From a bacterium (lineage in GTDB: Bacteria > Hinthialibacterota > Hinthialibacteria > Hinthialibacterales > Hinthialibacteraceae), in assembly GCA_963662285.2 (NCBI GenBank), contig CAXXMV010000003.1, positions 192,001 through 256,000 of the forward strand: a DNA stretch of 64,000 bases, written 5' to 3'. Below are positions 1 through 64,000 of the stretch, piece after piece (positions within the stretch are counted from its first letter, which is position 1; every line of letters starts with the position of its first letter). Made by a program: the position numbers and the translations under genes. Below the pieces are notes generated by a model. It had not been told where the DNA came from, searched no databases, and saw only the letters and a program-made list of their open reading frames with translations.

Positions 1-2877
1 CAGATATTCTTCATCCAAAGAGCCATAGTTAACGTCAAAAAGAATGGGAGCATCGGGCGCCGCTGATAGGATTTTCCGCAGTTTGTCTATTTCTTTGAAA
101 TCAGTGAGAGGAGCATTTGCGCTCCAGAGCCGCCCGCTTATATCATAAGCAGGGGCGCCGATCAGCCAGAATCCGATTCGATTCTGTAAGATGTCCGTGA
201 TCTTTTTAATATCGGCGTTCTTAGATAGGAGATTGGCCGTGCTTGGCGCCAGGCGTAAATTTGGCGCATCAACCCGTTTTAAGAAATTTACAGCTTCTTC
301 AAGATTCCAGGGCGGCTTGTTGGGCGACATCCGCAAGTGCACGGTTATCGATTTGTTATCTGCTACTGCGCAAATTTCCTTCAGGGTTTTATCAAAAGAA
401 TTCCAGGTCTGCTCTGTAGTAAAATTGTTTTCCGGAAAGCGATGCAGCGAAAGCATTAGATCGCGTGATTGAAGGATTTCCATTTTGCGTAGGATATCAT
501 CAATTACTTTCATGCTTTTTGCGTATTCATCAGCATCGTTATCGATCAAGCGTAAATCCGGGTATAAATTAATTCCCGATGATATATCCACAACGACGCG
601 CAAGCCTTGCCGGTTGATCCAGCCGGATTCATTGCGCAAGGCGTCTTTTTCCCGCTTTAGAAGATAATTCCAGTCAATCACGACGCCATCGTAATGCTCA
701 AAAAAAGTAGGCCGGGCCAAAACGGCCTCCTTGATAGAATTTATATTATTCAACGTGAGTATCCGGTCAGCCGGGCGGTTCGGGGGATTTTGGTGAGCAA
801 TAACTTTAATATTTTCTTCCTGCACCTTTACTGTGAAAATCCGGATGTCGCCTCCAGCGATTGAGTCATCGCTGCTGACGCCGAGATTTGGATTTATCAC
901 AGTTTCCGGTAGATACCCGATGGCCTGTTTTTCTGATTGATCGAGTTGCAATTCCTTGATTGATGCAATCGAACCGCATTTTGAATTTATCCGCAGAGGT
1001 TTTGCTTCCCAATTGTTATTGTTGATTCCCAACACATATTCGCCCGGATTCTTTCTGCAAGTAATCAGGCTTAGGTTATCTCCCACATCAAACAGTTGTT
1101 GATCGCGGAAGATATCGCCTAACAGGATGCGTACATGATTCAGGAGGGGATATGGTTTTGGTAGAGGTTGATCTTCCTGGCTTATGATCTTTTCCTTCAT
1201 TATCGGCTGATCACAAATTCCAAACGGGCTGGCGAGTACGGTTATGCGACCAGCGCCATGATTGATTTCAATGGCGGCGGGCATATCGCCGCATTGCGCT
1301 AACACGCGTGCGTTGGATGGATAAGTGAGCGGATAAAGAGCAAAAGAATTCTTTTCTACGCAGGTATCATTTTTGATATGAAATTCGCCTGGTTGGAAGA
1401 TTTGCATGGATCCATTAACTTGAATACCTGCGAGTCCATCAGGTAATTTATTAAGGTTGCCAGCTGTTATAACCAGGTGACCGCCGGATTCGATGTAACT
1501 AAGAAGTTTGTCTTGTATTTCCAATCCACCATTTAATTCACCAGCGATGACCAGCGCCGCGTATCGTTTCAACAACCATGCTGGAGCGTCGCTGAGCAGA
1601 CAATCGGCGGAGTCGCCGTATGGCGTGGATGTGATAAAACCTTGCTCGTCATGAAAATATGAGGAATCCTGGTAGCCGGGATATAGCATGTCCAAAACGC
1701 CGTCACCCAGGTAGTCGCCTGGTTCGTAGGGCAGGTTGCCCCAGACCCGGTAAACGTTTCCCGAATATAAGTGACGGGGGAACGACCAACCTGAATAAAA
1801 ATCCATCATCAAGGCGATGGGAGTAAGCATGTCGCCCGGTTGCCCTTGTTCTTGAACCCATTGGCGGGCGGAGGCCTGCATTTGGCCGATGGGTGATAAT
1901 GCGCCTTGGGCGTCGAACCAGCCGTTTTCAAAACCGGCGAATACGCAGTTATAAAGTATATGGCTGTAGATCAAGCGCTTGAACAAACTTAAACTGGTTC
2001 CTTTGGTCGGGCTATGATCATTGCCTTCGCTGCCGTATGTCTTGTATCCCCACCGGTTGTAAATCGAGGCATTGCCAAACCACGGGACGCCATATTGTTT
2101 GCCCGCGCCGCGAATAAATGAGTAGTAAACCTGGCCGTTGGGCAGCCCCTGGGCGGTTTCCGCGCCAATCAGGGCGTAGACTCCTTCCTTCAAGAAATAG
2201 TGGCCGAAATTGAGCGAGACCAAGGTCGACATCTTATTGCCCAGGTCGTCGCACATACGCTGAAAATGGCGCTGGAAATTCAGGTACTGATCAAAGCGGT
2301 CGGATGAATTGTTATTAATTTGCGACGCGTAGCCGCCGATGTATCGCCCGTCCTGCTCCCCGACATCCATACCCAGCCATCGCTCGCCTAATTTTGATTC
2401 CAATAGATCGAAGACTCCTTCTGGTGGTTTGTATTGCTGCCAATAGCCTCCAGGACCGGAGCCGGGAACGTAACCCCAGATGTCAAACAGAAAGAGATTT
2501 CGGCGCTTTATCTCATCGGCTAACTCGCCCAGGTTTTTGGCGAAAAGAATTGAGTATGACGGCCAGATCACATCGCCTAATTGATAGGTATTAGTGTATT
2601 TATCCAATTCCTGAGCATAATCAACAATAAGATCGTCCTTGACGGCGAATCCGCGCAGGCTGGTAAATCGCGTTTGGCCGCCGAAAGTATCCCAATCCGG
2701 CGGTTGTACAGAGCGCCGGGAATAATCGGGGTGTTCTTTAGGTTCCAGGCGATGGGCGTAGATACGGTGTTTAGTGACCGTATCGGCTGCGTGAATCTTA
2801 GCCGTAGGCAAAACAATAAGAATGAAAAATAAGATAACCGGGCATAATTTAATAAATAGAGAAGGGAATAAACGCAT
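1..2877 (-). CDS. Large secreted protein of unknown family, possibly glycoside-hydrolase-like; 3' end lies beyond the window edge
   Basis: Not in the ORF track because no stop is reached. ATG at 2877 with AAGGA upstream. Hand translation gives MRLFPSLFIKLCPVILFFILIVLPTAKIHAADT (signal peptide), then DIWGYVPGSGPGGYW, GMDVGEQDGRYIGGY, PGYQDSSYFHDEQGFITSTP, and APDAPILFDVNYGSLDEEYL at base 1, all in one frame. Lies downstream of the GH106 gene on the same strand. Confidence 0.8.
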   Translation of the reverse strand, partial: MRLFPSLFIKLCPVILFFILIVLPTAKIHAADTVTKHRIYAHRLEPKEHPDYSRRSVQPPDWDTFGGQTRFTSLRGFAVKDDLIVDYAQELDKYTNTYQLGDVIWPSYSILFAKNLGELADEIKRRNLFLFDIWGYVPGSGPGGYWQQYKPPEGVFDLLESKLGERWLGMDVGEQDGRYIGGYASQINNNSSDRFDQYLNFQRHFQRMCDDLGNKMSTLVSLNFGHYFLKEGVYALIGAETAQGLPNGQVYYSFIRGAGKQYGVPWFGNASIYNRWGYKTYGSEGNDHSPTKGTSLSLFKRLIYSHILYNCVFAGFENGWFDAQGALSPIGQMQASARQWVQEQGQPGDMLTPIALMMDFYSGWSFPRHLYSGNVYRVWGNLPYEPGDYLGDGVLDMLYPGYQDSSYFHDEQGFITSTPYGDSADCLLSDAPAWLLKRYAALVIAGELNGGLEIQDKLLSYIESGGHLVITAGNLNKLPDGLAGIQVNGSMQIFQPGEFHIKNDTCVEKNSFALYPLTYPSNARVLAQCGDMPAAIEINHGAGRITVLASPFGICDQPIMKEKIISQEDQPLPKPYPLLNHVRILLGDIFRDQQLFDVGDNLSLITCRKNPGEYVLGINNNNWEAKPLRINSKCGSIASIKELQLDQSEKQAIGYLPETVINPNLGVSSDDSIAGGDIRIFTVKVQEENIKVIAHQNPPNRPADRILTLNNINSIKEAVLARPTFFEHYDGVVIDWNYLLKREKDALRNESGWINRQGLRVVVDISSGINLYPDLRLIDNDADEYAKSMKVIDDILRKMEILQSRDLMLSLHRFPENNFTTEQTWNSFDKTLKEICAVADNKSITVHLRMSPNKPPWNLEEAVNFLKRVDAPNLRLAPSTANLLSKNADIKKITDILQNRIGFWLIGAPAYDISGRLWSANAPLTDFKEIDKLRKILSAAPDAPILFDVNYGSLDEEYL

Positions 2878-2947
2878 AATAAATCCTTATATGAAATTTA
2901 TCATAAATGAATTACATACCATCAGTTCGACATCGTGATTGATTGCA

Positions 2948-5900
2948 TCATGGCAATTTGGGAATAACAATTTTTTTAAGTACATTAATTTCTACCGGCC
3001 CGATCAAACCGGCGTCAATGAGAGGAACGTCTTTCCAGGGTTTGCCCCAGGCTTTGGGGCCTTTGATGATATTTGAATTAGTACGGCGTTCTTCTGGAGG
3101 CAGTTTTCCATCGCCCACCAATCGGTTATTCCAGACATTAGCGATGTCAACAACCAGATAATTTTCACCTGCTTGAATGAATTTAGTGATATCAAGGCAA
3201 AACGGCTCTTTCCAGACTACGCCCAAACTATGACCGTTTAGATAAACACGTGCAATTTCTTTTACTTTGCCTAAATCCAACAAAAATTGATATTCACCGT
3301 TTACCCAATCAGAAGGAATCTCAAATGACTTCCGGTAATTGGCGATACCTGAAAAATACTGGATGGCCTCCAACTCGCTATCGATCCATGAGATTAATTC
3401 AGGGAACTCAACCACGGTAGGTATCCCCCAGCCATGAGGAAAACGAATTTCCCAGGCACCAGATAGCGTAAGTGGAGAAGGGAGGTCTGCTACATTGATC
3501 TCCCTGACGCGCTGCTGATTGTCAGTGAACTTATATCGTCCGGCTAAAGCAACGTTCGTCACCCATTCGGTGTCTTCATTCTCTATCACCGTCAGGTATT
3601 CATTCTGAGCCTGAGCATCAGGATTCGGGTTACGAATAATAGACTCAATGCGTAGGTCCGGGGCTTTATCTTTGAAAACCACAAAGATTGATCCATTAGG
3701 CGGCAACGTAATAGGAACCCAGGTTTGTGCGCCATCTAGACGATAATGATTCTGTTTGTTGATTTCTCCAGTGTCGGGATGCCAGAATTCAGGGATTTTA
3801 CCTTCAACCCGGAACGCGCAATCAATCTTCTTCCATTGAGCGCTTTTGTTGATAACAAAATAGATATCGCTTTCTCCATGCCGCCGATGAATAAAATCTA
3901 TATCATTCTGGTCATCTTCCTGGCGCAGTTGGATATCTGGAGAGATTTGTTTATCATCCAAAATCCGGCGTAATGTTTTTCCCCAAACGATTTTACCTTT
4001 ACCATACTTATTCTCGGTGACGTTTACGCCGTCGCATTCTCCCCAAAGTTTATCGGCTAAAAGTTTTACCTGTGCATCTGTCCGGGTGGCTTGGTTCAAG
4101 CTGTATGCGCGGGATGGTTTTGAACCGACTACAGTAGCTCCATTCAAAACCAGTTGCTCGATTCTTTTTAATACATCCCAATCCATAGCGACTTCATCCG
4201 GCAGCGCCAACAATGCGTAACTCATGCCATCGGGGAGAACAATGCGACCATCTTTAACGCTCATACGTTCCAGGATTACTTCTGAATTGGTTACATCATA
4301 ATCATATCCATAACCCAGAGAGGGATCGATGTGTTTGGGATCAACGAAGTTAGGCGCCTGGTCGCCGTAGTAATAGCATACGTCCGCCACGAAAAGGCCT
4401 TGCTGTAATAGATGCGAGCAACGGGAAAGATAAGCGATAAAATCATCAGCCATAGGCCACCAAATCCGCGTGGTGTTAACATGAGTCCCCGCATGGTACG
4501 CCCATCCGGGAACGCCGGATTCAGGCGGGGTATGGGCGAAAGTATGAAAGACGAAATGATTCAGCCCCTCGCACATGGCCTTGTCAGCTAGTGGTTTTAA
4601 CTCATAAGGTCCCTCTTGCCAGTTCTCAAAACTGGTAAACGACTCTCCCTGCACCAATTTTTTCCCATAAATATGTGAAGCGCATGCGATTTCTTTTATT
4701 AACCAAAGCAGATCGATGCCTTTTTCGTTAAGAACCTGGTGCTTGTTCCAGAATTCGCCGCGTGGAATATCCAAGGCGCCTAGAGCGCGCAGGGCTTCAA
4801 CCGGGCAATTGTGCAGAGGCTGACCAGGGCCGCCTGCTTCTGAAATGAGTTCAAGACCTTGTTCATGAACCATATTACGGGCGTTGATGTAATGGCCTTC
4901 AATAATCAAATCAGACAGGGTTTTTTTATAATCAAAGAGGAATCGTTCCGTTGTCTCTGCATCCTGTATAGTTCTATCAAATAAGGCTGGAAGATAGGGC
5001 GCCATATTGTATCCCCGTCTCTTTAGAAATTCTTCCGCAAAGGCAGGCGTCCAGATTTTCCCCCGTACTTCATAACTGCATAGATATAGATATTGTAATG
5101 CGGATGAAGCAAGGTCGCCTATTTCAGACTGCAAGCGGTCAAGTATATATTCGAAATGTTGAGTAGTCGCCTGGGGATTAAAATGATCAAGAATCAAACC
5201 GTCCGAGTTAGGGCTGGGTAGTTTCAAGGTTTCGCCAGTGTTGGAGCAGACGTAGCGCATGATTTCCCATTCGCCATCCGGCAGCGACGTAGTGAGCAAA
5301 CCCTTGTCATCGAGGTTGCCTGTTAAATTGATGATTTGATTCATATCGATAGCGTCATTTTTATCAACTACGGGTATCGCCAATACTGCTATATCTTTAT
5401 AAAACAAAGGAAGACCATCCTCACCCAGAAGGTTTTTGAATTTCATTCTCTCTTTAGGAATTTTTATTTCAGGAAAAGGCAGGTTTATAGAAAGTTCTTG
5501 TGCGCCGGAAACTTTCACCGAAGATGTGAATATTCCCATCATAGCCATCTCTGGCGTGATCCAACTGCCGCCAGCATCCCAACTGTTGGAAGCGATTAGG
5601 CAGATGCCGAGTCCAAGGCGCCCCGCTTCACGCACCGCGTAACCAATAGCATCCACTGATTCAGGCCCCATAAACGCCGGTCCGGCTGGAACATCGCTTC
5701 CAGTACTATAGGCGCCGATATCGAAGATATTGAAGCCGCCCAGCCCTTTGCGCTTGATCTCTTCCAATTCATAAGTCATTTGCGCGTAGTTAAAGTTGCC
5801 GTTTACCCAGCACCAATAAGCCCAAGGGCGGGCTGACATTGGAGGCGTTCCGAATTCATCTTCCATGACTGCGGCTTCAGAAGCGCATATGTTCATTGGT

Positions 5901-5965
5901 AAAAAATAAGCGGCGACAAATAATCCTGATAAGGCTAAAATCTTTTTGACATTAAATATATTCAT
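2948..5965 (-). CDS. Glycoside hydrolase family 106 (alpha-L-rhamnosidase-like) with C-terminal GH2-type sugar-binding domain, secreted
   Basis: Signal peptide. Motifs ARPWAYWCWVNGN, LILDHFN, DIPRGEFW, GESFTS, GLNHFVFH, LDLGKVKEIARVYLNG, NRLVGD and AGLIGPV are typical of the GH106 architecture. Confidence 0.85.
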   Translation of the reverse strand: MNIFNVKKILALSGLFVAAYFLPMNICASEAAVMEDEFGTPPMSARPWAYWCWVNGNFNYAQMTYELEEIKRKGLGGFNIFDIGAYSTGSDVPAGPAFMGPESVDAIGYAVREAGRLGLGICLIASNSWDAGGSWITPEMAMMGIFTSSVKVSGAQELSINLPFPEIKIPKERMKFKNLLGEDGLPLFYKDIAVLAIPVVDKNDAIDMNQIINLTGNLDDKGLLTTSLPDGEWEIMRYVCSNTGETLKLPSPNSDGLILDHFNPQATTQHFEYILDRLQSEIGDLASSALQYLYLCSYEVRGKIWTPAFAEEFLKRRGYNMAPYLPALFDRTIQDAETTERFLFDYKKTLSDLIIEGHYINARNMVHEQGLELISEAGGPGQPLHNCPVEALRALGALDIPRGEFWNKHQVLNEKGIDLLWLIKEIACASHIYGKKLVQGESFTSFENWQEGPYELKPLADKAMCEGLNHFVFHTFAHTPPESGVPGWAYHAGTHVNTTRIWWPMADDFIAYLSRCSHLLQQGLFVADVCYYYGDQAPNFVDPKHIDPSLGYGYDYDVTNSEVILERMSVKDGRIVLPDGMSYALLALPDEVAMDWDVLKRIEQLVLNGATVVGSKPSRAYSLNQATRTDAQVKLLADKLWGECDGVNVTENKYGKGKIVWGKTLRRILDDKQISPDIQLRQEDDQNDIDFIHRRHGESDIYFVINKSAQWKKIDCAFRVEGKIPEFWHPDTGEINKQNHYRLDGAQTWVPITLPPNGSIFVVFKDKAPDLRIESIIRNPNPDAQAQNEYLTVIENEDTEWVTNVALAGRYKFTDNQQRVREINVADLPSPLTLSGAWEIRFPHGWGIPTVVEFPELISWIDSELEAIQYFSGIANYRKSFEIPSDWVNGEYQFLLDLGKVKEIARVYLNGHSLGVVWKEPFCLDITKFIQAGENYLVVDIANVWNNRLVGDGKLPPEERRTNSNIIKGPKAWGKPWKDVPLIDAGLIGPVEINVLKKIVIPKLP

Positions 5966-6002
5966 TGAATTTTTCCTATTTGGATTTTATTTCTATATTC
6001 TA

Positions 6003-6044
6003 TTTTGTACCTAATTATACAAAACACTTATAGGTGTATATACA
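6003..6044 (-). promoter_or_regulatory. Candidate promoter/operator of the GH106 unit
   Basis: TATAAT on the - strand at 6014-6019 inside the inverted repeat TTTTGTA-N8-TACAAAA (6003-6024). Perfect palindrome TGTATATACA (6035-6044) matches the GT-N-TA-N-AC core of HutC-subfamily GntR operators and covers the expected -35 position. Confidence 0.45.
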
Positions 6045-6082
6045 AATCTTGTGAACATAACGTAATGCTATGAATATGTGAA

Positions 6083-7624
6083 TTAATTATAGTTTTTAAC
6101 TTGCGGCCAAATTTCTTTTAATGTGATTTTCGGCTGACGGCATAGATAAACCGGCAGGTTGCTTTCATAGGGCATCGATAAAGGGTGAACTATCATCGTG
6201 GCTTGTTGAACGTTATCAAATACTTTATCCAAACTGTTCCGTGAAGAACCAACGCTAATGGCGATTTCACCATTCTTATCGCCCGGTCCCCAGAGAAAAT
6301 AACTGTTATGACTGCTTATCGCTTTAGGGAGATCGTATTTCTTCCCGAAATAATCTATGGCCCCGGCTTCACCATAATTTCCGGCGATTATGACGCACTT
6401 GGCTTGATCAACTTGAGGCAATTCCTGATAGACCTTCCCGATAGCGTCTACCATTTCCTCCCAGCCCTGACGGTCGGCGAAACTCTGAGGTAACGCGCCC
6501 TGGTCATGCTTTTCTTCTGCACTTGTCTTGATACCCAACTTATTGGAATATGCAATAAATACTTCTGGAGAAAGGATAGGCAAGGCCAGCGGAGCGATTA
6601 TGATTCCACCAATTATCACTACAATCACAACCGCTGGTTTTAACCAATTCCAGCCAAGGCGCCGTATAGCATTTTCAATACAGACTGCTCCTGCGGCGAA
6701 CAACATGCCGTAAACCGGTGTTAAATAATAGGCTTTACCTTTCATGATGATCATCAAGGGCAGGACGGTCGCATATATCCAGCCTAGCATGCGGAAGCGT
6801 TTTCCCTTGTTAGAAAAGAATAACCAGAACAAACCAGTCAGCCAGATTGGCGTCAGGCTAGGATGGGTCATAATGATTTGATCTTTGATGAACTGAAGCG
6901 GAGAGAGCGCAATGTTCTTGTAAAGCCGAGCATTGTTCATGAACTCCAGCGTAGGCCAATCGTTACTGAATTGCCAAATTATATGAGGTAGAAAGATTCC
7001 GAATGAGATAAGGCCTGTGATCCATAGCCGCTTATTCTTAAACCATTGTCTCTGTGGAGATAGAATCAGTCCGACGAACAATCCAAAGCCGAAGAACAGC
7101 ATGGAGATTTTGTTTATCAGCCCAATGCCCATTATCATTCCCAGAATAATCCATATCCGGGGTTGATCATCATTTTTAATTAGCGCAACCAATAAATAGG
7201 CGCTGAGCAGCCAGAACAGATAATCAAAAATGTTCATTGAGAAGTAGCCTGTAATCGCAAGGCAGATGGGCATAAGCAGCATAGACAACCCGGCCAGTCC
7301 CTGTGCGAATAAACCGCCGCCCAACTCGCGCGCTAACCTTCCCGTTAAATATACAATCAATGCTCCAACCAACACGGCGGGCAATCGCAAAGCAAAGAGA
7401 GAATCTCCCAACAACGCTTGGGTGATGAAGGCGACGACAGCGACAAATGGAGGATGATCCACATACCCGAAATCCAGATGCTGTCCGCATGCCATGTAAT
7501 AGAATTCATCCCGGAAAAAATTGTCGTGAAGATTTACCCAGCAATGGAGCAAAACCTTAAGAAGGACTAAAAAAATTAATAAGAGAGTGGCTTTTTGGTC
7601 AGAAGAATATGATGAATTTGGCAT
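6083..7624 (-). CDS. GT-C fold membrane glycosyltransferase (GT39/PMT_2/ArnT-like)
   Basis: FRDEFYY followed by DFGYVDHPPF in the first loop; about 11 hydrophobic segments; C-terminal periplasmic domain with NYGEAGAID and SHNSYFLWG. Confidence 0.85.
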   Translation of the reverse strand: MPNSSYSSDQKATLLLIFLVLLKVLLHCWVNLHDNFFRDEFYYMACGQHLDFGYVDHPPFVAVVAFITQALLGDSLFALRLPAVLVGALIVYLTGRLARELGGGLFAQGLAGLSMLLMPICLAITGYFSMNIFDYLFWLLSAYLLVALIKNDDQPRIWIILGMIMGIGLINKISMLFFGFGLFVGLILSPQRQWFKNKRLWITGLISFGIFLPHIIWQFSNDWPTLEFMNNARLYKNIALSPLQFIKDQIIMTHPSLTPIWLTGLFWLFFSNKGKRFRMLGWIYATVLPLMIIMKGKAYYLTPVYGMLFAAGAVCIENAIRRLGWNWLKPAVVIVVIIGGIIIAPLALPILSPEVFIAYSNKLGIKTSAEEKHDQGALPQSFADRQGWEEMVDAIGKVYQELPQVDQAKCVIIAGNYGEAGAIDYFGKKYDLPKAISSHNSYFLWGPGDKNGEIAISVGSSRNSLDKVFDNVQQATMIVHPLSMPYESNLPVYLCRQPKITLKEIWPQVKNYN

Positions 7625-8229
7625 TTTTATATTTCTCGCAAATTGAAGTCAAAAGATGTAAATTCTAAATGCAATTCTCTCATAATAGAGAACAGCGCGT
7701 CAAGCATCATTATCATAATATTATATTCTCAGAGTGAAAAGGAATAAAATGCCAAGTACGTCCAAGGAAATATGAGGTATAATTCTGCTCGTTACAGCTA
7801 CCCTAAATGAAGACCGCTTCAGCCTGACTCTCTCTTTCGATGATCTATCTGACGTTGGACAATGGAAATTAGGATTCCTGCCCAATGGCGCAACCTCCAG
7901 TGTTATGGGATTTCTTCAAGTTGTAGAGTAGAGCAATGATATAGCGGTTTGCGTGTAACGTTATGTTCCACGGAATATATTTGACTTTTTTTTAAATATG
8001 ATGTTTTATTTTATCAAAAATGGATTATGCTTTTAAAAGTAAAATTGGATTTTATTTTTTGCTTTTATTATATATTTTATATTTGGGAATAATCAGGTAG
8101 CAATCAACCATGAAATATCCTGCCAGTTGGAGCCTTCCATAATTCTTAACAACTTGTTTATAGAAAGCAAAAACATTTTAGACATTCAACTCTGAATTTC
8201 TACAAAAATCATTAACTGTGAGGGTTATT

Positions 8230-11200
8230 ATGAATCAATTACGTCAGCAATTAAAATTCAATATGCAGTCAGTCTTTGCCTGTTGTTTAGTGTTGTTCGC
8301 ATTTTTGGGTTTTACGCAACAAAGCTACGGGCAACTCAAACCAGATATGGGCGTCGAATTCAGTCAAGTTGACTTTAATTATGAAAAGGCCCCTTGGCTG
8401 AATTCCAGTTGGGGACGTATGAGCATTGATGTAATGATGTTGTATGAGATGACTCAAATCGATCAAGGTTATATTAATGTATTCACCAAATCAGGTTGGC
8501 ATGTGGTCAATCTGCCAATAAGCATAAATGATTTAGAAAAACAGTCCAATATAGTGACCTATCTAAATCTTGGGTTGGGCGACCAGGAAATTATCGCAAA
8601 ACTTGAGGGGGAGGAATTAGAAAACTATTTGTTGGAAGTTTCCACCCAATTAAAAGAATTTGAGGCTTTGGTTACTTATACCAAAGAATCTTTCCAGGAA
8701 ATCCAGCGGGGAGAATATATCCCGTTTCCCTTGAAAGAATCCGTAATCTGGGATGCTCAAGGCGCCAGCGATATTGAACTTTCCACTATCATCTTACCGC
8801 CGCTTATATATCTGGAACTGAAATTTAATCCTGATTTACTGAATACATCGCATAGCCTGGACAGTTCCGCGAATGTGGAAGCGGCCAAGAATCAATGCTT
8901 CCCTATGTCCATCGCTAATAGTCTGCAATATTTGAAAGATAATTTTGACCTGCCGGTTCCTCACGAACATAAGCCGGGCTTGAAAGGCGATAATTCACTA
9001 GTAGGTCAGTTGGATCAGTTTGCGGATCGCACGGCTAGTTCCCGCCGATCAGGTTCAGGAACCTGGTTCACTCCCATGTTGACAGGGAAATTCAATTATC
9101 TGCAAGAGAATGGATTAGCCGACAAGTTGATTCATCGATACCAGGGTCGTGGTTGGGGAACACCGCCCAATCAGGCGCTGCCCGCTGGAGATTTTTCCGC
9201 TGCTGGCAGCACTGCGCTGGATCAAGGCAGTACGGTCACATTTGAATGGATCTGCGAACAGATCCGCCAGGGAGAAGATGTTGAACTGGTTTTCAGTTAC
9301 GATAATTCCAGAGGAGAAGCTACCGGAGGACATGCGGTGCGCGTCTATGAATGCGGCGTGGATGATGGAAGACCTTATATAAGATATCTACATGACCGTA
9401 ATCAAAATAATGATAATGCAGGTTTGGAAACCGTAAAAGTTTTCCTAGAGGATTTAGATAATGATGGCATGTTAAATCTTGGATCAAGAAGCATTGAAAT
9501 CCGTTTTGCTCTTTCTGAGTCTATGAGGGATAAAGATAGTACTCCTACTCCAACCAATACATCTTATATACCCCCAACTCCGGAAAACACGCCGACAATT
9601 GATAAGCCGACTCCTACTAAAACGGCTACGCCGACGCCAAGATTAACTCCTACTCCGACACAAACCAATGGCGATGATCCGCCGGATGCGCCCAAGGATT
9701 GTCCTATCTATTTCTCTATCGAAGAGCCTTATGTTTTACCGAATGGCGCATCTCATGGTGATATCCTTGTGCATAATCCCGGCGGTGAGGCCTATGTACT
9801 GACTGGCGGCGCCAATCAAGACCTTTTGAAGGAATTTATTCCTTTACCATCTGAAGTGCTTCGAATTGACGCCGGGCTGGATGGCTTTGATATTATCCAA
9901 CTTGATCAATCAGTTTCTAGCGATGAACCTTATGCACGCCATAAAATAATCTTCACGGTCGAAAAACCGATTAAAGTAAGCAACCCGAATCATTCCGCCT
10001 ATGGGGTAATTCTAAATGATGGCGATTTGCTACTCAATAATGGAGGAGTAATTCTCGCTCAAGCCCTGTTCGCTCCTCTTCAGTTACTAAATAGAACCGG
10101 GGGAGTCATTGAATATTTGGGTATAGATGCGATTGAATTAGAAGGTTTATTGAATATCTTTGATAAATTGGAAAACCGTGTTATTGGGAACTTGAAAGAA
10201 TTGGTTGAAATCAGCAATGGTGAAGCTATAAACATTTACTTTTCTTTTGAAGAAATTAATGAAGAATACACATCTAGTTCAGGAAGTTTGCTTCCCGAAC
10301 GTACAATAGTAGGCGCAGATGATCTGATAGGGATTCATGTTTCATCCAGTCATATAAGCGCATGGGTTGAACGGTCCGGCGCTGATGGAACTCCAACAAC
10401 CGCCCAAAGTTTATTTGTGGAATTTTCATCTCTTAATAATATGGGTTTGGATGCTGCGGGAACCTGTCTGCCTGAAGATAAAGCCTATTCTCATTTAGAA
10501 ACAGTCTATTTTTCGACGGAATTGAATGATGATATATATCCCATAGAATTCAAAGAAGGCGATTTGTTGGTTGATCGTTCGGAAAAACCATATAACGAAG
10601 TTATTGCCACTAATTTTTATCTGACCGGATTTGACTCAAAGGATTGGGGATTGGATGCTGTTGATCTTCATCCTGAACGGTTTGAGGAAAAACCTCAAGA
10701 TACGCCTACAACGCAACCAAAACCAATGCCCACGCTTACTCCAACTATATCAACCGATCAAAAGAACTGCGTGAAGGCCAGTGATTACTACACCAGCATT
10801 ATCGAAAATCTGGACTCAGTTGAACTTGGTCTAGTAGCAATCAAGTCAGCTATTAGCGCCAGCGGCAGTCCTCTCGGCTTAAGCATTCGTGATTGTTCTG
10901 AAGACGGTTTGATGGACGTTTGGGTGTCATCAAGCGAATTGAGCTACAGCAATCCAGCTGCGATAATCATGTCAGCTTCTATCTGTGCAGGCAACGCGCC
11001 ATCGATGGTTGAGGTCACCCTGCGTCAATACTACCAATGCAAACTGATCGCCTATGATGATAACGGAACTGTAGTTGATTCAGTAGATGCAGCAGTAGGC
11101 AGCGCAGAGCAGACTCTTACCCTGACCAGCGCCACAGGCATTCGCGTAATCGAACTCATCGGCGCCGAAATATGCATAACCAAAATCTGTTGGGAATGCG

Positions 11201-14200
11201 AGCCGATTGTTAAACCCACGCCGACTAAGCAAATAGTTGAATCAACGCCAACCTTGCCCATTGAAGAAAAGGATTGCGTTCAGGCCAGTGATATATATAC
11301 CAGCGATATGGATAATCTTGATTCAGTCGAATTAGGTCTAGTGTCGATCAAATCCGCTATAAGCGCCAGCGGCAGTCCATTAGGCTTAAGCGTACGTGAT
11401 TGTTCAGAAGACGGTTTGATGGATGTTTGGGTGTCATCAAGCGAATTGAGTTACGGTTCGCTCGCGTCAATTATAATGTCGCCCAACATATGCAACGGCA
11501 ACGCGCCATCGATGGTTGAGGTATACTTACAGCATTTCTATCAGTGCAAACTTATTGCCTATGATGACGGTGGAACTGTAGTTGATACGGTTGACGCGGC
11601 GCCGGATTCTACTCCGCAAATCTTGACCCTGACCAGCGCCACTGGAATAAGGATGATAGAAATTATCGGAGCGGAAATATGCATAACAAAAATCTGTTGG
11701 GAATGCGAGCTGATTGTTAAACCCACGCCGACTAAGCAAATAGTTGAACCAACGCCTACCTTGCCCATTGAAGAAAAGGATTGCGTTCAGGCCAGTGATA
11801 TATATACCAGCGATATGGATAATCTTGATTCAGTCGAATTAGGTCTAGTGTCGATCAAATCCGCTATAAGCGCCAGCGGCAGTCCATTAGGCTTAAGCGT
11901 ACGTGATTGTTCAGAAGACGGTTTGATGGACGTTTGGGTGTCATCAAGCGAATTGAGTTACAGCAATCCAGCTGCGATAATCATGTCAGCCTCCATCTGT
12001 GCAGGCAACGCGCCATCGATGGTTGAGGTCACCCTGCGTCAATACTACCAATGCAAACTGATCGCCTATGATGATAACGGAACCGTAGTTGATTCAGTAG
12101 ATGCAGCAGTAGGCAGCGCAGAGCAGACTCTTACCCTGACCAGCGCCACAGGCATTCGCGTAATCGAACTCATCGGCGCCGAAATATGCATAACCAAAAT
12201 CTGTTGGGAATGCGAGCCGATTGTTAAACCCACGCCGACTAAGCAAATAGTTGAATCAACGCCAACCTTGCCCATTGAAGAAAAGGATTGCGTTCAGGCC
12301 AGTGATATATATACCAGCGATATGGATAATCTTGATTCAGTCGAATTAGGTCTAGTGTCGATCAAATCCGCTATAAGCGCCAGCGGCAGTCCATTAGGCT
12401 TAAGCATACGTGATTGTTCAGAAGACGGTTTGATGGATGTCTGGGTGTCATCAAGCGATCCAAGTTACGGTTCGCTCGCGTCAATTATAATGTCGCCCAA
12501 CATATGCAATGGCAAAGCGTCATCGATGGTTGAGGTATACCTACAGCATTTCTATCAGTGCAAACTTATTGCCTATGATGACGGTGGAACTGTAGTTGAT
12601 ACGGTTGACGCGGCGCCGGATTCTACTCCGCAAATCTTGACCCTGACCAGCGCCACTGGAATAAGGATGATAGAAATAATCGGCGCCGAAATATGCATAA
12701 CCAAAATCTGTTGGGAATGCGAGCTGATTGTTAAACCCACGCCGACTAAGCAAATAGTTGAACCAACGCCAACCTTGCCCATTGAAGAAAAGGATTGCGT
12801 AAAGGCCAGCGATTTTTACGCCAGCGCCGTTGAGAATTTAAACTCGGTCGATTTAGGCTCGGTTTCGATTAAACCAGCCATTGAAATAACCGGCGCCATT
12901 TTCGGTTTAAGCGTGCGCGATTGTTCAGAAGACGGTTTGATGGACGTATGGGTTTCATCCAGTGAAGCAAGTTACAGCAGCCCCGCTGCGATTGTCATGT
13001 CTTCTGATATCTGCGCAGGTAAAGCGCCATCGATAGTAGAGGTTACCCTGCGTCATTACTTTGAATGCAAACTGGTAGCCTATGATGACGCCGGAACTGT
13101 AGTTGATTCAGTATTTGCAGCTGCAGGCAGTGCAGAACAAACTCTTACTCTAACCAGCGCCACCGGCATTCGCGTTATAGAAATAATCGGCGCGGAAATA
13201 TGCATCACCGAAATATGCTGGGAATGCGAGCCGATTGATAAACCTACGCCGACTGCTACTCCTCCAGAAGGTGATGAAGGATTAACTCCGGATGACGGAA
13301 TAACCTTCAATCAAGTAGATTTTATGTTTGAAAAATCCCAGTGGCAAAATTCCAGCTGGGGTCGGATAAGTATTAATCCTTATATCCTTACCCGCAACAC
13401 CAAGATCAGCCGGGGTTACTTGAATGTTTATACTGATAAGGGCTGGCATGTAGTAAACCTACCTATCAATGCGGACAATCTAACTAGCGCTGATACCCAA
13501 AGAACAGATTTGGTAACTTATTTCAACCTTGGAATTGTTGATCCAGCGGAAATTAAAGATAAAAGCGATGATGAGATTAAGTCCATTCTGTTAGAAAAAT
13601 CCTATCAGCTTACATCGTTCGTCGCTCATGTTACTTTCACTCAGGAACCAATTGTCAAGAGGGTATTGGGTCAATTAGTATCTTTCCCCATAGAAGAAAA
13701 CATTATATGGGATGCTCAGGGCGTAAGCGATATAACCATATCCGCTTTCCACTTGCCGCCGTTTATTATAACAGATATTTCAGATATCATATTGGATTCT
13801 ATATTCTCTTACCATACTCAACCACAGTCGGCTAACGTTGAAACCGCAAATAACCAATGCTTCCCCATGGCTATAGCCAATAGCCTGCAATACCTGGAAA
13901 ACGAGTTCAGCCTTTCTGTTCCTCATGACCATGTGATGGGACTCAAAGGCGACAATTCGCTGGTTGGTCAATTGGATTCCTACGCTAACCGCTCCGTCTC
14001 ATCCCGTCGCAGCGGTTCCGGTACATGGTTCACGCCCATGATAGACGGTAAATTCAAATATCTATCGGACAACAATCTATCCGGCGACCTGATCCATAAA
14101 TACCAGGGACGCGGCTGGGGATCGCCGCCCAACCAGGCGCTTCCGGCAGGCGACTACACATCAAATGGCAGCACCATTAAAGATGAAGGCGCTGTAGTCA

Positions 14201-17200
14201 CCTTCGATTGGATTTGTCAGCAAATCCAGGAAGGCGAAGATGTCGAACTTGTCTTCAGTTACGATGACGCATCGGGAAACGCCACTGGCGGCCATGCAGT
14301 AAGAGTATTCGAATGCGGTAACGTTCTTGGAAAGCCATATATAAAATACCTGCACGATAGCAACCAAAGCAATGATAGCGCTGGGTTGGAAACGGTTCAG
14401 GTATTTCTCGAAGACCTGGACGGCGACGGCATATTGAACCTTGGTTCAGCAAGCCGGGAAATCCGCTTCGCTATGGCTGAATCGATGAAAGAGGATACGA
14501 TACTAATTAATCCTAATATGGGATTAATGCTGGAGCAAGTCATTTTTACTTTTGATGAAACCCAGCAAATTGTCTCCAATTGGGGTCGCCTGGTGATTGA
14601 TCCTTATGCATTGCAAAAGAACCTTGGCGTCGAAAGGGGCTTTATCAACGTTTACAACGATAATGGCTGGTTGGTCATGAATCTTCCGCTTGATACTTCC
14701 TCAGCCGACGCCGACAGCAAGTTAGTAACTTATTTTAATCTGGGTCTGCAAGATGGCGAACAAATCGAACTCGTGAAGAGTATGGCGATTCACGCTGAAT
14801 TCTCTGTTAAGCCAGTTGATAAAACACCTATGGATCAAGATGGAAAACTGATACTATCGACGTTTGAGTTGCGCAATCCGGCCATCTGGGACGCCCAGGG
14901 AATCAGCGACAATGAGAACCCATCAATCAGCCTCGCTCCACCTTATATAATAAATAAAGATATTATCTTTACCTCACTCTTTGAAAAACATACTCAGGAA
15001 CACACATCAAATGTGCAGACTGCGCATAATCAATGCTTCCCCATGGCTGTAGCCAATAGCCTGCAATACCTCGAAAACGAGTTCGGTTTGTCAGTACCGA
15101 ATGACCATGTGATGGGATTGAAAGGCGATAATTCATTAGTAGGCAAATTAGATTCCTACGCTAACCGCTCCGTATCATCCCGTCGCAGCGGTTCCGGTAC
15201 ATGGTTTACGCCCATGATAGACGGTAAATTCAAATATTTATCGGAAAACAATCTGTCTGGAGACTTAATCCACAAGTACCAGGGACGCGGCTGGGGATCG
15301 CCGCCTAACCAGGCGCTTCCAGCAGGCGACTACACCGCCCATGGCATCACCATCAAAGATGAAGGCGCCGTAGTCACCATAGATTGGATTTGTCAGCAAA
15401 TTAAAGACGGAGAAGATGTCGAACTGGTATTCAGTTACGATGATGCATCTGGTAACGCCACTGGCGGCCACGCGGTGCGCGTGTATGAATGCGGTAAAAT
15501 TCTTGGCAAACCATATATCAAATACCTGCATGACAGCAACCAAAGCGACGATAGCGCTGGTTTGGAAACAGTATTGGTATATCCCGAAGATCTGGATGGA
15601 GATGGTATATTGAATCTTGGTTCAGCGAGCCGGGAGATCCGCTTCGCTATGGCTGAATCGTTTGTAAGCGAAATTGATAATACACCTACTCCCATAGCGC
15701 CTACGCCTACTAAGATAATTACCAAACCTACTCCTACTCCAGTAATTACCAAACCTACGCCTACTCCGGTAATTACTAAACCCACTCCTACTTCAATGAT
15801 TACCAAACCTACGCCTACTCCGGTAATTACTAAACCCACTCCTACTTCAATGATTACCAAACCTACGCCTACTCCGGTAATCACCAAACCTACGCCTACG
15901 CCTACTTTCTGGTATAGCGGAAATCCGGTTTATGACGATCTGGTAATATCCCAGGGATTTGGTGGAGAGACTCTGATCAATATACGTTACTACAATGAGA
16001 TCACCGATTCATTAACATCTATCCGTCACTCATTCATCGGAGCGCCAGGTGGATTTATATCTCGAGTTGGCGGTGGAACAGGACGAATGACCTATCTATC
16101 AGTGGGTGATTTGAATGGTGATGGAACAGAAGATATCATTACTTCTTTCGGACCGATAGTAGAAGAATCAGTTTTCCCCAACATCGTTGTCGTTCGTGAT
16201 TCCAAAACCAAGCAAGTAATCGGTAATTCTTTTGTAGCATTTCCGGTTGGCGACAAGACATCAGTACAGTTAAATTCAGGTGATGTACGAACCGCGGTAG
16301 GCGACTTTATCGGTTCAGGGCTGCCTCAGTTGGCGGTAACTCAAGGACAAGGCGGTAATGGCATCATCCGGCTTTATCAATACACCAACAAACTGCCGCC
16401 TAACAGCTGGGAGGTCGTCGGTCAGTTCAACGGTTTGCCTTTAGGATTGGTGGAACAAAAGGTATTGGATGATACCACCTATATCGGATTGACCTTGGCT
16501 GCGGGAGATTTGGATCAGGACGGTTTTGATGAATTAGTGGTCGGCCAATCCAATGGTCCCGCCTCGCAAACTATCTTCCATGTTCTGGATATTAACAGCG
16601 ACGGCGGCATCGCCAAACGGAATATCTATGCCGGATTCAAACCTCAATTCCGTGCTCATGGCGGCATCGAGTTAGCGGTTGGAGACCTTAACGGTGACAA
16701 ATATCCGGAAATCATTGTCGGCAATATGGGTAATCTGCGCAACTTTGGCGACCAACGTGACACCGTACCTTTGAATTTAGTAGGTATAATTTCACCCGTC
16801 ATTACGGATAAACAGATTACCGGATTCAGAAGACCTGCTGGAAAAAGCGTATTCAATGCCTTTTCTAATGAAGACAATCCTTCAGGCGCGATCAGCATGA
16901 CAGTCGGTGAATTCGATGGCAATCCGATCAATGGCAAAGAATTAGTCATTGGAACAGGCGCTTATATGGATATTGAGGGTATGAATACCAATTATCTTCA
17001 TCCCGCCGATGTTCCAAGATATAAGATTATGAAAGTTGAGTATGAAGAAGAAACCATTAGGAATATTAAAATATTAGGACCGACCAAGGGTTATGTGGCT
17101 TTCCTTGGCAAAGCGGTTCCTAGTAGTAAATCCATTTATCTGGCCGCCATTCCAAAATTTGTGATTCCCGATCTAATCAATACGCCAACCCCGACACCTA

Positions 17201-19803
17201 CGGCAACTCCGGTAAAACCATCGGTTGGTTTTACCGTACCGGGAAAACCATTATTCGTCGGTTCGTATGCCAAAATTCCGGTTGAAATCACTCCAGCCCT
17301 ATTCACTATCGATGAATTTGATTTCTTCGTACAGGAAGGCCCTAAAGGCGGCGCCGTTTCCATCTCCAAAGATGAAGACTTTGATCCATTGAATCCTGAT
17401 ATTATGCTGTTAGCCGGATATCAACCGGGAACCTATAAACTGCAAGCAAAACATACATCAACCGGAATAATCGTCGGTGAGAAGCAGTTTGAAGTGACTG
17501 ATCTTTGGAAGGGAGAGACGGAAGGTCCTGCAGTATGGTTCACGGGACTCAATCAAAATGGTTACGCCGGTTCAGCCTGGGGAGGCGGTCCCGCCGGTCC
17601 TCAAAACATTAACATTAAACCGGCTACCGGAACCAGGCGGGTCGCCATTCTGCTGGTAGACACAAGCTCCGAACGGTATTCAAACGATAATGCCATAATC
17701 CAGGGTCATAAAGACCGCTGGTTGAACGAAGCAATTAACGGCGTCAATGATGGCGGCAAGACATACAGCGTTTCTCACTTCTATCGTGAAGTCTCCTATA
17801 ATAATTTCACCCTTACCGGACAGGTTTTTGGTCCGGTAAGTCTGACCGGAGAATTTAAGGATTACATCAATCCTGATGGATCGCCCAAAGGCAGTTATTA
17901 TCAATCCTGCTTCACGGCTGGCGATAGCCTTATCAATTACAATAATTTCGACACGCTGGTCTGCGTATCCAAATCAGTCATCGCCTCCGGTTCCAGCGCA
18001 TGGCCCTATGCTTCAATCGGTGAATGGGGGCCGTTCACGACAGCTGAAGGTAAAGTGAACTATGGTTGCATCTCCATGCCCAATGAATGGGGAACAACCT
18101 CAGCGCGTGAAATCTACGAAACCCTGTCGCACGAGATGGGGCATAACCTCGGTTTAGGCGATATGTATACTCCCAAAGTCGCCATGCCCAACTCACCTCC
18201 AACTTACCGTAATCTGGAAGACTGGGACATGATGGATGATGATAACATCTTCCCCCATTTCTCGGTTATGCACCGTATGATGCTGGGCTGGGTTCCGGCC
18301 AGTTGGCTGCAAACATTCAATTTCGCTAACGGCGGAGTTCCCATAAACCAGACTATCAGTTTGCATCCCATAGAACTGGGCGCTCCACCGGCTGGTAAAA
18401 AGACCGCAGTCGAAATCCGCATTGCTGACGGATGGAATTACTACTTCGAGTATCGATCAAAACAAGCTGCTCAAATCGCCGATCAAGGCGTTCCTGGTAA
18501 TGGTCGCATCCTGGGTTCTGATGGAGTCTCGGCGCCCTGGGTTCCTCCCATCGCCCGGCCTTACATACTATTGCTCAATAATGACGCCGACGGCGATGGC
18601 AGCGTCTTGGATAATGGAGATGATTACAAGGAGACCGATTTCTCTGATCCAGCGTATCCCACAGATTTCATGGTTGAAGCCAGCGGGATAGATGGCTCGA
18701 AGGGTGATATCACTATCAAATACGGCGTCAATGGCAAGCCTGATCCTTCAATCCGGCCTTGGCCGGCTAGTGCGGATCGTCGTTATCAAAGCCCGGACAT
18801 CGAAGTTCAGAACACCCGCAATCTGGCGGATGCTGCATGGTTCAACGTGCCCTGGATCAACCACTCCAATACCATTATCGCAAAAGTCAAAAACCGGGGA
18901 ACGCTCAACGCCCCTGGCGTGACAGTTAACTTCTATATCAAGAACTTTAATGTTGGAGGCGCTCCGGAAACCTATCTTGGAACCAGTACGAAGGATATTG
19001 CTGCTGGCGCTACGGTTGATTTCACTTATCCATCCTGGGTTCCACCCAGCGGCGGGCATTACTGCATCATTGTACGGATTCCGCTATATCAGAATCCCAA
19101 CGATCCCACTGTTGTTGAAATGACCGAACTCAACAACATGGCGCAATCAAATTACGACCGCTTCATCTCAGCCACCGCATCTCCCGCGAAACGCGTCATA
19201 TCATTTGTTGAAGTAGGCAATCCCTATGATGAAACCAGCCGCGTCTTTGTCACCGCAGGTCAAAGCAACCCGTTCTATCGGACATACCTGGAACATGCAT
19301 GGCTGGTCTTAAAACCCAATGAGACCAAGAAAGTCAGGGTAATGTTCGAATACGCTACGGATGCTTTGGACAGCGCAGGAATCGATTTCCAGGATGATTG
19401 GACCAAGCATCAACGGTTGCCCAATAACGTAGATTTCGCATCCTTCGTCGATTATCCCAGGGATTTTCCAAGACACGCCAAGCATGAATCAGGCGGCGTC
19501 CAGGTGCAGGTCGTAACCGGTCGCGCCACCAAAATTATCGGTATGGAAATTGGTAAAGAACGCGCCTATGGTTCAGTCGTAACGGTTGATAATGGAACCG
19601 GCGTCTTTGGCGGCAAGGTCATTTTGATTCTGACGGTCAAAGTGAATAACGAAGACAAGGAAGTGTACGAGGAAGCGCAAGTCGATGCCCAAGGTCATTT
19701 CAGCGCATCCATAACAACATTGAATTGGGAACGCCTACAGGTCTACTACGTCCCATCATCGGGATATGCAGATTCATACAGCGATGTAATATCAAGTCCA
19801 TAA
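8230..19803 (+). CDS. Giant secreted multidomain protease: 3 putative papain-like Cys protease modules, novel repeat domain, 5 Cys-rich modules, FG-GAP repeats, M6 (immune inhibitor A) metalloprotease, CARDB-like C-terminus
   Basis: Uninterrupted ORF (track start 8218 GTG; ATG 8230 preferred, GAGGG 5 nt upstream). Signal peptide. QCFPMxxANSLQYL...GGHAVRV...YLHD three times. GDLNGDG-type FG-GAP motifs at ~16100-16950. HEMGHNLGLGDMY at 18130-18168 with WDMM Met-turn. PT-rich linkers between modules. Confidence 0.85.
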   Translation: MNQLRQQLKFNMQSVFACCLVLFAFLGFTQQSYGQLKPDMGVEFSQVDFNYEKAPWLNSSWGRMSIDVMMLYEMTQIDQGYINVFTKSGWHVVNLPISINDLEKQSNIVTYLNLGLGDQEIIAKLEGEELENYLLEVSTQLKEFEALVTYTKESFQEIQRGEYIPFPLKESVIWDAQGASDIELSTIILPPLIYLELKFNPDLLNTSHSLDSSANVEAAKNQCFPMSIANSLQYLKDNFDLPVPHEHKPGLKGDNSLVGQLDQFADRTASSRRSGSGTWFTPMLTGKFNYLQENGLADKLIHRYQGRGWGTPPNQALPAGDFSAAGSTALDQGSTVTFEWICEQIRQGEDVELVFSYDNSRGEATGGHAVRVYECGVDDGRPYIRYLHDRNQNNDNAGLETVKVFLEDLDNDGMLNLGSRSIEIRFALSESMRDKDSTPTPTNTSYIPPTPENTPTIDKPTPTKTATPTPRLTPTPTQTNGDDPPDAPKDCPIYFSIEEPYVLPNGASHGDILVHNPGGEAYVLTGGANQDLLKEFIPLPSEVLRIDAGLDGFDIIQLDQSVSSDEPYARHKIIFTVEKPIKVSNPNHSAYGVILNDGDLLLNNGGVILAQALFAPLQLLNRTGGVIEYLGIDAIELEGLLNIFDKLENRVIGNLKELVEISNGEAINIYFSFEEINEEYTSSSGSLLPERTIVGADDLIGIHVSSSHISAWVERSGADGTPTTAQSLFVEFSSLNNMGLDAAGTCLPEDKAYSHLETVYFSTELNDDIYPIEFKEGDLLVDRSEKPYNEVIATNFYLTGFDSKDWGLDAVDLHPERFEEKPQDTPTTQPKPMPTLTPTISTDQKNCVKASDYYTSIIENLDSVELGLVAIKSAISASGSPLGLSIRDCSEDGLMDVWVSSSELSYSNPAAIIMSASICAGNAPSMVEVTLRQYYQCKLIAYDDNGTVVDSVDAAVGSAEQTLTLTSATGIRVIELIGAEICITKICWECEPIVKPTPTKQIVESTPTLPIEEKDCVQASDIYTSDMDNLDSVELGLVSIKSAISASGSPLGLSVRDCSEDGLMDVWVSSSELSYGSLASIIMSPNICNGNAPSMVEVYLQHFYQCKLIAYDDGGTVVDTVDAAPDSTPQILTLTSATGIRMIEIIGAEICITKICWECELIVKPTPTKQIVEPTPTLPIEEKDCVQASDIYTSDMDNLDSVELGLVSIKSAISASGSPLGLSVRDCSEDGLMDVWVSSSELSYSNPAAIIMSASICAGNAPSMVEVTLRQYYQCKLIAYDDNGTVVDSVDAAVGSAEQTLTLTSATGIRVIELIGAEICITKICWECEPIVKPTPTKQIVESTPTLPIEEKDCVQASDIYTSDMDNLDSVELGLVSIKSAISASGSPLGLSIRDCSEDGLMDVWVSSSDPSYGSLASIIMSPNICNGKASSMVEVYLQHFYQCKLIAYDDGGTVVDTVDAAPDSTPQILTLTSATGIRMIEIIGAEICITKICWECELIVKPTPTKQIVEPTPTLPIEEKDCVKASDFYASAVENLNSVDLGSVSIKPAIEITGAIFGLSVRDCSEDGLMDVWVSSSEASYSSPAAIVMSSDICAGKAPSIVEVTLRHYFECKLVAYDDAGTVVDSVFAAAGSAEQTLTLTSATGIRVIEIIGAEICITEICWECEPIDKPTPTATPPEGDEGLTPDDGITFNQVDFMFEKSQWQNSSWGRISINPYILTRNTKISRGYLNVYTDKGWHVVNLPINADNLTSADTQRTDLVTYFNLGIVDPAEIKDKSDDEIKSILLEKSYQLTSFVAHVTFTQEPIVKRVLGQLVSFPIEENIIWDAQGVSDITISAFHLPPFIITDISDIILDSIFSYHTQPQSANVETANNQCFPMAIANSLQYLENEFSLSVPHDHVMGLKGDNSLVGQLDSYANRSVSSRRSGSGTWFTPMIDGKFKYLSDNNLSGDLIHKYQGRGWGSPPNQALPAGDYTSNGSTIKDEGAVVTFDWICQQIQEGEDVELVFSYDDASGNATGGHAVRVFECGNVLGKPYIKYLHDSNQSNDSAGLETVQVFLEDLDGDGILNLGSASREIRFAMAESMKEDTILINPNMGLMLEQVIFTFDETQQIVSNWGRLVIDPYALQKNLGVERGFINVYNDNGWLVMNLPLDTSSADADSKLVTYFNLGLQDGEQIELVKSMAIHAEFSVKPVDKTPMDQDGKLILSTFELRNPAIWDAQGISDNENPSISLAPPYIINKDIIFTSLFEKHTQEHTSNVQTAHNQCFPMAVANSLQYLENEFGLSVPNDHVMGLKGDNSLVGKLDSYANRSVSSRRSGSGTWFTPMIDGKFKYLSENNLSGDLIHKYQGRGWGSPPNQALPAGDYTAHGITIKDEGAVVTIDWICQQIKDGEDVELVFSYDDASGNATGGHAVRVYECGKILGKPYIKYLHDSNQSDDSAGLETVLVYPEDLDGDGILNLGSASREIRFAMAESFVSEIDNTPTPIAPTPTKIITKPTPTPVITKPTPTPVITKPTPTSMITKPTPTPVITKPTPTSMITKPTPTPVITKPTPTPTFWYSGNPVYDDLVISQGFGGETLINIRYYNEITDSLTSIRHSFIGAPGGFISRVGGGTGRMTYLSVGDLNGDGTEDIITSFGPIVEESVFPNIVVVRDSKTKQVIGNSFVAFPVGDKTSVQLNSGDVRTAVGDFIGSGLPQLAVTQGQGGNGIIRLYQYTNKLPPNSWEVVGQFNGLPLGLVEQKVLDDTTYIGLTLAAGDLDQDGFDELVVGQSNGPASQTIFHVLDINSDGGIAKRNIYAGFKPQFRAHGGIELAVGDLNGDKYPEIIVGNMGNLRNFGDQRDTVPLNLVGIISPVITDKQITGFRRPAGKSVFNAFSNEDNPSGAISMTVGEFDGNPINGKELVIGTGAYMDIEGMNTNYLHPADVPRYKIMKVEYEEETIRNIKILGPTKGYVAFLGKAVPSSKSIYLAAIPKFVIPDLINTPTPTPTATPVKPSVGFTVPGKPLFVGSYAKIPVEITPALFTIDEFDFFVQEGPKGGAVSISKDEDFDPLNPDIMLLAGYQPGTYKLQAKHTSTGIIVGEKQFEVTDLWKGETEGPAVWFTGLNQNGYAGSAWGGGPAGPQNINIKPATGTRRVAILLVDTSSERYSNDNAIIQGHKDRWLNEAINGVNDGGKTYSVSHFYREVSYNNFTLTGQVFGPVSLTGEFKDYINPDGSPKGSYYQSCFTAGDSLINYNNFDTLVCVSKSVIASGSSAWPYASIGEWGPFTTAEGKVNYGCISMPNEWGTTSAREIYETLSHEMGHNLGLGDMYTPKVAMPNSPPTYRNLEDWDMMDDDNIFPHFSVMHRMMLGWVPASWLQTFNFANGGVPINQTISLHPIELGAPPAGKKTAVEIRIADGWNYYFEYRSKQAAQIADQGVPGNGRILGSDGVSAPWVPPIARPYILLLNNDADGDGSVLDNGDDYKETDFSDPAYPTDFMVEASGIDGSKGDITIKYGVNGKPDPSIRPWPASADRRYQSPDIEVQNTRNLADAAWFNVPWINHSNTIIAKVKNRGTLNAPGVTVNFYIKNFNVGGAPETYLGTSTKDIAAGATVDFTYPSWVPPSGGHYCIIVRIPLYQNPNDPTVVEMTELNNMAQSNYDRFISATASPAKRVISFVEVGNPYDETSRVFVTAGQSNPFYRTYLEHAWLVLKPNETKKVRVMFEYATDALDSAGIDFQDDWTKHQRLPNNVDFASFVDYPRDFPRHAKHESGGVQVQVVTGRATKIIGMEIGKERAYGSVVTVDNGTGVFGGKVILILTVKVNNEDKEVYEEAQVDAQGHFSASITTLNWERLQVYYVPSSGYADSYSDVISSP
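10768..13233 (+). repeat. Five intragenic tandem repeats of 507 bp (169 aa)
   Basis: First Cys codon of each unit at 10768, 11275, 11782, 12289 and 12796 (exact 507-bp period). Each unit's module ends in EICITKICWECE (EICITEICWECE in unit 5). Confidence 0.95.
15721..15906 (+). repeat. 27-bp tandem repeat encoding a (TKPTPTPVI/TKPTPTSMI)n linker
   Basis: Six full units plus a partial one, e.g. ACCAAACCTACGCCTACTCCGGTAATT. Variant order PVI,PVI,SMI,PVI,SMI,PVI. Confidence 0.95.
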
Positions 19804-19832
19804 CATCCAGCCCATAATTCAGACATTAATAA

Positions 19833-19870
19833 AAGAGGGGAATGAGTCAATCATTCCCCTCTTGATTTGT
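19833..19870 (+). terminator. Rho-independent terminator after the giant protease gene, probably bidirectional
   Basis: 13-bp perfect stem AAGAGGGGAATGA-gtcaa-TCATTCCCCTCTT followed by a T-rich tract, 30 nt after the stop, between convergent genes. Confidence 0.8.
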
Positions 19871-20005
19871 TTCACATTTTGTAGGATAGGCTAAAATATT
19901 AGTAAGGTGGGTTAGCTTTACCGGCACACCGAAAATACACCGTATCAAAAAATCCCCTCACCTTCGCGTAGCCCTCCACCAAAGCAACTTCTCGCAGCCG
20001 CCGCG

Positions 20006-21103
20006 CTACTTGTTATTAGACAATTCCCCAATCAACTCTCGAGTAACCGAGGTCATCGCCTGTGCGTAGGTTTCCATATCGATTATCTGGAACCGTTTAA
20101 TCGTGCATGAATCAGGGACGTCTTTGTATGACTCTTTACCTGCGTCATCCACATGGACTTTGACTGGTGAGAAGGTGAATATCTCCCATACTTGGTCATC
20201 ACTGCGCACTTTATCTGCTGGAACAGAAATCCAATCGCCTTCGCGGATCACGTATTTCCGGTTCGCTATATATGCAAAAACAGCGGTGCACCACAAGTTT
20301 CGATTGCCCGACAATACTTTCTGTTTTTCATTATCAAGCGCATCTTTATGCAGAAATGCGATGGGGTCGCTTTCGTCTTTATGAAGCAATGCGTAAATGA
20401 AATAATTGAGTACCGGCGCGGACGCATCCTGCAGAAGCTCGGCGTGACTGGCTTTCCAGTAAGATGCTTTTCCATCATCGTTATGCCAAAGCCCGCCATC
20501 AAAACATGGAACCCAATACAAAGGTAATCCTGCGTTCATCAAGCATTTATAGGCGTTGGGATCAAGTCCGACATTATACTCCTGGAATGCTCCTTGAGCG
20601 TCGCCGATGAAATTGAAAATTCTGGAGACCTTTTTCCTGAATAATTCCGGCTTTCGGTTATAAGCAACAGCCACATCACGTAAACTTCCTACTGCTATGA
20701 TTGTTACAGGAACTTGCGATTGTTCGAGCGTTTCTAATATCAGCAATACGGCTTGCTGGTATTTATCCGCCTCGTCGAGACGTTGGTCGGCGGGATGCTC
20801 CAGTTTTTGAGATAGCCCGATAGCACAGGGAACATTGCGCCCGGTCAGGTGATTGAGTTGTCCAACTGGAATGCGTCCCGGCTGTTTATCCTGTTTCATG
20901 CCTTGATCGAGGATGATCGCCTTGATATCAATTTCAGGAATGGCGAAGATGGACGCCAGATCAAAATGATCATCGGGATCGTCATGTGGATGAAAAAGAT
21001 CCGAACAATAGATCAGTGGAATCTTAACATCATCAGCACTTGTGTTGATCATGGAGGATTGCATTAAACAAAACAACATAATAATCGTGATTAATCTATT
21101 CAT
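20006..21103 (-). CDS. Inosine-uridine nucleoside hydrolase superfamily protein with signal peptide
   Basis: N-terminal Asp cluster SDLFHPHDDPDDHFDL, IIAVGSLRDVA, EYNVGLDP. ATG 21103 preceded by GGGAG (track start 21115). Confidence 0.7.
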   Translation of the reverse strand: MNRLITIIMLFCLMQSSMINTSADDVKIPLIYCSDLFHPHDDPDDHFDLASIFAIPEIDIKAIILDQGMKQDKQPGRIPVGQLNHLTGRNVPCAIGLSQKLEHPADQRLDEADKYQQAVLLILETLEQSQVPVTIIAVGSLRDVAVAYNRKPELFRKKVSRIFNFIGDAQGAFQEYNVGLDPNAYKCLMNAGLPLYWVPCFDGGLWHNDDGKASYWKASHAELLQDASAPVLNYFIYALLHKDESDPIAFLHKDALDNEKQKVLSGNRNLWCTAVFAYIANRKYVIREGDWISVPADKVRSDDQVWEIFTFSPVKVHVDDAGKESYKDVPDSCTIKRFQIIDMETYAQAMTSVTRELIGELSNNK

Positions 21104-21245
21104 GTTAACTCCCAAATCTTACCGTTACCGGAAGATTACTATTTTGGATTGAACTGTATTATAATGAATGTAACCTGCATTATTCCACTACTGTGGACTA
21201 CTATGTATAAAATATTATATGAATCATTATGGTAAGGATTGGAAA

Positions 21246-22634
21246 ATGAACATACTCTATCGCGCATATTTAATATTTATCTTTTCTCTAATCGCTGCAT
21301 TAACCTGGGCGGATGCTGCAAACGAACGTCCGAAAGTAATAGCTGGATTTGGTTCATCAGTCTGTCATGGTTCTGGCGATCATCTAGGGCAAGGCGGCTA
21401 CATTGGCCGTTTGCAGGAGTTATTGCAAGTACGCGGCTGGACAGTAGTCGATGTTTCGCGCGGCGGTGATAATACCATAACCATCAATGACCGCTGGGAA
21501 ATTACAGATAAAAAGCCATTAAGAACTGTTCAGCAAGGCTTTCATATACTGCCCCATAAACCGGGCTATGTCATTATCGGTCTCTCCCTCGCTAACGAAG
21601 GCATTCGTAAGGATGACGCCGCAGCGCGGGAAAAAATCTTCCAACAATTCCGCACTGGTATGCTTGGCATCATTGAGCGCTGCCGCAGGGAAGGGATGCA
21701 GGTGATCGTGGCCAACTGCTACCCGCATGGAGAATACTCGCCGGAACAATATAAAGCCGTAAAGCGTATGAATCTTCTCATAAACAACTGGGATGTTCCC
21801 AGCATAAACCTGCTCGGTTCAATAGACGATGGATGTGGACGTTGGGTGAATGGATTCGACAACGATCCGGGACACCCCAATGGCGGTGGACACGAAGAGA
21901 TGTTTTACGCCATCACCCCTTCGTTATTCGACGCCATTGCTATGGGAAAACCGCAACCATCTTATGTCGATGGAAACGGCTGCGTGCGAGTTGTTGATTC
22001 ATCCAACGTCGCGTTATCATTCACGCCTGATGATCCAATTCATTCATTTACAACAACATTCGAAGTGCGGACTGATGGAGATTGTATATTGTCTTCAATC
22101 TCAGGATCGGCAGGTGTTCTTGAAAATACAAAATACCTATCATCTGGTAAAGAACAAACAAGTCTCCAGGTCAAAAAAGGAATCAGCCCCTTTAGCGCAT
22201 CCCTATCAACTGAAAATGGAAAATTGGTTTACACTTCTTCAACGGGGAAGAAAATTTTCAGCAAAATTGAACTACCCAAAAATAAATGGCGCCGCATTAC
22301 TATATCGCACCGCTGCGCTAAAGGTGAAACGCTGGTTTATGTTGATGATCAAATAATTGGCGTACTACAAGAGCGCATTATTCCCGAATCATTCAACCTG
22401 GGAATCTCCGGAACCGCCGATTTCAAAAACTGGATGGTCTACCGTTCATCCCTTAATGAAGATGAAGTAAAAGCGCTATGCAGCGGCAAACTCATAAAAT
22501 CCAGTTTGGAAATCTACGCTCCGCTGAACGATGAATCGTTCATTGCTGGTCAACCAGTCAATAATAAAGCGCAGAGTCTATCTCAAGCGATTGTTAAAGG
22601 CAATAACATGATTCATCTGAAATCAGTTGAGTAG
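21246..22634 (+). CDS. SGNH/GDSL hydrolase with C-terminal LamG/concanavalin-like domain, secreted
   Basis: Block I FGSSV, GGDNT, LANEG and block V DPGHPN; C-terminal KWRRITISH...VYVDD...LNEDEV LamG pattern. Alternative start 21219. Confidence 0.75.
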   Translation: MNILYRAYLIFIFSLIAALTWADAANERPKVIAGFGSSVCHGSGDHLGQGGYIGRLQELLQVRGWTVVDVSRGGDNTITINDRWEITDKKPLRTVQQGFHILPHKPGYVIIGLSLANEGIRKDDAAAREKIFQQFRTGMLGIIERCRREGMQVIVANCYPHGEYSPEQYKAVKRMNLLINNWDVPSINLLGSIDDGCGRWVNGFDNDPGHPNGGGHEEMFYAITPSLFDAIAMGKPQPSYVDGNGCVRVVDSSNVALSFTPDDPIHSFTTTFEVRTDGDCILSSISGSAGVLENTKYLSSGKEQTSLQVKKGISPFSASLSTENGKLVYTSSTGKKIFSKIELPKNKWRRITISHRCAKGETLVYVDDQIIGVLQERIIPESFNLGISGTADFKNWMVYRSSLNEDEVKALCSGKLIKSSLEIYAPLNDESFIAGQPVNNKAQSLSQAIVKGNNMIHLKSVE

Positions 22635-22635
22635 A

Positions 22636-24282
22636 TTATTTTGCATCATGATCGAGTGTGCGATAATGTATTCCAGCTGCGTCGAGTCGCTTGAGATGCG
22701 ACGCAAGGCGAGTTATGAACTGTTCATAATTTAGCGATTCTTTGGGCGACCATACCGTCTCTATCAAGGCGCAAGCTCGAGGGTAGGTCAGGTATTCGCG
22801 GTGCTGCTCGCAGGGGATGTATTCACCCCATAGTTGCGCTTGACCACCAAGGATATGCTTAATCAACCCTGTATTAAGTTCAACTGGAACCGGCTCGAAA
22901 GTGTAAACTTTATCAAGCGGGACGGGATTGGCGCCAATTGATACCGGTTCAGTTTTGCTCTGGGGATAATCGAAATAGGTATGTGAGGTGGGCGTCATTA
23001 CCACGTCATGCCCAACTTGCGCAGCCTCAAGTCCTCCCGCCATGCTGCGCCAGCTCATCACCGTAGCGCCTTCAGCCAGACCGCCTTGCAGAATTTCATC
23101 CCAGCCCACCAGTTTGCGACCACGGCTGGTGATATGCGCATCCACCTGTTTGATAAACCAACTATGCAATTCATGCACATCGGCCAGACCTAGTTCTTTC
23201 ATCTGCTTCTGCATTTCCGGTACTGTTGCCCATCGGTCTGCTTGGGCTTCATCACCTCCGATGTGTATGTGAGGACTGGGAAACATTTCGATAACTTCGT
23301 CAAGTACGTTTTTCATAAACTCAATGGTGTACGGTCTGGGTACGACCAGGTTGCCCGCTTTTTCTCGACGCTGCTCAATAGGCAGCGCCGCCAGTATCTC
23401 TGGATCGAAACCGAGTTTGGGATATGCGACGATAGCAGCGCCAGCATGAAAGGGCATCTCAATCTCTGGAACTAACGTCACATAGTGTTCCGCTCCATAG
23501 CGAACTAGCTCGCGGATGTCGTCCTGCGTGTAAAATCCGCCATAGATTCTACCCAAATCGCTTTTTTGACTCATGGAATTATGCCAGCGCGAGCCGATTT
23601 CAGTGAGCAACGGGTATCTCTTGATTTCAATGCGCCAACCCTGTCCATCGGTAAAGTGGATTTGCAAGCGGTTAAACTTATGCAAAGCCATGGCGTCAAT
23701 ATAACGCATCATGTCTTGCTTAGGGATAAAATGGCGTGCTGGATCAATCAGCAGTCCACGCCATTCAAAACGCGGGTAGTCTATAATCGACGCGCAGGGC
23801 AGGGTCCATGCTACGCCCTGAACCGGTGCATGGCGGTAGATGTCCGGTGGCAGCAACTGGCGCAATGTCTGAATGCCGTAAAACAATCCTGCTGGTTTAT
23901 ATGCTTTGAGTTCGATCCGGTTAACTTTTATATCAAGAGAATATCCTTCATCACCCAAATTATCTTGCAACTCCGAATCAATCGACAAACTGATTAGGTT
24001 GCCATCCCGTGTTGCGGCGCCGAGATGTTTGAGACGAAATCCAGTGGCTGGCGCCAGCGCGTCTATCAGTTTAACCGCTTCAGCCGCCGCATCGTCACTT
24101 GCGACGATTTGCGTATCTGGTTGAATCACAAACGATCCACTTCCAATAATCATCTCAACCGGCTGCGGTATAATTGAAAGAGTTGTAATATCTGCTGCTG
24201 CATGATTTGATCCCATTATAAATAATGAAAAGTGGATTACCAGCAAAAAGATTGAGATCGAAATAAATCTTGAAAATGTCAT
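22636..24282 (-). CDS. Beta-N-acetylhexosaminidase, GH20
   Basis: DYPRFEWRGLLIDPARHF, HFTDGQGWRIEI, PEIEMPFH, catalytic HIGGDE, GGQAQLWGEY; AGGAG RBS; signal peptide. Confidence 0.93.
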   Translation of the reverse strand: MTFSRFISISIFLLVIHFSLFIMGSNHAAADITTLSIIPQPVEMIIGSGSFVIQPDTQIVASDDAAAEAVKLIDALAPATGFRLKHLGAATRDGNLISLSIDSELQDNLGDEGYSLDIKVNRIELKAYKPAGLFYGIQTLRQLLPPDIYRHAPVQGVAWTLPCASIIDYPRFEWRGLLIDPARHFIPKQDMMRYIDAMALHKFNRLQIHFTDGQGWRIEIKRYPLLTEIGSRWHNSMSQKSDLGRIYGGFYTQDDIRELVRYGAEHYVTLVPEIEMPFHAGAAIVAYPKLGFDPEILAALPIEQRREKAGNLVVPRPYTIEFMKNVLDEVIEMFPSPHIHIGGDEAQADRWATVPEMQKQMKELGLADVHELHSWFIKQVDAHITSRGRKLVGWDEILQGGLAEGATVMSWRSMAGGLEAAQVGHDVVMTPTSHTYFDYPQSKTEPVSIGANPVPLDKVYTFEPVPVELNTGLIKHILGGQAQLWGEYIPCEQHREYLTYPRACALIETVWSPKESLNYEQFITRLASHLKRLDAAGIHYRTLDHDAK

Positions 24283-24315
24283 TACAATTCTCCTGGATTT
24301 TTAGAATCGCTTTAA

Positions 24316-25677
24316 TCAAGCCTCTATTTGCTTCTCTATCAAACAGGTAATCGTCACATCATCTTGCCCATCCAGCAGAGACTGAATGGTCGCGGAAATT
24401 TGTTCATCCGGTTTTTGATGAGTTGACAATGATCCATTCTTGATACCCAACAGTCTACTCAGAACCTCTTTTAAACTGATCTGATCTGGATTCCCGTTGG
24501 GATAATACATACCATGTAAATTATCCTGATGAACCAGTTTCGCTTTTTCCAACTCACGAAGACAGCGTTTCAATTGTAAAAAGGTCATCTCTTCCAACTC
24601 TTCCAGTTGAGATTGTGAAACGCCAAATTGTTTTTCCTTAAAGTGACGGCAGATATCCAGAAACACATAGATGGTCTGCAAAGGCGTATGAGACGCCCAG
24701 GTTCCGCGTCTGCGTAAACGGATAAGATGACGGTCATAATCCTGAATAGTGGTTGCAATAACAGGACCCAGCAGGAAACATAAATAGCCGTAATACAACC
24801 AGCAAATAAACAACGGAATGGCTGCTAAGGTGCCGAATATCGAATAATACCCTTCCGTAGTCAAGGCGTAATTAATGTAGTAGTCAAAAATCACTTTAGC
24901 CGTCTCCCACAGTATGGCGGATAGAGCGCTGCCGATCAAAGAAGGTATGAAATCAACATGTAGATTGGGCAGATAGCGGTTGGCTACCAGAAAAGCGAAG
25001 AGGGTGAGGGTGTAAGAAACGCCATGCAAAAAAATCCAGGCGCCCCATTCACTGGTCATAAAACTCGATATAGCCTTGGTTGAAGCAAATTGAGTTGTGT
25101 AATAATATGATAACGCCAACAACAAAGGCGTTATGGTAAGCAATATCCAAAAAGCCAGGAAACGGGCGAACAGATTTCTCCTCTGCCTCACCGACCATAT
25201 CTCATTAAAGGCATGTTCGATGCTGTTAAATAAACTGACGCTGGCGATGATCAGAAGAATCAGGATCACAAAACGCAACGATTTGGTATTATCAACAAAA
25301 CTCAGTAACTCACGTTTGGCGCTCAACACCTCTATGTGCTGACTGTCCGCGCCGGGGATGAAATGATCAAAAAAGAAATCAAATACTCTATTGCTGAATA
25401 CTTCCTCCTGGAGGCCTTCAGGACTGGTGACGGTCACCGATTCGCTTGAGGTGAATGCGCTTATTATGGTCAATGAAATTGCCAGTATGGGAACCAACGA
25501 TAGAATAGTTGAATATCCGCATACCGAGGCATGCGCCCATACCCCTTTATCATTGAACAAGCGCCATAAAATTCTAAGGCCATATCCGAAACTAAAAGCT
25601 GAATGTTTCAACTTCACTGGAGTCTTAACTGCTTGCTCCTGATTGGCTGAACTAGCCAGTTCCAATGAATTATCCAA
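24316..25677 (-). CDS. YihY/virulence factor BrkB family membrane protein with C-terminal winged-helix-like domain
   Basis: YSTILSLVP, SIEHAFNEIW, IFGTLAAIPLFICWLY patterns. TTG start with GAAGGA upstream. Confidence 0.85.
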   Translation of the reverse strand: MDNSLELASSANQEQAVKTPVKLKHSAFSFGYGLRILWRLFNDKGVWAHASVCGYSTILSLVPILAISLTIISAFTSSESVTVTSPEGLQEEVFSNRVFDFFFDHFIPGADSQHIEVLSAKRELLSFVDNTKSLRFVILILLIIASVSLFNSIEHAFNEIWSVRQRRNLFARFLAFWILLTITPLLLALSYYYTTQFASTKAISSFMTSEWGAWIFLHGVSYTLTLFAFLVANRYLPNLHVDFIPSLIGSALSAILWETAKVIFDYYINYALTTEGYYSIFGTLAAIPLFICWLYYGYLCFLLGPVIATTIQDYDRHLIRLRRRGTWASHTPLQTIYVFLDICRHFKEKQFGVSQSQLEELEEMTFLQLKRCLRELEKAKLVHQDNLHGMYYPNGNPDQISLKEVLSRLLGIKNGSLSTHQKPDEQISATIQSLLDGQDDVTITCLIEKQIEA

Positions 25678-25698
25678 TTTACATTCCTTCTGGTTTAA

Positions 25699-28107
25699 TT
25701 ATTGATTAATCCATGCTGTAATATCGCCAGCTGAAACCTTCTCATTGTCGATTTTCAATCGATCCAGCGCTTCGACTGTTTTATACGCAGTTTCCGCCCA
25801 ATCTGTTTCAAAAACGCCGTTGGTATTATGCATCAAAAGTCTGCTTGGCGCCAGCAGCGCCTGGGCAGTCCTGATATCACCCGCTCTGCGTAATCCCGGA
25901 ACAAATAATTTTTCCAGATACTGAGCATCATCATTGGAATCAAATTGATCCGCATCAATCACTATGCTTTGTAAATCATTAGTCATGGCCGCCGCCAATA
26001 AACACCACAAACCTGCGGCGCCGCTTCCAATCAGATTGATCTTTTTAATCTCGAAGCGTGATTTAAGAAAAGTGATTGAAGTAATAATATCTTGTACGCG
26101 CAACGCAGTTTCTGATTGGTTGTAAGTCAGAAAATGAGAAATATCAACATCACGCTTAGCTTTGCCAAATGGAGAATTAAATTCTCCCGTCATGAATGGA
26201 TCAATCAATAAAACCGCATGACCGTGATTGAGTAAAGTCTGTACTTGCTCTCCAGGTTTACCCGTTGATGCATTAAACCAGCCTTCTTTTCTATCTTGAT
26301 TGACCAGCAATGTACCATCAGATGATCCATGTAATGGAGAAATAAGGATTGCGGGAATCTCATCACCGACGCCTTTTCTACCGAGTAGCATCTTTTCAAC
26401 GAATAACTCGCCTTGTTTATCAGCTGCGATCCGTTTTATAACCAGATCATTCATATCAGGATTAATCACTCCCAGGCAGTGGCGTAATGCTAAATCTCCA
26501 TCCCGTCTCAAACGGCGAATTTTGCGGTTATCTGTAGGATGTATGTCTTGAAGTTGCTTTTGCGCCATTTCTTTCCAGTCAGTTACTAGTTCTTTTTCAC
26601 TTATAGCATTGTCTGGTAAGTCTCCAGGAAATACGCGCACTTTATTATCTGGTTCCATCGAGAATTTCTGTTCGAGAAAATCAGTTGAATTGTCATTATT
26701 CAAAAACCATTTGCCAAACCATGCATAAACCGCTTCACGGCTTAAGCGGTTATAATTATGGTTAGCATCGATTTGGATCACGCCGACATGGTCAGGCTTT
26801 TCAAATAGATCATAGATTGATTTAACCGCTGGATATTCAACGCGGAACGTCTCATTAGTCCAGTCACCAGTGCAGGACACCATCATCAAAGGGCGCGGCG
26901 CCATCATGGCGCCCAGTTCTAAATTACCAGAGTGGATGCGCATATTAGGCGCGTTCTCGCACAGACAACCCCCCTGAAAATGAGCTGACAGCATATTAAC
27001 TGGAGCAGCCACTTTGATGCGCTCATCAACCGCCATCAATCCATAAGTCTGCGTACCCCCGCCGGAAGCGCCGGTGCATCCAATGCGATCCTTGTCAACA
27101 TCTTCCAATTGCTCAAGAAAATCTATCGAACGCACTGAATTCCAGAAGTGCAGACCATGCAGCGACAATCCCCACAACCACTCCGCGCGTCCACCAAACT
27201 TATGAGACAGTTGTTTGCTGTCAACATAACCGATCATATCTATGGCCAATGCGATATATCCTTGTTTGGCGAAATTGATGCATCGCCCCGGTATCGAGTT
27301 GTTATCCGTGTCGGTCAAACGTCCTTCCGCCCAATGGCCATGAGGGCAGAGAATGGCTGGAAACGGCCCTTGCTTGCCGACCGGACGATATAGGTTGCCG
27401 GTTACGAAAAATCCCGGAAGGCTTTCAAAATATACCTTCTCTATCGAATAGTCATCACGTTTGATTTTATCAAATACTTTGGCGTTTAATTGAGTCCTGG
27501 GCGGTGTGGGAAAGCACCCCATACTAACTAGAAAATGATCTCTTAGTTCCCGTTTATGCTTTAACCATTCACGTTGAGTATTAAAATGAGGAAACGCATA
27601 GAAATGCTTATTGCTCAGCAGGATGCCCAATCGATCATCATCACTTTCATGCACAGCATCCGGGAAGACTTTGCATAAATCAAAATAATTATCCGGTCGC
27701 CATTCTGCATCATCTGCAAAAGCCAACCAACCAACGCTATTATGAGCAAGCGCTTTAGTTTCGGTATTAGAATATATTTGAATTGAGACGAATTGGTTAG
27801 CGCCTAGCTCACATCTACCGAAACGCTTCCATGAATAAACGCCATCAATAGCTTTGGGATCAGGTGATTTATCCAAGACTTTACCATCAATTTCTATGGT
27901 TAGCGATGCAGCATCCAGAGTCCACGCCCAGACGTTGTATTGTCCCTCTTGATCAATTTTTATCCCCTCAAGCGTCGATTGTTGAATCTGGTCATTATCT
28001 AATACAACTACCGAACCGCCGCAAAAAACTGTTGCTGGCATTATGATCAATAATAGAAATAATGTTGTTAGAAATACAGAAGATTTTTTTATTACATCGC
28101 TAATCAT
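25699..28107 (-). CDS. Secreted alpha/beta-hydrolase, acetylxylan-esterase-like, with a degenerate second hydrolase domain
   Basis: IEKVYFESLPGFFVTGNLYRP, LCPHGH, nucleophile motif GASGGGTQT, GGCLCEN, APRPL, HNYN. The second domain has GSGAAG at the equivalent position. Confidence 0.8.
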   Translation of the reverse strand: MISDVIKKSSVFLTTLFLLLIIMPATVFCGGSVVVLDNDQIQQSTLEGIKIDQEGQYNVWAWTLDAASLTIEIDGKVLDKSPDPKAIDGVYSWKRFGRCELGANQFVSIQIYSNTETKALAHNSVGWLAFADDAEWRPDNYFDLCKVFPDAVHESDDDRLGILLSNKHFYAFPHFNTQREWLKHKRELRDHFLVSMGCFPTPPRTQLNAKVFDKIKRDDYSIEKVYFESLPGFFVTGNLYRPVGKQGPFPAILCPHGHWAEGRLTDTDNNSIPGRCINFAKQGYIALAIDMIGYVDSKQLSHKFGGRAEWLWGLSLHGLHFWNSVRSIDFLEQLEDVDKDRIGCTGASGGGTQTYGLMAVDERIKVAAPVNMLSAHFQGGCLCENAPNMRIHSGNLELGAMMAPRPLMMVSCTGDWTNETFRVEYPAVKSIYDLFEKPDHVGVIQIDANHNYNRLSREAVYAWFGKWFLNNDNSTDFLEQKFSMEPDNKVRVFPGDLPDNAISEKELVTDWKEMAQKQLQDIHPTDNRKIRRLRRDGDLALRHCLGVINPDMNDLVIKRIAADKQGELFVEKMLLGRKGVGDEIPAILISPLHGSSDGTLLVNQDRKEGWFNASTGKPGEQVQTLLNHGHAVLLIDPFMTGEFNSPFGKAKRDVDISHFLTYNQSETALRVQDIITSITFLKSRFEIKKINLIGSGAAGLWCLLAAAMTNDLQSIVIDADQFDSNDDAQYLEKLFVPGLRRAGDIRTAQALLAPSRLLMHNTNGVFETDWAETAYKTVEALDRLKIDNEKVSAGDITAWINQ

Positions 28108-28314
28108 TTCCTTCTCCCTTATTCAAATAAGTTTTGATTAAGTTTAAATATCCATAATGCATTGTCCATAATTTATTAGGAGCTGCAAGATATGATGACC
28201 ATTTATCGAATATTAAAATTGGATTTTTATGTCTTATCTACTGTGGAAAACAGCATAATAACGTAAGGATGGAATCAAATATCTAGTTATCCGTCCAACT
28301 AATATCGTAGGTCA

Positions 28315-28448
28315 ACCAAGTTCCCTCTCCCATCGTGAGATCATGGGCGCCAAGGGCAAGACCGCATTGCGGTCAGCCCTTGATCAAACCACCTATTGTT
28401 GGGTGAAAATCACTTAATTTAATGATATTGGCGTCTAGGGTGAGGGGG
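28315..28448 (+). repeat. Composite REP-like element: family-C palindrome split by a segment carrying a family-B palindrome
   Basis: ACCAAGTTCCCTCTCCCATCGTGAGA (28315-28340) and CTAGGGTGAGGGGG (28435-28448) match the two parts of the intact element at 63921-63964. GGGCGCCAAGGGCAAGACCGCATTGCGGTCAGCCCTTGATCAAACCAC (28345-28392) lies between them. Confidence 0.75.
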
Positions 28449-28494
28449 AATATAAAAACACTAAAAGTAAAACAATAATATATCGATATAAAAC

Positions 28495-29427
28495 TTAAGG
28501 CTTATCCGAAATTACCGGCTGTTCAGAGACGACTTTGATGTCTACCTCCATCTTAACGGTTGTTTCGATTGGGTTTCCGCTGCCGAAAGCTGCAATTTTC
28601 GTTGATACATTGGACGATTGTTTAACCGCAATTACTGATCCTTTATCAAGGTTGAACTGATAATGCAGCACCTGCTCGGTTGATGACTCTTCAATTTTAA
28701 TTGGCCCCATCGCCATTGGCATTGCAGCGCCTTTGCCGCCTGCTGACGGATCAATGTCAAAATTTTTCAATATGGTGGAATTTTTGGTCGTGATAAAGGC
28801 AATCTTATCCCCTTCAATTTCAGTAACCTCATCAAGCGTCGACTCAAGGCTGGTTTGTCCGTTACTGTCCAAACCAAGCGCTTTTGAATCAAAACCATTT
28901 TTCCAACTCTCTCCAACTGCAATCTCTTTATCAGGAAGAGTAAAGAAAATCGAATGCCCCATCTGGGTGATATTCATGGCCTGCATACCCATCATGCCTG
29001 ATGACGTTTCAACACCACCTCCTATTATCTCTCCACTGGGCGTCACTTGGATCGTCTCAGAATTTTTGGGAATCATGGCCGATGGCAATTCATTTGATTG
29101 ATTGGCGAAATTCATGGTTCCCTTGAAGTCTTTGACGTCAAATTGAACCGATGCAACGCCATTATCATCCACATCAACTATATTGCTCGATAGCGCCATT
29201 TTCATCTTCATCGTGATCGGCATGGACATCGGACCCAATTGAGTCTTGGTCTCAGAAGTGACGTCAAGCACCAGGTACTGGATATCATTCTTTTTCAGTG
29301 AAAATTTCAGGGAATATTTTTCCCCCGCCTTTTCGCTTTTAGATACTGCTTCCTCCTGCGCATAAACAACACTTGAACAAATTGCAGTTACAATTATTAA
29401 GATTAAGGCCGTACGCATTTTTCTCAT
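28495..29427 (-). CDS. Secreted beta-rich hypothetical protein (DUF6263-like)
   Basis: Signal peptide ending VYA-Q; LPDKEIAVGESW motif; GGAG RBS. Confidence 0.6.
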   Translation of the reverse strand: MRKMRTALILIIVTAICSSVVYAQEEAVSKSEKAGEKYSLKFSLKKNDIQYLVLDVTSETKTQLGPMSMPITMKMKMALSSNIVDVDDNGVASVQFDVKDFKGTMNFANQSNELPSAMIPKNSETIQVTPSGEIIGGGVETSSGMMGMQAMNITQMGHSIFFTLPDKEIAVGESWKNGFDSKALGLDSNGQTSLESTLDEVTEIEGDKIAFITTKNSTILKNFDIDPSAGGKGAAMPMAMGPIKIEESSTEQVLHYQFNLDKGSVIAVKQSSNVSTKIAAFGSGNPIETTVKMEVDIKVVSEQPVISDKP

Positions 29428-29728
29428 TGTATTATCATCTCCAAATCATGCTGATCCCTAATATAACGTTCGGCTAAACGTTTTCTATACTAATAATTTT
29501 CAAAATCCACTTCTATACCATTTTATCATCATAAATCAAATTTCAGCAAAAAATGAGGTTCTTGTAAATGGCGGAAATTTCTTAAAGGTAGCAAATGGCA
29601 ATTGGATTATGCTTGGAAGCGATTATTTCTTATTTTCAATTACTGTTGTTGCAAATATATTGACAGGCGTTGACAAGTTGTATCTATATGAGAGAATATA
29701 TTACTAATATCATCTAGGTGAAAGCAAA

Positions 29729-31369
29729 ATGAAACGTTATATAACTCTGTCCAGTATTCTTTTGATTAGTCTATTATTTATTCATGCTGCGAGAGCGCAG
29801 AATATCAATACAACAGAAAATTTCCCCGATCCCAATTTCAAATCTTATGTGGAAGAATTCATGGGAGTCGCTCCTGGCGGAGAATTCACCGCAACAGAAG
29901 CGGCGGCAAAAACAGATATATTTGATTGCAGCGGGAGAAAAATCAAGAGTGTTGAGGGATTGCATTATTTTCCAAATATCACGAGATTGGTTTGTTATAA
30001 CAACTATCTGACCATTTTAGACGTATCAAACTTCAAGGCTTTGCAAGTGATTTCTTGTGGTCAAAACCAAATCAAAAACTTGGATGTAACCCATAATACG
30101 GATTTGTATGCTCTAAGTTGCTCTGATAACCAATTAGCGGAATTAGATGTATCGTGCAACGCAGTTCTAGAACATTTAAGTTGTAGTGGTAACCAAATAA
30201 CTGATCTGAATCTATCATCAAAACCAAATATGACGGAATTAAGGTGTGGGAATAATCTATTAACAGAGCTGGATTTATCATCCAATACGTCTTTGATGAG
30301 ATTGCATTGTGAGGATAACCAATTATCAGAACTGGATTTATCATCCAACTTAGATTTATTTTTGATATTATGCGATGATAACAATTTAACTGAACTAGAC
30401 ATCGAATCCAACACTGCTTTGCGAGACTTTAGTTGTAACAACAACCAGTTAACAAAATTGAATTTAACCAATTCGAGTTTGATAATATTGTTTTGTAACT
30501 TTAACCAGTTGACAGAATTAGACATATCATCCAACAAATCTTTACGCTGTTTGGAATGCTCTAGTAATAAATTAACCAACTTAAATCTATCATCCAACAG
30601 ATTTTTGTTTCGTGTTTGTTGTGATAACAACCAGTTGGCGGAATTGGATTTTTCGGGCAACAGGTCTTTGACTTGGTTGAATTGCGGTAACAACCCTTTA
30701 TCCATCCTGAATGTATCGTCCAACAGGATATTGGAACGCTTTTACTGTGATAACAACCATTTATCGATCCTGGATGTATCTAATAAAAAGAACTTGGAAT
30801 ATTTTGATTGTAGTAATAACCAATTAAGCAATATGGATATATCGTCCAACAAGGCTTTGTATGAACTTAATTGTATTAATAATAAATTAACCGAACTCGA
30901 TGCATCGTCTAATCCTGCTTTGGTAAATTTGCGATGTAGCGGTAATCAGTTAACAGAATTGGATTTGTCTGCTAATACGTCATTGGCCTGGTTGTATTGC
31001 AGTAACAACCAGTTAACCGAATTGGATTTATCAACAAATACCGATTTAGTCTGGTTTCAATGCAATGACAATAAGTTAAAGGAACTTGATCTATTAAATA
31101 ATACAAGAATAAATGAAATGGATTGTCATAATAACCAAATTCAAGATATATCAAGTATGGTTTCGTTAAGTCATCTAGCAACTGCAAATGTAATGTATAA
31201 CAACCTCGATTATGACGATTGGCCTGATGTGAAATCTATGATTGAGCATTTGGGTAAACCTGTTTTCTCAGAAGATAAGCTGATACGCGGTTTTGCTTAT
31301 TCTCCTCAAAACAATTTTGATCCCTATAACTTTAATACAAGTATAAAAGACTGGATGTTACACTACTAA
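29729..31369 (+). CDS. Secreted leucine-rich-repeat protein (internalin-J-like, 21-aa Cys-containing repeats)
   Basis: Signal peptide ARA-Q; NFPDPNF cap; about 19 repeats of LxxLxCxxNQLTELDLSxN; C-terminus TSIKDWMLHY. Confidence 0.9.
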   Translation: MKRYITLSSILLISLLFIHAARAQNINTTENFPDPNFKSYVEEFMGVAPGGEFTATEAAAKTDIFDCSGRKIKSVEGLHYFPNITRLVCYNNYLTILDVSNFKALQVISCGQNQIKNLDVTHNTDLYALSCSDNQLAELDVSCNAVLEHLSCSGNQITDLNLSSKPNMTELRCGNNLLTELDLSSNTSLMRLHCEDNQLSELDLSSNLDLFLILCDDNNLTELDIESNTALRDFSCNNNQLTKLNLTNSSLIILFCNFNQLTELDISSNKSLRCLECSSNKLTNLNLSSNRFLFRVCCDNNQLAELDFSGNRSLTWLNCGNNPLSILNVSSNRILERFYCDNNHLSILDVSNKKNLEYFDCSNNQLSNMDISSNKALYELNCINNKLTELDASSNPALVNLRCSGNQLTELDLSANTSLAWLYCSNNQLTELDLSTNTDLVWFQCNDNKLKELDLLNNTRINEMDCHNNQIQDISSMVSLSHLATANVMYNNLDYDDWPDVKSMIEHLGKPVFSEDKLIRGFAYSPQNNFDPYNFNTSIKDWMLHY

Positions 31370-31527
31370 AATGGTTTATAATAATCTCGATATCCCTTAA
31401 CGGAACATTTGTACAACTCTGTAACTCAATTTCAACGATAATATGAATAATCATGATATAGGATTTTGCATTTAGATGGATTAGTAAGACTGTTTCATCA
31501 TCTAAAACTGGTTAGAAAGTTAAGCGC

Positions 31528-34500
31528 ATGTCATTGCCTACGTCATTCTTCAATTGGTTAAGAAGAGATGCGAAATTCATAGGCTTAAATGCCATCGGAA
31601 TTATTCTGTATGGTTTTCTGTTAATTCATTTTGATCGATCAATAGATCTTCCTTTCCTTAATATGGAGGACTTTCTAATCTTTATATGCATCCCAGTTAT
31701 ATATTCCATCTTTTTCTACTCTCGCATAACTTTTCTTTTTATGTTGCTAATCACATTCCTTTCATTGTCTTGGATTATCTTTTTCATCGATTATAAAAAT
31801 TATTATCAATCGTTCCAAACAATTGTGATTTTTGCAGGAATGATTCTCTGCGTTAGAGAGATTATACATCACATATTAATCAAGCGTGAACATACCGAAG
31901 AAGCATTACGGGAGAGTGAGGGACGCTATCGGACGGTTGTGGATCATACTGATGATTTTGTTTGGCAGATTGACATTAATGGATCTATTAAATTCGCTAG
32001 TGTCGCAGTTAAACATATGTACGGTTATGATCCAAACGAATTGCTTGGAAAACCATTTCATATTCTACTCAATGATGAATCCGCCCAAAAGGCTATAGAA
32101 AGTCTCGATCAACGCAAGAGGGGTGAGTTTGGAAACCGCAGTATCATATTGGAACTCAATCATCGCCGCAAAGACGGAACTGAATTTATCGCTGAAGTCC
32201 GCTCTCAACCTATTACGGACGCTGATGGAAATATTACCGAGATTGTTGGTATTACCCGTGATATCACCAATCGTATTCTGGCTGAGAAATCATTGCGTGA
32301 AAGCGAGGACAGGTTCCGCAGTCTGTTTGAGCAAGCCCCGCTTGGATACCAATCACTAGATATCAATGGTAACTTTATTGAACTCAATGAGTCGTGGTGT
32401 AAGTTGCTTGGATACGCCAAGGAAGAAGTAATCGGCAGGAACTTTTCCGACTTCCTCCATCCAGACTTCCGGGAAGTTTTTTTAGAGAATTTCCCAAAAT
32501 TCAGGAGTATTGGTTACATACTGGGCATTGAATTCGAGATGATTAAAAAAGATGGCTCGGAGATTATCGTTTCTTTCGATGGTAAGATCGGGCGCAACAA
32601 TGATGGTTCGTTCAAACAAACCCATTGCGTGTTAAGTGATATCACCAATCGTAAATTGGCCGAGGACGCCCTGCATAATTCCGAGGCTCTCTATTCTTCA
32701 TTGGTTGAACACCTGCCCCAAAATATCTTCCGCAAAGACGTAGATGGAAAATTCACATTTGTGAACGGCAACTTTTGTGAAACAGTTGGTAAATCTCAGA
32801 ATGAAATTATCGGTATGACGGACTATGATCTATTTCCAGCTGAGTTGGCTAAGAAATTTCAGGATGATGATAAAAGGGTTATGGCAACAGGCCAATTGTT
32901 CGAAACGGTCGAAGAGAACATATCACGACGTGGAGAAAAAAGATACGTTCAAGTTCTTAAGACGCAGTTAAGAGATTTGGATGGAAAAACAATTGGTATA
33001 CAAGGTATTTTTTGGGATGTCACCGGGCAGAAAAATACGGAAGAGTTGATAAAAAAAGAAAGAGATAGAGCTCAACAGTATCTCGATCTTGCAGGAGCGA
33101 TGTTCGTGTCGCTTGATGCACAAGGTAGAGTTGAACTTGTTAATCAAAATACCTTAAAAATCCTGGAGTATTCCAAGGATGAAATTATTGGTAAGAATTG
33201 GTTCGATAACTTTTTGCCTGAAAAATTGAGGTTGGAGGTTAAAGAATATTTTGACCAAATAATGAGAGATGAAGTTGATCTGGTTGAATTTCATGAAAAT
33301 CCAATATTAACCAAAAATGGAGTAGAAAAGATTATCGCATGGCACAATACTTTTTTAAGAGATGAACAAAACCGTATCATTGGCATCCTTTCTTCTGGAG
33401 AAGACATCACCGAGCGCAAACGCGCCGAGGAAGAATTATTGAAAGCCCGTAAACTTGAATCCATTGGAATTCTCGCCGGGGGAATCGCTCATGATTTTAA
33501 TAATCTTCTAATGGCCATCATTGGGAACATTTCTTTAGCAAAAACACTATCCGATTCTCCAGATGATGTTGCAGAATGTTTAAGTGAAGTGGAAAAAGCT
33601 TCTAAACGAGCGCAAAATCTTACTCAACAGCTGCTTACTTTCTCCAAAGGCGGAGCGCCAATAAAAGAAAATGCAAATGTTTTTGACCTCGTTAAAGAAA
33701 CAACCACATTTTCCTTGCGCGGTTCGAATAGTTCTTGCACCTTTGATTTTCCAGAAAATCTCTGGAAAGTGGATGTTGATAAAGGGCAGTTTAGCCAGGT
33801 TATTCAAAACCTGGTGATTAATGCAGATCAAGCTATGCCAGAAGGTGGAACCATCGAAATTAAGAGTGAAAATATTACTTTTTCAAATAATGGCGCTAAT
33901 AACGACTCAATCCTCCCTGAAGGAGATTATATTAAACTCTCTATTAAAGACCGGGGTATTGGCATTTCAGAAGAATACCTTCAAAAAATATTCGATCCCT
34001 ATTTCTCTACCAAGCGACAAGGCAGCGGATTGGGATTAGCCACAACCTATTCCATCATGAAAAATCATGATGGACATATAACAGTAGAATCTCAAATCAG
34101 TACAGGAACCACGTTCACTCTCTATCTCCCACGTTCTTCCAAAGAGAGCATTACTACTCAAGAAACTGACCATGATAAATTAGAAACTGGCCAAGGTAGA
34201 ATCCTCGTCATGGATGATGAAGCAACAATCAGGAAAATCGTAGGCCGGTTACTCGAGAACATAGGTTATCAAGTTGATTATGCAGAGCACGGAGCTGAGG
34301 CTATTGATAAATACCAAAAATCGATGGCATCAAATGAACCTTTTGATGCACTCATAATGGATTTGACGATTCCTGGAGGCATGGGCGGCAAGGAAGCCAT
34401 CCTCAAACTATTGGAAATCGATCCGCAAGTCAAAGCCATTGTATCAAGCGGCTATTCAGGTGATCCTGTAATGGCGGATTATAAAAAATATGGTTTTACT

Positions 34501-34563
34501 GGAGTAATAAGCAAGCCGTACAAACTTGAAGAATTAGGAAAAGCATTGCAGCGCATTTTTTAG
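31528..34563 (+). CDS. Membrane-bound multi-PAS hybrid sensor histidine kinase/response regulator (CckA-like core)
   Basis: N-terminal TM segments, four PAS/PAC units (e.g. ITRDITNR, GEDITERK), H-box GIAHDFNN, N-box QNLVINA, G boxes DRGIGI and GSGLGL, receiver ILVMDD...MDLTIP...SKP. Confidence 0.92.
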   Translation: MSLPTSFFNWLRRDAKFIGLNAIGIILYGFLLIHFDRSIDLPFLNMEDFLIFICIPVIYSIFFYSRITFLFMLLITFLSLSWIIFFIDYKNYYQSFQTIVIFAGMILCVREIIHHILIKREHTEEALRESEGRYRTVVDHTDDFVWQIDINGSIKFASVAVKHMYGYDPNELLGKPFHILLNDESAQKAIESLDQRKRGEFGNRSIILELNHRRKDGTEFIAEVRSQPITDADGNITEIVGITRDITNRILAEKSLRESEDRFRSLFEQAPLGYQSLDINGNFIELNESWCKLLGYAKEEVIGRNFSDFLHPDFREVFLENFPKFRSIGYILGIEFEMIKKDGSEIIVSFDGKIGRNNDGSFKQTHCVLSDITNRKLAEDALHNSEALYSSLVEHLPQNIFRKDVDGKFTFVNGNFCETVGKSQNEIIGMTDYDLFPAELAKKFQDDDKRVMATGQLFETVEENISRRGEKRYVQVLKTQLRDLDGKTIGIQGIFWDVTGQKNTEELIKKERDRAQQYLDLAGAMFVSLDAQGRVELVNQNTLKILEYSKDEIIGKNWFDNFLPEKLRLEVKEYFDQIMRDEVDLVEFHENPILTKNGVEKIIAWHNTFLRDEQNRIIGILSSGEDITERKRAEEELLKARKLESIGILAGGIAHDFNNLLMAIIGNISLAKTLSDSPDDVAECLSEVEKASKRAQNLTQQLLTFSKGGAPIKENANVFDLVKETTTFSLRGSNSSCTFDFPENLWKVDVDKGQFSQVIQNLVINADQAMPEGGTIEIKSENITFSNNGANNDSILPEGDYIKLSIKDRGIGISEEYLQKIFDPYFSTKRQGSGLGLATTYSIMKNHDGHITVESQISTGTTFTLYLPRSSKESITTQETDHDKLETGQGRILVMDDEATIRKIVGRLLENIGYQVDYAEHGAEAIDKYQKSMASNEPFDALIMDLTIPGGMGGKEAILKLLEIDPQVKAIVSSGYSGDPVMADYKKYGFTGVISKPYKLEELGKALQRIF

Positions 34564-34740
34564 TTATGATTTTATGAGTATAACCTGATTTCCATCAGGA
34601 ATATAAAATGTTTGTGTATCTTACCTGAGTTAAGAATATGTAACGCCAATCACCCTCAAAACAATGATCTACTGCTTTATATTAAGATGAAAATAAAGTT
34701 AAATAGAATTATCGCATGATTGTATTATATTGGATATAAA

Positions 34741-36282
34741 ATGAATTTGAAACAAAAGAAAATAGGAAGAGTAATATTGGTTGGCGCCGGGCCTGGCGAT
34801 CCCGGATTGATCACGGTTCGGGGACGTGACGCAATCAAGCGCGCCGATGTGGTAGTATTCGATCATTTGGTATGCAAAGAACTGGTGGATATCGCTCCGG
34901 CCCACGCCAAACATATATACGTCGGCAAAAAAGTAGGCAAGCATACTTTAAAACAGGAAGAGATCAATGAACTGCTGGTTCGTGAAGCACGTCTAGGCCA
35001 TGACGTTGTTCGCCTTAAAGGAGGCGATCCTTTCATATTTGGCCGTGGAGCGGAAGAATGCCAACTATTGAGAGCCAACGGGATTCAGTTCGAGATCGTT
35101 CCGGGGGTTTCAGCCGTAGCGGCGGTTCCAGCCTACGCCGGGATTCCCATAACTTGCCGGGATTACAGTACTTCGTTTATCGCCGTTACCGGACACGAAC
35201 ATGCCTGCAAAGAAGAATCTGACGTCGATTGGGCCTCTATAGCAAGAGTTAACAGTACCCTGGTCATTTTCATGGGCGTCTTGAATATCGGATGCATTAC
35301 CAATAAATTAATAGAAAATGGTAAATCTCCCGAAACTCCAACCGCCGTCATCCGCTGGGGAACTTATTCTCATCAAAAAACCATCATCGGCAGTTTAAGT
35401 ACAATTGCAGATCAAGTGCAACGCGCCAACCTGCGTCCGCCGGGACTGATTGTAATTGGCGAAGTTGTCCGCTTTCGTGAATCTCTCAACTGGTTTGAGA
35501 CGCGGCCTCTGTTTGGCAAGACTATAGCCGTTCCTAGAGCGCGATCTCAGGCGTCACGGCTCAGCCAGTCATTGATCGGAATGGGCGCCAATGTAATTGA
35601 AATTCCCGCCGCAAGACATGAACCGATTCAAGCCGCCAATCCACTGGGAGAAATCCTACACGAAATCCGTGATTATGATTGGATCGTTTTCACAGATGAT
35701 CAAAGCGTCCATTCTTTCTTCGATTCAATGAACCAAAAAGGGTATGACACGCGCAGCCTGGCTAACTGCCGTATAGGCGCCATTGGCGATGAAACTATCA
35801 GCGCCTTGAGTGAACATGGCGTTAAACCAGATTTTATTCCTACCCGTTTCTGTTCCGCCCATGTCGTCGAAGAATTATCCAGCCAATTTCCTTTAGACAA
35901 AGTAAGAATATTGATCCCCTGTCAGGATGAAATTCATGAAGGCCTATCACAATCGCTGCAAAATGCTGGAGCAATTGTTAAAAATGCTGTAATCTTCTCT
36001 GATTATGACAATGCAACTGAAGAGTTCCTGCTTAATGGCCAACGTCTAGACCTGGTAGCCTTTACCTGTTCAACCACGGTTCACAATTTTATTAACCGGA
36101 TTGGAATCAATGAAGCGAAGCGTATTGCGGGGAATACCGTATTCGCTTCTATTGGACCGTTGACCTCATCTGCATTGCATGAATATGGATTTGAAGTAAA
36201 GGTTCAACCACAGCAATCTGATATCCAATCTTTAACCAATGCAATAGCCGTACACTGCCAGGATGATTCAGAAAAAGATTGA
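34741..36282 (+). CDS. cobA: Uroporphyrinogen-III C-methyltransferase / uroporphyrinogen-III synthase fusion (CobA/HemD)
   Basis: LVGAGPGDPGLIT, VRLKGGDPFIFGRG, VPGVSA, NWFETRPLFGK junction, then a HemD-like domain (YDWIVFT, AFTCSTTV, ASIGPLT). ATG 34741 preferred over track start 34720. Confidence 0.9.
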   Translation: MNLKQKKIGRVILVGAGPGDPGLITVRGRDAIKRADVVVFDHLVCKELVDIAPAHAKHIYVGKKVGKHTLKQEEINELLVREARLGHDVVRLKGGDPFIFGRGAEECQLLRANGIQFEIVPGVSAVAAVPAYAGIPITCRDYSTSFIAVTGHEHACKEESDVDWASIARVNSTLVIFMGVLNIGCITNKLIENGKSPETPTAVIRWGTYSHQKTIIGSLSTIADQVQRANLRPPGLIVIGEVVRFRESLNWFETRPLFGKTIAVPRARSQASRLSQSLIGMGANVIEIPAARHEPIQAANPLGEILHEIRDYDWIVFTDDQSVHSFFDSMNQKGYDTRSLANCRIGAIGDETISALSEHGVKPDFIPTRFCSAHVVEELSSQFPLDKVRILIPCQDEIHEGLSQSLQNAGAIVKNAVIFSDYDNATEEFLLNGQRLDLVAFTCSTTVHNFINRIGINEAKRIAGNTVFASIGPLTSSALHEYGFEVKVQPQQSDIQSLTNAIAVHCQDDSEKD

Positions 36283-36328
36283 AGGTAGTATTCATAAGTC
36301 TATAAATATGAGTAAATAAAATGGAGTA

Positions 36329-36360
36329 GGCGCCTAGGGAATTATCCTTTCTGCCCTTGA
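36329..36360 (+). repeat. Degenerate family-B palindrome
   Basis: GGCGCCTAGGGAA...CTGCCCTTGA resembles GGGYGCCAAGGGCA...GCCCTTGA. Confidence 0.5.
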
Positions 36361-36408
36361 CTCACATCCTTGGAGAAACGATATAACTTTACTGTTTTTT
36401 TATAGAAT

Positions 36409-36436
36409 AAAGGGCGCATTAAATGCGCCCTTTTTA
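36409..36436. terminator. Bidirectional intrinsic terminator between convergent cobA/hemD and nfnAB
   Basis: AAAGGGCGCAT-taa-ATGCGCCCTTT followed by more T. Confidence 0.8.
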
Positions 36437-36466
36437 GTCCATTTAATTTACTGAATACAACTAATT

Positions 36467-38803
36467 CTACCATACGCCAGTAGTCAGATATTCATGCATT
36501 GATTTGGCTGCAATGCGTCCTTGTCCCATAGCTAGAATAACCGTTGAACCGCCAGTGATGGCGTCTCCACCAGCGAAGACGGATTCTTTAGTGGTTTTTC
36601 CTGTTGCCGGTTCGGCGATAATAACTCCCCATTTGTTGAGATTAAGGCCTTCTGTCGTTCGAGGGATCAGTGGATTAATACCAAAACCAAGAGCCGAGAT
36701 AACTGTTTCTGTTGGAATAATATATTCGGAACCTTTTATGGGAACAGGACGGCGGCGTCCGGAATCATCCGGTTCTCCTAGTTCCATCTTGATGCATTTC
36801 ATCGCTTTAACCCAGCCATCATCCGTACCGATCAATTCAACCGGAGCGGTCAGGAATTGGAAATTAACCCCTTCCTGCTGAGCGTGTTCGATCTCTTCAT
36901 CACGCGCAGGGGCCTCTTTGAGCGTACGCCGGTAAATGATATTTACGTCATCGGCGCCCATTCTAACGCTGACCCGCGCGGCATCCATAGCCGTGTTTCC
37001 CGCGCCGATGATCGCCGCAGTTTTGCCGACGGTGACCGGAGTGCTGTATTCGGGGAACCGGTCGGCGTGCATCAGGTTTATGCGGGTCAGAAACTCATTG
37101 GCTGTATAAACGCCTTTGAGGTTCTCGCCGGGGATGTTCATCATACGGGGTAATCCGGCGCCGGAACCCAGGAAGACGGCGTCGAAGCCTTCTTTCTCCA
37201 AGAAATCATCAACCGTCTTGGATTTCCCGATCAAAGCGTTGGTATAGAATTTAACCCCTTTTTTGCTAAGACCCTCGATCTCTTTATCCACAATTTCATT
37301 GGGAAGGCGGAATTCAGGAATACCATAAATGAGCACGCCGCCTAAGCGGTGCAGGGCTTCGAAGACATGAACCTCATGACCTTTGTTGATCAAGTCTCCC
37401 GCTACGGTAAGTCCTGATGGACCAGAACCTATGATAGCTACTTTTTTACCCGTAGGTTCAGGTTTCGTCCACTCAAATTCGCCGCCATTTAAGTTTTCAT
37501 AGTCGGCCACAAAGCGTTCCAGGCGACCGATTGCGACTGATTCACCCTTTTTATTCAGGATGCATTGGATTTCGCATTGCGTCTCCTGAGGGCATACCCG
37601 TCCGCATACGGCTGGTAAGACATTGGTCTCTTTAATAACTTTAGCTGCTTCCAGGAATTTGCCTTCCCTTACCAGGCCGATGAAACGTGGGATATCCACA
37701 AATACAGGACATCCATCAATGCACTTAGGTTTTTTGCAAATCAAGCAACGGTTGGCTTCTGCGATAGCTAGTTCTTCGGTCAATCCCAGCGCCACTTCTT
37801 TGAAATTCTTGTTACGGACATTCGCTTCTTGCTCAGGCATAACCTGTCGAGGAATTTTCATCCTATCCTTGGCTTTAAGGTCAGGATTACTAAAGTCAAT
37901 ATTTTCAGGATTTTTAGCTTCCCAGAATTTCTCTATTGTTTCAATATCACTATTATAAAGGCACGCCGGTGAGTGCTCCTCTTCACCTCTATGAATGGCA
38001 TAGGCTAATTTCTCTTCATTGGCATACCATTTCTGACGGTTCATCAGTTCATCAAAATCAACATTATGACCGTCAAAATCAGGACCGTCGCAGCAGGCGA
38101 ATTTGGAATCGCCGTTGACGCTTACCCGGCAGCCGCCGCACATGCCCGTACCATCAACCATAAGCGCATTCAGAGAGACCGTGCATCCGATGTTAAGCGA
38201 TTTGGTCATCTTGCTCGCCGCTGACATCATGGGAACCGGACCAATGGCGAAGGTATGGTCTACTACAGTCCCTTCATCAAGGATGTCTTGCAGTACATTT
38301 GTAACGAATCCTTCTCTACCATACGAACCATCGTTGGTTGAGATGCGAACTTCGTCACAAGCGTTCTTCATTAAGTCTTCCAGAAGAATAAGCGACTTGT
38401 CGCGGGCGCCGATCACTCCGATTACTTTATTCCCATTGTCACGCAGTTGTTGGCAGATGGGAATCAACGCGGCAACGCCATATCCACCGCCCATACATAC
38501 TACTGTTCCGTATTTTTGCACCGGGCTAGGTTCACCCAGAGGACCAATGATGCTAAAAAAGGAGTCTCCCACATTCATTGAGCAGATTTCGTTGGTGGTC
38601 TTGCCAATCGCTTGAATAACGAAATAAAGACTGTCATTTTCATGATTGGAACCTGCAAGCGAGATGGGGATGCGCTCGGATTTATCATGAGGACAGATAA
38701 TCATAAATTGACCAGCTTTTCGTGCATGACAAACAAGCGGCGCTTTGGCTTCAAACCAAAATGTGTTGGGGGCTAATTCTCTTTTCTCAAGAATCTCAAA
38801 CAT
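36467..38803 (-). CDS. nfnAB: Fused NfnA-NfnB (PyrK-like FAD/NAD/2Fe-2S domain plus GltD-like domain); likely electron-bifurcating NADH-dependent reduced-ferredoxin:NADP oxidoreductase
   Basis: N-half: ERIPIS, GPLG, GGGYG, MVDGTGMCGGCRV, CCDGPDF. C-half: EANRCLICKKPKCIDGCPV, CGRVCPQETQCE, IGSGPSGL, YGIPEFRLP, GAGNTAMD, FAGGDAITG. AGGAG RBS. Confidence 0.85.
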   Translation of the reverse strand: MFEILEKRELAPNTFWFEAKAPLVCHARKAGQFMIICPHDKSERIPISLAGSNHENDSLYFVIQAIGKTTNEICSMNVGDSFFSIIGPLGEPSPVQKYGTVVCMGGGYGVAALIPICQQLRDNGNKVIGVIGARDKSLILLEDLMKNACDEVRISTNDGSYGREGFVTNVLQDILDEGTVVDHTFAIGPVPMMSAASKMTKSLNIGCTVSLNALMVDGTGMCGGCRVSVNGDSKFACCDGPDFDGHNVDFDELMNRQKWYANEEKLAYAIHRGEEEHSPACLYNSDIETIEKFWEAKNPENIDFSNPDLKAKDRMKIPRQVMPEQEANVRNKNFKEVALGLTEELAIAEANRCLICKKPKCIDGCPVFVDIPRFIGLVREGKFLEAAKVIKETNVLPAVCGRVCPQETQCEIQCILNKKGESVAIGRLERFVADYENLNGGEFEWTKPEPTGKKVAIIGSGPSGLTVAGDLINKGHEVHVFEALHRLGGVLIYGIPEFRLPNEIVDKEIEGLSKKGVKFYTNALIGKSKTVDDFLEKEGFDAVFLGSGAGLPRMMNIPGENLKGVYTANEFLTRINLMHADRFPEYSTPVTVGKTAAIIGAGNTAMDAARVSVRMGADDVNIIYRRTLKEAPARDEEIEHAQQEGVNFQFLTAPVELIGTDDGWVKAMKCIKMELGEPDDSGRRRPVPIKGSEYIIPTETVISALGFGINPLIPRTTEGLNLNKWGVIIAEPATGKTTKESVFAGGDAITGGSTVILAMGQGRIAAKSMHEYLTTGVW

Positions 38804-39114
38804 AGATGTCTGCTCCTTTTTCCCTGTGTAGAAAAATATTTAAAAATTCATTTATTATAATGAATGAATTATCGGATATATCTAGGTTATAAAAACGAAT
38901 ATAACGGCGAGAGTCAATAGTTACGGTGTATCGGATTAATCAAAAAGTTGTTTCAGAGAGGTTCTCAAGATTATGTTCGTTTATAATTACCTACATTATA
39001 AACCAACATAATCTATTTTACGAGGTTTTTTTAATGAAAATATTACAATATTATCAGATTTATAGACCAGTACTCTATTCAAACTTTAATCTAAGAACCA
39101 CCCGCTAAAAACCC

Positions 39115-39140
39115 GTAGGGGCAATCCCTCGTGGTTGCCC
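39115..39140 (+). repeat. GTAG-type REP-like palindrome (family D)
   Basis: GTAGGGGCAATCCCTCGTGGTTGCCC; related to 47972, 57961 and the degenerate copy at 53874. Confidence 0.75.
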
Positions 39141-39277
39141 TATCTGGTGTAACTACTTTAGATTTAGCAAAAATCTCATTCTACAATTTATTGAGCGTTG
39201 CAGGTCAAGACAGCAGCGCTCAATTTTGCTATCATAAAAAAACACACCATAAATATCCTTAACCTTGGGGAACCTTC

Positions 39278-40423
39278 ATGTTCTTTAAACTCGTCTTAAA
39301 CCAGGCAAGGCATAAATGGGGCATTAACCTCATGATTTTCCTTGCTTTGACAACCGTCGTGTCGCTTTATGTCTACTTAAAAAATACCAGTCAATTCGCT
39401 AACCGTTCCATGCAATTGATTATGAAAAACATGGGACACAATCTCTTATTGCTTCCCGATGAAGCCAATCCTTACGATACATATCTCTGCACTGAACAAC
39501 AGATCCTCTTTTCTGATAACATAACCCGCGAACTCGCCAAACACACTCATTTAGCTTCGCGATATTATGTTTCAATGCTGCAAAAAAGAATAACCTTAGA
39601 TAATCATGAATTAATATTAACCGGAATTGAACCGGTCAAACGCAAAGATGAAACACGCGAAAAAGGAAACCTTCTCGCTCCAATCAAGCCCGGTTTTATT
39701 CGTTTAGGAAGCACGGCTGCAAAGCAATTAAAGCTAACAGGTGGAATGGAACTTGCCATCCATAACCGGAAATTCCAGGTTTCAGAGATACTGCAACCCA
39801 AAGGAACTATCGACGACTTTAGAATTTATGTAGAACTAAAAGAGAGCCAGGATATCTTTGAGCAACCGGGAAAGATAAACGCCATTTTGGCCTTTGCCTG
39901 CCTGCATGTTGGAAACCTGGAAGAGACCGAAGCCTTCCAAAAAGTGGAAATCCCCAAAATCGCTCCTGGTTTCAAACAAATCACCAAGACCGATATATTC
40001 CAGGGCCGCTATCTAGCCCGTATGACTACCCAGGGTTCTCTGAGATATCTGCTTATTATTGTGCTCAGCGTGGTTGTTTTGTTGATCGCTATAACTGGTT
40101 TCCAGGAGGTTGCCGAACGCCGCCGCGAGTTGGGAATTCTGGTCTCTATGGGCGCTAATTATTTATATATAACCTCTTTATATTTCGTAAAGATCGTAAT
40201 TATCGCCTTATGCGCTTCGGTGGCTGGTTTCCTGATAGGTTCGCAATTATCTATTTCACTCAATTCACCTTTATTGTTTGTCCACACTGCCCAGATGCGT
40301 ATCCTATGGAATCACTTACCCAACGTCATCTACCTGACATGCGCCATTGCGTTGGCCGCCGAATTGCTCCCCATCATTAAATTGGTGAGAATGGATCCCA
40401 CGGCAACTTTGATTGAGGACTAA
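39278..40423 (+). CDS. ABC transporter permease, FtsX/MacB type
   Basis: N-terminal TM, periplasmic domain, VAERRRELGILVSMGA, terminal RMDP motif. Confidence 0.85.
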   Translation: MFFKLVLNQARHKWGINLMIFLALTTVVSLYVYLKNTSQFANRSMQLIMKNMGHNLLLLPDEANPYDTYLCTEQQILFSDNITRELAKHTHLASRYYVSMLQKRITLDNHELILTGIEPVKRKDETREKGNLLAPIKPGFIRLGSTAAKQLKLTGGMELAIHNRKFQVSEILQPKGTIDDFRIYVELKESQDIFEQPGKINAILAFACLHVGNLEETEAFQKVEIPKIAPGFKQITKTDIFQGRYLARMTTQGSLRYLLIIVLSVVVLLIAITGFQEVAERRRELGILVSMGANYLYITSLYFVKIVIIALCASVAGFLIGSQLSISLNSPLLFVHTAQMRILWNHLPNVIYLTCAIALAAELLPIIKLVRMDPTATLIED

Positions 40424-40425
40424 AC

Positions 40426-41088
40426 ATGATAATCCAAACCAAAAATCTTTTAAAAACCTATACCAAATCAAACCAGACAATCAATGCGATTGATAATCTT
40501 AATCTATCAATCGATGAGGGTGATTTCGTCGTGGTTCATGGCCCAAGTGGATGCGGTAAAAGCACGCTGCTGCTTTTATTGGGAGGCATGTTGCATCCCA
40601 CAGCGGGACAAGTTCTATATCAAGATAAAGACCTCTACGCGAGTCCAGCCTTTCTGCGTGGAACCTACCGCAAACGGGTAGTTGGCTTCATGTTTCAGAA
40701 ATTCTATTTAATGCCCTATCTGTCAGTCAGGGATAACATCAATTTATCGCTCTCCATTCGTAAAATGAAGCAGGGCAGTGCAGAGCGGGTAAGGTTGCTC
40801 ATCGACCGTCTGGGCATTTCCCAACGCATGAAACATCTACCAGAAGAACTCAGCGTAGGAGAACAGCAGCGCGTCGCGTTGGCGCGTACTTTAGCGGGAA
40901 ATCCAGATATAATCCTGGCCGATGAACCGACGGGCAATCTGGATAAAAATAATAAACAAATAATCGCCCAATGTCTAAAAGATGAAAACGCCCAAGGCAA
41001 AACAGTAGTCCTGGTAACCCACGACGAATCGCTAATAGAATTAGGCAACCAACAAATCCAATTATCGTCAGGTAAACTAACAGAGTAG
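40426..41088 (+). CDS. ABC transporter ATP-binding protein (MacB/LolD family)
   Basis: Walker A GPSGCGKST, LSVGEQQRVALAR, ADEPTGNLD, VTHD; starts 2 nt after the permease stop. Confidence 0.92.
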   Translation: MIIQTKNLLKTYTKSNQTINAIDNLNLSIDEGDFVVVHGPSGCGKSTLLLLLGGMLHPTAGQVLYQDKDLYASPAFLRGTYRKRVVGFMFQKFYLMPYLSVRDNINLSLSIRKMKQGSAERVRLLIDRLGISQRMKHLPEELSVGEQQRVALARTLAGNPDIILADEPTGNLDKNNKQIIAQCLKDENAQGKTVVLVTHDESLIELGNQQIQLSSGKLTE

Positions 41089-41091
41089 CTG

Positions 41092-41189
41092 GTAGGATGG
41101 GACAAAGCGCCAGCGTGTCCCTTCAAAACCACCTATGCATCACAGAAGGTAGGGTGGGCTAAAAGCGAAGCGTAGCCCACCAAAACCAC
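41092..41189 (+). repeat. Two GTAG-type REP-like palindromes (family A) in direct orientation
   Basis: GTAGGATGGGACAAAGCGCCAGCGTGTCCC (41092-41121) and GTAGGGTGGGCTAAAAGCGAAGCGTAGCCCACC (41149-41181), each followed by AAAACCAC, between convergent genes. Confidence 0.8.
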
Positions 41190-41190
41190 T

Positions 41191-41886
41191 CTATTTCTTC
41201 AAATTATCAAGAATAATCTCAGCCACCAACTTCGCCTGCGCTTCCTTACCCTTATCGTTGAAATGCACTCCATCAGAACCATGAAACTCAGGATGGTCAA
41301 TCATGGCGTTAAACAGATCATTGATGGGAACGCCATGTTTGATAGCCACTTCACGGGCGAATTTATTCCTTTGGATCACGCGTTCCGTCCGTTCCATCAA
41401 TTGATCCAGATTGCCCTTCTCGCGCATGGGAGTCGAACTAGCCCAGATCAGCGCTGTATCCTCTGTGTTTTCTTTAAGAGCATCGAACAACTTAACGATG
41501 CCATTATTATAAGATTCTTCAGTATACCCGAATCCATGCAGCCCATTATTGAAATGCACCACATCAAAATGATACTGCCGAAGCACCATGAGCAATTCAT
41601 CAAAGAACACCGGATCGCTGACGCAACGTGAGGTAGACAATCGGCCGCAATAAGCGATTCCATCAAGCTTTTTCTCGACCAGAGGATAATAACCCACCGT
41701 AATAGAGTCGCCAACAATCAAAACGCGGGGCAATTCATCTTTATCCGCATAGGGCAGCCAGATATTGCACCATTCAATATGCTCTCTAACTAACGGCTCC
41801 GAATCACCAATATCAGTAACCGTAGTGCATCCACACAACGATAACATAATGATGCCTAGCAGAATAAACCGTGGTTGGAAATTCAT
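41191..41886 (-). CDS. SGNH/GDSL hydrolase, predicted lipoprotein
   Basis: Lipobox LCGC; VGDSIT, HFNNGLHG, DGVHF. Start uncertain (41886-41958). Confidence 0.85.
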   Translation of the reverse strand: MNFQPRFILLGIIMLSLCGCTTVTDIGDSEPLVREHIEWCNIWLPYADKDELPRVLIVGDSITVGYYPLVEKKLDGIAYCGRLSTSRCVSDPVFFDELLMVLRQYHFDVVHFNNGLHGFGYTEESYNNGIVKLFDALKENTEDTALIWASSTPMREKGNLDQLMERTERVIQRNKFAREVAIKHGVPINDLFNAMIDHPEFHGSDGVHFNDKGKEAQAKLVAEIILDNLKK

Positions 41887-42024
41887 AAAATTACTCTTCT
41901 TCATGGTCTTCGGGATTAGTTTCATTTTATTATACGCCTCACAAAAGTATTTTCTCAATTGTTCTTTTTACTGAATCAAGCATCAAAAGGCGTGGATGCC
42001 AAGAGCATGACTTTAATATATGAA

Positions 42025-42064
42025 GGGTGCCAAGGGCAAGACCGCAATGCGGTCAGCCCTTGAT
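42025..42064 (+). repeat. Family-B palindrome
   Basis: GGGTGCCAAGGGCAAGACCGCAATGCGGTCAGCCCTTGAT, nearly identical to 28345 and 58011. Confidence 0.85.
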
Positions 42065-42094
42065 GCAATAACTTAAGATATAGAGTCAACCTCT

Positions 42095-43471
42095 CTAAGA
42101 AAACCGCAAAGCGTCAACCGGAACCAACCGTGAAGCGCGTATAGCCGGATAGATGGAAGCCAGAAAACTGATCACCATAGTATATACGCTAACCCACAGG
42201 AAATCGGTGAATATCATCCGGCAGGGCAGGTATTTCATATAATACACCTGCCCATCGCCCGGCAATGTGATGGGGACAGTCTGAATAAAGGTGCACACGC
42301 CCAACCCCCCGGTTATGCCCAGGGTCACTCCCAACGCGCCGACAATCAAACCGAAGAATATAAAGATCAGCATAATATTTTTACGTCCGGCGCCGATAGC
42401 GCGCAACAGACCGATATCGCGCGTCTTGTCAGTCACCACCATGAAGATAGTGGCGATGATGTTAAAAGTAGCCACCAGGATTATGATTTTCAGAATGCAG
42501 TCCATCACCATCTTTTCATAGGCTAAAGCCCTGAAGAAGACTTGGTGTTTACTCATCCATGTATTGCCCCGTGGACGACTATCCAGCATCTCCTGGCTGC
42601 GGTTGTAAATATTTATGAAAGATTGCTCTGTTGCATCTTGTGAATGATCATGCAATTTGAATTGTAAAGCGGGGACGCGGCCTTGGGGAATCTCCAGCAT
42701 GGTCTGCGCCGATAGCAGCGACATATATACCAGAGCCGAATCATACTCATAGTTACCCGTTTTGAATACGCCTTCAACTGCGAATGTTCGTTCCGAAGGT
42801 TCAGCTTCAGCAAAAGAGACCACGTCATGAGGTATGGTCATTATGGTCAAGCGCTGGCCGATCACGTATTTGAATGTTTCTTCATCAGCTGAACCTTCCG
42901 TCTCCCTGATACCGAAAAAGAGTGAAGCCATCTCTTTGCCAATGATAATACCCGGCAGTTTCTTCTCGCCGGAGCGTTGCGCAACCAGCTGATCCAGTTT
43001 CATCATCTCAGAAGATTCAGGCGGTCTCTTCTCCTCTTTTAATCCATCTAAACTACCAGCCACCAGGAATTCTTTGATCCCCGTGACTTTGGATTCACGC
43101 TCCGGATCGATTCCTACAAAAGAGACGATATTGACGTTTTCGCTGGGGAAATCAGTGCGTTGAATCAATCCCCATTTCGAGACCATCGGTGAGCAGGCGT
43201 CTACATTGGGCAGTTTTTCCAGTTCCGTCATTATAGATTCAGGATCGCTCAAACCACCATCGTCGGGGTATTCCATGATAATATGGGAACTGACCTGGAT
43301 CATGGATGAACGCAAAAAATGCCCAAACCCATTCATCACCGAAAGCACTGTGATAAGAGAAGCCACCCCTAAAGCAACTCCGGTCATACTGATCATTGTT
43401 AGCAGAAAGATGAAAGTAGCTCCACCTTTGGGTTTAAGATATTTTTGTGCAATAAACCATTCGTAGCGCAT
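42095..43471 (-). CDS. lolE: Lipoprotein-releasing ABC transporter permease LolC/E type
   Basis: MRYEWFIAQKYL, GVALGVASLITVLSVMNGF, VATFNIIAT, DKTRDIGLLRAIGA, SIYPAIRAS...PVDALR. Confidence 0.85.
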   Translation of the reverse strand: MRYEWFIAQKYLKPKGGATFIFLLTMISMTGVALGVASLITVLSVMNGFGHFLRSSMIQVSSHIIMEYPDDGGLSDPESIMTELEKLPNVDACSPMVSKWGLIQRTDFPSENVNIVSFVGIDPERESKVTGIKEFLVAGSLDGLKEEKRPPESSEMMKLDQLVAQRSGEKKLPGIIIGKEMASLFFGIRETEGSADEETFKYVIGQRLTIMTIPHDVVSFAEAEPSERTFAVEGVFKTGNYEYDSALVYMSLLSAQTMLEIPQGRVPALQFKLHDHSQDATEQSFINIYNRSQEMLDSRPRGNTWMSKHQVFFRALAYEKMVMDCILKIIILVATFNIIATIFMVVTDKTRDIGLLRAIGAGRKNIMLIFIFFGLIVGALGVTLGITGGLGVCTFIQTVPITLPGDGQVYYMKYLPCRMIFTDFLWVSVYTMVISFLASIYPAIRASRLVPVDALRFS

Positions 43472-43510
43472 GAATTAACCTTGTCTAATTATTTATTTGG
43501 ACAGTTTTTA

Positions 43511-43598
43511 TCCCTCCCCCAAGCCTGGGGGAGGTTAGGAGGGGGTTGATTCGTCAAAGCGCAACCCCCCTCTAACTCCCCCCAATCTTGGGGGGAGA
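43511..43598. repeat. Inverted doublet of family-C-like palindromes
   Basis: TCCCTCCCCCAAGCCTGGGGGAGGTTAGGAGGGGGTTG (43511-43548) followed 13 nt later by its approximate reverse complement (43562-43598). Confidence 0.8.
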
Positions 43599-43668
43599 AT
43601 CTTTACCTGGTCGTTCTGTATTTCACATCTTTTGTTTATGATAGAGTAGTTTAAATACCAATTTCTCC

Positions 43669-45285
43669 ATGAATTATTATGATAGCATGACCCATGAAGG
43701 GACAAGAGATGCCGTGAATCGTTCCAACAGAATATTATTATCAATCCTGCTGATAGGTTTCCTGATCCGCGCCGTCGGTTTGAACATAGTCCCGCCCGCC
43801 TTGAATTCCGATGAGTTGCTAAAAGCCTTCGATGGCGCCTCGGTTTACCGCACCGGTATGGATCATCACGGCGACTCATGGCCTCTTTTCTTTAAACAAT
43901 CGGGAGAATACAGCCCCCCGCTATATATTTATTTCGCAGGCTTATTCTCAACCCTATTCGGAGTCAATGAATATACCGTCCGCCTACCCTCCGCTATACT
44001 GGGAGCAGCGTCCATCCTGGTGGTTTTTCTGTTTATCCGGCAATATTGGGGAGAAAAAACCGCTCTCATAGCAGCAGCCCTGGTTGCATTCTCACCGTGG
44101 CATGTCCATTACAGCCGTATCGGCTGGGAAGCCATCTCCCTGGTTCCCTTGCAATTATTAGCCCTATGGCAATTCCATTGCTGGAGCGCATCCAACCGCT
44201 GGCGCCATATCCTTCTGTCTGTCAGTTGCTTTGGCTTGACGATGTACGCCTATCCCGTGGCGCGGTTATCGTCAGTGATATTAATGACCGGGCTGGCCGC
44301 GATCCATTGGAGGGCGCTTATAAAGAATCCTAAGCAGGTGGCCGTGTCATTTGCGCTATTCATCCTATGGCTCTGCCCCTATTTATACGCCTTAAGTCAA
44401 AACCAAACAGCCATGCAGGCCCGTTGGAACTTCGTCTCAGTATTCAATCGTGATGATGGATTGCTGATTTTTATTAAACAATACTTCATGCACATGTCGC
44501 CCGATTTCTTATTCATACACGGCAATCCTAATTCGCTCCATTCCCTGGCTGGAGGTCTGGCGTTGTGCGTTTTACTGCCATTTTTTATCGCCGGAATAGT
44601 CAGAATTATCCGGCATAGATCAAAGCAGGAACTGATACTGCTGCTCTGGTTTATAACTTTCGCCATCCCGTCAAGTTTGACCTATGACAAGTTCGATCCT
44701 CATAGTATGCCTAACGCATTGCGCACCGTGAACGGAATGCCAATCCTGGAAATAATCAGCGCCATAGGGATAGTCTGGTTGATTGGTCTGATTAAAAAGC
44801 CCCGCTGGTCTAGCTGCGCCGCGATAGTGATTACAACCCTCATCGGTCTAAACATATTATACGTAGGATATGATGCAGCGTTTTATTATCCAAAACGTTC
44901 TGCCGAAATTTGGCAATACGGTCTACGTGAAGCAGTGCAGTATCTTGAAGCCAACAAGGCGCAGTATGACCGGGTGGTGATATCGCATAAGGCGCGTTTG
45001 CATCCTGTGGCATTGGCGGTTTTCGCGGGTAAGACTCCAGCTCCGTTTTCGGGAGAAGATTTTCCCAAGTATATAATACCATTCTATCACTATGTACCAA
45101 TTTACCGCGATTTTCGCATGAAACAATATCAGCAATACGGTTTGATATCACGCTGGTACACTATGGCAAAAGGCAAGAATCTATTGCTGGCTCAGGCTGG
45201 AGAGATCGATGACGAAAAGATGCTCTGGAGCATAAATAATCCCGATGGTACTCCAGCCTATGAGATATACGGAACCGACAGGTGA
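43669..45285 (+). CDS. GT-C fold membrane glycosyltransferase (ArnT/PMT_2, GT39/GT83-like)
   Basis: PPALNSDE, YSPPLYIY, VRLPSA, FSPWHVHYSR; multiple TM segments; C-terminal soluble domain. Start may be 43687. Confidence 0.85.
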   Translation: MNYYDSMTHEGTRDAVNRSNRILLSILLIGFLIRAVGLNIVPPALNSDELLKAFDGASVYRTGMDHHGDSWPLFFKQSGEYSPPLYIYFAGLFSTLFGVNEYTVRLPSAILGAASILVVFLFIRQYWGEKTALIAAALVAFSPWHVHYSRIGWEAISLVPLQLLALWQFHCWSASNRWRHILLSVSCFGLTMYAYPVARLSSVILMTGLAAIHWRALIKNPKQVAVSFALFILWLCPYLYALSQNQTAMQARWNFVSVFNRDDGLLIFIKQYFMHMSPDFLFIHGNPNSLHSLAGGLALCVLLPFFIAGIVRIIRHRSKQELILLLWFITFAIPSSLTYDKFDPHSMPNALRTVNGMPILEIISAIGIVWLIGLIKKPRWSSCAAIVITTLIGLNILYVGYDAAFYYPKRSAEIWQYGLREAVQYLEANKAQYDRVVISHKARLHPVALAVFAGKTPAPFSGEDFPKYIIPFYHYVPIYRDFRMKQYQQYGLISRWYTMAKGKNLLLAQAGEIDDEKMLWSINNPDGTPAYEIYGTDR

Positions 45286-45288
45286 AAA

Positions 45289-46209
45289 TCAGAGAAACTT
45301 GATTGACTCGAACATGAAGGATTGAAGAATGGATGCTTTCAAAATGTTTAATAAATAAGTCAATCCGGGATTAATGCACAGAAACGCGAATATAGGCGAA
45401 AGATCAATGAAATCAATTCTGGCCCAGGGCATCAGTCGTTGGAAGAAGCCCAGGTATGGATCAGACATAGAGCGGACAATCTGCACAAGTACGCTATATT
45501 GATCAGCGCCGATCCATGATGACAGTATGGCTAGCAGTAAAATCAACCAATAAAAATTGATCAATGCCAGCGCCATATCGATCATGCAGATTGCGAAGGC
45601 ATTCATAAATGCATCCGGCCCTTGAAACACGGTCATACTCAAAACCGTAGCCAGAAATGCGCCGCAAGGCAGGATAACCGCGGAACTGACCAGAAACAAC
45701 TTGGTTAAATCATTGGTTTTGATGAATTTCTGAGCATATTTGAATATGGCGAAAGTGCGTTCCTGAAAACACATAAATCCCGCATTGCTGCCCAGCGTGA
45801 TGCCGCGTCGCGATACCATCAAACTGGCGAACAGAAACCCAATCAATAACTGAGATACCAGCATGACTCCCATGCTGAAACTGACCGCAATAGCATAAAT
45901 CAATGATATCCGCCCCGCTGCGCTATGCACCAGAACCATGCCATTCATAGTGGCGGCGCCCAGCACCCAGATAACCAGCCCCCGAATCAGCAGCGTTATG
46001 CCAATAGCCGCGAAAGGCATGTTTTCATCAAGGTGACGCGCTCCACGGGGCATTATCTGTTTGAGCGGTTTAATTATCTTTTCGGTAATAGTTACGATGG
46101 CAACCATAATCGGCCCGAAACCATAAAAGCGGTATTTTTCGATAAAATAGCGCACAAATAAGATGACGATAATAACAGTAAAAAAGAAATTTAATATTGA
46201 AAAAAGCAT
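45289..46209 (-). CDS. YggT family membrane protein, unusually long
   Basis: C-terminal ILSSWI...MSDPYLGFFQRLMP...IDLSPIFA; N-terminal ITEKIIKPLKQIMP. Confidence 0.75.
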   Translation of the reverse strand: MLFSILNFFFTVIIVILFVRYFIEKYRFYGFGPIMVAIVTITEKIIKPLKQIMPRGARHLDENMPFAAIGITLLIRGLVIWVLGAATMNGMVLVHSAAGRISLIYAIAVSFSMGVMLVSQLLIGFLFASLMVSRRGITLGSNAGFMCFQERTFAIFKYAQKFIKTNDLTKLFLVSSAVILPCGAFLATVLSMTVFQGPDAFMNAFAICMIDMALALINFYWLILLLAILSSWIGADQYSVLVQIVRSMSDPYLGFFQRLMPWARIDFIDLSPIFAFLCINPGLTYLLNILKASILQSFMFESIKFL

Positions 46210-46427
46210 AGTTAACCTATAGATTTTATATAGTAAAATTCACTCTATCGAAGTATCCTTCAAAAAGCGGTTTCACGCAATACAGACTAAAAATCAAAAA
46301 TTGCATTTATGTAATAGAATCGTATATTTTACTCAAGGGTTTGTAAGTACTAAATGCCCATATATACTCAAAATGCTTGTTAAGTATGACAACCCCGAAT
46401 TCCCATGTCATTAAGTTAACCTTGTCG

Positions 46428-46764
46428 TCCCCTCTCCTGGCGGGAGAAGGCTAGGGTGAGGGATTTATTAGACATACTGGGTGCCAAGGGCAGTGTATTT
46501 TCTGCCCTTGATGCGATCACCTGTGTATCTCAGCGCGTAGGGTGGGTCACGCCTTATCGACCCACCGGGAATAATTTCTTAATTTGGTAACGCGTAGGAT
46601 GGGCTAAAAGCCGCGAAGCGGCGTAGCCCACCGGGAATAATTTCTTAATTTAGTAACGCGTAGGATGGGCTAAAAGCCGCGAAGCGGCGTAGTCCACCGG
46701 GAATAATTTTTTGATTTGGTAACGCGTAGGATGGGCTAAAAGCCGCGAAGCGGCGTAGCCCACC
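46428..46764 (+). repeat. Mosaic REP cluster (BIME-like): family C, family B, then four family-A palindromes, the last three in a 66-bp tandem
   Basis: C at 46428-46462; B variant at 46479-46511; A at 46537, 46594, 46660, 46726, separated by the near-identical linker GGGAATAATTTCTTAATTTGGTAACGC. Confidence 0.9.
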
Positions 46765-46853
46765 AAGAATAACTTAATGGCATTGGTTAGAAGGGTTTGC
46801 GCTTAGACATAAGTTATTACATGAATCGCTCCAACACAGGAATAATAAATAAT

Positions 46854-47975
46854 ATGACCCGCAATCCAAGAATCGGCATAGAGAGTTCAATATTAACGCG
46901 CTCACGGGCAGGCATCGGATTTTACACCGACAACCTGGTCAGATGTCTGGCGGATCTACCTGGTGATGAAGAATATACCCTGCTATACAACCGCCCGCTT
47001 CCAAAAATGGATTTACCAGCGCGGATGCGTCACTCAATGCAAGGCCCGCGCAGCACCCACTTGTGGGCCCAAACTCGTTTGTCATCTATATGCAGAGGGC
47101 AGGGCATCGACCTGCTGCATAGCCCCGGCCAGGGAATCCCATTGTTGTATGATGGACCGTCGGTTTTAACCATCCACGACCTTTCTCCATTAATTTTCCC
47201 TCAGCAGAAAGATTTTACCTCACGTTTAATCTGGAACAGTTTGGTTCCAATCATGGCGCGCCGGGCGGATCATATAATAACAGTTTCCGATAATACCAAG
47301 CGCGATGTAATCGACCTGCTGGGCATAGCTGAACACAAAATAACCCGAATCTATGAAGCTGCATCAGATATTTTTTATCCCGAACCGGATGAAGCAAGCA
47401 AAGCCCGTTTTCGCAAGGACAAGCATCTGGAGCCGGGATATATCCTTGCCGTAGGAACCTTGGAGCCGCGTAAAAAATACCCCTTCCTCTTCAAACTATT
47501 CGCCAAGTGGTTGAAACACTCAAAACCCGACGCCACCCTGGTGGTAGTAGGTAAAGACGGTTGGTTATACGATGAAATATACGAAACCTTCGAATCGCTC
47601 AATATAAAGCGCAACGTCCGCTTTGAAGGATATGTAGCCGATCTGGATTTAATGAGGATGTACTATTCAGCGGCTCAGTTTTCTATTCTCACGCCGCAAT
47701 ATGAAGGTTTCTGGCTGCCCGGTTTGGAGTCAATGGCCTGTGGAACCCCGGTTATAGCGCCAAACCATTCATCCATAACCGAGGTGGCCGGTAAAGCGGG
47801 ATGCCTGATCGACAGCTGGGACTATGATGAATGGATAGAAGCCATGGATCGCCTATGGATGACGGATGAACGAGAAGAGTGGTCAAAAAAAGGCATAAAA
47901 CGAGCCAAAGATTTCTCGTGGCAAAAAGCAGCCAAAGAAACCCTGGAAGTATACAGATCAGTTCTATCCATGTAG
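46854..47975 (+). CDS. Glycosyltransferase family 4 (mannosyltransferase-like)
   Basis: AGIGFY, TIHDL, ITVSDNTKRD, VGTLEPRK, YEGFWLPGLESMACGTPV, FSWQKAA. ATG 46854 preferred over track start 46797. Confidence 0.9.
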   Translation: MTRNPRIGIESSILTRSRAGIGFYTDNLVRCLADLPGDEEYTLLYNRPLPKMDLPARMRHSMQGPRSTHLWAQTRLSSICRGQGIDLLHSPGQGIPLLYDGPSVLTIHDLSPLIFPQQKDFTSRLIWNSLVPIMARRADHIITVSDNTKRDVIDLLGIAEHKITRIYEAASDIFYPEPDEASKARFRKDKHLEPGYILAVGTLEPRKKYPFLFKLFAKWLKHSKPDATLVVVGKDGWLYDEIYETFESLNIKRNVRFEGYVADLDLMRMYYSAAQFSILTPQYEGFWLPGLESMACGTPVIAPNHSSITEVAGKAGCLIDSWDYDEWIEAMDRLWMTDEREEWSKKGIKRAKDFSWQKAAKETLEVYRSVLSM

Positions 47976-48062
47976 GGTGCGCCCCTCGTGGGCGCCCGGA
48001 GGTACAAGCACAACAGATTAAAAAAATCAGGGTGCCAAGGGCAGTGTCTTGTCTGCCCTTGA
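47972..48062 (+). repeat. Family-D plus family-B composite
   Basis: GTAGGGTGCGCCCCTCGTGGGCGCCC (47972-47997, identical to 57961-57986), then GGGTGCCAAGGGCAGTGTCTTGTCTGCCCTTGA (48030-48062). Confidence 0.85.
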
Positions 48063-48115
48063 AAGAATTCCCCTAATTGTATTTCTAACCCAACAAAAAC
48101 TTATTGAGGAAAAAA

Positions 48116-49201
48116 ATGCGAGTTGTTTTTATAGAACCATCCGGCGCTGGAGGCATCGCTCATTGCACCTATGCCCTAGCCAAAGCGCTTGGCGCTCAAA
48201 AGGTTCAATGCGACATCATAACCGGAGTCAGGTGGGATGAACGTGACTTGCCTGATAACGTCCACGTCCATCGTGTTTTCCGTGGAAAACGCACCAATCC
48301 ACTTCGCCTATGGTCGATCTGCCGCCGTTTAAGAAAAGAGGCCGATATAGTTCATTGGCAATGCGCTACCTATCCCCGGCTTATGCTAAATCTTATGCGC
48401 TTGATTCCTCTGAAGAAGATTCCCTGGATATACACCGTACATAACGTCCTGCCCCATGAGGCCGATGATTCATCTGTGGCGCTATACCGAAAAATTTATC
48501 ATCGCATGCAGGGCATGATTTTTCATACCAATCATTCACGGACGACATTTAACAAACTTTTCCCCGAAACCAAGGCGGCCAGTCAGATTATTCCATTAGG
48601 TGAATATGGTTTCTTGTTAAATGAATCCAATACAGAAAACAAACCGGATCATCCAGTGATTCTCTTCTTCGGCAATATCCGGCCCTACAAGGGGTTGGAT
48701 ATATTACTGCGCTCTTTCGTCAATATCCATCAGCGCATCCCAAACACACGCCTCAAAATTGTAGGACAGGCGATTTCCTCTTTCGAGCCATATCAAAAGA
48801 TAATTGATGAATCAGGCATCGCCGCGTCAGTTGATATTCATCTAGGCTACATACCGGACGATGAATTATCCGAGGCGTTAAATCAATCAACTATTGCCGT
48901 GTTGCCATATCGCGACATAGATCAAAGCGCCGTGCTGATGTTGATGATGGCGGCGGGCAAGGCTATCGTGGCTTCCAAAGTCGGCGGCATTGATGAAGTG
49001 ATATCCCATAATCAGACCGGACTGCTGGTAACTCCAGGAGATATTAATGAATTGTCGAATGCGGTAATTACCCTGCTGAGCGATCCATCTAAAGTTCAAG
49101 AATTAGAGCAAAACGTTAAGTTAGATGCGCAGACGCGGTTTTCGTGGAAGACTATTGCAGCCCAAACGCTTGCTTTCTATAAAGACGCATCCAAGCCCTG
49201 A
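48116..49201 (+). CDS. Glycosyltransferase family 4
   Basis: GGIAH, YTVHNVLPHE, FFGNIRPYKG, LPYRDIDQS, SKVGGIDE, FSW. ATG 48116 with GAGG RBS. Confidence 0.9.
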   Translation: MRVVFIEPSGAGGIAHCTYALAKALGAQKVQCDIITGVRWDERDLPDNVHVHRVFRGKRTNPLRLWSICRRLRKEADIVHWQCATYPRLMLNLMRLIPLKKIPWIYTVHNVLPHEADDSSVALYRKIYHRMQGMIFHTNHSRTTFNKLFPETKAASQIIPLGEYGFLLNESNTENKPDHPVILFFGNIRPYKGLDILLRSFVNIHQRIPNTRLKIVGQAISSFEPYQKIIDESGIAASVDIHLGYIPDDELSEALNQSTIAVLPYRDIDQSAVLMLMMAAGKAIVASKVGGIDEVISHNQTGLLVTPGDINELSNAVITLLSDPSKVQELEQNVKLDAQTRFSWKTIAAQTLAFYKDASKP

Positions 49202-49202
49202 A

Positions 49203-50204
49203 TTACCAGTTATTGTCTTGTACATAACCAAGTTTGATCAATAAATCACCCGCTTGCTGCTTGAAAAGTTCTTTATCTTCAGCAGGCATATCTGTTTCCC
49301 ATCGTCCCCTAGCGCTGCTATGTATGGGCTTAGTCACATCCGGCGATGAGGCGTTGTATTCCAAACTGTGTGATTGATTCTTATTTTCATAATACTTAAG
49401 CGCATTTTCATCCCAAGGCTCATCTACGAAATCGAGAACAGTTCTCAAAGTATCTTCAGCAGAATGAATCAAATCTTCGTAACGGATTTCCAGGTAGTTG
49501 CCTGAATCTCTCCATTCCAGTCCGGCTTTGGTATCATTGAGCCAGCGTTGAATGCATTTGTTGGAATCAATGCACAGTTTATTGTGAATTAGTCTTCCAT
49601 TTTCCCATACATATTTGGGATGCGTTTTGAGTGAACAAAAGACGTCCCGTCCATCGCGGATCATATGAATCAATTTTGCTTTAGGAAAATAATTGGTGAT
49701 TTGTTCAAGATTGATAACATTTTTAGGAGTCTTTTCAGCCCACCGTTTTTTGCCCATTTTTGCGGAGTAACTTCTGAAAAAATTCTCTACTAAATGAGCG
49801 TAACAGAGAGAATTTTGATAAATCCTCCAAAATTCTTCTGCAGAAAAAGAAAAAGTTTTACATAATTGATACGTTTCAATTTGGTTGTTTCTGAAATTAC
49901 TAGTATCTGGATGAATAAATCTTCTTTTGTTGAACAGCAGTAATTCCGACTCCGGACCACAGGCAATGTTCTTGTGTGAATCCAGCATGACTCTCAACAA
50001 GGTGGTTCCACTGCGGCCGCATCCAAAAATAATGATAGGTGAATCTATTGATATGTATTCTTTGGTGAACCACTGATTATAATTGTTAAAAACAGTAGTA
50101 ATAACTTCGCATGCTTCTTCGGGCGATTTACCAAATCCCTTACAATTATCAGTAATCGCTGCAAAGCCTTTTGTAACTTTCTCAATTCGAATATTTGAGT
50201 TCAT
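49203..50204 (-). CDS. PAPS-dependent sulfotransferase (Sulfotransfer_3 / tyrosylprotein-sulfotransferase-like)
   Basis: 5'-PSB GCGRSGTTLL, WAEKTP, 3'-PB MIRDGRDV, IRYEDL, GRW. Confidence 0.88.
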   Translation of the reverse strand: MNSNIRIEKVTKGFAAITDNCKGFGKSPEEACEVITTVFNNYNQWFTKEYISIDSPIIIFGCGRSGTTLLRVMLDSHKNIACGPESELLLFNKRRFIHPDTSNFRNNQIETYQLCKTFSFSAEEFWRIYQNSLCYAHLVENFFRSYSAKMGKKRWAEKTPKNVINLEQITNYFPKAKLIHMIRDGRDVFCSLKTHPKYVWENGRLIHNKLCIDSNKCIQRWLNDTKAGLEWRDSGNYLEIRYEDLIHSAEDTLRTVLDFVDEPWDENALKYYENKNQSHSLEYNASSPDVTKPIHSSARGRWETDMPAEDKELFKQQAGDLLIKLGYVQDNNW

Positions 50205-50350
50205 GTGAATTTACCTTTTTAATCAATGCGCTACGATGCATTTAAGAATTTTGCAATTCACTCTAATTAATTTTCGTCAATCGAAATAGCCTGATTATGT
50301 TTTGTTTAATATTTAAACCGTAAACTGATGAAGCGAATAATAACGTTATT

Positions 50351-52558
50351 ATGAAAAAAACTCTGGATTATATTGACCATTGCCGTTATCTGGCGCTAGC
50401 CGCTTTACTGCTCTTGGTTCCTATATTGGTTGATCTGAATATAGGCATCAGCGCCGGGCCGGAGAGCAAATTCCGTTTCTTGGAATGCGGCGTCCTTATT
50501 ACCGCTTTTCTTTCTCTTCCGGTATGGATATTCAGAAGAAACAACTTGCGTATGCAATTATCCACTGCGGTAATCATGCTGTGGATATGCTACATGCTGT
50601 TTCGCGCCGCCTTCGACGCCAATTATGAGTACACACTGGATAAAGCCTTCCAAATCTCCTCATGGCTCTTATTCATCCTGCTGGTTGCCGATGTATGTAA
50701 AACCAACCGGGATTTTATGCGCCTAGTCGTAATCGCAGTAATCGGCCAGATTGCTCCGGTATTCCTGGCTGTGGCCAATACATTCGACTGGTTCCCCTAT
50801 CTACACTTTGTTTATGGTAAAAATACTTATTGGTACAATGTAAATATTGGTTCTGATCGCGGCGTTATCTGGTCCAGCCTGGGCAATCCTAATTTTTACG
50901 CCAATTATGGCGCCATCCTGCTGTTATGGTTATTCACCTTATTGGCATTGTCTAAGCGCTGGTTGACTCGTTGCGCAATTATGGTATACAGCGTTTTACT
51001 TATTTACACCCTGCTTTATACCTATACACGGGGGATCTGGGCCAGTTTGATCCCCGTTTTTGGCATCATTTCATTAATTCTGTTTTATCGGCAATGGTCT
51101 GAACGATTTAATATTTCCGAGATAATTCAGCGCAATTGGAAACCGACTGTTTTAACAGTAGCCGGTATGCTAGTAATAATATCCTCTATATTTGCGCTTG
51201 AGACAAGTTCAGGACCGATTCATAAAATCGGCCAACGCTTCTATCACGCCGCCACTCTGCGGGACGCCAGTTTACGCTCCAGGCCATTGTTATGGTACGC
51301 CGCATTACGCATGTGGCGCGAGAAACCTCTAATAGGGCAGGGCATGGGACATTATCAGCCGCTTTATCTGGATACCATCTATCAATCCGCCCTGGAAACT
51401 GATCCCGAACGCATCCAGCATATTACGCGTGAAATGAATACTACCCGCTCTGACCGGGCGCATAACGATTATCTGCACATTCTGGCCGAGCAGGGTATCA
51501 TCGGATATGGGCTATTCATCCTCTTTCTCTTATCCATCATATATCCCGCTGTGCATGGTATTCTATGGGGGCGGAAATCAAGGCGCGATTCAATATTGTT
51601 AACTGGCTGCGCCGCAATTTTTCTTATGGTCATCATCCAGTGCATATATGACTTTCCCCTGCTGCTTCCAGCCAGTTCCATCCTTTTCGCTCTTTCAGCA
51701 GGAGGAATTATTGTTTTAACCGCCAAACCTGCTCAGCCATCAAGAATATGGATATCCTGGAAAATATTAGTCTCCCTCTGTCTTACTCCGATATTAATAT
51801 TGTCGCTTGGCATGGCGCTGCGTCATTTATGCGCATCACATTATCTGCACAAGGGAATTTATCATCTGAATCTCTATAAAAAGTCAAATAATAAACTGAC
51901 TAATACCGATTTTCAAAATTCTGAAAAATATCTGGAGCGAGCCAACCAACTATTTCCACAGAGCGGCGTTATTTTATTTGAACAGGGAAGGCTTTTTGCC
52001 AGTCGATTAGGAAAATATCAAACTCGCGCTATTGATTACCTGGAGCGTTCCAAAGAGACCTATTGCACGCCGGAAACCTACTACCTTTTATGCAGCCTTT
52101 ATTTGGATAAAGCCTATTATGCAAAAGCGCAAAACATGGTCGATACCCTTTTAATGATTGATCCTAATCGCGAAGAGGTAAATTATTTAGCTGGAATTGT
52201 TTCGTACAGATTACGTAAATATAAAGAGGCTGCCCAATATCTTCAAGAAGAATTAAGGGTTAATTCTTCCAACACCCGCGCACTGTCATTATTGGGCATG
52301 ATCTATAAGGATCATTATAAACAACCGGATATCGCAGCAGCCGCCTATGAAAAATTGCTTAAAATTGAACCTGGTTCAATCGATACCCATGAAAGTTTAG
52401 CCGATGTACTTGTTGAACTTGGCGAATTACCTGCTGCGCGTCATCATTATACTACCGCTCTCGAGGGCGCCAATGCGCTGTCACGCCTGGAATGGATCAA
52501 GCGCCTGGAAATGAAACTCGGTAGATTGAACGATAGAATTAATAACTCGAAAGAATAA
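50351..52558 (+). CDS. O-antigen ligase / oligosaccharyltransferase-like (Wzy_C) membrane protein with C-terminal TPR repeats
   Basis: LGNPN, TYTRG, PLIGQGMG, AHNDYLHILAEQGIIG; about 12 TM segments; TPR-like helical repeats in the last ~240 aa. Confidence 0.85.
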   Translation: MKKTLDYIDHCRYLALAALLLLVPILVDLNIGISAGPESKFRFLECGVLITAFLSLPVWIFRRNNLRMQLSTAVIMLWICYMLFRAAFDANYEYTLDKAFQISSWLLFILLVADVCKTNRDFMRLVVIAVIGQIAPVFLAVANTFDWFPYLHFVYGKNTYWYNVNIGSDRGVIWSSLGNPNFYANYGAILLLWLFTLLALSKRWLTRCAIMVYSVLLIYTLLYTYTRGIWASLIPVFGIISLILFYRQWSERFNISEIIQRNWKPTVLTVAGMLVIISSIFALETSSGPIHKIGQRFYHAATLRDASLRSRPLLWYAALRMWREKPLIGQGMGHYQPLYLDTIYQSALETDPERIQHITREMNTTRSDRAHNDYLHILAEQGIIGYGLFILFLLSIIYPAVHGILWGRKSRRDSILLTGCAAIFLMVIIQCIYDFPLLLPASSILFALSAGGIIVLTAKPAQPSRIWISWKILVSLCLTPILILSLGMALRHLCASHYLHKGIYHLNLYKKSNNKLTNTDFQNSEKYLERANQLFPQSGVILFEQGRLFASRLGKYQTRAIDYLERSKETYCTPETYYLLCSLYLDKAYYAKAQNMVDTLLMIDPNREEVNYLAGIVSYRLRKYKEAAQYLQEELRVNSSNTRALSLLGMIYKDHYKQPDIAAAAYEKLLKIEPGSIDTHESLADVLVELGELPAARHHYTTALEGANALSRLEWIKRLEMKLGRLNDRINNSKE

Positions 52559-52562
52559 GCCC

Positions 52563-53255
52563 ATGAATCTGGAAGCCAATCACGTCATTTTAGAAGCCAA
52601 AGACCTCAAACGGGTTTTTCATACCGGCGATGAAGATTTGACCGTGCTGCATGAATTGCAATTACAAGTAATGAAGAACGAGATTCTTGCTATTACCGGA
52701 GAATCCGGCTCTGGAAAATCAACTCTTCTGCATCTGCTGGGATGCCTTGATGTTCCAACTAGCGGCTCAGTGCATTATCTGGGGCATGAACTCTCTTCTC
52801 TGGACTCTTCTGAACAAGATCGCATCAGAAACCGTGAATTCGGTTTCGTTTTTCAATTCCATCACCTCCTGCCGGAATTCAGCGCTTTGGAGAATGTGTA
52901 TCTTCCCGGCATGATTGCGCGCCGTCCGCAGAGTGAATTACAGGATCAAGCCAAAGCAATCCTCACCGAATTAGGTATGGGGCATCGATTGCAACATAAA
53001 CCTAATCAACTATCAGGAGGAGAACAACAACGCGTCGCCGTAGCCCGCGCCATGATAAATTCTCCTAAAATCCTCTTCATGGATGAACCAACCGGCAATC
53101 TTGATCCCGCTAATAGCGAAGAACTTGTGGCCATCATAAGGGAGCAGCAAAAAAGTAAAAATTTAACCGTGGTTATAGTAACTCACGACCCGGATATCGC
53201 CCATAACTCAGATAGAAGCCTTAAACTACGAGACGGGCATGTAGTGACCGACTAA
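52563..53255 (+). CDS. lolD: Lipoprotein-releasing ABC ATP-binding protein LolD
   Basis: GESGSGKSTLLHLLGCLD, LolD-type FVFQFHHLLPEFSALENV, LSGGEQQRVA, DEPTGNLD. Confidence 0.85.
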   Translation: MNLEANHVILEAKDLKRVFHTGDEDLTVLHELQLQVMKNEILAITGESGSGKSTLLHLLGCLDVPTSGSVHYLGHELSSLDSSEQDRIRNREFGFVFQFHHLLPEFSALENVYLPGMIARRPQSELQDQAKAILTELGMGHRLQHKPNQLSGGEQQRVAVARAMINSPKILFMDEPTGNLDPANSEELVAIIREQQKSKNLTVVIVTHDPDIAHNSDRSLKLRDGHVVTD

Positions 53256-53277
53256 AAACTAATTTTAAAAATCCCAA

Positions 53278-53307
53278 GTAGGGTGGGTCACACTTTACCG
53301 ACCCACC
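53278..53307 (+). repeat. Family-A GTAG palindrome
   Basis: GTAGGGTGGGTCACACTTTACCGACCCACC, close to 46537-46566. Confidence 0.8.
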
Positions 53308-53350
53308 GATAAAACTAATGTTATAGAATTAAATTGAAGGAATAATAGTT

Positions 53351-53845
53351 ATGCCGTTATTTCGAGATGGAGAATGTCAACCACTGAGGCGCTGGCATGA
53401 AGCTGCGCAGATCATTGGATTCGCCGTCTGCGCTTTACTGGTCAATATGGTAATTGGTTTGATCATAAAACCAATAGGATTCGTAGGCGCCAGAGAAGTC
53501 AATCAAGGTTTGATCGAACTACACGGCGCCTTTTTCGCCTTTTTTATGATCGTCATCGTTGCGCCATTTACCGAGACGATCTACATCCAATGGCTTCCCC
53601 TGCTTGTGTCCAAGATCGCCCGGCGCACGCCCATTGTTCAGATTTTATGGGCTTCATGCTGGTGTTCGTTGATGCATATACCGCAAGGCTTTGCATATAT
53701 GCTTCAAAATTTCGGAGTAGGCTGGGTTCTCGCCAGCTGCTTTCTCTTTTGCCGCAAAGAGGACTGGCTCAAAGCATACCGCGTAACATCGCTGGCTCAT
53801 CTCCTTCACAACCTAACCGTATATATAATAAGTCATAGCGCTTAG
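53351..53845 (+). CDS. CPBP (CAAX/Abi) family intramembrane protease-like protein
   Basis: VAPFTETIY (EE motif appears as TE), SLMH, AHLLHN; hydrophobic. Confidence 0.7.
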   Translation: MPLFRDGECQPLRRWHEAAQIIGFAVCALLVNMVIGLIIKPIGFVGAREVNQGLIELHGAFFAFFMIVIVAPFTETIYIQWLPLLVSKIARRTPIVQILWASCWCSLMHIPQGFAYMLQNFGVGWVLASCFLFCRKEDWLKAYRVTSLAHLLHNLTVYIISHSA

Positions 53846-53873
53846 TATGGATAAGATTCGCTGTTAAAACCAT

Positions 53874-53898
53874 GTAGTGGCAATCCTTTGAGGTTGTC
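53874..53898 (+). repeat. Degenerate family-D palindrome
   Basis: GTAGTGGCAATCCTTTGAGGTTGTC versus GTAGGGGCAATCCCTCGTGGTTGCC at 39115. Confidence 0.5.
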
Positions 53899-53948
53899 AT
53901 AATCTGCTTATTTACTATAACTTACGCGCAATATCCTAATCTATTTTA

Positions 53949-54725
53949 TCACAATCGCCGCACCCCGAATCCACCGCCGACTTCTATCGATGTTCCAGTG
54001 GAAAAATCAAAATAACCCTGCGCAATGGCGCTGATGGCTTTACCGACGTCTTCCGGCGTTCCCCAGCGGGGTTGGGGAGTTAAACCTTCGGCAATCAGCT
54101 TATCGTATTTCTCTTGTACTACTGAAGTCATATCCGTCGCAATGACGCCGGGTTGTATCTCATAGACCCAGATTCCCTCTGACGCCAGCCGGTCCGCGAA
54201 CAATTTAGTGGTCATTGATAATGCCGCTTTTGAGAGACAATACTCGCCTCGGTTTATCGATGCGGTATAAGCTGAGATGGAAGTTACAAATACGATGCGG
54301 CCAACTTCAATGGTTCCCGCCTGGCGCTGCTCAACCATTTTATTGGCGGCGTATTGGGTAATAAACAGCGGGCCTGTCAAGTTGGTATCCATGACATATC
54401 TGTAACTTTCCATCGACATCTCCAGCCAGTCAGCGCGTACTTTAGGCGCCACTCCAGCATTGTTAACCAGAAGGTCCAAGCGCCCGAAATGATCTATAGC
54501 ATCATCAATCAGGCGCTTACGGTCATCTTCATCCGCAATATTTGCTTGAATAGTAATGGCTCTGCGACCTAATTGTTCGATAATACCTTTAGTCTCTTGG
54601 GCGGCTGCTTGATTGCCAGCATAATTAACTACGATATCGTATCCGGCTTTAGCCGTTTCAATAGCAATGCCGCGTCCGATACCGCGGCTTGAGCCGGTAA
54701 TTATGGCGCATGGTGTATTTGACAT
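53949..54725 (-). CDS. Short-chain dehydrogenase/reductase (3-ketoacyl-ACP-reductase-like)
   Basis: TGSSRGIG, VNNAG, YCLSK, PGVIATDM. ATG 54725 with AGGAG RBS (track start 54767). Confidence 0.9.
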   Translation of the reverse strand: MSNTPCAIITGSSRGIGRGIAIETAKAGYDIVVNYAGNQAAAQETKGIIEQLGRRAITIQANIADEDDRKRLIDDAIDHFGRLDLLVNNAGVAPKVRADWLEMSMESYRYVMDTNLTGPLFITQYAANKMVEQRQAGTIEVGRIVFVTSISAYTASINRGEYCLSKAALSMTTKLFADRLASEGIWVYEIQPGVIATDMTSVVQEKYDKLIAEGLTPQPRWGTPEDVGKAISAIAQGYFDFSTGTSIEVGGGFGVRRL

Positions 54726-54845
54726 ACTATTTCTCCTGGAATTATGGGATGCGTGAATGGAACTCATCCAGACTTCGTATATTATGATGTTAAGGTAGGA
54801 TGTTTATATAGTCGAGAGGCGTAGAGTTTAGAAAGGAATTACAGT

Positions 54846-55571
54846 ATGCAAAAACATAGATACAAGATTCTGATTGCTTTTATAATAACGGTTGCTTTGG
54901 TTGTATGTATTGCCGAAATGTACTTTAAGCAGAAGAGAATTGAGAATACCGTTAATCTAGTCCAGATGATACACCAATCATTGACCTTTGAATATGATTT
55001 TACCCTGGATCAGACCGAAGCAGATGCAGCCGTCCAGATAACTTCCGCTTCTAGTCAAATTGTCGTTCCATGGCCTGATGATCCGAATATCCAGCAATCC
55101 TTAGGCGATTTCGATGCCTTCATCCGTGGAGCGCTTAACTTTGCTCGAACTACCAGGCGGGAATACCTGGAATACGACCTCAACGAAATAACGGCGAAAA
55201 CAAAAACTGACTATCAGACAATCTATGAATTCGATGAGAATGATTATCAAGTAACGCTCGATTTTTTGGGAGAAGCTAAGGTTCTTCATCAAATAACCAG
55301 AAACTCAGTAGAGAAAAAACGCTCGCTCGCCATAACTTATTATGACAATGGCAATCTCAATCGCATCGAATATGGCATGTGGAGCAATGAATCAATGGGC
55401 GTCATAATCAAATTCCACCAGGATGGCAACCTTCAGGAATATATGATGATCTACAATTGGATGATGCTTGGTCCGTTTATTTTGCAGGATGAGAACGGCT
55501 CAATAACAGCAGAGTTTTATTCGCGTCCACAACCAATATCATTGAACAAAAGCCTACAGGATAATAATTAG
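54846..55571 (+). CDS. Membrane-anchored hypothetical protein with MORN-variant-like motifs
   Basis: N-terminal TM; YYDNGNL, FHQDGNL, DENGSI; AAGGA RBS. Confidence 0.55.
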   Translation: MQKHRYKILIAFIITVALVVCIAEMYFKQKRIENTVNLVQMIHQSLTFEYDFTLDQTEADAAVQITSASSQIVVPWPDDPNIQQSLGDFDAFIRGALNFARTTRREYLEYDLNEITAKTKTDYQTIYEFDENDYQVTLDFLGEAKVLHQITRNSVEKKRSLAITYYDNGNLNRIEYGMWSNESMGVIIKFHQDGNLQEYMMIYNWMMLGPFILQDENGSITAEFYSRPQPISLNKSLQDNN

Positions 55572-55573
55572 TG

Positions 55574-57193
55574 ATGGGTGACATTACTCTGGAAATGCCC
55601 TTATATCTATTGGCGCCATTGATCATCTTGGCCCTGATAGGATTCTCATATCTATCCGTGCGTTTATGGAAATACGCTCTGTTGCTTCACAAACTGCTGA
55701 AATATGATTCAGATTCAGCCGAAAATGCAGACTATTTGAATAAATCCAATATTTCCACAGTGGATCAGGCCGCGCAAGAGTTGCTCAAAAAAAAAATCCG
55801 CGACGCATGGTACTCATTCTCTTCAGTGGAACTGTTGAATCTACCTGTCCTGCGTGATGATTGTCATGACTTGGTTAAACAAATTGCGGCAGTCTATTTC
55901 CCCCAATCCAATAATCCTGAATATGAAATTACCATTATGCAATTGCTGCTTTTGAACGAGCGTATTGCCCATCGCACTCGAACAATGTTGGATGATTTAC
56001 CCTCTTTTCATAAAGTGACCGTCGCCTCAATAATGGAAGCAAAATCAATTCTTGAGAAAACCAGACAGACCATTGATAAAAAGGGCATCCGCACAGGTGG
56101 ACGCATCGCCGGGCGCATCTGGTCTGCTATAAGTATTGTTAATCCAAACTATTGGATCAGGAAAGTTATATTCAAAGGCGCTTCCGAGATGGCCACCCGG
56201 AAAGCCCTGACCTCAGTTTACCGTATCGCCGGTTATGAAGCCATTCGCTTATACCGCGCATCCGCCATGCAAACTGACCCGCTTGGTTTCTCTCTGGAAA
56301 AAGAACTGGAAGCCAACCTTGAATTTGATGAAGAAAATACCCAAACTCAAGAAGCAAACGACCAAATCAAAGATGAATTTGACCTGAAGAATGAAGAGGA
56401 TGTGATGTCTGATAACCAGGAATGGATTTTACCTGACGAAGAAGAGCCTACCCAAAAAGGCAATAAGAATACCGAAGAAACAGGCCATGAAAAATTAGAC
56501 TTCTCCATCAGCAAAATGCTGTCCAATTTCGTCGAAGGTTCTATGCAATTATGGGACAAAATGGTCAACGTTGACCGGGTGATAGAGTCTTTCCAGAAGA
56601 AAGGCGACGACGTACAATGTCTGACAGATATCAGTTCTCTGCCCATATCGCGCAACGATGATATTGCTAACGCCTATATCAGCAAAGGCCGTTGGCTCTC
56701 CGCCGCCGAAGGGGCCGCCACCGGATTAGGAGGCATCCTTCTTTTAAGCGCTGATGCAGTATCCCTGCTGGCCTTGCAACTGCGCACCATACAACAGATA
56801 GGATACTGCTATGGCTTCGATGTCTCCCGTCCGGAAGAGAAACTTTTCGCCGCAAAACTGCTGGCCGAATCATACAGTCATCCCTCTGGTAAAGAACGCG
56901 ACGCATTAAAAAATGAGATGCGCACCGCAGCGGGACTGTTAAAAGGTAAAACTCCCATTAATCTATTGCAAAAAAGATTATTCGTACAAGGTTTTGCTAA
57001 AATCGCTCAAAAAATCGGCATCCGCTTCGGCAGCAGAAAAGCGGCGCAGATTGTTCCTGTTTTTGGTTCTGCGGTAGGTTGTATTGTCAACCAGAAAATA
57101 ACCAAGGAGATTGCCGAAACAGCTAAAGAGGTATACCGGGAACGCTTTTTACAAAAACAAGACGCTTCAAGCAACCGGGAAACAAGTGAATAG
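55574..57193 (+). CDS. EcsC-family domain protein with an N-terminal membrane-anchored helical domain
   Basis: C-terminal AAEGAATGLGG...AD...LRTIQQIGYCYGFD...QIVPVFGSAVG...N is the EcsC pattern; acidic linker in the middle. Confidence 0.75.
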   Translation: MGDITLEMPLYLLAPLIILALIGFSYLSVRLWKYALLLHKLLKYDSDSAENADYLNKSNISTVDQAAQELLKKKIRDAWYSFSSVELLNLPVLRDDCHDLVKQIAAVYFPQSNNPEYEITIMQLLLLNERIAHRTRTMLDDLPSFHKVTVASIMEAKSILEKTRQTIDKKGIRTGGRIAGRIWSAISIVNPNYWIRKVIFKGASEMATRKALTSVYRIAGYEAIRLYRASAMQTDPLGFSLEKELEANLEFDEENTQTQEANDQIKDEFDLKNEEDVMSDNQEWILPDEEEPTQKGNKNTEETGHEKLDFSISKMLSNFVEGSMQLWDKMVNVDRVIESFQKKGDDVQCLTDISSLPISRNDDIANAYISKGRWLSAAEGAATGLGGILLLSADAVSLLALQLRTIQQIGYCYGFDVSRPEEKLFAAKLLAESYSHPSGKERDALKNEMRTAAGLLKGKTPINLLQKRLFVQGFAKIAQKIGIRFGSRKAAQIVPVFGSAVGCIVNQKITKEIAETAKEVYRERFLQKQDASSNRETSE

Positions 57194-57286
57194 ACTAATA
57201 TAATAGTCAATATCTCATAACTTCTATTTCAATCATCTCAAAAAAGTTGTAAAATCCCTTATTACTATAATTAGGGGAATTTCATC

Positions 57287-57919
57287 ATGAATTTATCTAC
57301 AAAGAAATCTACGCATCATTTGAAATGCGTTGTATGTAATAAAGGTTTTAGTTCTCAATATGATGAGAAATCCAAGACCTTTCCGGTTTTTCATACTAAA
57401 AGCGAAAATCCAGATATGGAATGTGAGGATACATTTTATAAAGTTTTAATGGGCATCTATAATCATCTCTTAAAAAGCGAATATAGCGTTCCCGCCAATT
57501 CAATTGTTCAAGATGTCCGTGCGCTTGACAAAATATTGCAGAAAAAAGATATGTTAGCCTGGTCTCTATCAATGGGATATCTGATGGTGGATGGTTTTGG
57601 TCGCATTGATATTCCCGAAGTCATTATGGACGAGTTAGAAGGCGTCTTTTCTGAAGAAGCCATGCACAACCTGGACGAAAGACCCGGCGCAGTTGAATGG
57701 ATTAAAGCAAAACTCAGCCATTTGAAGGATCAATTACATTCAGTTTCACCAGATCAGATGCCTTTCAAAAAGACCGAATTGAATTTAGGTGAATCTACTA
57801 TATTCGATAAAATTGATACATCTGGAGTTGAACTAAGAAAAGACAAGAAAAGCGATGCCGACGACTCCTCCCGCACATCCAGCCTTCGCTCAATGATGGA
57901 CCGCAAAAACCGCAGATAA
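57287..57919 (+). CDS. Hypothetical protein with a possible N-terminal Zn site
   Basis: CVVC...H...C; GGGGAA RBS; fills the gap between neighbours. Confidence 0.6.
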   Translation: MNLSTKKSTHHLKCVVCNKGFSSQYDEKSKTFPVFHTKSENPDMECEDTFYKVLMGIYNHLLKSEYSVPANSIVQDVRALDKILQKKDMLAWSLSMGYLMVDGFGRIDIPEVIMDELEGVFSEEAMHNLDERPGAVEWIKAKLSHLKDQLHSVSPDQMPFKKTELNLGESTIFDKIDTSGVELRKDKKSDADDSSRTSSLRSMMDRKNRR

Positions 57920-57960
57920 TACGATTCTAACCAATATATAATATAATTATATCTAGAAAT

Positions 57961-58058
57961 GTAGGGTGCGCCCCTCGTGGGCGCCCTGTTTAAAGCAATC
58001 ACCAATGGCCGGGCGCCAAGGGCAAGACCGCAATGCGGTCAGCCCTTGATCAAACCAC
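57961..58058 (+). repeat. Family-D plus family-B composite
   Basis: D at 57961-57986. B at 58011-58058 matches 28345-28392 at 47 of 48 nt, including the ATCAAACCAC tail. Confidence 0.88.
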
Positions 58059-58075
58059 TTTAGAGTAACTGCTAA

Positions 58076-59401
58076 TTACATAACTTTAGTCTTACCAGGA
58101 ACCGCAATGGGATAATTCCCATCAGGATTAGGCAGTTTAGGAGATTTCATATCAAAACTATATTCAGAAGGTCCAAAGGTGAAATCTGAGTTATAGGCTT
58201 GATCCCATGTCAATTGCTTACCTGAATAACAGGCCATTTGCCCTAGTACGCCCGCCATAGTGCTGTTTACCATATAATCATTAACTATATGTTTACCAGC
58301 TCTGATAGCCGCCAACATCTCCTGATGTTCTACTTTGTATCCACTATCATGGTTGCCATTATATTGCCAGTTTGTTTCGCCGGTTATACGGTTTTCCAGC
58401 AGATCGCACCGCCCCTTGGTTCCCTGAATAATATCAGAAACGCCTGTATGGCAATCATGCTGTGTTCGGCAGAAGGCATAAATTTTAGCTCCGTTATCAT
58501 ATTCGTATACTACTGTATGATGATCGAACACGTCACCGTATATATCGCCGAAAGAGGCGGATCGCCCGCCAAGCCCATGGGCTTTAATGGGCGTCTTTTC
58601 ATTCATGGCCCATAAGGCTTTATCTAAGTTATGCACTAATGATTGGGGAACGTCATCACCCGAAAGCCATGAAATATGATACCAGTTGCGAAAATGATAT
58701 TCGATCTCGCTGTCCTTGGCTGTTCGTGGAACCAAAACATAAGGAGCGCGCAGGTAATTCTCTTCAATCGACACGATGTCGCCGATAATTCCATCTTTTA
58801 TTTGGTTGATTGTGGCGCGAACTCCGGGAACGTAGCGGTTCATCAAACCAGACACAATACATAGTTTTTTCTTTTTAGCTGTGTCGCAAACTTCCTTCAT
58901 CATCCTGATTCCTGGAGGATCAATGCCATGAGGTTTTTCAACGAACACATGTTTCCCTGCATCAATGGCGCATTTGGAATAATATGGGTGAAATGTGGAA
59001 GCGCAGGCGATCAGCACCACATCAACATCACTGGCGATTACTTTCTTGTAGGCGTCGAATCCAACGAAACAATGGTCGTTATCCACTTTCATTTGATCCG
59101 GCAGATCTTTTTTAAGTTCTTTCCGCTTATTCTGGAGTCGGTCTTCAAAAACGTCGCCCATTGCTACCAGATGTACGCCTTCATCCACTTGCATGGCATC
59201 CCTGGCCGCTCCGCTTCCACGTCCCCCGCAACCAATCAGGCCAATCCTGATAACACCACTGCCAGCTGCATGAACCCTACGCGACAAGCCCGATGCGCTT
59301 ATAGCCGCCAACGACAAACTCGCCGCTGAACCTTTCAAGAAACTTCTTCTTGGTGATTTATTATCTTGTTTCTCATTAAGCCCCATAATCATCATCTCCA
59401 T
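58076..59401 (-). CDS. Gfo/Idh/MocA family oxidoreductase with Tat signal
   Basis: SPRRSFLK twin-arginine signal; IGLIGCGGRGSGA, HVFVEKP, HNLD. Exact start among several Met codons uncertain. Confidence 0.9.
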   Translation of the reverse strand: MEMMIMGLNEKQDNKSPRRSFLKGSAASLSLAAISASGLSRRVHAAGSGVIRIGLIGCGGRGSGAARDAMQVDEGVHLVAMGDVFEDRLQNKRKELKKDLPDQMKVDNDHCFVGFDAYKKVIASDVDVVLIACASTFHPYYSKCAIDAGKHVFVEKPHGIDPPGIRMMKEVCDTAKKKKLCIVSGLMNRYVPGVRATINQIKDGIIGDIVSIEENYLRAPYVLVPRTAKDSEIEYHFRNWYHISWLSGDDVPQSLVHNLDKALWAMNEKTPIKAHGLGGRSASFGDIYGDVFDHHTVVYEYDNGAKIYAFCRTQHDCHTGVSDIIQGTKGRCDLLENRITGETNWQYNGNHDSGYKVEHQEMLAAIRAGKHIVNDYMVNSTMAGVLGQMACYSGKQLTWDQAYNSDFTFGPSEYSFDMKSPKLPNPDGNYPIAVPGKTKVM

Positions 59402-59638
59402 TCTCTGAATAGGATACTTTTTAATTGTTTATAAACATCTTCATTATTGTAGAACATCAATAAAAAGATTGCATACATCAAGTAATATCATATAATAAAG
59501 CCACCCCAAAAGGATAGGCGGATGAATCTATCAACGATTCACTATTACGGTAATCTATAATAGATTATGCATCAATAATTATTAGCAATTTTACTAATCG
59601 TATGTTTATATGAGAACGTTTATAAAGAGGTTTTTAAT

Positions 59639-60616
59639 ATGAGATTAACAACCGTCGTCTTATTATTATCGTTATCATTGGCTAGTTTAGCCAATGACGG
59701 GAACGATTCGCCTTTGTTTGCAAAAGATGATCCCCGCATTGTTACAGCATTATTGCAACTCTCTTCATTTGGCAACGATCAAGAAGCCAACCGTGATAAA
59801 GCGGAGCACTATTGCCGGGAGGCGTCGAAGCAGGGGGCGGATATCGCGCTTATGAGTGAAATGTGGAATATCGGTTACACGCGATTCGATGCAAGTGTTG
59901 AAGGCGAACGCGAAAAGTTTTGGAATCGCGCAGTGGCGAAAGATGGGCCGTGGGTGCAACATTTCGCCCGCCTTGCCAAGGAATTAAAAATGGCTATCGC
60001 AGTGACTTACTCACAGAAATGGAATCCTTTGCCGCGCAATGCCGTCACCATATTCGATTGGAAAGGAAACGAAGTCTTGACCTATGCAAAAGTGCATACC
60101 AGTGATTTTAAATCGATGGAAAGAAACATGACTCCTGGAGAGGATTTTTACACCGGCTCTTTAGAAACTGCTAAAGGAACCGTCACCGTAGGGTCGATGA
60201 TTTGTTTCGACCGCGAACAACCTGAAAGCGCCCGCATTCTTATGCTCAAAGGCGCTGAATTGGTATTGACGCCCAACTGCTGCGGTTTAGATGATCTGCG
60301 CATCCAGCAGTTTCGCATCCGCGCTGTTGAAAACTTGTTTGGCGTGGCTATGACAAACTACCCGAAGCCATATAACAACGGTCATTCCGTTGCGTTTGAT
60401 CCGGGTGGGCGCTGCCTTGTTCAGGCAGGGGAAGAAGAAGGCGTCTTTTACGCTGCATTTGATATGAAAGATATCCGTCGGCGACGGGCCAAATCCATTT
60501 GGGGCAATGCATACAGGCGACCTCACCGTTATTCAATTTTGAGTGAAATAATTCGCGATCCGGTATGGGATCGTATTGATGGAATCGGTCAACCCTATAA
60601 ACCAGAGAAACGTTGA
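59639..60616 (+). CDS. Carbon-nitrogen hydrolase (nitrilase superfamily) with signal peptide
   Basis: Glu-Lys-Cys triad in SEMW, YAKVH and ICFDRE; RAVEN; GAGG RBS. Confidence 0.88.
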   Translation: MRLTTVVLLLSLSLASLANDGNDSPLFAKDDPRIVTALLQLSSFGNDQEANRDKAEHYCREASKQGADIALMSEMWNIGYTRFDASVEGEREKFWNRAVAKDGPWVQHFARLAKELKMAIAVTYSQKWNPLPRNAVTIFDWKGNEVLTYAKVHTSDFKSMERNMTPGEDFYTGSLETAKGTVTVGSMICFDREQPESARILMLKGAELVLTPNCCGLDDLRIQQFRIRAVENLFGVAMTNYPKPYNNGHSVAFDPGGRCLVQAGEEEGVFYAAFDMKDIRRRRAKSIWGNAYRRPHRYSILSEIIRDPVWDRIDGIGQPYKPEKR

Positions 60617-60785
60617 TATATCTCTTGTGATTTTATATATTCCTTTTTGTTTGTTATAATTGTATTTTGTGTAATCTGTAAAAAACACTTTAGTAAACGC
60701 AATCCATACAATTATCATAACTACCCGGTTGCATAAAATCTTGAATATCCCAACAATCCAGCAAATCCTGATTCAGACAAAAATT

Positions 60786-60824
60786 AAAAAAAATCCCCCG
60801 GTTCCTCAAAAGAAACCGGGGGAT
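60786..60824 (-). terminator. Intrinsic terminator of the zinc metalloprotease gene
   Basis: ATCCCCCGGTT...AACCGGGGGAT stem with an A8 tract on the left (U tract on the - strand), 16 nt after the stop. Confidence 0.85.
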
Positions 60825-60840
60825 AATTGGTTAGTCTAAA

Positions 60841-63800
60841 CTACCAACGGTCAACCCGTGCGCTTATATTGGCATTAAGCGTACGTTGTATCTTAACCAG
60901 TGATTCAGCAAGATGGTCGCGGGTATAGTCATCAATTGTTTCCACGCCTTCAATGGCTTTCACCATAGTCGATAAATGCTTCTCCAGGTCTACCAGCGTA
61001 CGCCAGGCTTGGGTGCGTGCGTCATCCGGCATTCCGTAAGGCGCCTGTAATGTTATCTCTATCATGCGTTTCAGGTGCAGGCGTTGCAGCGTCCTGCGGT
61101 AAGTGGAAATTAATGGATTTTTGTTGCTATAGGATTTATCAAGATCAATATTGACTTTTCCATCAGAATCCAGCCGAATGTTGCTATACACTTCATTCCA
61201 GATTCCCTGCTTAAAACGGCGGAAAAACTCTGGAACAGTGAAAGCGATCTGCCCTTCGTTTAGTTGCTTTTCCGCATCAATCAAACGGCGCATTATTAGT
61301 GGAGAATAAGCCGAGTACAAAATAACGTCATACATATTCTCAACCATTGAACTGAGTGAATATTCACTGGATGCTGTTGATAAACTTGATCCCCAGTGAT
61401 ACCATTTTTCCGCCGCCATCATATTGAGCATCTCAGGATCAACGTCAAAAATCTTGTCGGAGAATATCGTCTCAACAATAAAATTAACCGCTTCACGCTG
61501 ACGCGCAGCAGATACTGGCTCCAATGGCGCTGGATCGTTGGGGCCGCCCTTTTTGACGCGGTTAACGTATTGCCCGCCAATGTATTTCAAGGCGAAACTC
61601 GTACTGTCGAAATAATAACTCAACAGACGGTTATATGCCATACGCACCATTAGGTAGGTATCGCCATCCTTTACCAGGTTAGGTAATTTCGGGATAGTGT
61701 CCTGAACCAACTGAGTGGTTTGCTTGCCGAACGCCAGTGGATCATTGCCTAGATCAAAGGTGTTGCACAATGGATCAAGGCTTCTTCCGTAAGCGTCTTC
61801 GTCCGTGCCATAAGTATACTTGGGCGTCTCAGCCTTTTCCGCAATAGCGTTAAGTATGCTGGCTTCCGTCTCTCCCGTGGCTGGATTAATTTCTCTATAG
61901 GCGTATTCAACCGCCAGATAATCATAAGGGCCGATGGTCGGTTCGAAATAGTAACCTTGCTCAACTCCTTCTGGAGCGATGTTGATGGGTAGGTATTCCA
62001 TAATGCTGCTGGTCAGACCTGTTTCTTTAGTCAACGCTTTGTTATGCAAATCCTCCAGGGGATGCAAGGTGCTGGCTTCAAAATTATGCCGGAAGCCTAG
62101 TACATGACCCCATTCATGGCATATCAGAGAGAATAAATACTGGTTGATGAAATCGTCTTTGACCTCTTCTGAAATATTATCTATCCCAGCGCGGGCCGAC
62201 ATGATTGTCATTCCGAAAGCCGCTTGATCCGCTTTGGCGCTTTGGTAGTCGGTCATCATTTGGCGGGCATTAACCGGCGCTTCGCCTGTCAAACGTTCTT
62301 TTAACATTGCTACGCGGTCCGGTTCACGGACGCGGCGTAAATTCAACAATCCGCGAAGATTCTCCGCTTCGACCAGAAAACTACCGTGTAAAATCTCACC
62401 CGTCCTGGGATCAGCCACCCACTGAGCCACTCCGCCATAAGCCATATCATGCGATTCATTCCAATGGATGGTGTTATAACGTGAATCCGAAACATCCCAA
62501 CTGGCGTCATCCGGTTGCTCTTTCACCACCAGGGCGCCTTTAACGCCGATCTTTTCAAACGCTTTGTTCCATTCCAGCAAACCATCCCGAATCGCTCCAC
62601 GGTATTTCTTGGGAACCGTGTTTTCGATCCATACCACTATCGGCTTGACTGGAGGTGACATCTCCAGTTCGGGGCTGGCTTTGCGGACGTCCCATTTGCT
62701 GATATAACGAACAAAGCGCGTTGCCCGTTCATTATCCGTAAAATCTATATGAGCCTCAAGAAAATGTCCAATCCGCGTATCAGCTACGCGGGGTTTGAAA
62801 TCAGGATTGTCTTTCAACTCGCGGATATCCAATAACAAGTCCAATTGAACGCTGCCCGAATGAGGAACCGCTATGGTTCCCCCCATGCCGCCAGAACGGA
62901 ATGCGTAAGATGTACGGACAACTATATTCTCAGGGAACACCTTGGTTTTCTTTACATAACTGTTGCTGCGGTCGAAACCATAGGCGCCGCCCAGCGAACT
63001 GTTCACATCACGGCCCATGCTGAAAAAGTCGGTCAGTAAAAATTTCCCCATCTCGATCACGTAAGCCGAGTTTTCCGGATTGGTAACATCAATAGGAAAT
63101 GAAGCTATTATCGCATCACTATAATTCTTGGCGATAGCCGCTTCTTTTTGAGAGTCTCCAGGAGCGACGAAACGGGTATTTTTTTGGATCAATTGCAACT
63201 TATTATCAATTTTACGGAACTGCACTACCAATCCGCCCATGTATGTACCCGGCTTCACCCAACCTGAACCCAATCCAGTAGCCAGTGTTCCAGAAGCCAT
63301 CAGGTTCTTGTCGGTCTGCTCTGGTAGAATTTCCCAATATATTTTCTCGTCTTTGGCTGTATAAACCGTAAATAATCCGGCTTCTTTGGTGGCGTCTTTG
63401 ATCAAGGTAGCGAATTTACCTGGTTTCTCAGGTTTATCAGCTGGCTTTGGTTTTGCCGCGCCATTGGCAGGAGGTTTTTGACCGGCAGGTTTAGCTGGTT
63501 GCTTCACTGCTCCATTCTCATTTTTGGTCATCTCACCGGAAATTGTTCCTCCGCTGATCGTAACGTCGGAATTAATAAATATAGCCTGTATGCCATAGTT
63601 ATAGACTTTTATATCGCCTACTTCATTCTCTGTAGAGTTTTCAGATTTGGATTCAGTTTTAGTTTTATTGACGTTACCGTCTTTAGAATCCTTGTCTGAT
63701 TTAACCTCGACTTTAACTTCACTAGCCTTCTTTTCAGCGGTTCCGCTTTTAACTTCCGCCTCGGCTTTATGCTCTTTTTCACCATAGGCGGGACAGATCA

Positions 63801-63855
63801 TCAGCCCCAGGGCAAGAAGAATGAATAAACTTAAATTTCTGCAAGAATAAAACAT
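60841..63855 (-). CDS. Secreted zinc-dependent metalloprotease (DUF5117/DUF4953, EcxA-like metzincin)
   Basis: PRVADTRIGHF, KPIVVWIENTVP, EWNKAFE, DPRTGEIL, HEWGHVLGFRHNF, SSIMEY Met-turn, IGPYD. True start ATG 63855 (AGGAGG RBS, then signal peptide). Confidence 0.9.
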   Translation of the reverse strand: MFYSCRNLSLFILLALGLMICPAYGEKEHKAEAEVKSGTAEKKASEVKVEVKSDKDSKDGNVNKTKTESKSENSTENEVGDIKVYNYGIQAIFINSDVTISGGTISGEMTKNENGAVKQPAKPAGQKPPANGAAKPKPADKPEKPGKFATLIKDATKEAGLFTVYTAKDEKIYWEILPEQTDKNLMASGTLATGLGSGWVKPGTYMGGLVVQFRKIDNKLQLIQKNTRFVAPGDSQKEAAIAKNYSDAIIASFPIDVTNPENSAYVIEMGKFLLTDFFSMGRDVNSSLGGAYGFDRSNSYVKKTKVFPENIVVRTSYAFRSGGMGGTIAVPHSGSVQLDLLLDIRELKDNPDFKPRVADTRIGHFLEAHIDFTDNERATRFVRYISKWDVRKASPELEMSPPVKPIVVWIENTVPKKYRGAIRDGLLEWNKAFEKIGVKGALVVKEQPDDASWDVSDSRYNTIHWNESHDMAYGGVAQWVADPRTGEILHGSFLVEAENLRGLLNLRRVREPDRVAMLKERLTGEAPVNARQMMTDYQSAKADQAAFGMTIMSARAGIDNISEEVKDDFINQYLFSLICHEWGHVLGFRHNFEASTLHPLEDLHNKALTKETGLTSSIMEYLPINIAPEGVEQGYYFEPTIGPYDYLAVEYAYREINPATGETEASILNAIAEKAETPKYTYGTDEDAYGRSLDPLCNTFDLGNDPLAFGKQTTQLVQDTIPKLPNLVKDGDTYLMVRMAYNRLLSYYFDSTSFALKYIGGQYVNRVKKGGPNDPAPLEPVSAARQREAVNFIVETIFSDKIFDVDPEMLNMMAAEKWYHWGSSLSTASSEYSLSSMVENMYDVILYSAYSPLIMRRLIDAEKQLNEGQIAFTVPEFFRRFKQGIWNEVYSNIRLDSDGKVNIDLDKSYSNKNPLISTYRRTLQRLHLKRMIEITLQAPYGMPDDARTQAWRTLVDLEKHLSTMVKAIEGVETIDDYTRDHLAESLVKIQRTLNANISARVDRW

Positions 63856-63920
63856 CAATAAGCCTCCTGAAAAATTTCTAATGAATATCTTGTACTTTGA
63901 CCAACTTATTATGCCGTATA

Positions 63921-63964
63921 ACCAAGTCCCCTCTTCCACCGGGAGAGGACTAGGGTGAGGGGGC
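63921..63964 (+). repeat. Intact family-C palindrome
   Basis: ACCAAGTCCCCTCTTCCACCGGGAGAGGACTAGGGTGAGGGGGC; related to 46428 and to the split copy at 28315. Confidence 0.75.
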
Positions 63965-64000
63965 ATAACAGAAAAACACCGCCTGACAAAAGAAATTGGT

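Follow-up and report, generated by a model that had tools for sequence, protein, structure and literature searches.

Does one open frame in this window (the whole stretch of DNA that was analysed, 64,000 nt) encode a single exported protein with four proteases and, if so, what would such a protein do? The frame extends from 8218 to 19803 on the forward strand and corresponds to 3861 aa counted from a GTG at 8218, the codon from which the residues of all modules and catalytic sites are numbered here. An ATG at 8230 is preceded by a GAGGG Shine-Dalgarno-like motif 7 nt upstream, and an identical database copy (P0002) is 3857 aa long. Based on these two observations, the ATG taken as the start in the original prediction is right, while the length is 3857 aa rather than the 3860 aa given there. 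Using self-BLAST and composition to set the module borders, we recovered the modules in the order that had been listed, and the observation of a single ORF with this order of modules is confirmed as real. The features of the locus are the following.

8230..19803, + strand: complete coding sequence from ATG through stop codon (3857 aa)
8230..8331, + strand: N-terminal Sec-type leader MNQLRQQLKFNMQSVFACCLVLFAFLGFTQQSYG, read by eye (residues 5-38)
8332..9537, + strand: module A1 (residues 39-440; Cys227, His372, Asp393)
9538..9696, + strand: Pro/Thr linker 1 (residues 441-493, 58% P+T)
9697..10692, + strand: "rep" domain, four repeats of ~80-95 aa (residues 494-825)
10756..13269, + strand: five tandem 169-aa Cys-rich modules with short Pro/Thr linkers between them (residues 847-1684)
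13282..14493, + strand: module A2, the modelled copy (residues 1689-2092; Cys1881, His2026, Asp2047)
14506..15663, + strand: module A3 (residues 2097-2482; Cys2273, His2418, Asp2439)
15664..15930, + strand: long Pro/Thr linker (residues 2483-2571)
15931..17172, + strand: FG-GAP repeat region, integrin-alpha-type propeller repeats (residues 2572-2985)
17242..19800, + strand: M6-like metalloprotease/CARDB unit (residues 3009-3861, the last 853)
18130-18162, + strand: HEMGHNLGLGD motif (residues 3305-3315)
18793-19143, + strand: CARDB, from Pfam (residues 3526-3642)
19833..19863, no strand assigned: hairpin terminator with a 13-bp stem, common to the convergent downstream gene

Four predicted peptidase units of two catalytic classes in a single chain make a rare layout. 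Pro/Thr linkers also lie between the rep domain and the five Cys-rich modules and between the FG-GAP region and the M6-like unit, and a 27/54-nt tandem repeat (15700-15899) falls inside the long linker. The leader, as read by eye, has a basic n-region followed by a hydrophobic core and small residues ahead of a Q, and the protein would be exported through Sec as a single modular chain. No T9SS tail, PEP-CTERM or autotransporter was found among Pfam and NCBIfam models as an outer-membrane sorting or anchoring signal. The terminator scan gave 2 terminator-like sites versus 0.1 expected in shuffles, and the hairpin listed above agrees with the terminator that had been placed after the gene. The absence of adjacent secretion genes, also claimed, held as well, with no dedicated protein-secretion machine in a Pfam scan of the 32 other window ORFs; these include FtsX/MacB-type and ABC-transporter components located more than 19 kb from the gene. 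Scans of the window for tRNAs and Rfam families gave no match.

Three predicted papain-like modules

Module A1 consists of an N-terminal beta-rich half followed by a papain-like catalytic half, and self-BLAST identity to A1 is 59% for A2 and 52% for A3. The N-terminal halves are 33-47% identical among the copies versus 68-89% for the catalytic halves, with 86.6% nucleotide identity between the catalytic halves of A3 and A2 (over 635 nt). In an AlphaFold2 model of A2 (pLDDT 93.7, pTM 0.92), a helix begins at Cys193 (numbering within module A2), His338 falls on the penultimate long strand and Asp359 is at the end of the strand after it. Comparison of this model with the PDB using Foldseek gave 10 matches at E<=1e-3, all of them (10/10) staphopain/prostaphopain or IdeS/Mac-1/IdeC, which are clan CA peptidases, with TM-scores in this search that were modest (0.18-0.36 query-normalised). 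The matches that followed were cathepsins B/K, xylellain, Lpg2622 and a C39-like peptidase. In an alignment of 40 sequences, three of them the copies from the window, Q192, C193, H338, D359 and Q362 were invariant (40/40), and the conserved motifs of the module are NQC, GGHAVR, HDxNQ and DxDGDG. The papain-like model together with the invariant Cys/His/Asp bears out the protease fold suggested for the three cysteine-protease-like modules. A1-A3 are thus confidently predicted, on the strength of the model, to have a clan CA-type papain-like fold. They are paralogous copies and putative peptidases that would each use a Cys-His-Asp triad.

At the level of sequence, A1 and A2 matched no Pfam peptidase family at E<=10, none of the 40 family members (0/40) matched any Pfam peptidase model at E<=0.01, and no Pfam or NCBIfam model covers A1-A3. 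Searches of PDB sequences with the A2 sequence or profile gave nothing significant (E of at least 0.46; best E for the profile 0.7), and sequence profiles did not place the module in staphopain C47, IdeS C66, papain C1 or C39. One candidate, RickCE_cat, was rejected, given that its score (E 7.6e-4 for the whole protein, 0.18 for A3 alone) was below the cut-off and the match vanished on single modules. A language-model search with module A brought up Mac-1 clusters at 0.90-0.91, which we treat as a lead only.

The best structural matches of module A are the staphopains (MEROPS C47) and IdeS/Mac-1 (C66), secreted bacterial enzymes of which staphopain is made as a zymogen with a beta-rich prodomain. 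As in these enzymes, the nucleophile Cys of module A begins a helix, and His and Asp/Asn lie on strands that follow one another. Unlike them, module A has no detectable sequence relationship to either (8-14% identity in fold alignments), has its own NQC, GGHAVR, HDxNQ and DxDGDG motifs and a larger N-terminal half, and is present in three copies in one chain. The beta-rich half of ~175 residues that precedes each catalytic half could be a prodomain or a specificity domain.

The module-A family, with clusters defined at 50% identity, counts 545 representative clusters at a threshold of E<=1e-3 (184 at E<=1e-30), and is found in bacteria as well as archaea (9/79 genome loci are archaeal going by record titles). 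Most members are stand-alone exported proteins, and each A module corresponds to such a protein in its entirety minus the leader. Homologues of near stand-alone length begin with a hydrophobic leader and 5/40 homologues have PEP-CTERM at the C-terminus, as fits exported enzymes. All-against-all clustering of neighbours revealed no partner, for example an inhibitor or exosortase, that is conserved beside the module-A genes. All neighbour families were limited to <=6 loci except for one 36-locus cluster, for which the example checked was an ORF antisense to the A gene and overlapping it.

Non-catalytic modules and the M6-like unit

Each repeat of the rep domain proceeds from YFSxE to GDLL to GLDA. 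The domain belongs to no Pfam or NCBIfam family and is possibly propeller-like. The Cys-rich modules that follow are 77-94% identical to the first copy. Five modules of seven Cys each had been described; the five modules are present, but only six of the Cys are kept in relatives. The model of the rep domain with the first Cys-rich module had a pLDDT of 85.3, and this pair recalls, in overall two-domain shape as modelled, GH43 with CBM6. As a single domain, the Cys-rich module matched the folds of CBM6, CBM4-2, CBM29 and a pectate-lyase CBM (8wc1, 1uxx, 1gmm, 1k42 and 1gwk; E 1e-6 to 3e-4, probability 1.00, target-normalised TM 0.44-0.58). The rep domain and first Cys-rich module gave no significant match to PDB chain sequences, and the Cys-rich modules matched no Pfam family at E<=10 and so no CBM family. 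We therefore refer to them as CBM-like in fold only: the modelled fold is a CBM-like beta-jelly-roll, from which sugar binding does not follow. The FG-GAP domain was detected as claimed, with Pfam FG-GAP above its gathering score (54.8 bits versus a cut-off of 22.1, in 3 stretches) and FG-GAP_3 at 42.9 bits versus 26.9, and the region shares 47-64% identity with its counterpart in relatives.

The M6-like unit is a complete copy, from the first residues on, of a stand-alone M6-like/CARDB family of ~860 aa. Its homologues number 418 proteins at E<=1e-3, the best 120 of which are 50-60% identical to it across 90-100% of its 853 residues, and are named "M6 family metalloprotease-like protein" by their sources. 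In 12/12 aligned sequences H297, E298, H301, D307 and M331 of the unit are invariant, the Met being 34 residues after the first His, and G304 is nearly so. The original prediction of an M6 metzincin stands with respect to HExxHxxGxxD, which is conserved, but not with respect to membership in M6. TIGR03296 matched the unit (E 6e-14) at 52.5 bits versus a cut-off of 110.8, which four homologues (58.7-65.7 bits) did not reach either, and Pfam Peptidase_M6 reached 12.7 bits versus a cut-off of 22. No significant match to the PDB sequence set, and no M6 structure, was reached with the sequence or profile of the unit, which on this sequence evidence is M6-like only. The CARDB domain expected in the C-terminal tail was found by Pfam above the gathering score (33.1 versus 22.7 bits). 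HExxHxxGxxD, the conserved downstream Met and the TIGR03296 match are likenesses to immune inhibitor A/M6. Unlike those enzymes, the unit is part of a distinct ~860-aa CARDB family with sub-cut-off scores, in which most of the stand-alone members examined are without a leader. No signal peptide was visible in 9/11 of these homologues, and the stand-alone family may not be typically extracellular. The fourth unit of the chain would thus be an M6-like zinc metallopeptidase with Ig-like, CARDB and beta-rich accessory domains, joined in frame through a Pro/Thr linker.

Relatives and alternative readings

A search with a 12-sequence module-A alignment gave 79 related loci. The nearest counterpart comes from an Omnitrophota MAG and is 44-67% identical, with its modules likewise arranged A-rep-Cys-Cys-A-A. 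After A-PT-FG-GAP, a second MAG has Propeptide_C25 and Peptidase_C25 (E 5e-62), a pair found on the same scaffold in relatives L011 and P0005, and some relatives have beta-helix units after FG-GAP. The survey of related genomes for shuffled modules that had been suggested thus did find the same modules in other orders. The C-terminal M6-like unit is common as a stand-alone protein; the FG-GAP to M6 junction was not seen among the related loci, with an M6 unit within 6 kb in 0/79. The 7 window neighbour proteins, the divergent PMT_2 glycosyltransferase included, likewise had no match (0/7) among the 1273 ORFs of the 79 related loci. The claim that the architecture is undescribed holds in that we found no description of it, or of the module-A family, in the literature, but the layout is not unique given the partial Omnitrophota counterpart. 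Two preprints on Omnitrophota giant proteins (10.1101/2023.11.21.568195; 10.64898/2026.06.07.730766) do not describe the layout in the text available, from which FG-GAP and CARDB are absent in both and "cysteine" is absent in the latter.

Our observations are the open frame, the order and folds of its modules, the catalytic residues conserved in them and the relatives with exchanged units. On this basis we favor, with a probability of about 0.55, an exported modular protein made as one chain, in which four units are predicted peptidases and other modules hold these enzymes on their target. The rep domain, the five CBM-like jelly-rolls and the FG-GAP propeller, placed between the catalytic units on flexible Pro/Thr linkers, would most plausibly bind a polymeric or particulate target, whether glycoprotein, cell envelope or biofilm matrix. 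Endopeptidases of differing specificity would then work side by side on this target, beyond the Sec step and on an intact chain. The functional interpretation in the original prediction is partly supported. Its "cellulosome-like" scaffold is apt as an analogy only, because neither cohesin nor dockerin is present (no Pfam match at E<=1 over the whole protein). The protein shares with cellulosome scaffoldins and multi-modular glycoside hydrolases the use of flexible Pro/Thr linkers to connect several catalytic and CBM-like modules, but there is no match to a glycoside-hydrolase family and the predicted peptidases are joined covalently rather than by docking. A broader reading, which we regard as rather doubtful, is that the protein and its few relatives represent an undescribed class of single-chain multi-hydrolase scaffolds that attack protein-glycan surfaces of other cells or particles and include a new peptidase family. 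In these proteins of uncultured bacteria, a shared chassis (papain-like module, four-fold repeat, Cys-rich CBM-like modules, FG-GAP and Pro/Thr linkers) would bear interchangeable C-terminal enzymes, M6-like here and C25 or beta-helix enzymes elsewhere, and the papain-like family would extend across bacteria and archaea.

The chain could also be a zymogen polyprotein, an outcome that we consider possible but would not expect, in which the proteases it contains cleave it at or close to the Pro/Thr linkers and release enzymes and adhesin-like fragments. Gingipain polyproteins are processed into fragments that reassemble on the cell surface, and the fragments released here may do the same, such that this reading overlaps the favored one and only the final state differs. 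Its support comes from the correspondence of each A module to an entire stand-alone exported protein without the leader and of the last 853 residues to an entire stand-alone protein from its first residues, from the much faster divergence of the N-terminal halves, as is often the case for prodomains, from the zymogen prostaphopain B being the best fold match of module A, and from the propeptide that accompanies C25 in relatives. However, the N-terminal half packs tightly against the catalytic half (pTM 0.92), as would be expected just as much of a permanent accessory domain, and Pro/Thr linkers are usually spacers resistant to proteases. The likeness to gingipain-type polyproteins (Peptidase C25 with jelly-roll adhesins) lies in a predicted exported cysteine protease and several beta-jelly-rolls in one long chain; in contrast to these, the window protein has neither a C25 domain nor a T9SS C-terminal domain by Pfam/NCBIfam and has four catalytic units of two classes. 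We think it unlikely that the protein is a contact-dependent attack or predation factor against the envelopes of other cells, as proposed for the Omnitrophota giants, even though its closest same-order counterpart comes from an Omnitrophota MAG and its CBM-like and FG-GAP modules are suited to binding a surface. The giants ("Archaeovorins", Dockerin-type), according to the available text, are likewise long exported proteins that combine several enzymes, peptidase domains included, and come from uncultured bacteria; prey cell-wall degradation (10.1101/2023.11.21.568195) and possible self-processing (both preprints) are put forward for them. That text, however, describes tens of thousands of residues and other domain sets, and the window protein is ~10 times shorter, is without the domains quoted there (C39 or S8 peptidases, dockerin, SecA-related, glycosyl hydrolases) and has ordinary glycan-degradation and housekeeping genes as neighbors.

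Two further readings concern the modules and the gene itself. Non-peptidase enzymes with a papain-like fold also exist (PMC10318531), and searches of Pfam and PDB sequences did not connect module A to any characterised peptidase family, so that A1-A3 could be, for example, transglutaminases, amidases or acyltransferases, or inactive binding domains. We consider this improbable since the 10 fold matches with E<=1e-3 are, without exception, true endopeptidases, and the matches listed include no NlpC/P60, transglutaminase or acetyltransferase structure, while the invariance of the Cys/His/Asp triad argues against inactive domains. An assembly chimera or mis-counted repeats, with the gene as written absent from the organism, seems very unlikely. 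Cys-rich modules c1c2 are 95% identical to c3c4 at the DNA level with a 321-nt identical run, and the catalytic halves of A2 and A3 are 86.6% identical over their 635 nt, so copy number could be mis-assembled from short reads; the protein is also present only once in the database, on one contig. Against this, the frame is open over 11.6 kb of a contig of 435,612 bases, every junction is an in-frame Pro/Thr linker exactly at a domain border, the GC and GC3 of each module are within the range of other window genes, A-rep-Cys-Cys-A-A is seen again in an independent MAG, and the switch of unit right after FG-GAP is seen in relatives too.

It is rare for proteins to share a scaffold and yet differ in the last unit, which is M6-like, C25 or beta-helix here. 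Together with the four units of this chain, such swapping offers a case in nature of degradative enzymes built from modules other than in cellulosomes. Were the chain processed, it would add to the gingipains another protease polyprotein of bacteria. No long-standing question is settled by these data, and the protein is well worth taking up by enzymologists and by those who study the ecology of uncultured bacteria. The module-A family is large and has a confident predicted protease fold and a conserved triad, yet is without a Pfam or NCBIfam model; naming and testing this family would annotate many exported proteins now called "hypothetical".

The giant gene and its surroundings

The gene is a single open frame (8218-19803). 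Because ATG 8230 follows GAGGG at the correct spacing and an identical 3857-aa product is present once in the public protein collection (on a 435,612-base contig), we take this ATG as the start. By eye, the N-terminus reads as a Sec leader, with a basic n-region, a hydrophobic core, and SYG ahead of Q. A hairpin with a 13-bp stem lies 3´ of the gene, in a scan that found two terminator-like sites versus 0.1 expected in shuffles; the original prediction of the gene's own terminator holds for the hairpin itself, but the structure is common to the convergent downstream gene. Neighbours include GH106, PMT_2 glycosyltransferase, nucleoside hydrolase, GDSL esterase and GH20 genes, among others. As predicted, adjacent secretion genes are absent: no dedicated protein-secretion machine was found among the 32 other window ORFs scanned, and FtsX/MacB-type and ABC-transporter components lie >19 kb from the giant gene. 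The giant gene's neighbours in the window do not reappear beside related genes, no gene family was seen to travel with module A among the related loci, and tRNA and Rfam scans of the window gave no match.

Features of the window
6083-7624, - strand, PMT_2-family membrane glycosyltransferase, directly upstream of the giant gene and divergently transcribed
8218-19803, + strand, open frame of the giant gene (ATG at 8230)
19833-19863, hairpin
28000-32000, low GC (0.335-0.383 vs ~0.45 elsewhere)
29729-31369, 546-aa LRR/WD40-like protein, inside the low-GC stretch
43669-45285, + strand, second PMT_2-family membrane glycosyltransferase
60841-63966, - strand, second large predicted metalloprotease, 1041 aa (DUF4953 'Met-zincin', DUF5117, DUF5118)

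The upstream PMT_2 enzyme might O-glycosylate the Pro/Thr linkers of the giant protein; adjacency of the two genes is conserved in 0 of 79 related loci. The low-GC stretch is possibly acquired DNA.

Module borders were drawn from self-comparison of the protein, which bore out the module order originally proposed.

Module map (residues counted from GTG 8218; numbers in the ATG-start protein are lower by 4)
5-38, leader
39-440, A1
441-493, Pro/Thr linker
494-825, four-fold repeat (rep), each repeat with YFSxE, GDLL and GLDA
826-846, Pro/Thr linker
847-1684, five 169-aa Cys-rich modules
1689-2092, A2
2097-2482, A3
2483-2571, Pro/Thr linker, 89 residues, partly encoded by a 27/54-nt tandem repeat
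2572-2985, FG-GAP region
2986-3008, Pro/Thr linker
3009-3861, C-terminal unit, 853 residues

The GC and GC3 of every module are inside the range of other window genes. Cys modules 1-2 and 3-4 share 95% DNA identity, including a 321-nt identical run (window 10756-12783), and A2 and A3 are 86.6% identical across 635 nt of DNA in their catalytic halves (window 13850-15660), with only 45% protein identity in their N-halves. Recent duplication or gene conversion within the gene is indicated. Given these near-identical stretches, the exact module copy number is somewhat doubtful if the assembly is from short reads.

The papain-like A modules

A1-A3 fall outside all Pfam and NCBIfam models, and PDB sequence searches with module A returned nothing significant. 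With A2 as the query, phmmer was run exhaustively against 1.84 billion cluster representatives and retrieved 545 proteins at E<=1e-3, of which 397 pass 1e-10 and 184 pass 1e-30. We aligned 40 sequences, comprising the three window modules and 37 of 150 listed hits picked for near stand-alone length, and found 11 invariant columns, including Q192-C193, H338, D359 and Q362. The catalytic residues correspond to Cys227/His372/Asp393 in A1, Cys1881/His2026/Asp2047 in A2 and Cys2273/His2418/Asp2439 in A3. Homologues of near stand-alone length start with hydrophobic leaders; 5 of the 40 sequences end in a PEP-CTERM signal, and none matches a Pfam peptidase family.

In the AlphaFold2 model from this alignment (pLDDT 93.7, pTM 0.92), a long helix begins at Cys193 while His338 and Asp359 sit on two consecutive strands, the arrangement of the papain fold. 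All 10 Foldseek matches in the PDB at E<=1e-3 were staphopain/prostaphopain or IdeS/Mac-1/IdeC, followed by procathepsins B and K, T. denticola C0362, Lpg2622, xylellain and a C39-like peptidase, with modest TM-scores (0.58-0.64 normalised to staphopain, 0.18-0.36 to the 404-residue query). A language-model atlas, independent of the fold search and used as a lead only, placed module A near Mac-1 clusters (0.90-0.91). The three predicted cysteine-protease-like modules were thereby substantiated: the modelled structure shows a papain fold, and the conserved Cys/His/Asp triad is kept in A1, A2 and A3. Module A is probably a proteolytic unit, an activity we infer, and its family carries no curated name. 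A papain-like peptidase classification, based on existing families, clusters C47 and C66 together with papain (PMC10318531).

The first ~175 residues of each A module are beta-rich and tightly packed on the catalytic half in the model. These N-halves are 33-47% identical between copies and to the Omnitrophota counterpart; the catalytic halves are 68-89% identical. The top fold match, prostaphopain B, is a zymogen, and the N-half is plausibly a prodomain or specificity domain. Close to the end of each A module is a DxDGDG motif (DLDNDG or DLDGDG; residues 412, 2066 and 2458, near window 9451, 14413 and 15589), conserved in most homologues, that looks like a calcium-binding loop.

The C-terminal unit and the binding-type modules

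Residues 3009-3861 as a lone query retrieved 418 proteins at E<=1e-3. Among the matches listed, the best 120 are 791-1270 aa, with 50-60% identity and 90-100% query coverage. They carry names such as 'CARDB domain-containing protein' and 'M6 family metalloprotease-like protein', with source organisms including Hyalangium rubrum, Corallococcus, Bacillus cereus, Mucilaginibacter and Okibacterium. The unit begins at the same point as its stand-alone homologues and is therefore a complete protein of gene size, joined in frame to the Pro/Thr linker before it. When it is aligned with 11 homologues, H297, E298, H301, D307 and M331 (unit numbering) are invariant. The M6 domain model TIGR03296 matches the unit at E 6e-14, but its 52.5 bits fall short of the 110.8-bit cut-off (58.7-65.7 bits, likewise under the cut-off, for four homologues), and Pfam Peptidase_M6 gives 12.7 bits against 22. 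The predicted M6 metzincin thus retains its zinc-motif residues but, because the scores are sub-cut-off and the family's profile matched no M6 structure among PDB sequences, we call the unit M6-like rather than an established M6 member. Judged by eye, a hydrophobic leader is missing from 9 of the 11 stand-alone homologues of this unit (window 17242-19800) (P0154, P0162, P0217, P0269, P0201, P0179, P0236, P0258 and P0226); leaders are found only in P0222 and P0264. The missing leaders weaken the assumption that the M6-like/CARDB family is normally extracellular.

The FG-GAP and CARDB-like parts both pass their Pfam cut-offs, as anticipated. For the rep domain and first Cys-rich module we built a joint model from 21 aligned rows (window copies and translated stretches of related loci; pLDDT 85.3, disorder confined to linkers). 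Its ~150-165-column PDB matches are carbohydrate-binding jelly-rolls (pectate-lyase CBM, CBM6, CBM4-2 and CBM29; probability 1.00, target-normalised TM 0.44-0.58), and on these single-domain matches the Cys-rich modules are CBM-like in fold. Two-domain matches are GH43 enzymes, a propeller plus CBM6 (E 2.6e-7, low TM), and the rep domain may be propeller-like. In the atlas, this domain lies beside unnamed hypothetical clusters (0.95), with NHL and SdiA-regulated as weak leads (0.76). Five Cys-rich modules are present as described, but of their seven Cys only six are conserved in relatives. The Cys-rich module is rare: besides the giant relatives described below, it occurs in only three proteins of 264-2000 aa.

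Relatives and exchange of the terminal enzyme

A whole-length search returned only three other proteins (2435-4883 aa). Scanning a single genome for each species gave 79 module-A loci from many bacterial phyla; the window's own genome was not represented, and the best match was 67% identical. Nine are archaeal by record title (L008, L027, L031, L032, L035, L036, L037, L063 and L066, from Methanolobus sp. ZRKC3, Thermoplasmatota and Woesearchaeota; 37-56% identity), which suggests between-domain transfer or an old family. When window modules were mapped onto locus ORFs, 11 of the 79 loci had at least two in one ORF, in several orders, the kind of shuffling in related genomes that the original prediction had suggested looking for.

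Module orders in related loci
L002, Omnitrophota MAG, cut by contig end: A-rep-Cys-Cys-A-A, the window's order, 44-67% identity
Three contigs of one other MAG: A-rep; Cys-A-A; A-FG-GAP
L004: Cys-A-Cys-Cys-Cys-FG-GAP
L019: A-rep-rep-rep
L021: A-rep-rep
L018: A-rep-FG-GAP

At all 79 loci, the 6 kb of sequence retrieved lacks the M6-like unit. At L011 (1-5352, + strand), from a related MAG, A, a Pro/Thr linker and FG-GAP precede Propeptide_C25 and Peptidase_C25 (E 5e-62), so that a gingipain-type C25 occupies the position of the M6-like unit. Beyond FG-GAP, Pfam detects C25, VWA and beta-helix in the homologous protein P0005, and right-handed beta-helix/DUF1565 units in L004 and the homologue P0003. 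Different genomes thus mount different catalytic units on a common scaffold, and the arrangement supports a modular multi-enzyme design. Since the relatives' catalytic units differ after FG-GAP, the unique FG-GAP/M6 junction resembles a site of natural unit exchange rather than an error of assembly.

Literature searches found nothing on this architecture or the module-A family, in line with the claim that no such protein had been described. The giant Omnitrophota proteins of two preprints, in the text available, are much longer and have other domain sets, with FG-GAP and CARDB absent from that text. The observation behind the original prediction was confirmed, with its interpretation partly supported; the protein may work as one chain or as a processed polyprotein. 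We rate it as a variant of an already known kind, the modular secreted protease/adhesin proteins. It is a real, exported modular protein with four predicted peptidases, three from an unnamed papain-like family and one M6-like unit, together with binding-type modules, and its relatives exchange the terminal enzyme.

Follow-up and report, generated by a model that had tools for sequence, protein, structure and literature searches.

A Giant Bacterial Protein with Three Papain-Like Modules: A New Family of Putative Cysteine Peptidase Zymogens

The window analysed here, a 64,000-nucleotide stretch of bacterial DNA, encodes a giant protein in which one module occurs three times, each time as a Cys-His-Asp core preceded by its own N-terminal domain. 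A first-pass annotation of the DNA read the module as a new clan-CA-like family with a conserved or gene-converted catalytic core and a diversifying pro/specificity domain. The locus raises the questions of (i) whether the core is papain-like, (ii) how the three copies are related, and (iii) what the N-terminal domain does.

Architecture of the Giant Protein

One open reading frame ending at 19803 holds all three modules. It starts at ATG 8230 (3,857 aa), which is preceded by a GAGGG ribosome-binding-like site, or at GTG 8218 (3,861 aa), a possible alternative start. Its features are as follows, with window coordinates and structure-model residue numbers.

8230..19803, + strand: giant open reading frame, predicted secreted multi-protease protein (3,857 aa, from the reading frame)
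8230..8331, + strand: signal-peptide-like N-terminus (from the sequence and homologues; boundary inferred)
8341..8766, + strand: putative pro-domain 1, a beta-sandwich with an A-Q-G-A plug at its end (Gly 8761; S2 residue Ala 8764)
8845..9522, + strand: papain-like core 1 (Cys 8896, His 9331, Asp 9394; DxDxDG loop 9451-9477)
9700..10680, + strand: domain of ~330 aa, no family match, with recurring GLDA-like motifs
10768..13230, + strand: five Cys-containing repeats of ~145 aa each, 169-aa period, with Pro/Thr linkers between them
13288..13725, + strand: putative pro-domain 2, with an A-Q-G-V plug at its end (Gly 13720; Val 13723 is model residue 147)
13810..14484, + strand: papain-like core 2, the probable conversion donor (Cys 13858, His 14293, Asp 14356; DxDxDG loop 14413-14439)
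14512..14904, + strand: putative pro-domain 3, with an A-Q-G-I plug at its end (Gly 14899; Ile 14902)
14986..15660, + strand: papain-like core 3 (Cys 15034, His 15469, Asp 15532)
15670..15903, + strand: Pro/Thr-rich linker with a 27-nt repeat unit
15931..17124, + strand: FG-GAP repeat region, putatively a beta-propeller (PF01839, E 6.8e-15, above cut-off; limits approximate)
17617..18669, + strand: M6-like zinc metalloprotease domain (HExxH at 18130; TIGR03296, E 3e-14, 53 bits, under the cut-off of 110.8; limits approximate)
18793..19143, + strand: CARDB Ig-like domain (PF07705, E 1e-6, above cut-off)
19833..19863, no strand: perfect 13-bp inverted repeat directly after the stop codon, a likely terminator

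The Cys and His codons and the 21-residue step from His to Asp given by the first-pass annotation hold in the translated sequence, as do the residues at Cys-6 (E, E, and Q in copies 1, 2, and 3) and the N-domain motifs QVxF, WGR, G[YF]xNV, GWxVxNLP, VTY[FL]NLG, and WDAQG. One of its copy limits needs correcting: the reading frame puts the start of copy 3 at 14509 rather than 14508. Chance resemblance is excluded because the copies share 54-69% protein identity and are members of a large family.

The ~330-aa domain has no match in Pfam, NCBIfam, or PHROGs, and it adjoins the module in other proteins too (L002, L003, L014, L019, L020, L024, and L059). Library scans assign no known family to the Cys-containing repeats, of which the first and third are 95% and the second and fourth 97% identical. 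A promoter scan upstream of the reading frame returned no match on the + strand, and an Rfam search of the window returned none.

The Papain-Like Core

The AlphaFold model of the module has a pLDDT of 94.8 and a pTM of 0.93 for both domains together. Foldseek matches it to 25 PDB chains at E ≤ 1e-3, and all of those listed are papain-like; core residues 172-401 reach VIA Z scores of 13.5-11 with clan CA chains, including staphopain, xylellain, and IdeS. In the DSSP assignment of the model, Cys192 opens helix 192-208, His337 lies within strand 333-347, and Asp358 ends strand 350-358. The core helix is followed by a 4-5-stranded antiparallel sheet, as in the clan CA fold, and the order of Cys-helix, His-strand, and Asp-strand is the canonical layout of Cys, His, and third residue set out in the passages of PMC10318531 that define the papain-like superfamily. 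Among 263 non-redundant modules, Cys is retained in 262, His in 263, and Asp in 262. Structure model, Z scores, and alignment agree, and computationally show a modelled papain fold with a conserved Cys-His-Asp in each module, as the first-pass annotation had proposed; proximity of the three side chains is implied through the fold match only.

Papain and C39-clan enzymes place an oxyanion Gln at Cys-6 and a His on a strand followed by Asp/Asn, and Glu is a poor oxyanion donor. In this family the residue at Cys-6 is not a strict oxyanion Gln: it is Q in 170 and E in 86 of the 263 modules, with Glu in window copies 1 and 2. Along the tree it switches between Q and E no fewer than 40 times, and it co-varies with residue 362, the neighbor of the invariant Q361. 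Two other Gln residues are near-invariant, namely Q191 at Cys-1 (262/263) and Q361 at Asp+3 (261/263).

Relation to Known Peptidase Families

The module falls under no model in Pfam, NCBIfam, or PHROGs, and PDB sequence searches with it return cathepsin B alone, at E ≥ 0.4. The RickCE_cat profile was considered and rejected; its matches (E 0.18 for copy 3 and 7.6e-4 for the whole protein) fall under the cut-off and span only the His strand region. A literature search, conducted outside subscription journals and MEROPS, found no description of the family in its listings. Relative to the three libraries, the module represents a new clan-CA family, as had been claimed, and a new pro-domain type.

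Staphopain (C47) has a likewise compact, secreted bacterial papain-fold core (8oig, Z 13.1, rmsd 3.7, 165 aligned), and prostaphopain B (1x9y) is a zymogen with a large non-I29 pro-domain. However, identity to the module is 10-13%, the third catalytic residue of the module is Asp, PF05543 matches 0/43 members, and the best 50 matches of the N-domain model do not include the prostaphopain chain.

IdeS/Mac-1 (C66) is the best Foldseek match (2au1, E 2.8e-5), and Mac-1 clusters have Atlas feature matches of 0.89-0.90 to the module. It likewise has Cys-His-Asp, with a His-Asp spacing of 22 versus 21 in the module. The C66 active site includes Lys84 (Cys-10) and Asp286 (Asp+2) (PMC11833123); the module has neither, positions 182 and 360 being variable, and PF09028 matches 0/43 members and 0/12 distant members. 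For Treponema T-Mac chains the alignment to the model begins no earlier than residues 168-173, and no shared plug or N-domain is seen.

In C1A zymogens, including procathepsins, xylellain, Lpg2622, and Clostridioides Cwp84, a propeptide crosses the cleft and places one residue in S2, much as is predicted for the module. In Cwp84, a maturase anchored at the cell surface, Gln110 and Cys116 put the oxyanion residue at Cys-6, a position that is Gln or Glu in the module, and the His strand of cathepsin B resembles the GGHAV of the module (E about 0.5). The module differs from C1A in its beta-sandwich pro-domain, which stands in place of a propeptide with the ERFNIN/GNFD motifs named in the propeptide account of PMC9712828, in Cys-Phe-Pro, in tolerating Glu at Cys-6, and in having His...Asp rather than His...Asn; with Asp in 262/263 modules, the C1A triad of Cys-His-Asn is absent. 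The Peptidase_C1 profile matches 0/43 members at E ≤ 1 and none of the window copies.

C39/C39_2 and PeiR share the Q-6...C...H...D pattern (Z 10.6-12.2). PF13529 gives weak matches in 2/12 distant members (E 0.003 and 0.005; 17.8 and 18.6 bits against a cut-off of 24), and PF03412/PF13529 match 0/43 members at cut-off. Unlike C39/C39_2, the module has a larger core and a pro-domain and lacks an ABC-transporter fusion, none being listed in 34 long members.

Triplication and Core Conversion

L002, which comes from an independent genome, has the same three-module layout, as do the fragments L001/L003/L011, and pro-domain 3 clusters with the position-3 pro-domains of relatives (support 98/98). 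Judged from these sequences, the triplication is old, predates the split from the relatives, and is common to them.

Cores 2 and 3 are separated by the reported 1,176-bp offset, but "near-identical" overstates their likeness in DNA: identity is 86.6%, with 85 mismatches in 635 nt, a longest exact run of 32 nt, and a pS of 0.46. This value is nevertheless far above the 67-68% of other core pairs. Core 3, from about 15026 to 15660, is largely overwritten by core 2; the two agree at 61/94 four-fold sites (0.25-0.41 for other pairs involving the window), and core 3 carries the core-2 state at 10/14 diagnostic sites. The pairing of cores 2 and 3 on the tree is weak (support 67/20), and the AU test does not reject a grouping of core 3 with other position-3 cores (p 0.42). 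The suggested gene conversion of the core is thus supported as a probable conversion of core 3 by core 2 in this lineage, after the triplication, with an alternative tree left standing. Since cores 2 and 3 are 74-76% identical in two related genomes, the conversion is a lineage event and not a standing cassette system.

The N-Terminal Domain and Its Plug

The N-domain is modelled as a seven-stranded beta-sandwich that accompanies every apparently complete family member. It has no Foldseek match in the PDB at E ≤ 1e-3; its best Z score is 4.3, to generic Ig/FnIII sandwiches, with nothing at Z ≥ 5 among 48,161 chains, a result that falls short of establishing a new fold. A low-sensitivity search for stand-alone N-domains of 89-284 aa confirmed 0/11 candidates. 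Searching the range of 124-396 aa for core-only proteins yielded 10 matches, and none of the eight inspected (four in full or in alignment, four by their starts; P0247 and P0249 excepted) is truly core-only, as they are fragments or have an N-domain.

The domain ends in the plug motif A-x-G-Phi, with Gly146 in 257 and Ala144 in 209 of the 263 modules; position 145 is E in 120 and Q in 43. For several pro-forms (pro-Der p 1, procaricain, procathepsins X, H, and K, xylellain, Lpg2622, and SERA5) the VIA alignment opens between model residues 138 and 147, and most mature papain-type enzymes align from residues 172-175; VIA gives only the two end points of each alignment, and the starts of other rows are scattered between residues 1 and 79. 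The Cwp84 alignment begins at residue 147 with its Val66, a propeptide residue sitting in S2 according to the zymogen description in PMC4089489.

The residues that best co-vary with residue 147 are 249, 338 (His+1), 323, and 248. Its mean z to the S2 set is 4.58, versus ≤1.27 in four re-pairing controls, for a set chosen partly after the first covariation result and with papain equivalents assigned by analogy rather than residue-level superposition. A large residue 147 accompanies a small residue 323 in 11.5 versus 0.4 independent pairs (median p 0.001), which is a big-knob/big-hole pattern. The individual contacts 27-369 and 25-357 between the bodies of N-domain and core do not rise above the shuffled background (top z 8.0 versus 6.7-7.2). 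AlphaFold model and covariation draw on shared sequences and are not independent lines.

On this modelling and sequence evidence, we strongly infer that the beta-sandwich serves as a pro-domain that inhibits the core, rather than as a domain that sets specificity. Zymogen alignments and covariation favor the "pro" half of the original label; its diversifying specificity half is not supported, as the S2-pocket residues are identical across all three copies and the N-domains are position-orthologous between species and keep their invariant residues. Synonymous sites are too saturated to reveal positive selection on the N-domains. Placement of a propeptide residue in S2, as in C1A zymogens, would be a resemblance in working, not membership.

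A Zymogen Model and Its Alternatives

The favored reading, with a probability of roughly 0.7, is that every module is a zymogen: the precursor of a cysteine peptidase that is papain-like (clan CA), works outside the cell, and belongs to a family not yet described. The last strand of the beta-sandwich would run on as A-x-G-Phi above the catalytic Cys, and Phi (Ala, Val, or Ile in the window copies) would plug the S2 pocket formed by residues 193, 248, 249, 323, and 338. A variable Pro-rich linker of ~25 residues would follow, with the mature start near model residue 174, and a cut in this linker, by the module itself or in trans, would open the cleft. The DxDxDG loop may bind Ca2+, and the enzyme may cut proteins with a small hydrophobic P2 residue. 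Strung together with binding or spacer domains, three zymogens and the M6-like metalloprotease would form one secreted multi-protease that most likely digests external protein or matures surface proteins; activating the two internal modules would break the chain into pieces.

A doubtful extension makes the giant protein a self-dismantling zymogen chain, with an ordered activation cascade in one polypeptide. Activation of each internal module would cut the chain and leave core 2 tethered by ~10 residues to pro-domain 3, which could re-inhibit core 2 because core 3 has been converted to the core-2 type. The beta-sandwich would then be a new inhibitor fold, and an oxyanion site rebuilt around the invariant Gln-1 or the Gln at Asp+3 would free the canonical position for Glu.

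The fold may instead serve other chemistry, as a Gln/Glu side-chain enzyme (deamidase or transglutaminase) or a cell-wall peptide hydrolase. Glu at Cys-6, the invariant Gln-1, the Gln at Asp+3, and E/Q at plug position 145 would suit it, and the best VIA rows include "P210 CD lyase" (22oc, Z 13.5), PeiR (Z 12.2), and phytochelatin synthase (Z 11.1). It is unlikely, however, given three traits of peptidases: an S2 pocket that is complete and hydrophobic, a G-x-G strand, and a plug supplied by the propeptide. Position 145 is neither E nor Q in 100/263 modules (G, A, or T in 64), the family listings of 34 long homologues, with the best five per protein, include no wall-binding domain, and a phage comparison gave no match to the module. 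Archaeal members include Thermoplasmata and Methanolobus, which are not known to have murein.

Unlikely, too, is that the same plug is never cleaved and that the beta-sandwich stays in place for good, as a cap or exosite from which A-x-G-Phi swings out reversibly. Opening would then be driven by Ca2+, pH, or substrate, as a regulated form of the "specificity domain". The pTM of the two-domain model and the invariance of Q10, N47, W54, and N58 in the 263 modules fit such a cap, internal modules could remain in a single chain, and in Treponema T-Mac an active Mac-like core keeps a beta-sandwich at its N-terminus (PMC11833123). Yet the Gly146-Asn184 spacer varies both in its sequence and in its length (29-80, median 35, n = 302) and is of lower pLDDT (77-85), as expected of a cleavable linker, at whose end mature papain-type enzymes start.

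A self-processing device, in which A-x-G-Phi-G binds forward as substrate (P2 = 147, P1 = Gly/Ser148), is very improbable. Such a module would cut only itself, to release or mature fused partners, which are very diverse across the family, and position 148 is indeed Gly in 159 or Ser in 37 of the 263 modules. Many members, though, have no cargo and comprise just a signal peptide and the module, with or without an anchor. A propeptide runs through the cleft in the reverse direction to substrate, and the order-preserving propeptide alignments imply the propeptide's direction. That the modules are adhesin repeats without catalysis, or an artefact of assembly, as a giant repeat-rich protein might suggest, is scarcely credible with a nearly invariant triad, a layout that recurs in relatives, and cores 2 and 3 that differ at 85 positions.

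Distribution, Export, and Implications

The family spans bacteria and archaea and comprises 1,291 clusters at 50% identity, a large unannotated addition to the papain clan whose chemistry is itself of a known kind. The zymogen reading would make its beta-sandwich pro-domain with a co-evolving plug another apparently independent way to hold papain enzymes off. Because plug and pocket co-vary, P2 preference should be predictable from sequence: small for the F-W-F-V-A pocket of the window, and Leu/Phe for G/A-M-A-G-V pockets. Small single-module members exist in cultured organisms (Methanolobus sp. ZRKC3 and Fontivita pretiosa), which makes the zymogen proposal directly testable.

The module usually occurs once per protein, which also has a signal peptide and surface anchors of interchangeable kinds. 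A signal-like hydrophobic N-terminus is present in 213/243 homologues versus 26/1,215 control windows, and anchors include PEP-CTERM (3/43 members), IPTL-CTERM (3/43), and a T9SS tail (3/34). The family also suggests a likely function for many surface proteins of the PEP-CTERM, IPTL-CTERM, and T9SS kinds that are labelled "hypothetical". No conserved gene neighborhood hinting at a substrate occurs in 79 loci, the largest neighbor cluster (ABC ATPase-like by eye) being found at six of them. One relative has a gingipain C25 domain in place of the M6 of this protein.

Domain organization of the giant protein

The repeated module, a beta-sandwich N-domain followed by a papain-like core, represents a new family within a known class of enzymes, and its pro-domain is of a new type. 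The first-pass annotation's proposal of a clan-CA-like family with a pro-domain is supported; the fold matches lie in clan CA and no model in Pfam, NCBIfam, or PHROGs covers the module. The nearest library family, C39_2, stays below cut-off and is reached by 2 of 12 distant members; by their membership tests, the module falls outside C1A, C39, C47, and C66. A literature search, with MEROPS and subscription journals outside its scope, found no description of the family (comparison literature also includes PMC10380794 and PMC11833123). All three copies are domains of a single open reading frame:

8218/8230-19803: giant open reading frame, with a signal-like start
about 8338-9525: module 1 (Cys codon 8896, His 9331)
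9700-10680: domain of ~330 aa outside the known families, in which GLDA/GDLL-like motifs recur; it matches no library model
10768-13230: five repeats of ~145 aa that contain Cys and fit no known family
about 13285-14487: module 2 (Cys 13858, His 14293)
14509-15660: module 3, adjoining module 2 (Cys 15034, His 15469)
downstream of module 3: Pro/Thr linker, FG-GAP repeats, M6-like metalloprotease, CARDB, and a weak Ig-like tail

The copies and their triads stand where they were first placed, with Asp 21 residues after His and E, E, and Q at position -6 in copies 1, 2, and 3, except that copy 3 reads in frame from 14509 rather than 14508.

The closest named relatives carry the labels Ca. Omnitrophota (protein L002) and Ca. 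Hinthialibacter (P0098). The three-module layout is identical in L002, and L001, L003, and L011 are fragments of the same layout from one further genome. The M6-like domain contains HExxH and has a profile match of E 3e-14, yet below cut-off; in L011 (1-5355) a gingipain C25 propeptide and peptidase take its place, so the C-terminal protease is swappable. C39 and S8 domains have been proposed to cut giant Omnitrophota proteins (bioRxiv 10.1101/2023.11.21.568195). The ~330-aa domain, at a guess a propeller, adjoins the protease module in 1-3 copies in the homologues L002, L003, L014, L019, L020, L024, and L059. The ~145-aa repeats also occur in L005 (4 copies), L002, and P0128, and their nearest Atlas clusters are unnamed (0.88-0.90); units 1 and 3 pair at 95% and units 2 and 4 at 97%, which suggests a recent two-unit duplication.

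The papain-like core

The module was modeled with AlphaFold2 from 109 sequences (pLDDT 94.8, pTM 0.93; numbering of module 2). In the model, Cys192 begins helix 192-208, and His337 and Asp358 occupy successive strands, a placement that agrees with the canonical layout (PMC10318531). The best Foldseek matches are IdeS/Mac-1, prostaphopain B, and the staphopains (E 3e-5 to 3e-4). The structural alignment search VIA returns PDB 22oc (Z 13.5, 164 aligned, rmsd 3.2), staphopain C (13.1), xylellain (12.7), and PeiR (12.2), followed at Z 11.9 by IdeS, pro-Der p 1, and a C39-like peptidase; identity nowhere exceeds 15%. These matches favor no single family, as expected for a separate family within clan CA. 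Entry 22oc is titled 'P210 CD lyase' and was released in 2026, with no paper found in the literature search; it may, at a guess, be a phage lysin catalytic domain.

Among 263 modules below 90% identity, the triad is nearly invariant (Cys 262, His 263, Asp 262), as are Gln-1 (262), Gln at Asp+3 (261), and Asn-8 (256). The putative oxyanion position -6 is Gln in 170 and Glu in 86 of them, with at least 40 changes on the tree. One homologue, P0201, has Ser for the catalytic Cys and retains His and Asp. Within the core, covariation couples 311 with 344, likely a disulphide, and connects 377-385-392 of the DxDxDG loop, which probably binds Ca2+; the DxDxDG pattern is matched in 189 of 255. A chemistry other than proteolysis is considered unlikely for this core.

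The N-domain tail as a probable plug of the active site

Modeled alone, the N-domain is a seven-stranded beta domain (pLDDT 90.9), and a structural search of 48,161 chains gives nothing above Z 4.3. Three linked lines of evidence indicate that its A-x-G-Phi tail (residues 144-147, with Phi at 147) plugs the active site. Structural alignments, known by their end points only and with some rows beginning earlier, start at residues 138-147 for pro-Der p 1, procaricain, procathepsins X, H, and K, xylellain, Lpg2622, and SERA5, and at 172-175 for most mature enzymes. The Cwp84 alignment starts with residue 147 on Cwp84 residue 66, and Val66 is the propeptide residue that occupies S2 (PMC4089489).

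In mean-field covariation over 263 sequences (effective number 193), the strongest inter-domain pair is 147-249, and 147-338, 147-323, and 147-248 are all among the six strongest. Against the set 193/248/249/323/338/396, picked partly after this ranking had been inspected, residue 147 has a mean z of 4.58; the runner-up among N-domain positions scores 0.88, and in the controls (three shuffles, one nearest-neighbour swap) no position exceeds 1.27. No single contact between the bodies of N-domain and core rises above background. Residue 338 is His+1, like papain 160, and the remaining equivalences to papain S2 residues 67, 68, 133, 157, 160, and 205 (PMC9712828) are by analogy.

The size of residue 147 correlates inversely with summed pocket size (rho -0.47, n=230), with residue 338 alone showing the opposite sign (+0.39). 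In independent pairs, drawn from 199 of 258 rows after exclusion of 59 with intermediate residues, large 147 accompanies small 323 (11.5 vs 0.4; median p 0.001, range to 0.065) and a small summed pocket (10.0 vs 1.3; median p 0.02). Gly146 is retained in 257 of 263 modules. That the N-domain is instead a cap never cleaved off is improbable.

Proposed mechanism

The most likely course is export of each module as a zymogen whose S2 pocket is plugged by its own tail, working like a C1A/Cwp84-type zymogen; propeptides run through the cleft in the direction reverse to substrates. Activation would be a cut within the variable Pro-rich linker, which lies in a spacer of 29-80 residues (median 35). The activated core would be a cysteine endopeptidase that prefers a small hydrophobic P2, at or outside the cell surface, and the giant protein a multi-protease whose chain would be split into pieces by activation of internal modules. 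Computation supplies the fold, the conservation, and the export signals; we infer, with strength falling in this order, the plug, the cleavage, the calcium, and the substrate class. Modules that serve as self-cutters only are a very improbable alternative to the zymogen reading, and dead modules or an artefact can practically be dismissed beside the conserved triad.

Family size, distribution, and export

With module 2 as query, 151 proteins are found at E<=1e-3 among 3,581 candidates, and profile search yields 1,291 clusters at 50% identity (761 at 1e-10, 402 at 1e-30). A pattern scan of species genomes gives 79 loci in many bacterial phyla, in Thermoplasmata and Methanolobus, archaea not known to have murein, and in Woesearchaeota; no conservation of gene neighbours was found around family loci. 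One N-domain with one core is the rule (226 of 243 proteins examined). Core-only profile matches (8/243) look truncated because all eight lack a signal-like start, and two proteins have five cores each, with N-domains missed by the profile and recognizable by eye. The family is larger than the profile detects: a second, diverged module, its core missed by the profile and its Cys/His/Asp-like motifs kept, is seen in P0141, P0158, L040, L042, L046 (labelled Zixiibacteriota), and L047, and five diverged modules apiece in P0185 and P0241.

A hydrophobic N-terminus is present in 213/243 homologues vs 26/1,215 internal control windows, and a C-terminal membrane helix with a basic tail in 41 of the 243. 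Other anchors include PEP-CTERM (3/43), IPTL-CTERM (3/43), T9SS tails (3/34), and dockerin (2/34).

Triplication and probable conversion of core 3

Triplication and the probable conversion are secondary to the enzyme family itself. The N-domain tree unites the position-3 copies from three genomes in one clade (98/98) and groups the position-2 copies (91/90), with no clear grouping at position 1. In the core tree, cores 3 from the other genomes make up a separate clade (99/96), and core 3 of the window is nearest its own core 2. Cores 2 and 3, first described as near-identical in DNA, are 86.6% identical (85 differences in 635 nt), which is still much closer than other pairs (67-68%). Core 2/core 3 identity is 89% in the window vs 74% in L002 and 76% in L001/L011. 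Four-fold sites agree at 61 of 94 (0.65) between these cores, at 0.25-0.41 in all other core pairs that involve the window, at up to 0.50 among GC-richer relatives, and at 8 of 20 between N-domains 2 and 3. Of 14 diagnostic sites in core 3 of the window, 10 show the residue typical of core 2, 2 the residue typical of core 3, and 2 neither. The suggested gene conversion is read as a probable single old event, core 2 to core 3, in the window lineage, but the AU test does not reject grouping of this core 3 with the others (p 0.42). A diversifying specificity domain had also been proposed; the S2 pocket is identical in copies 1-3 and so gives no sign of specificity diversification.

Other features of the window

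1-28107: giant gene surrounded, by eye, by predicted secreted glycoside-hydrolase-/esterase-like genes, mostly on the opposite strand
28345-28392, 42025-42078, 46479-46511, 47970-48062, 57959-58064: REP-like palindromes of two kinds, scattered between genes
46562-46775: REP-like intergenic array of three 66-nt units in tandem (94-98% identical), without an Rfam match
29729-31369 (+): secreted leucine-rich-repeat protein of 546 aa with a 21-residue period
60841-63966 (-): protein of ~1,040 aa that contains HExxH and presumably resembles zinc-dependent metalloproteases
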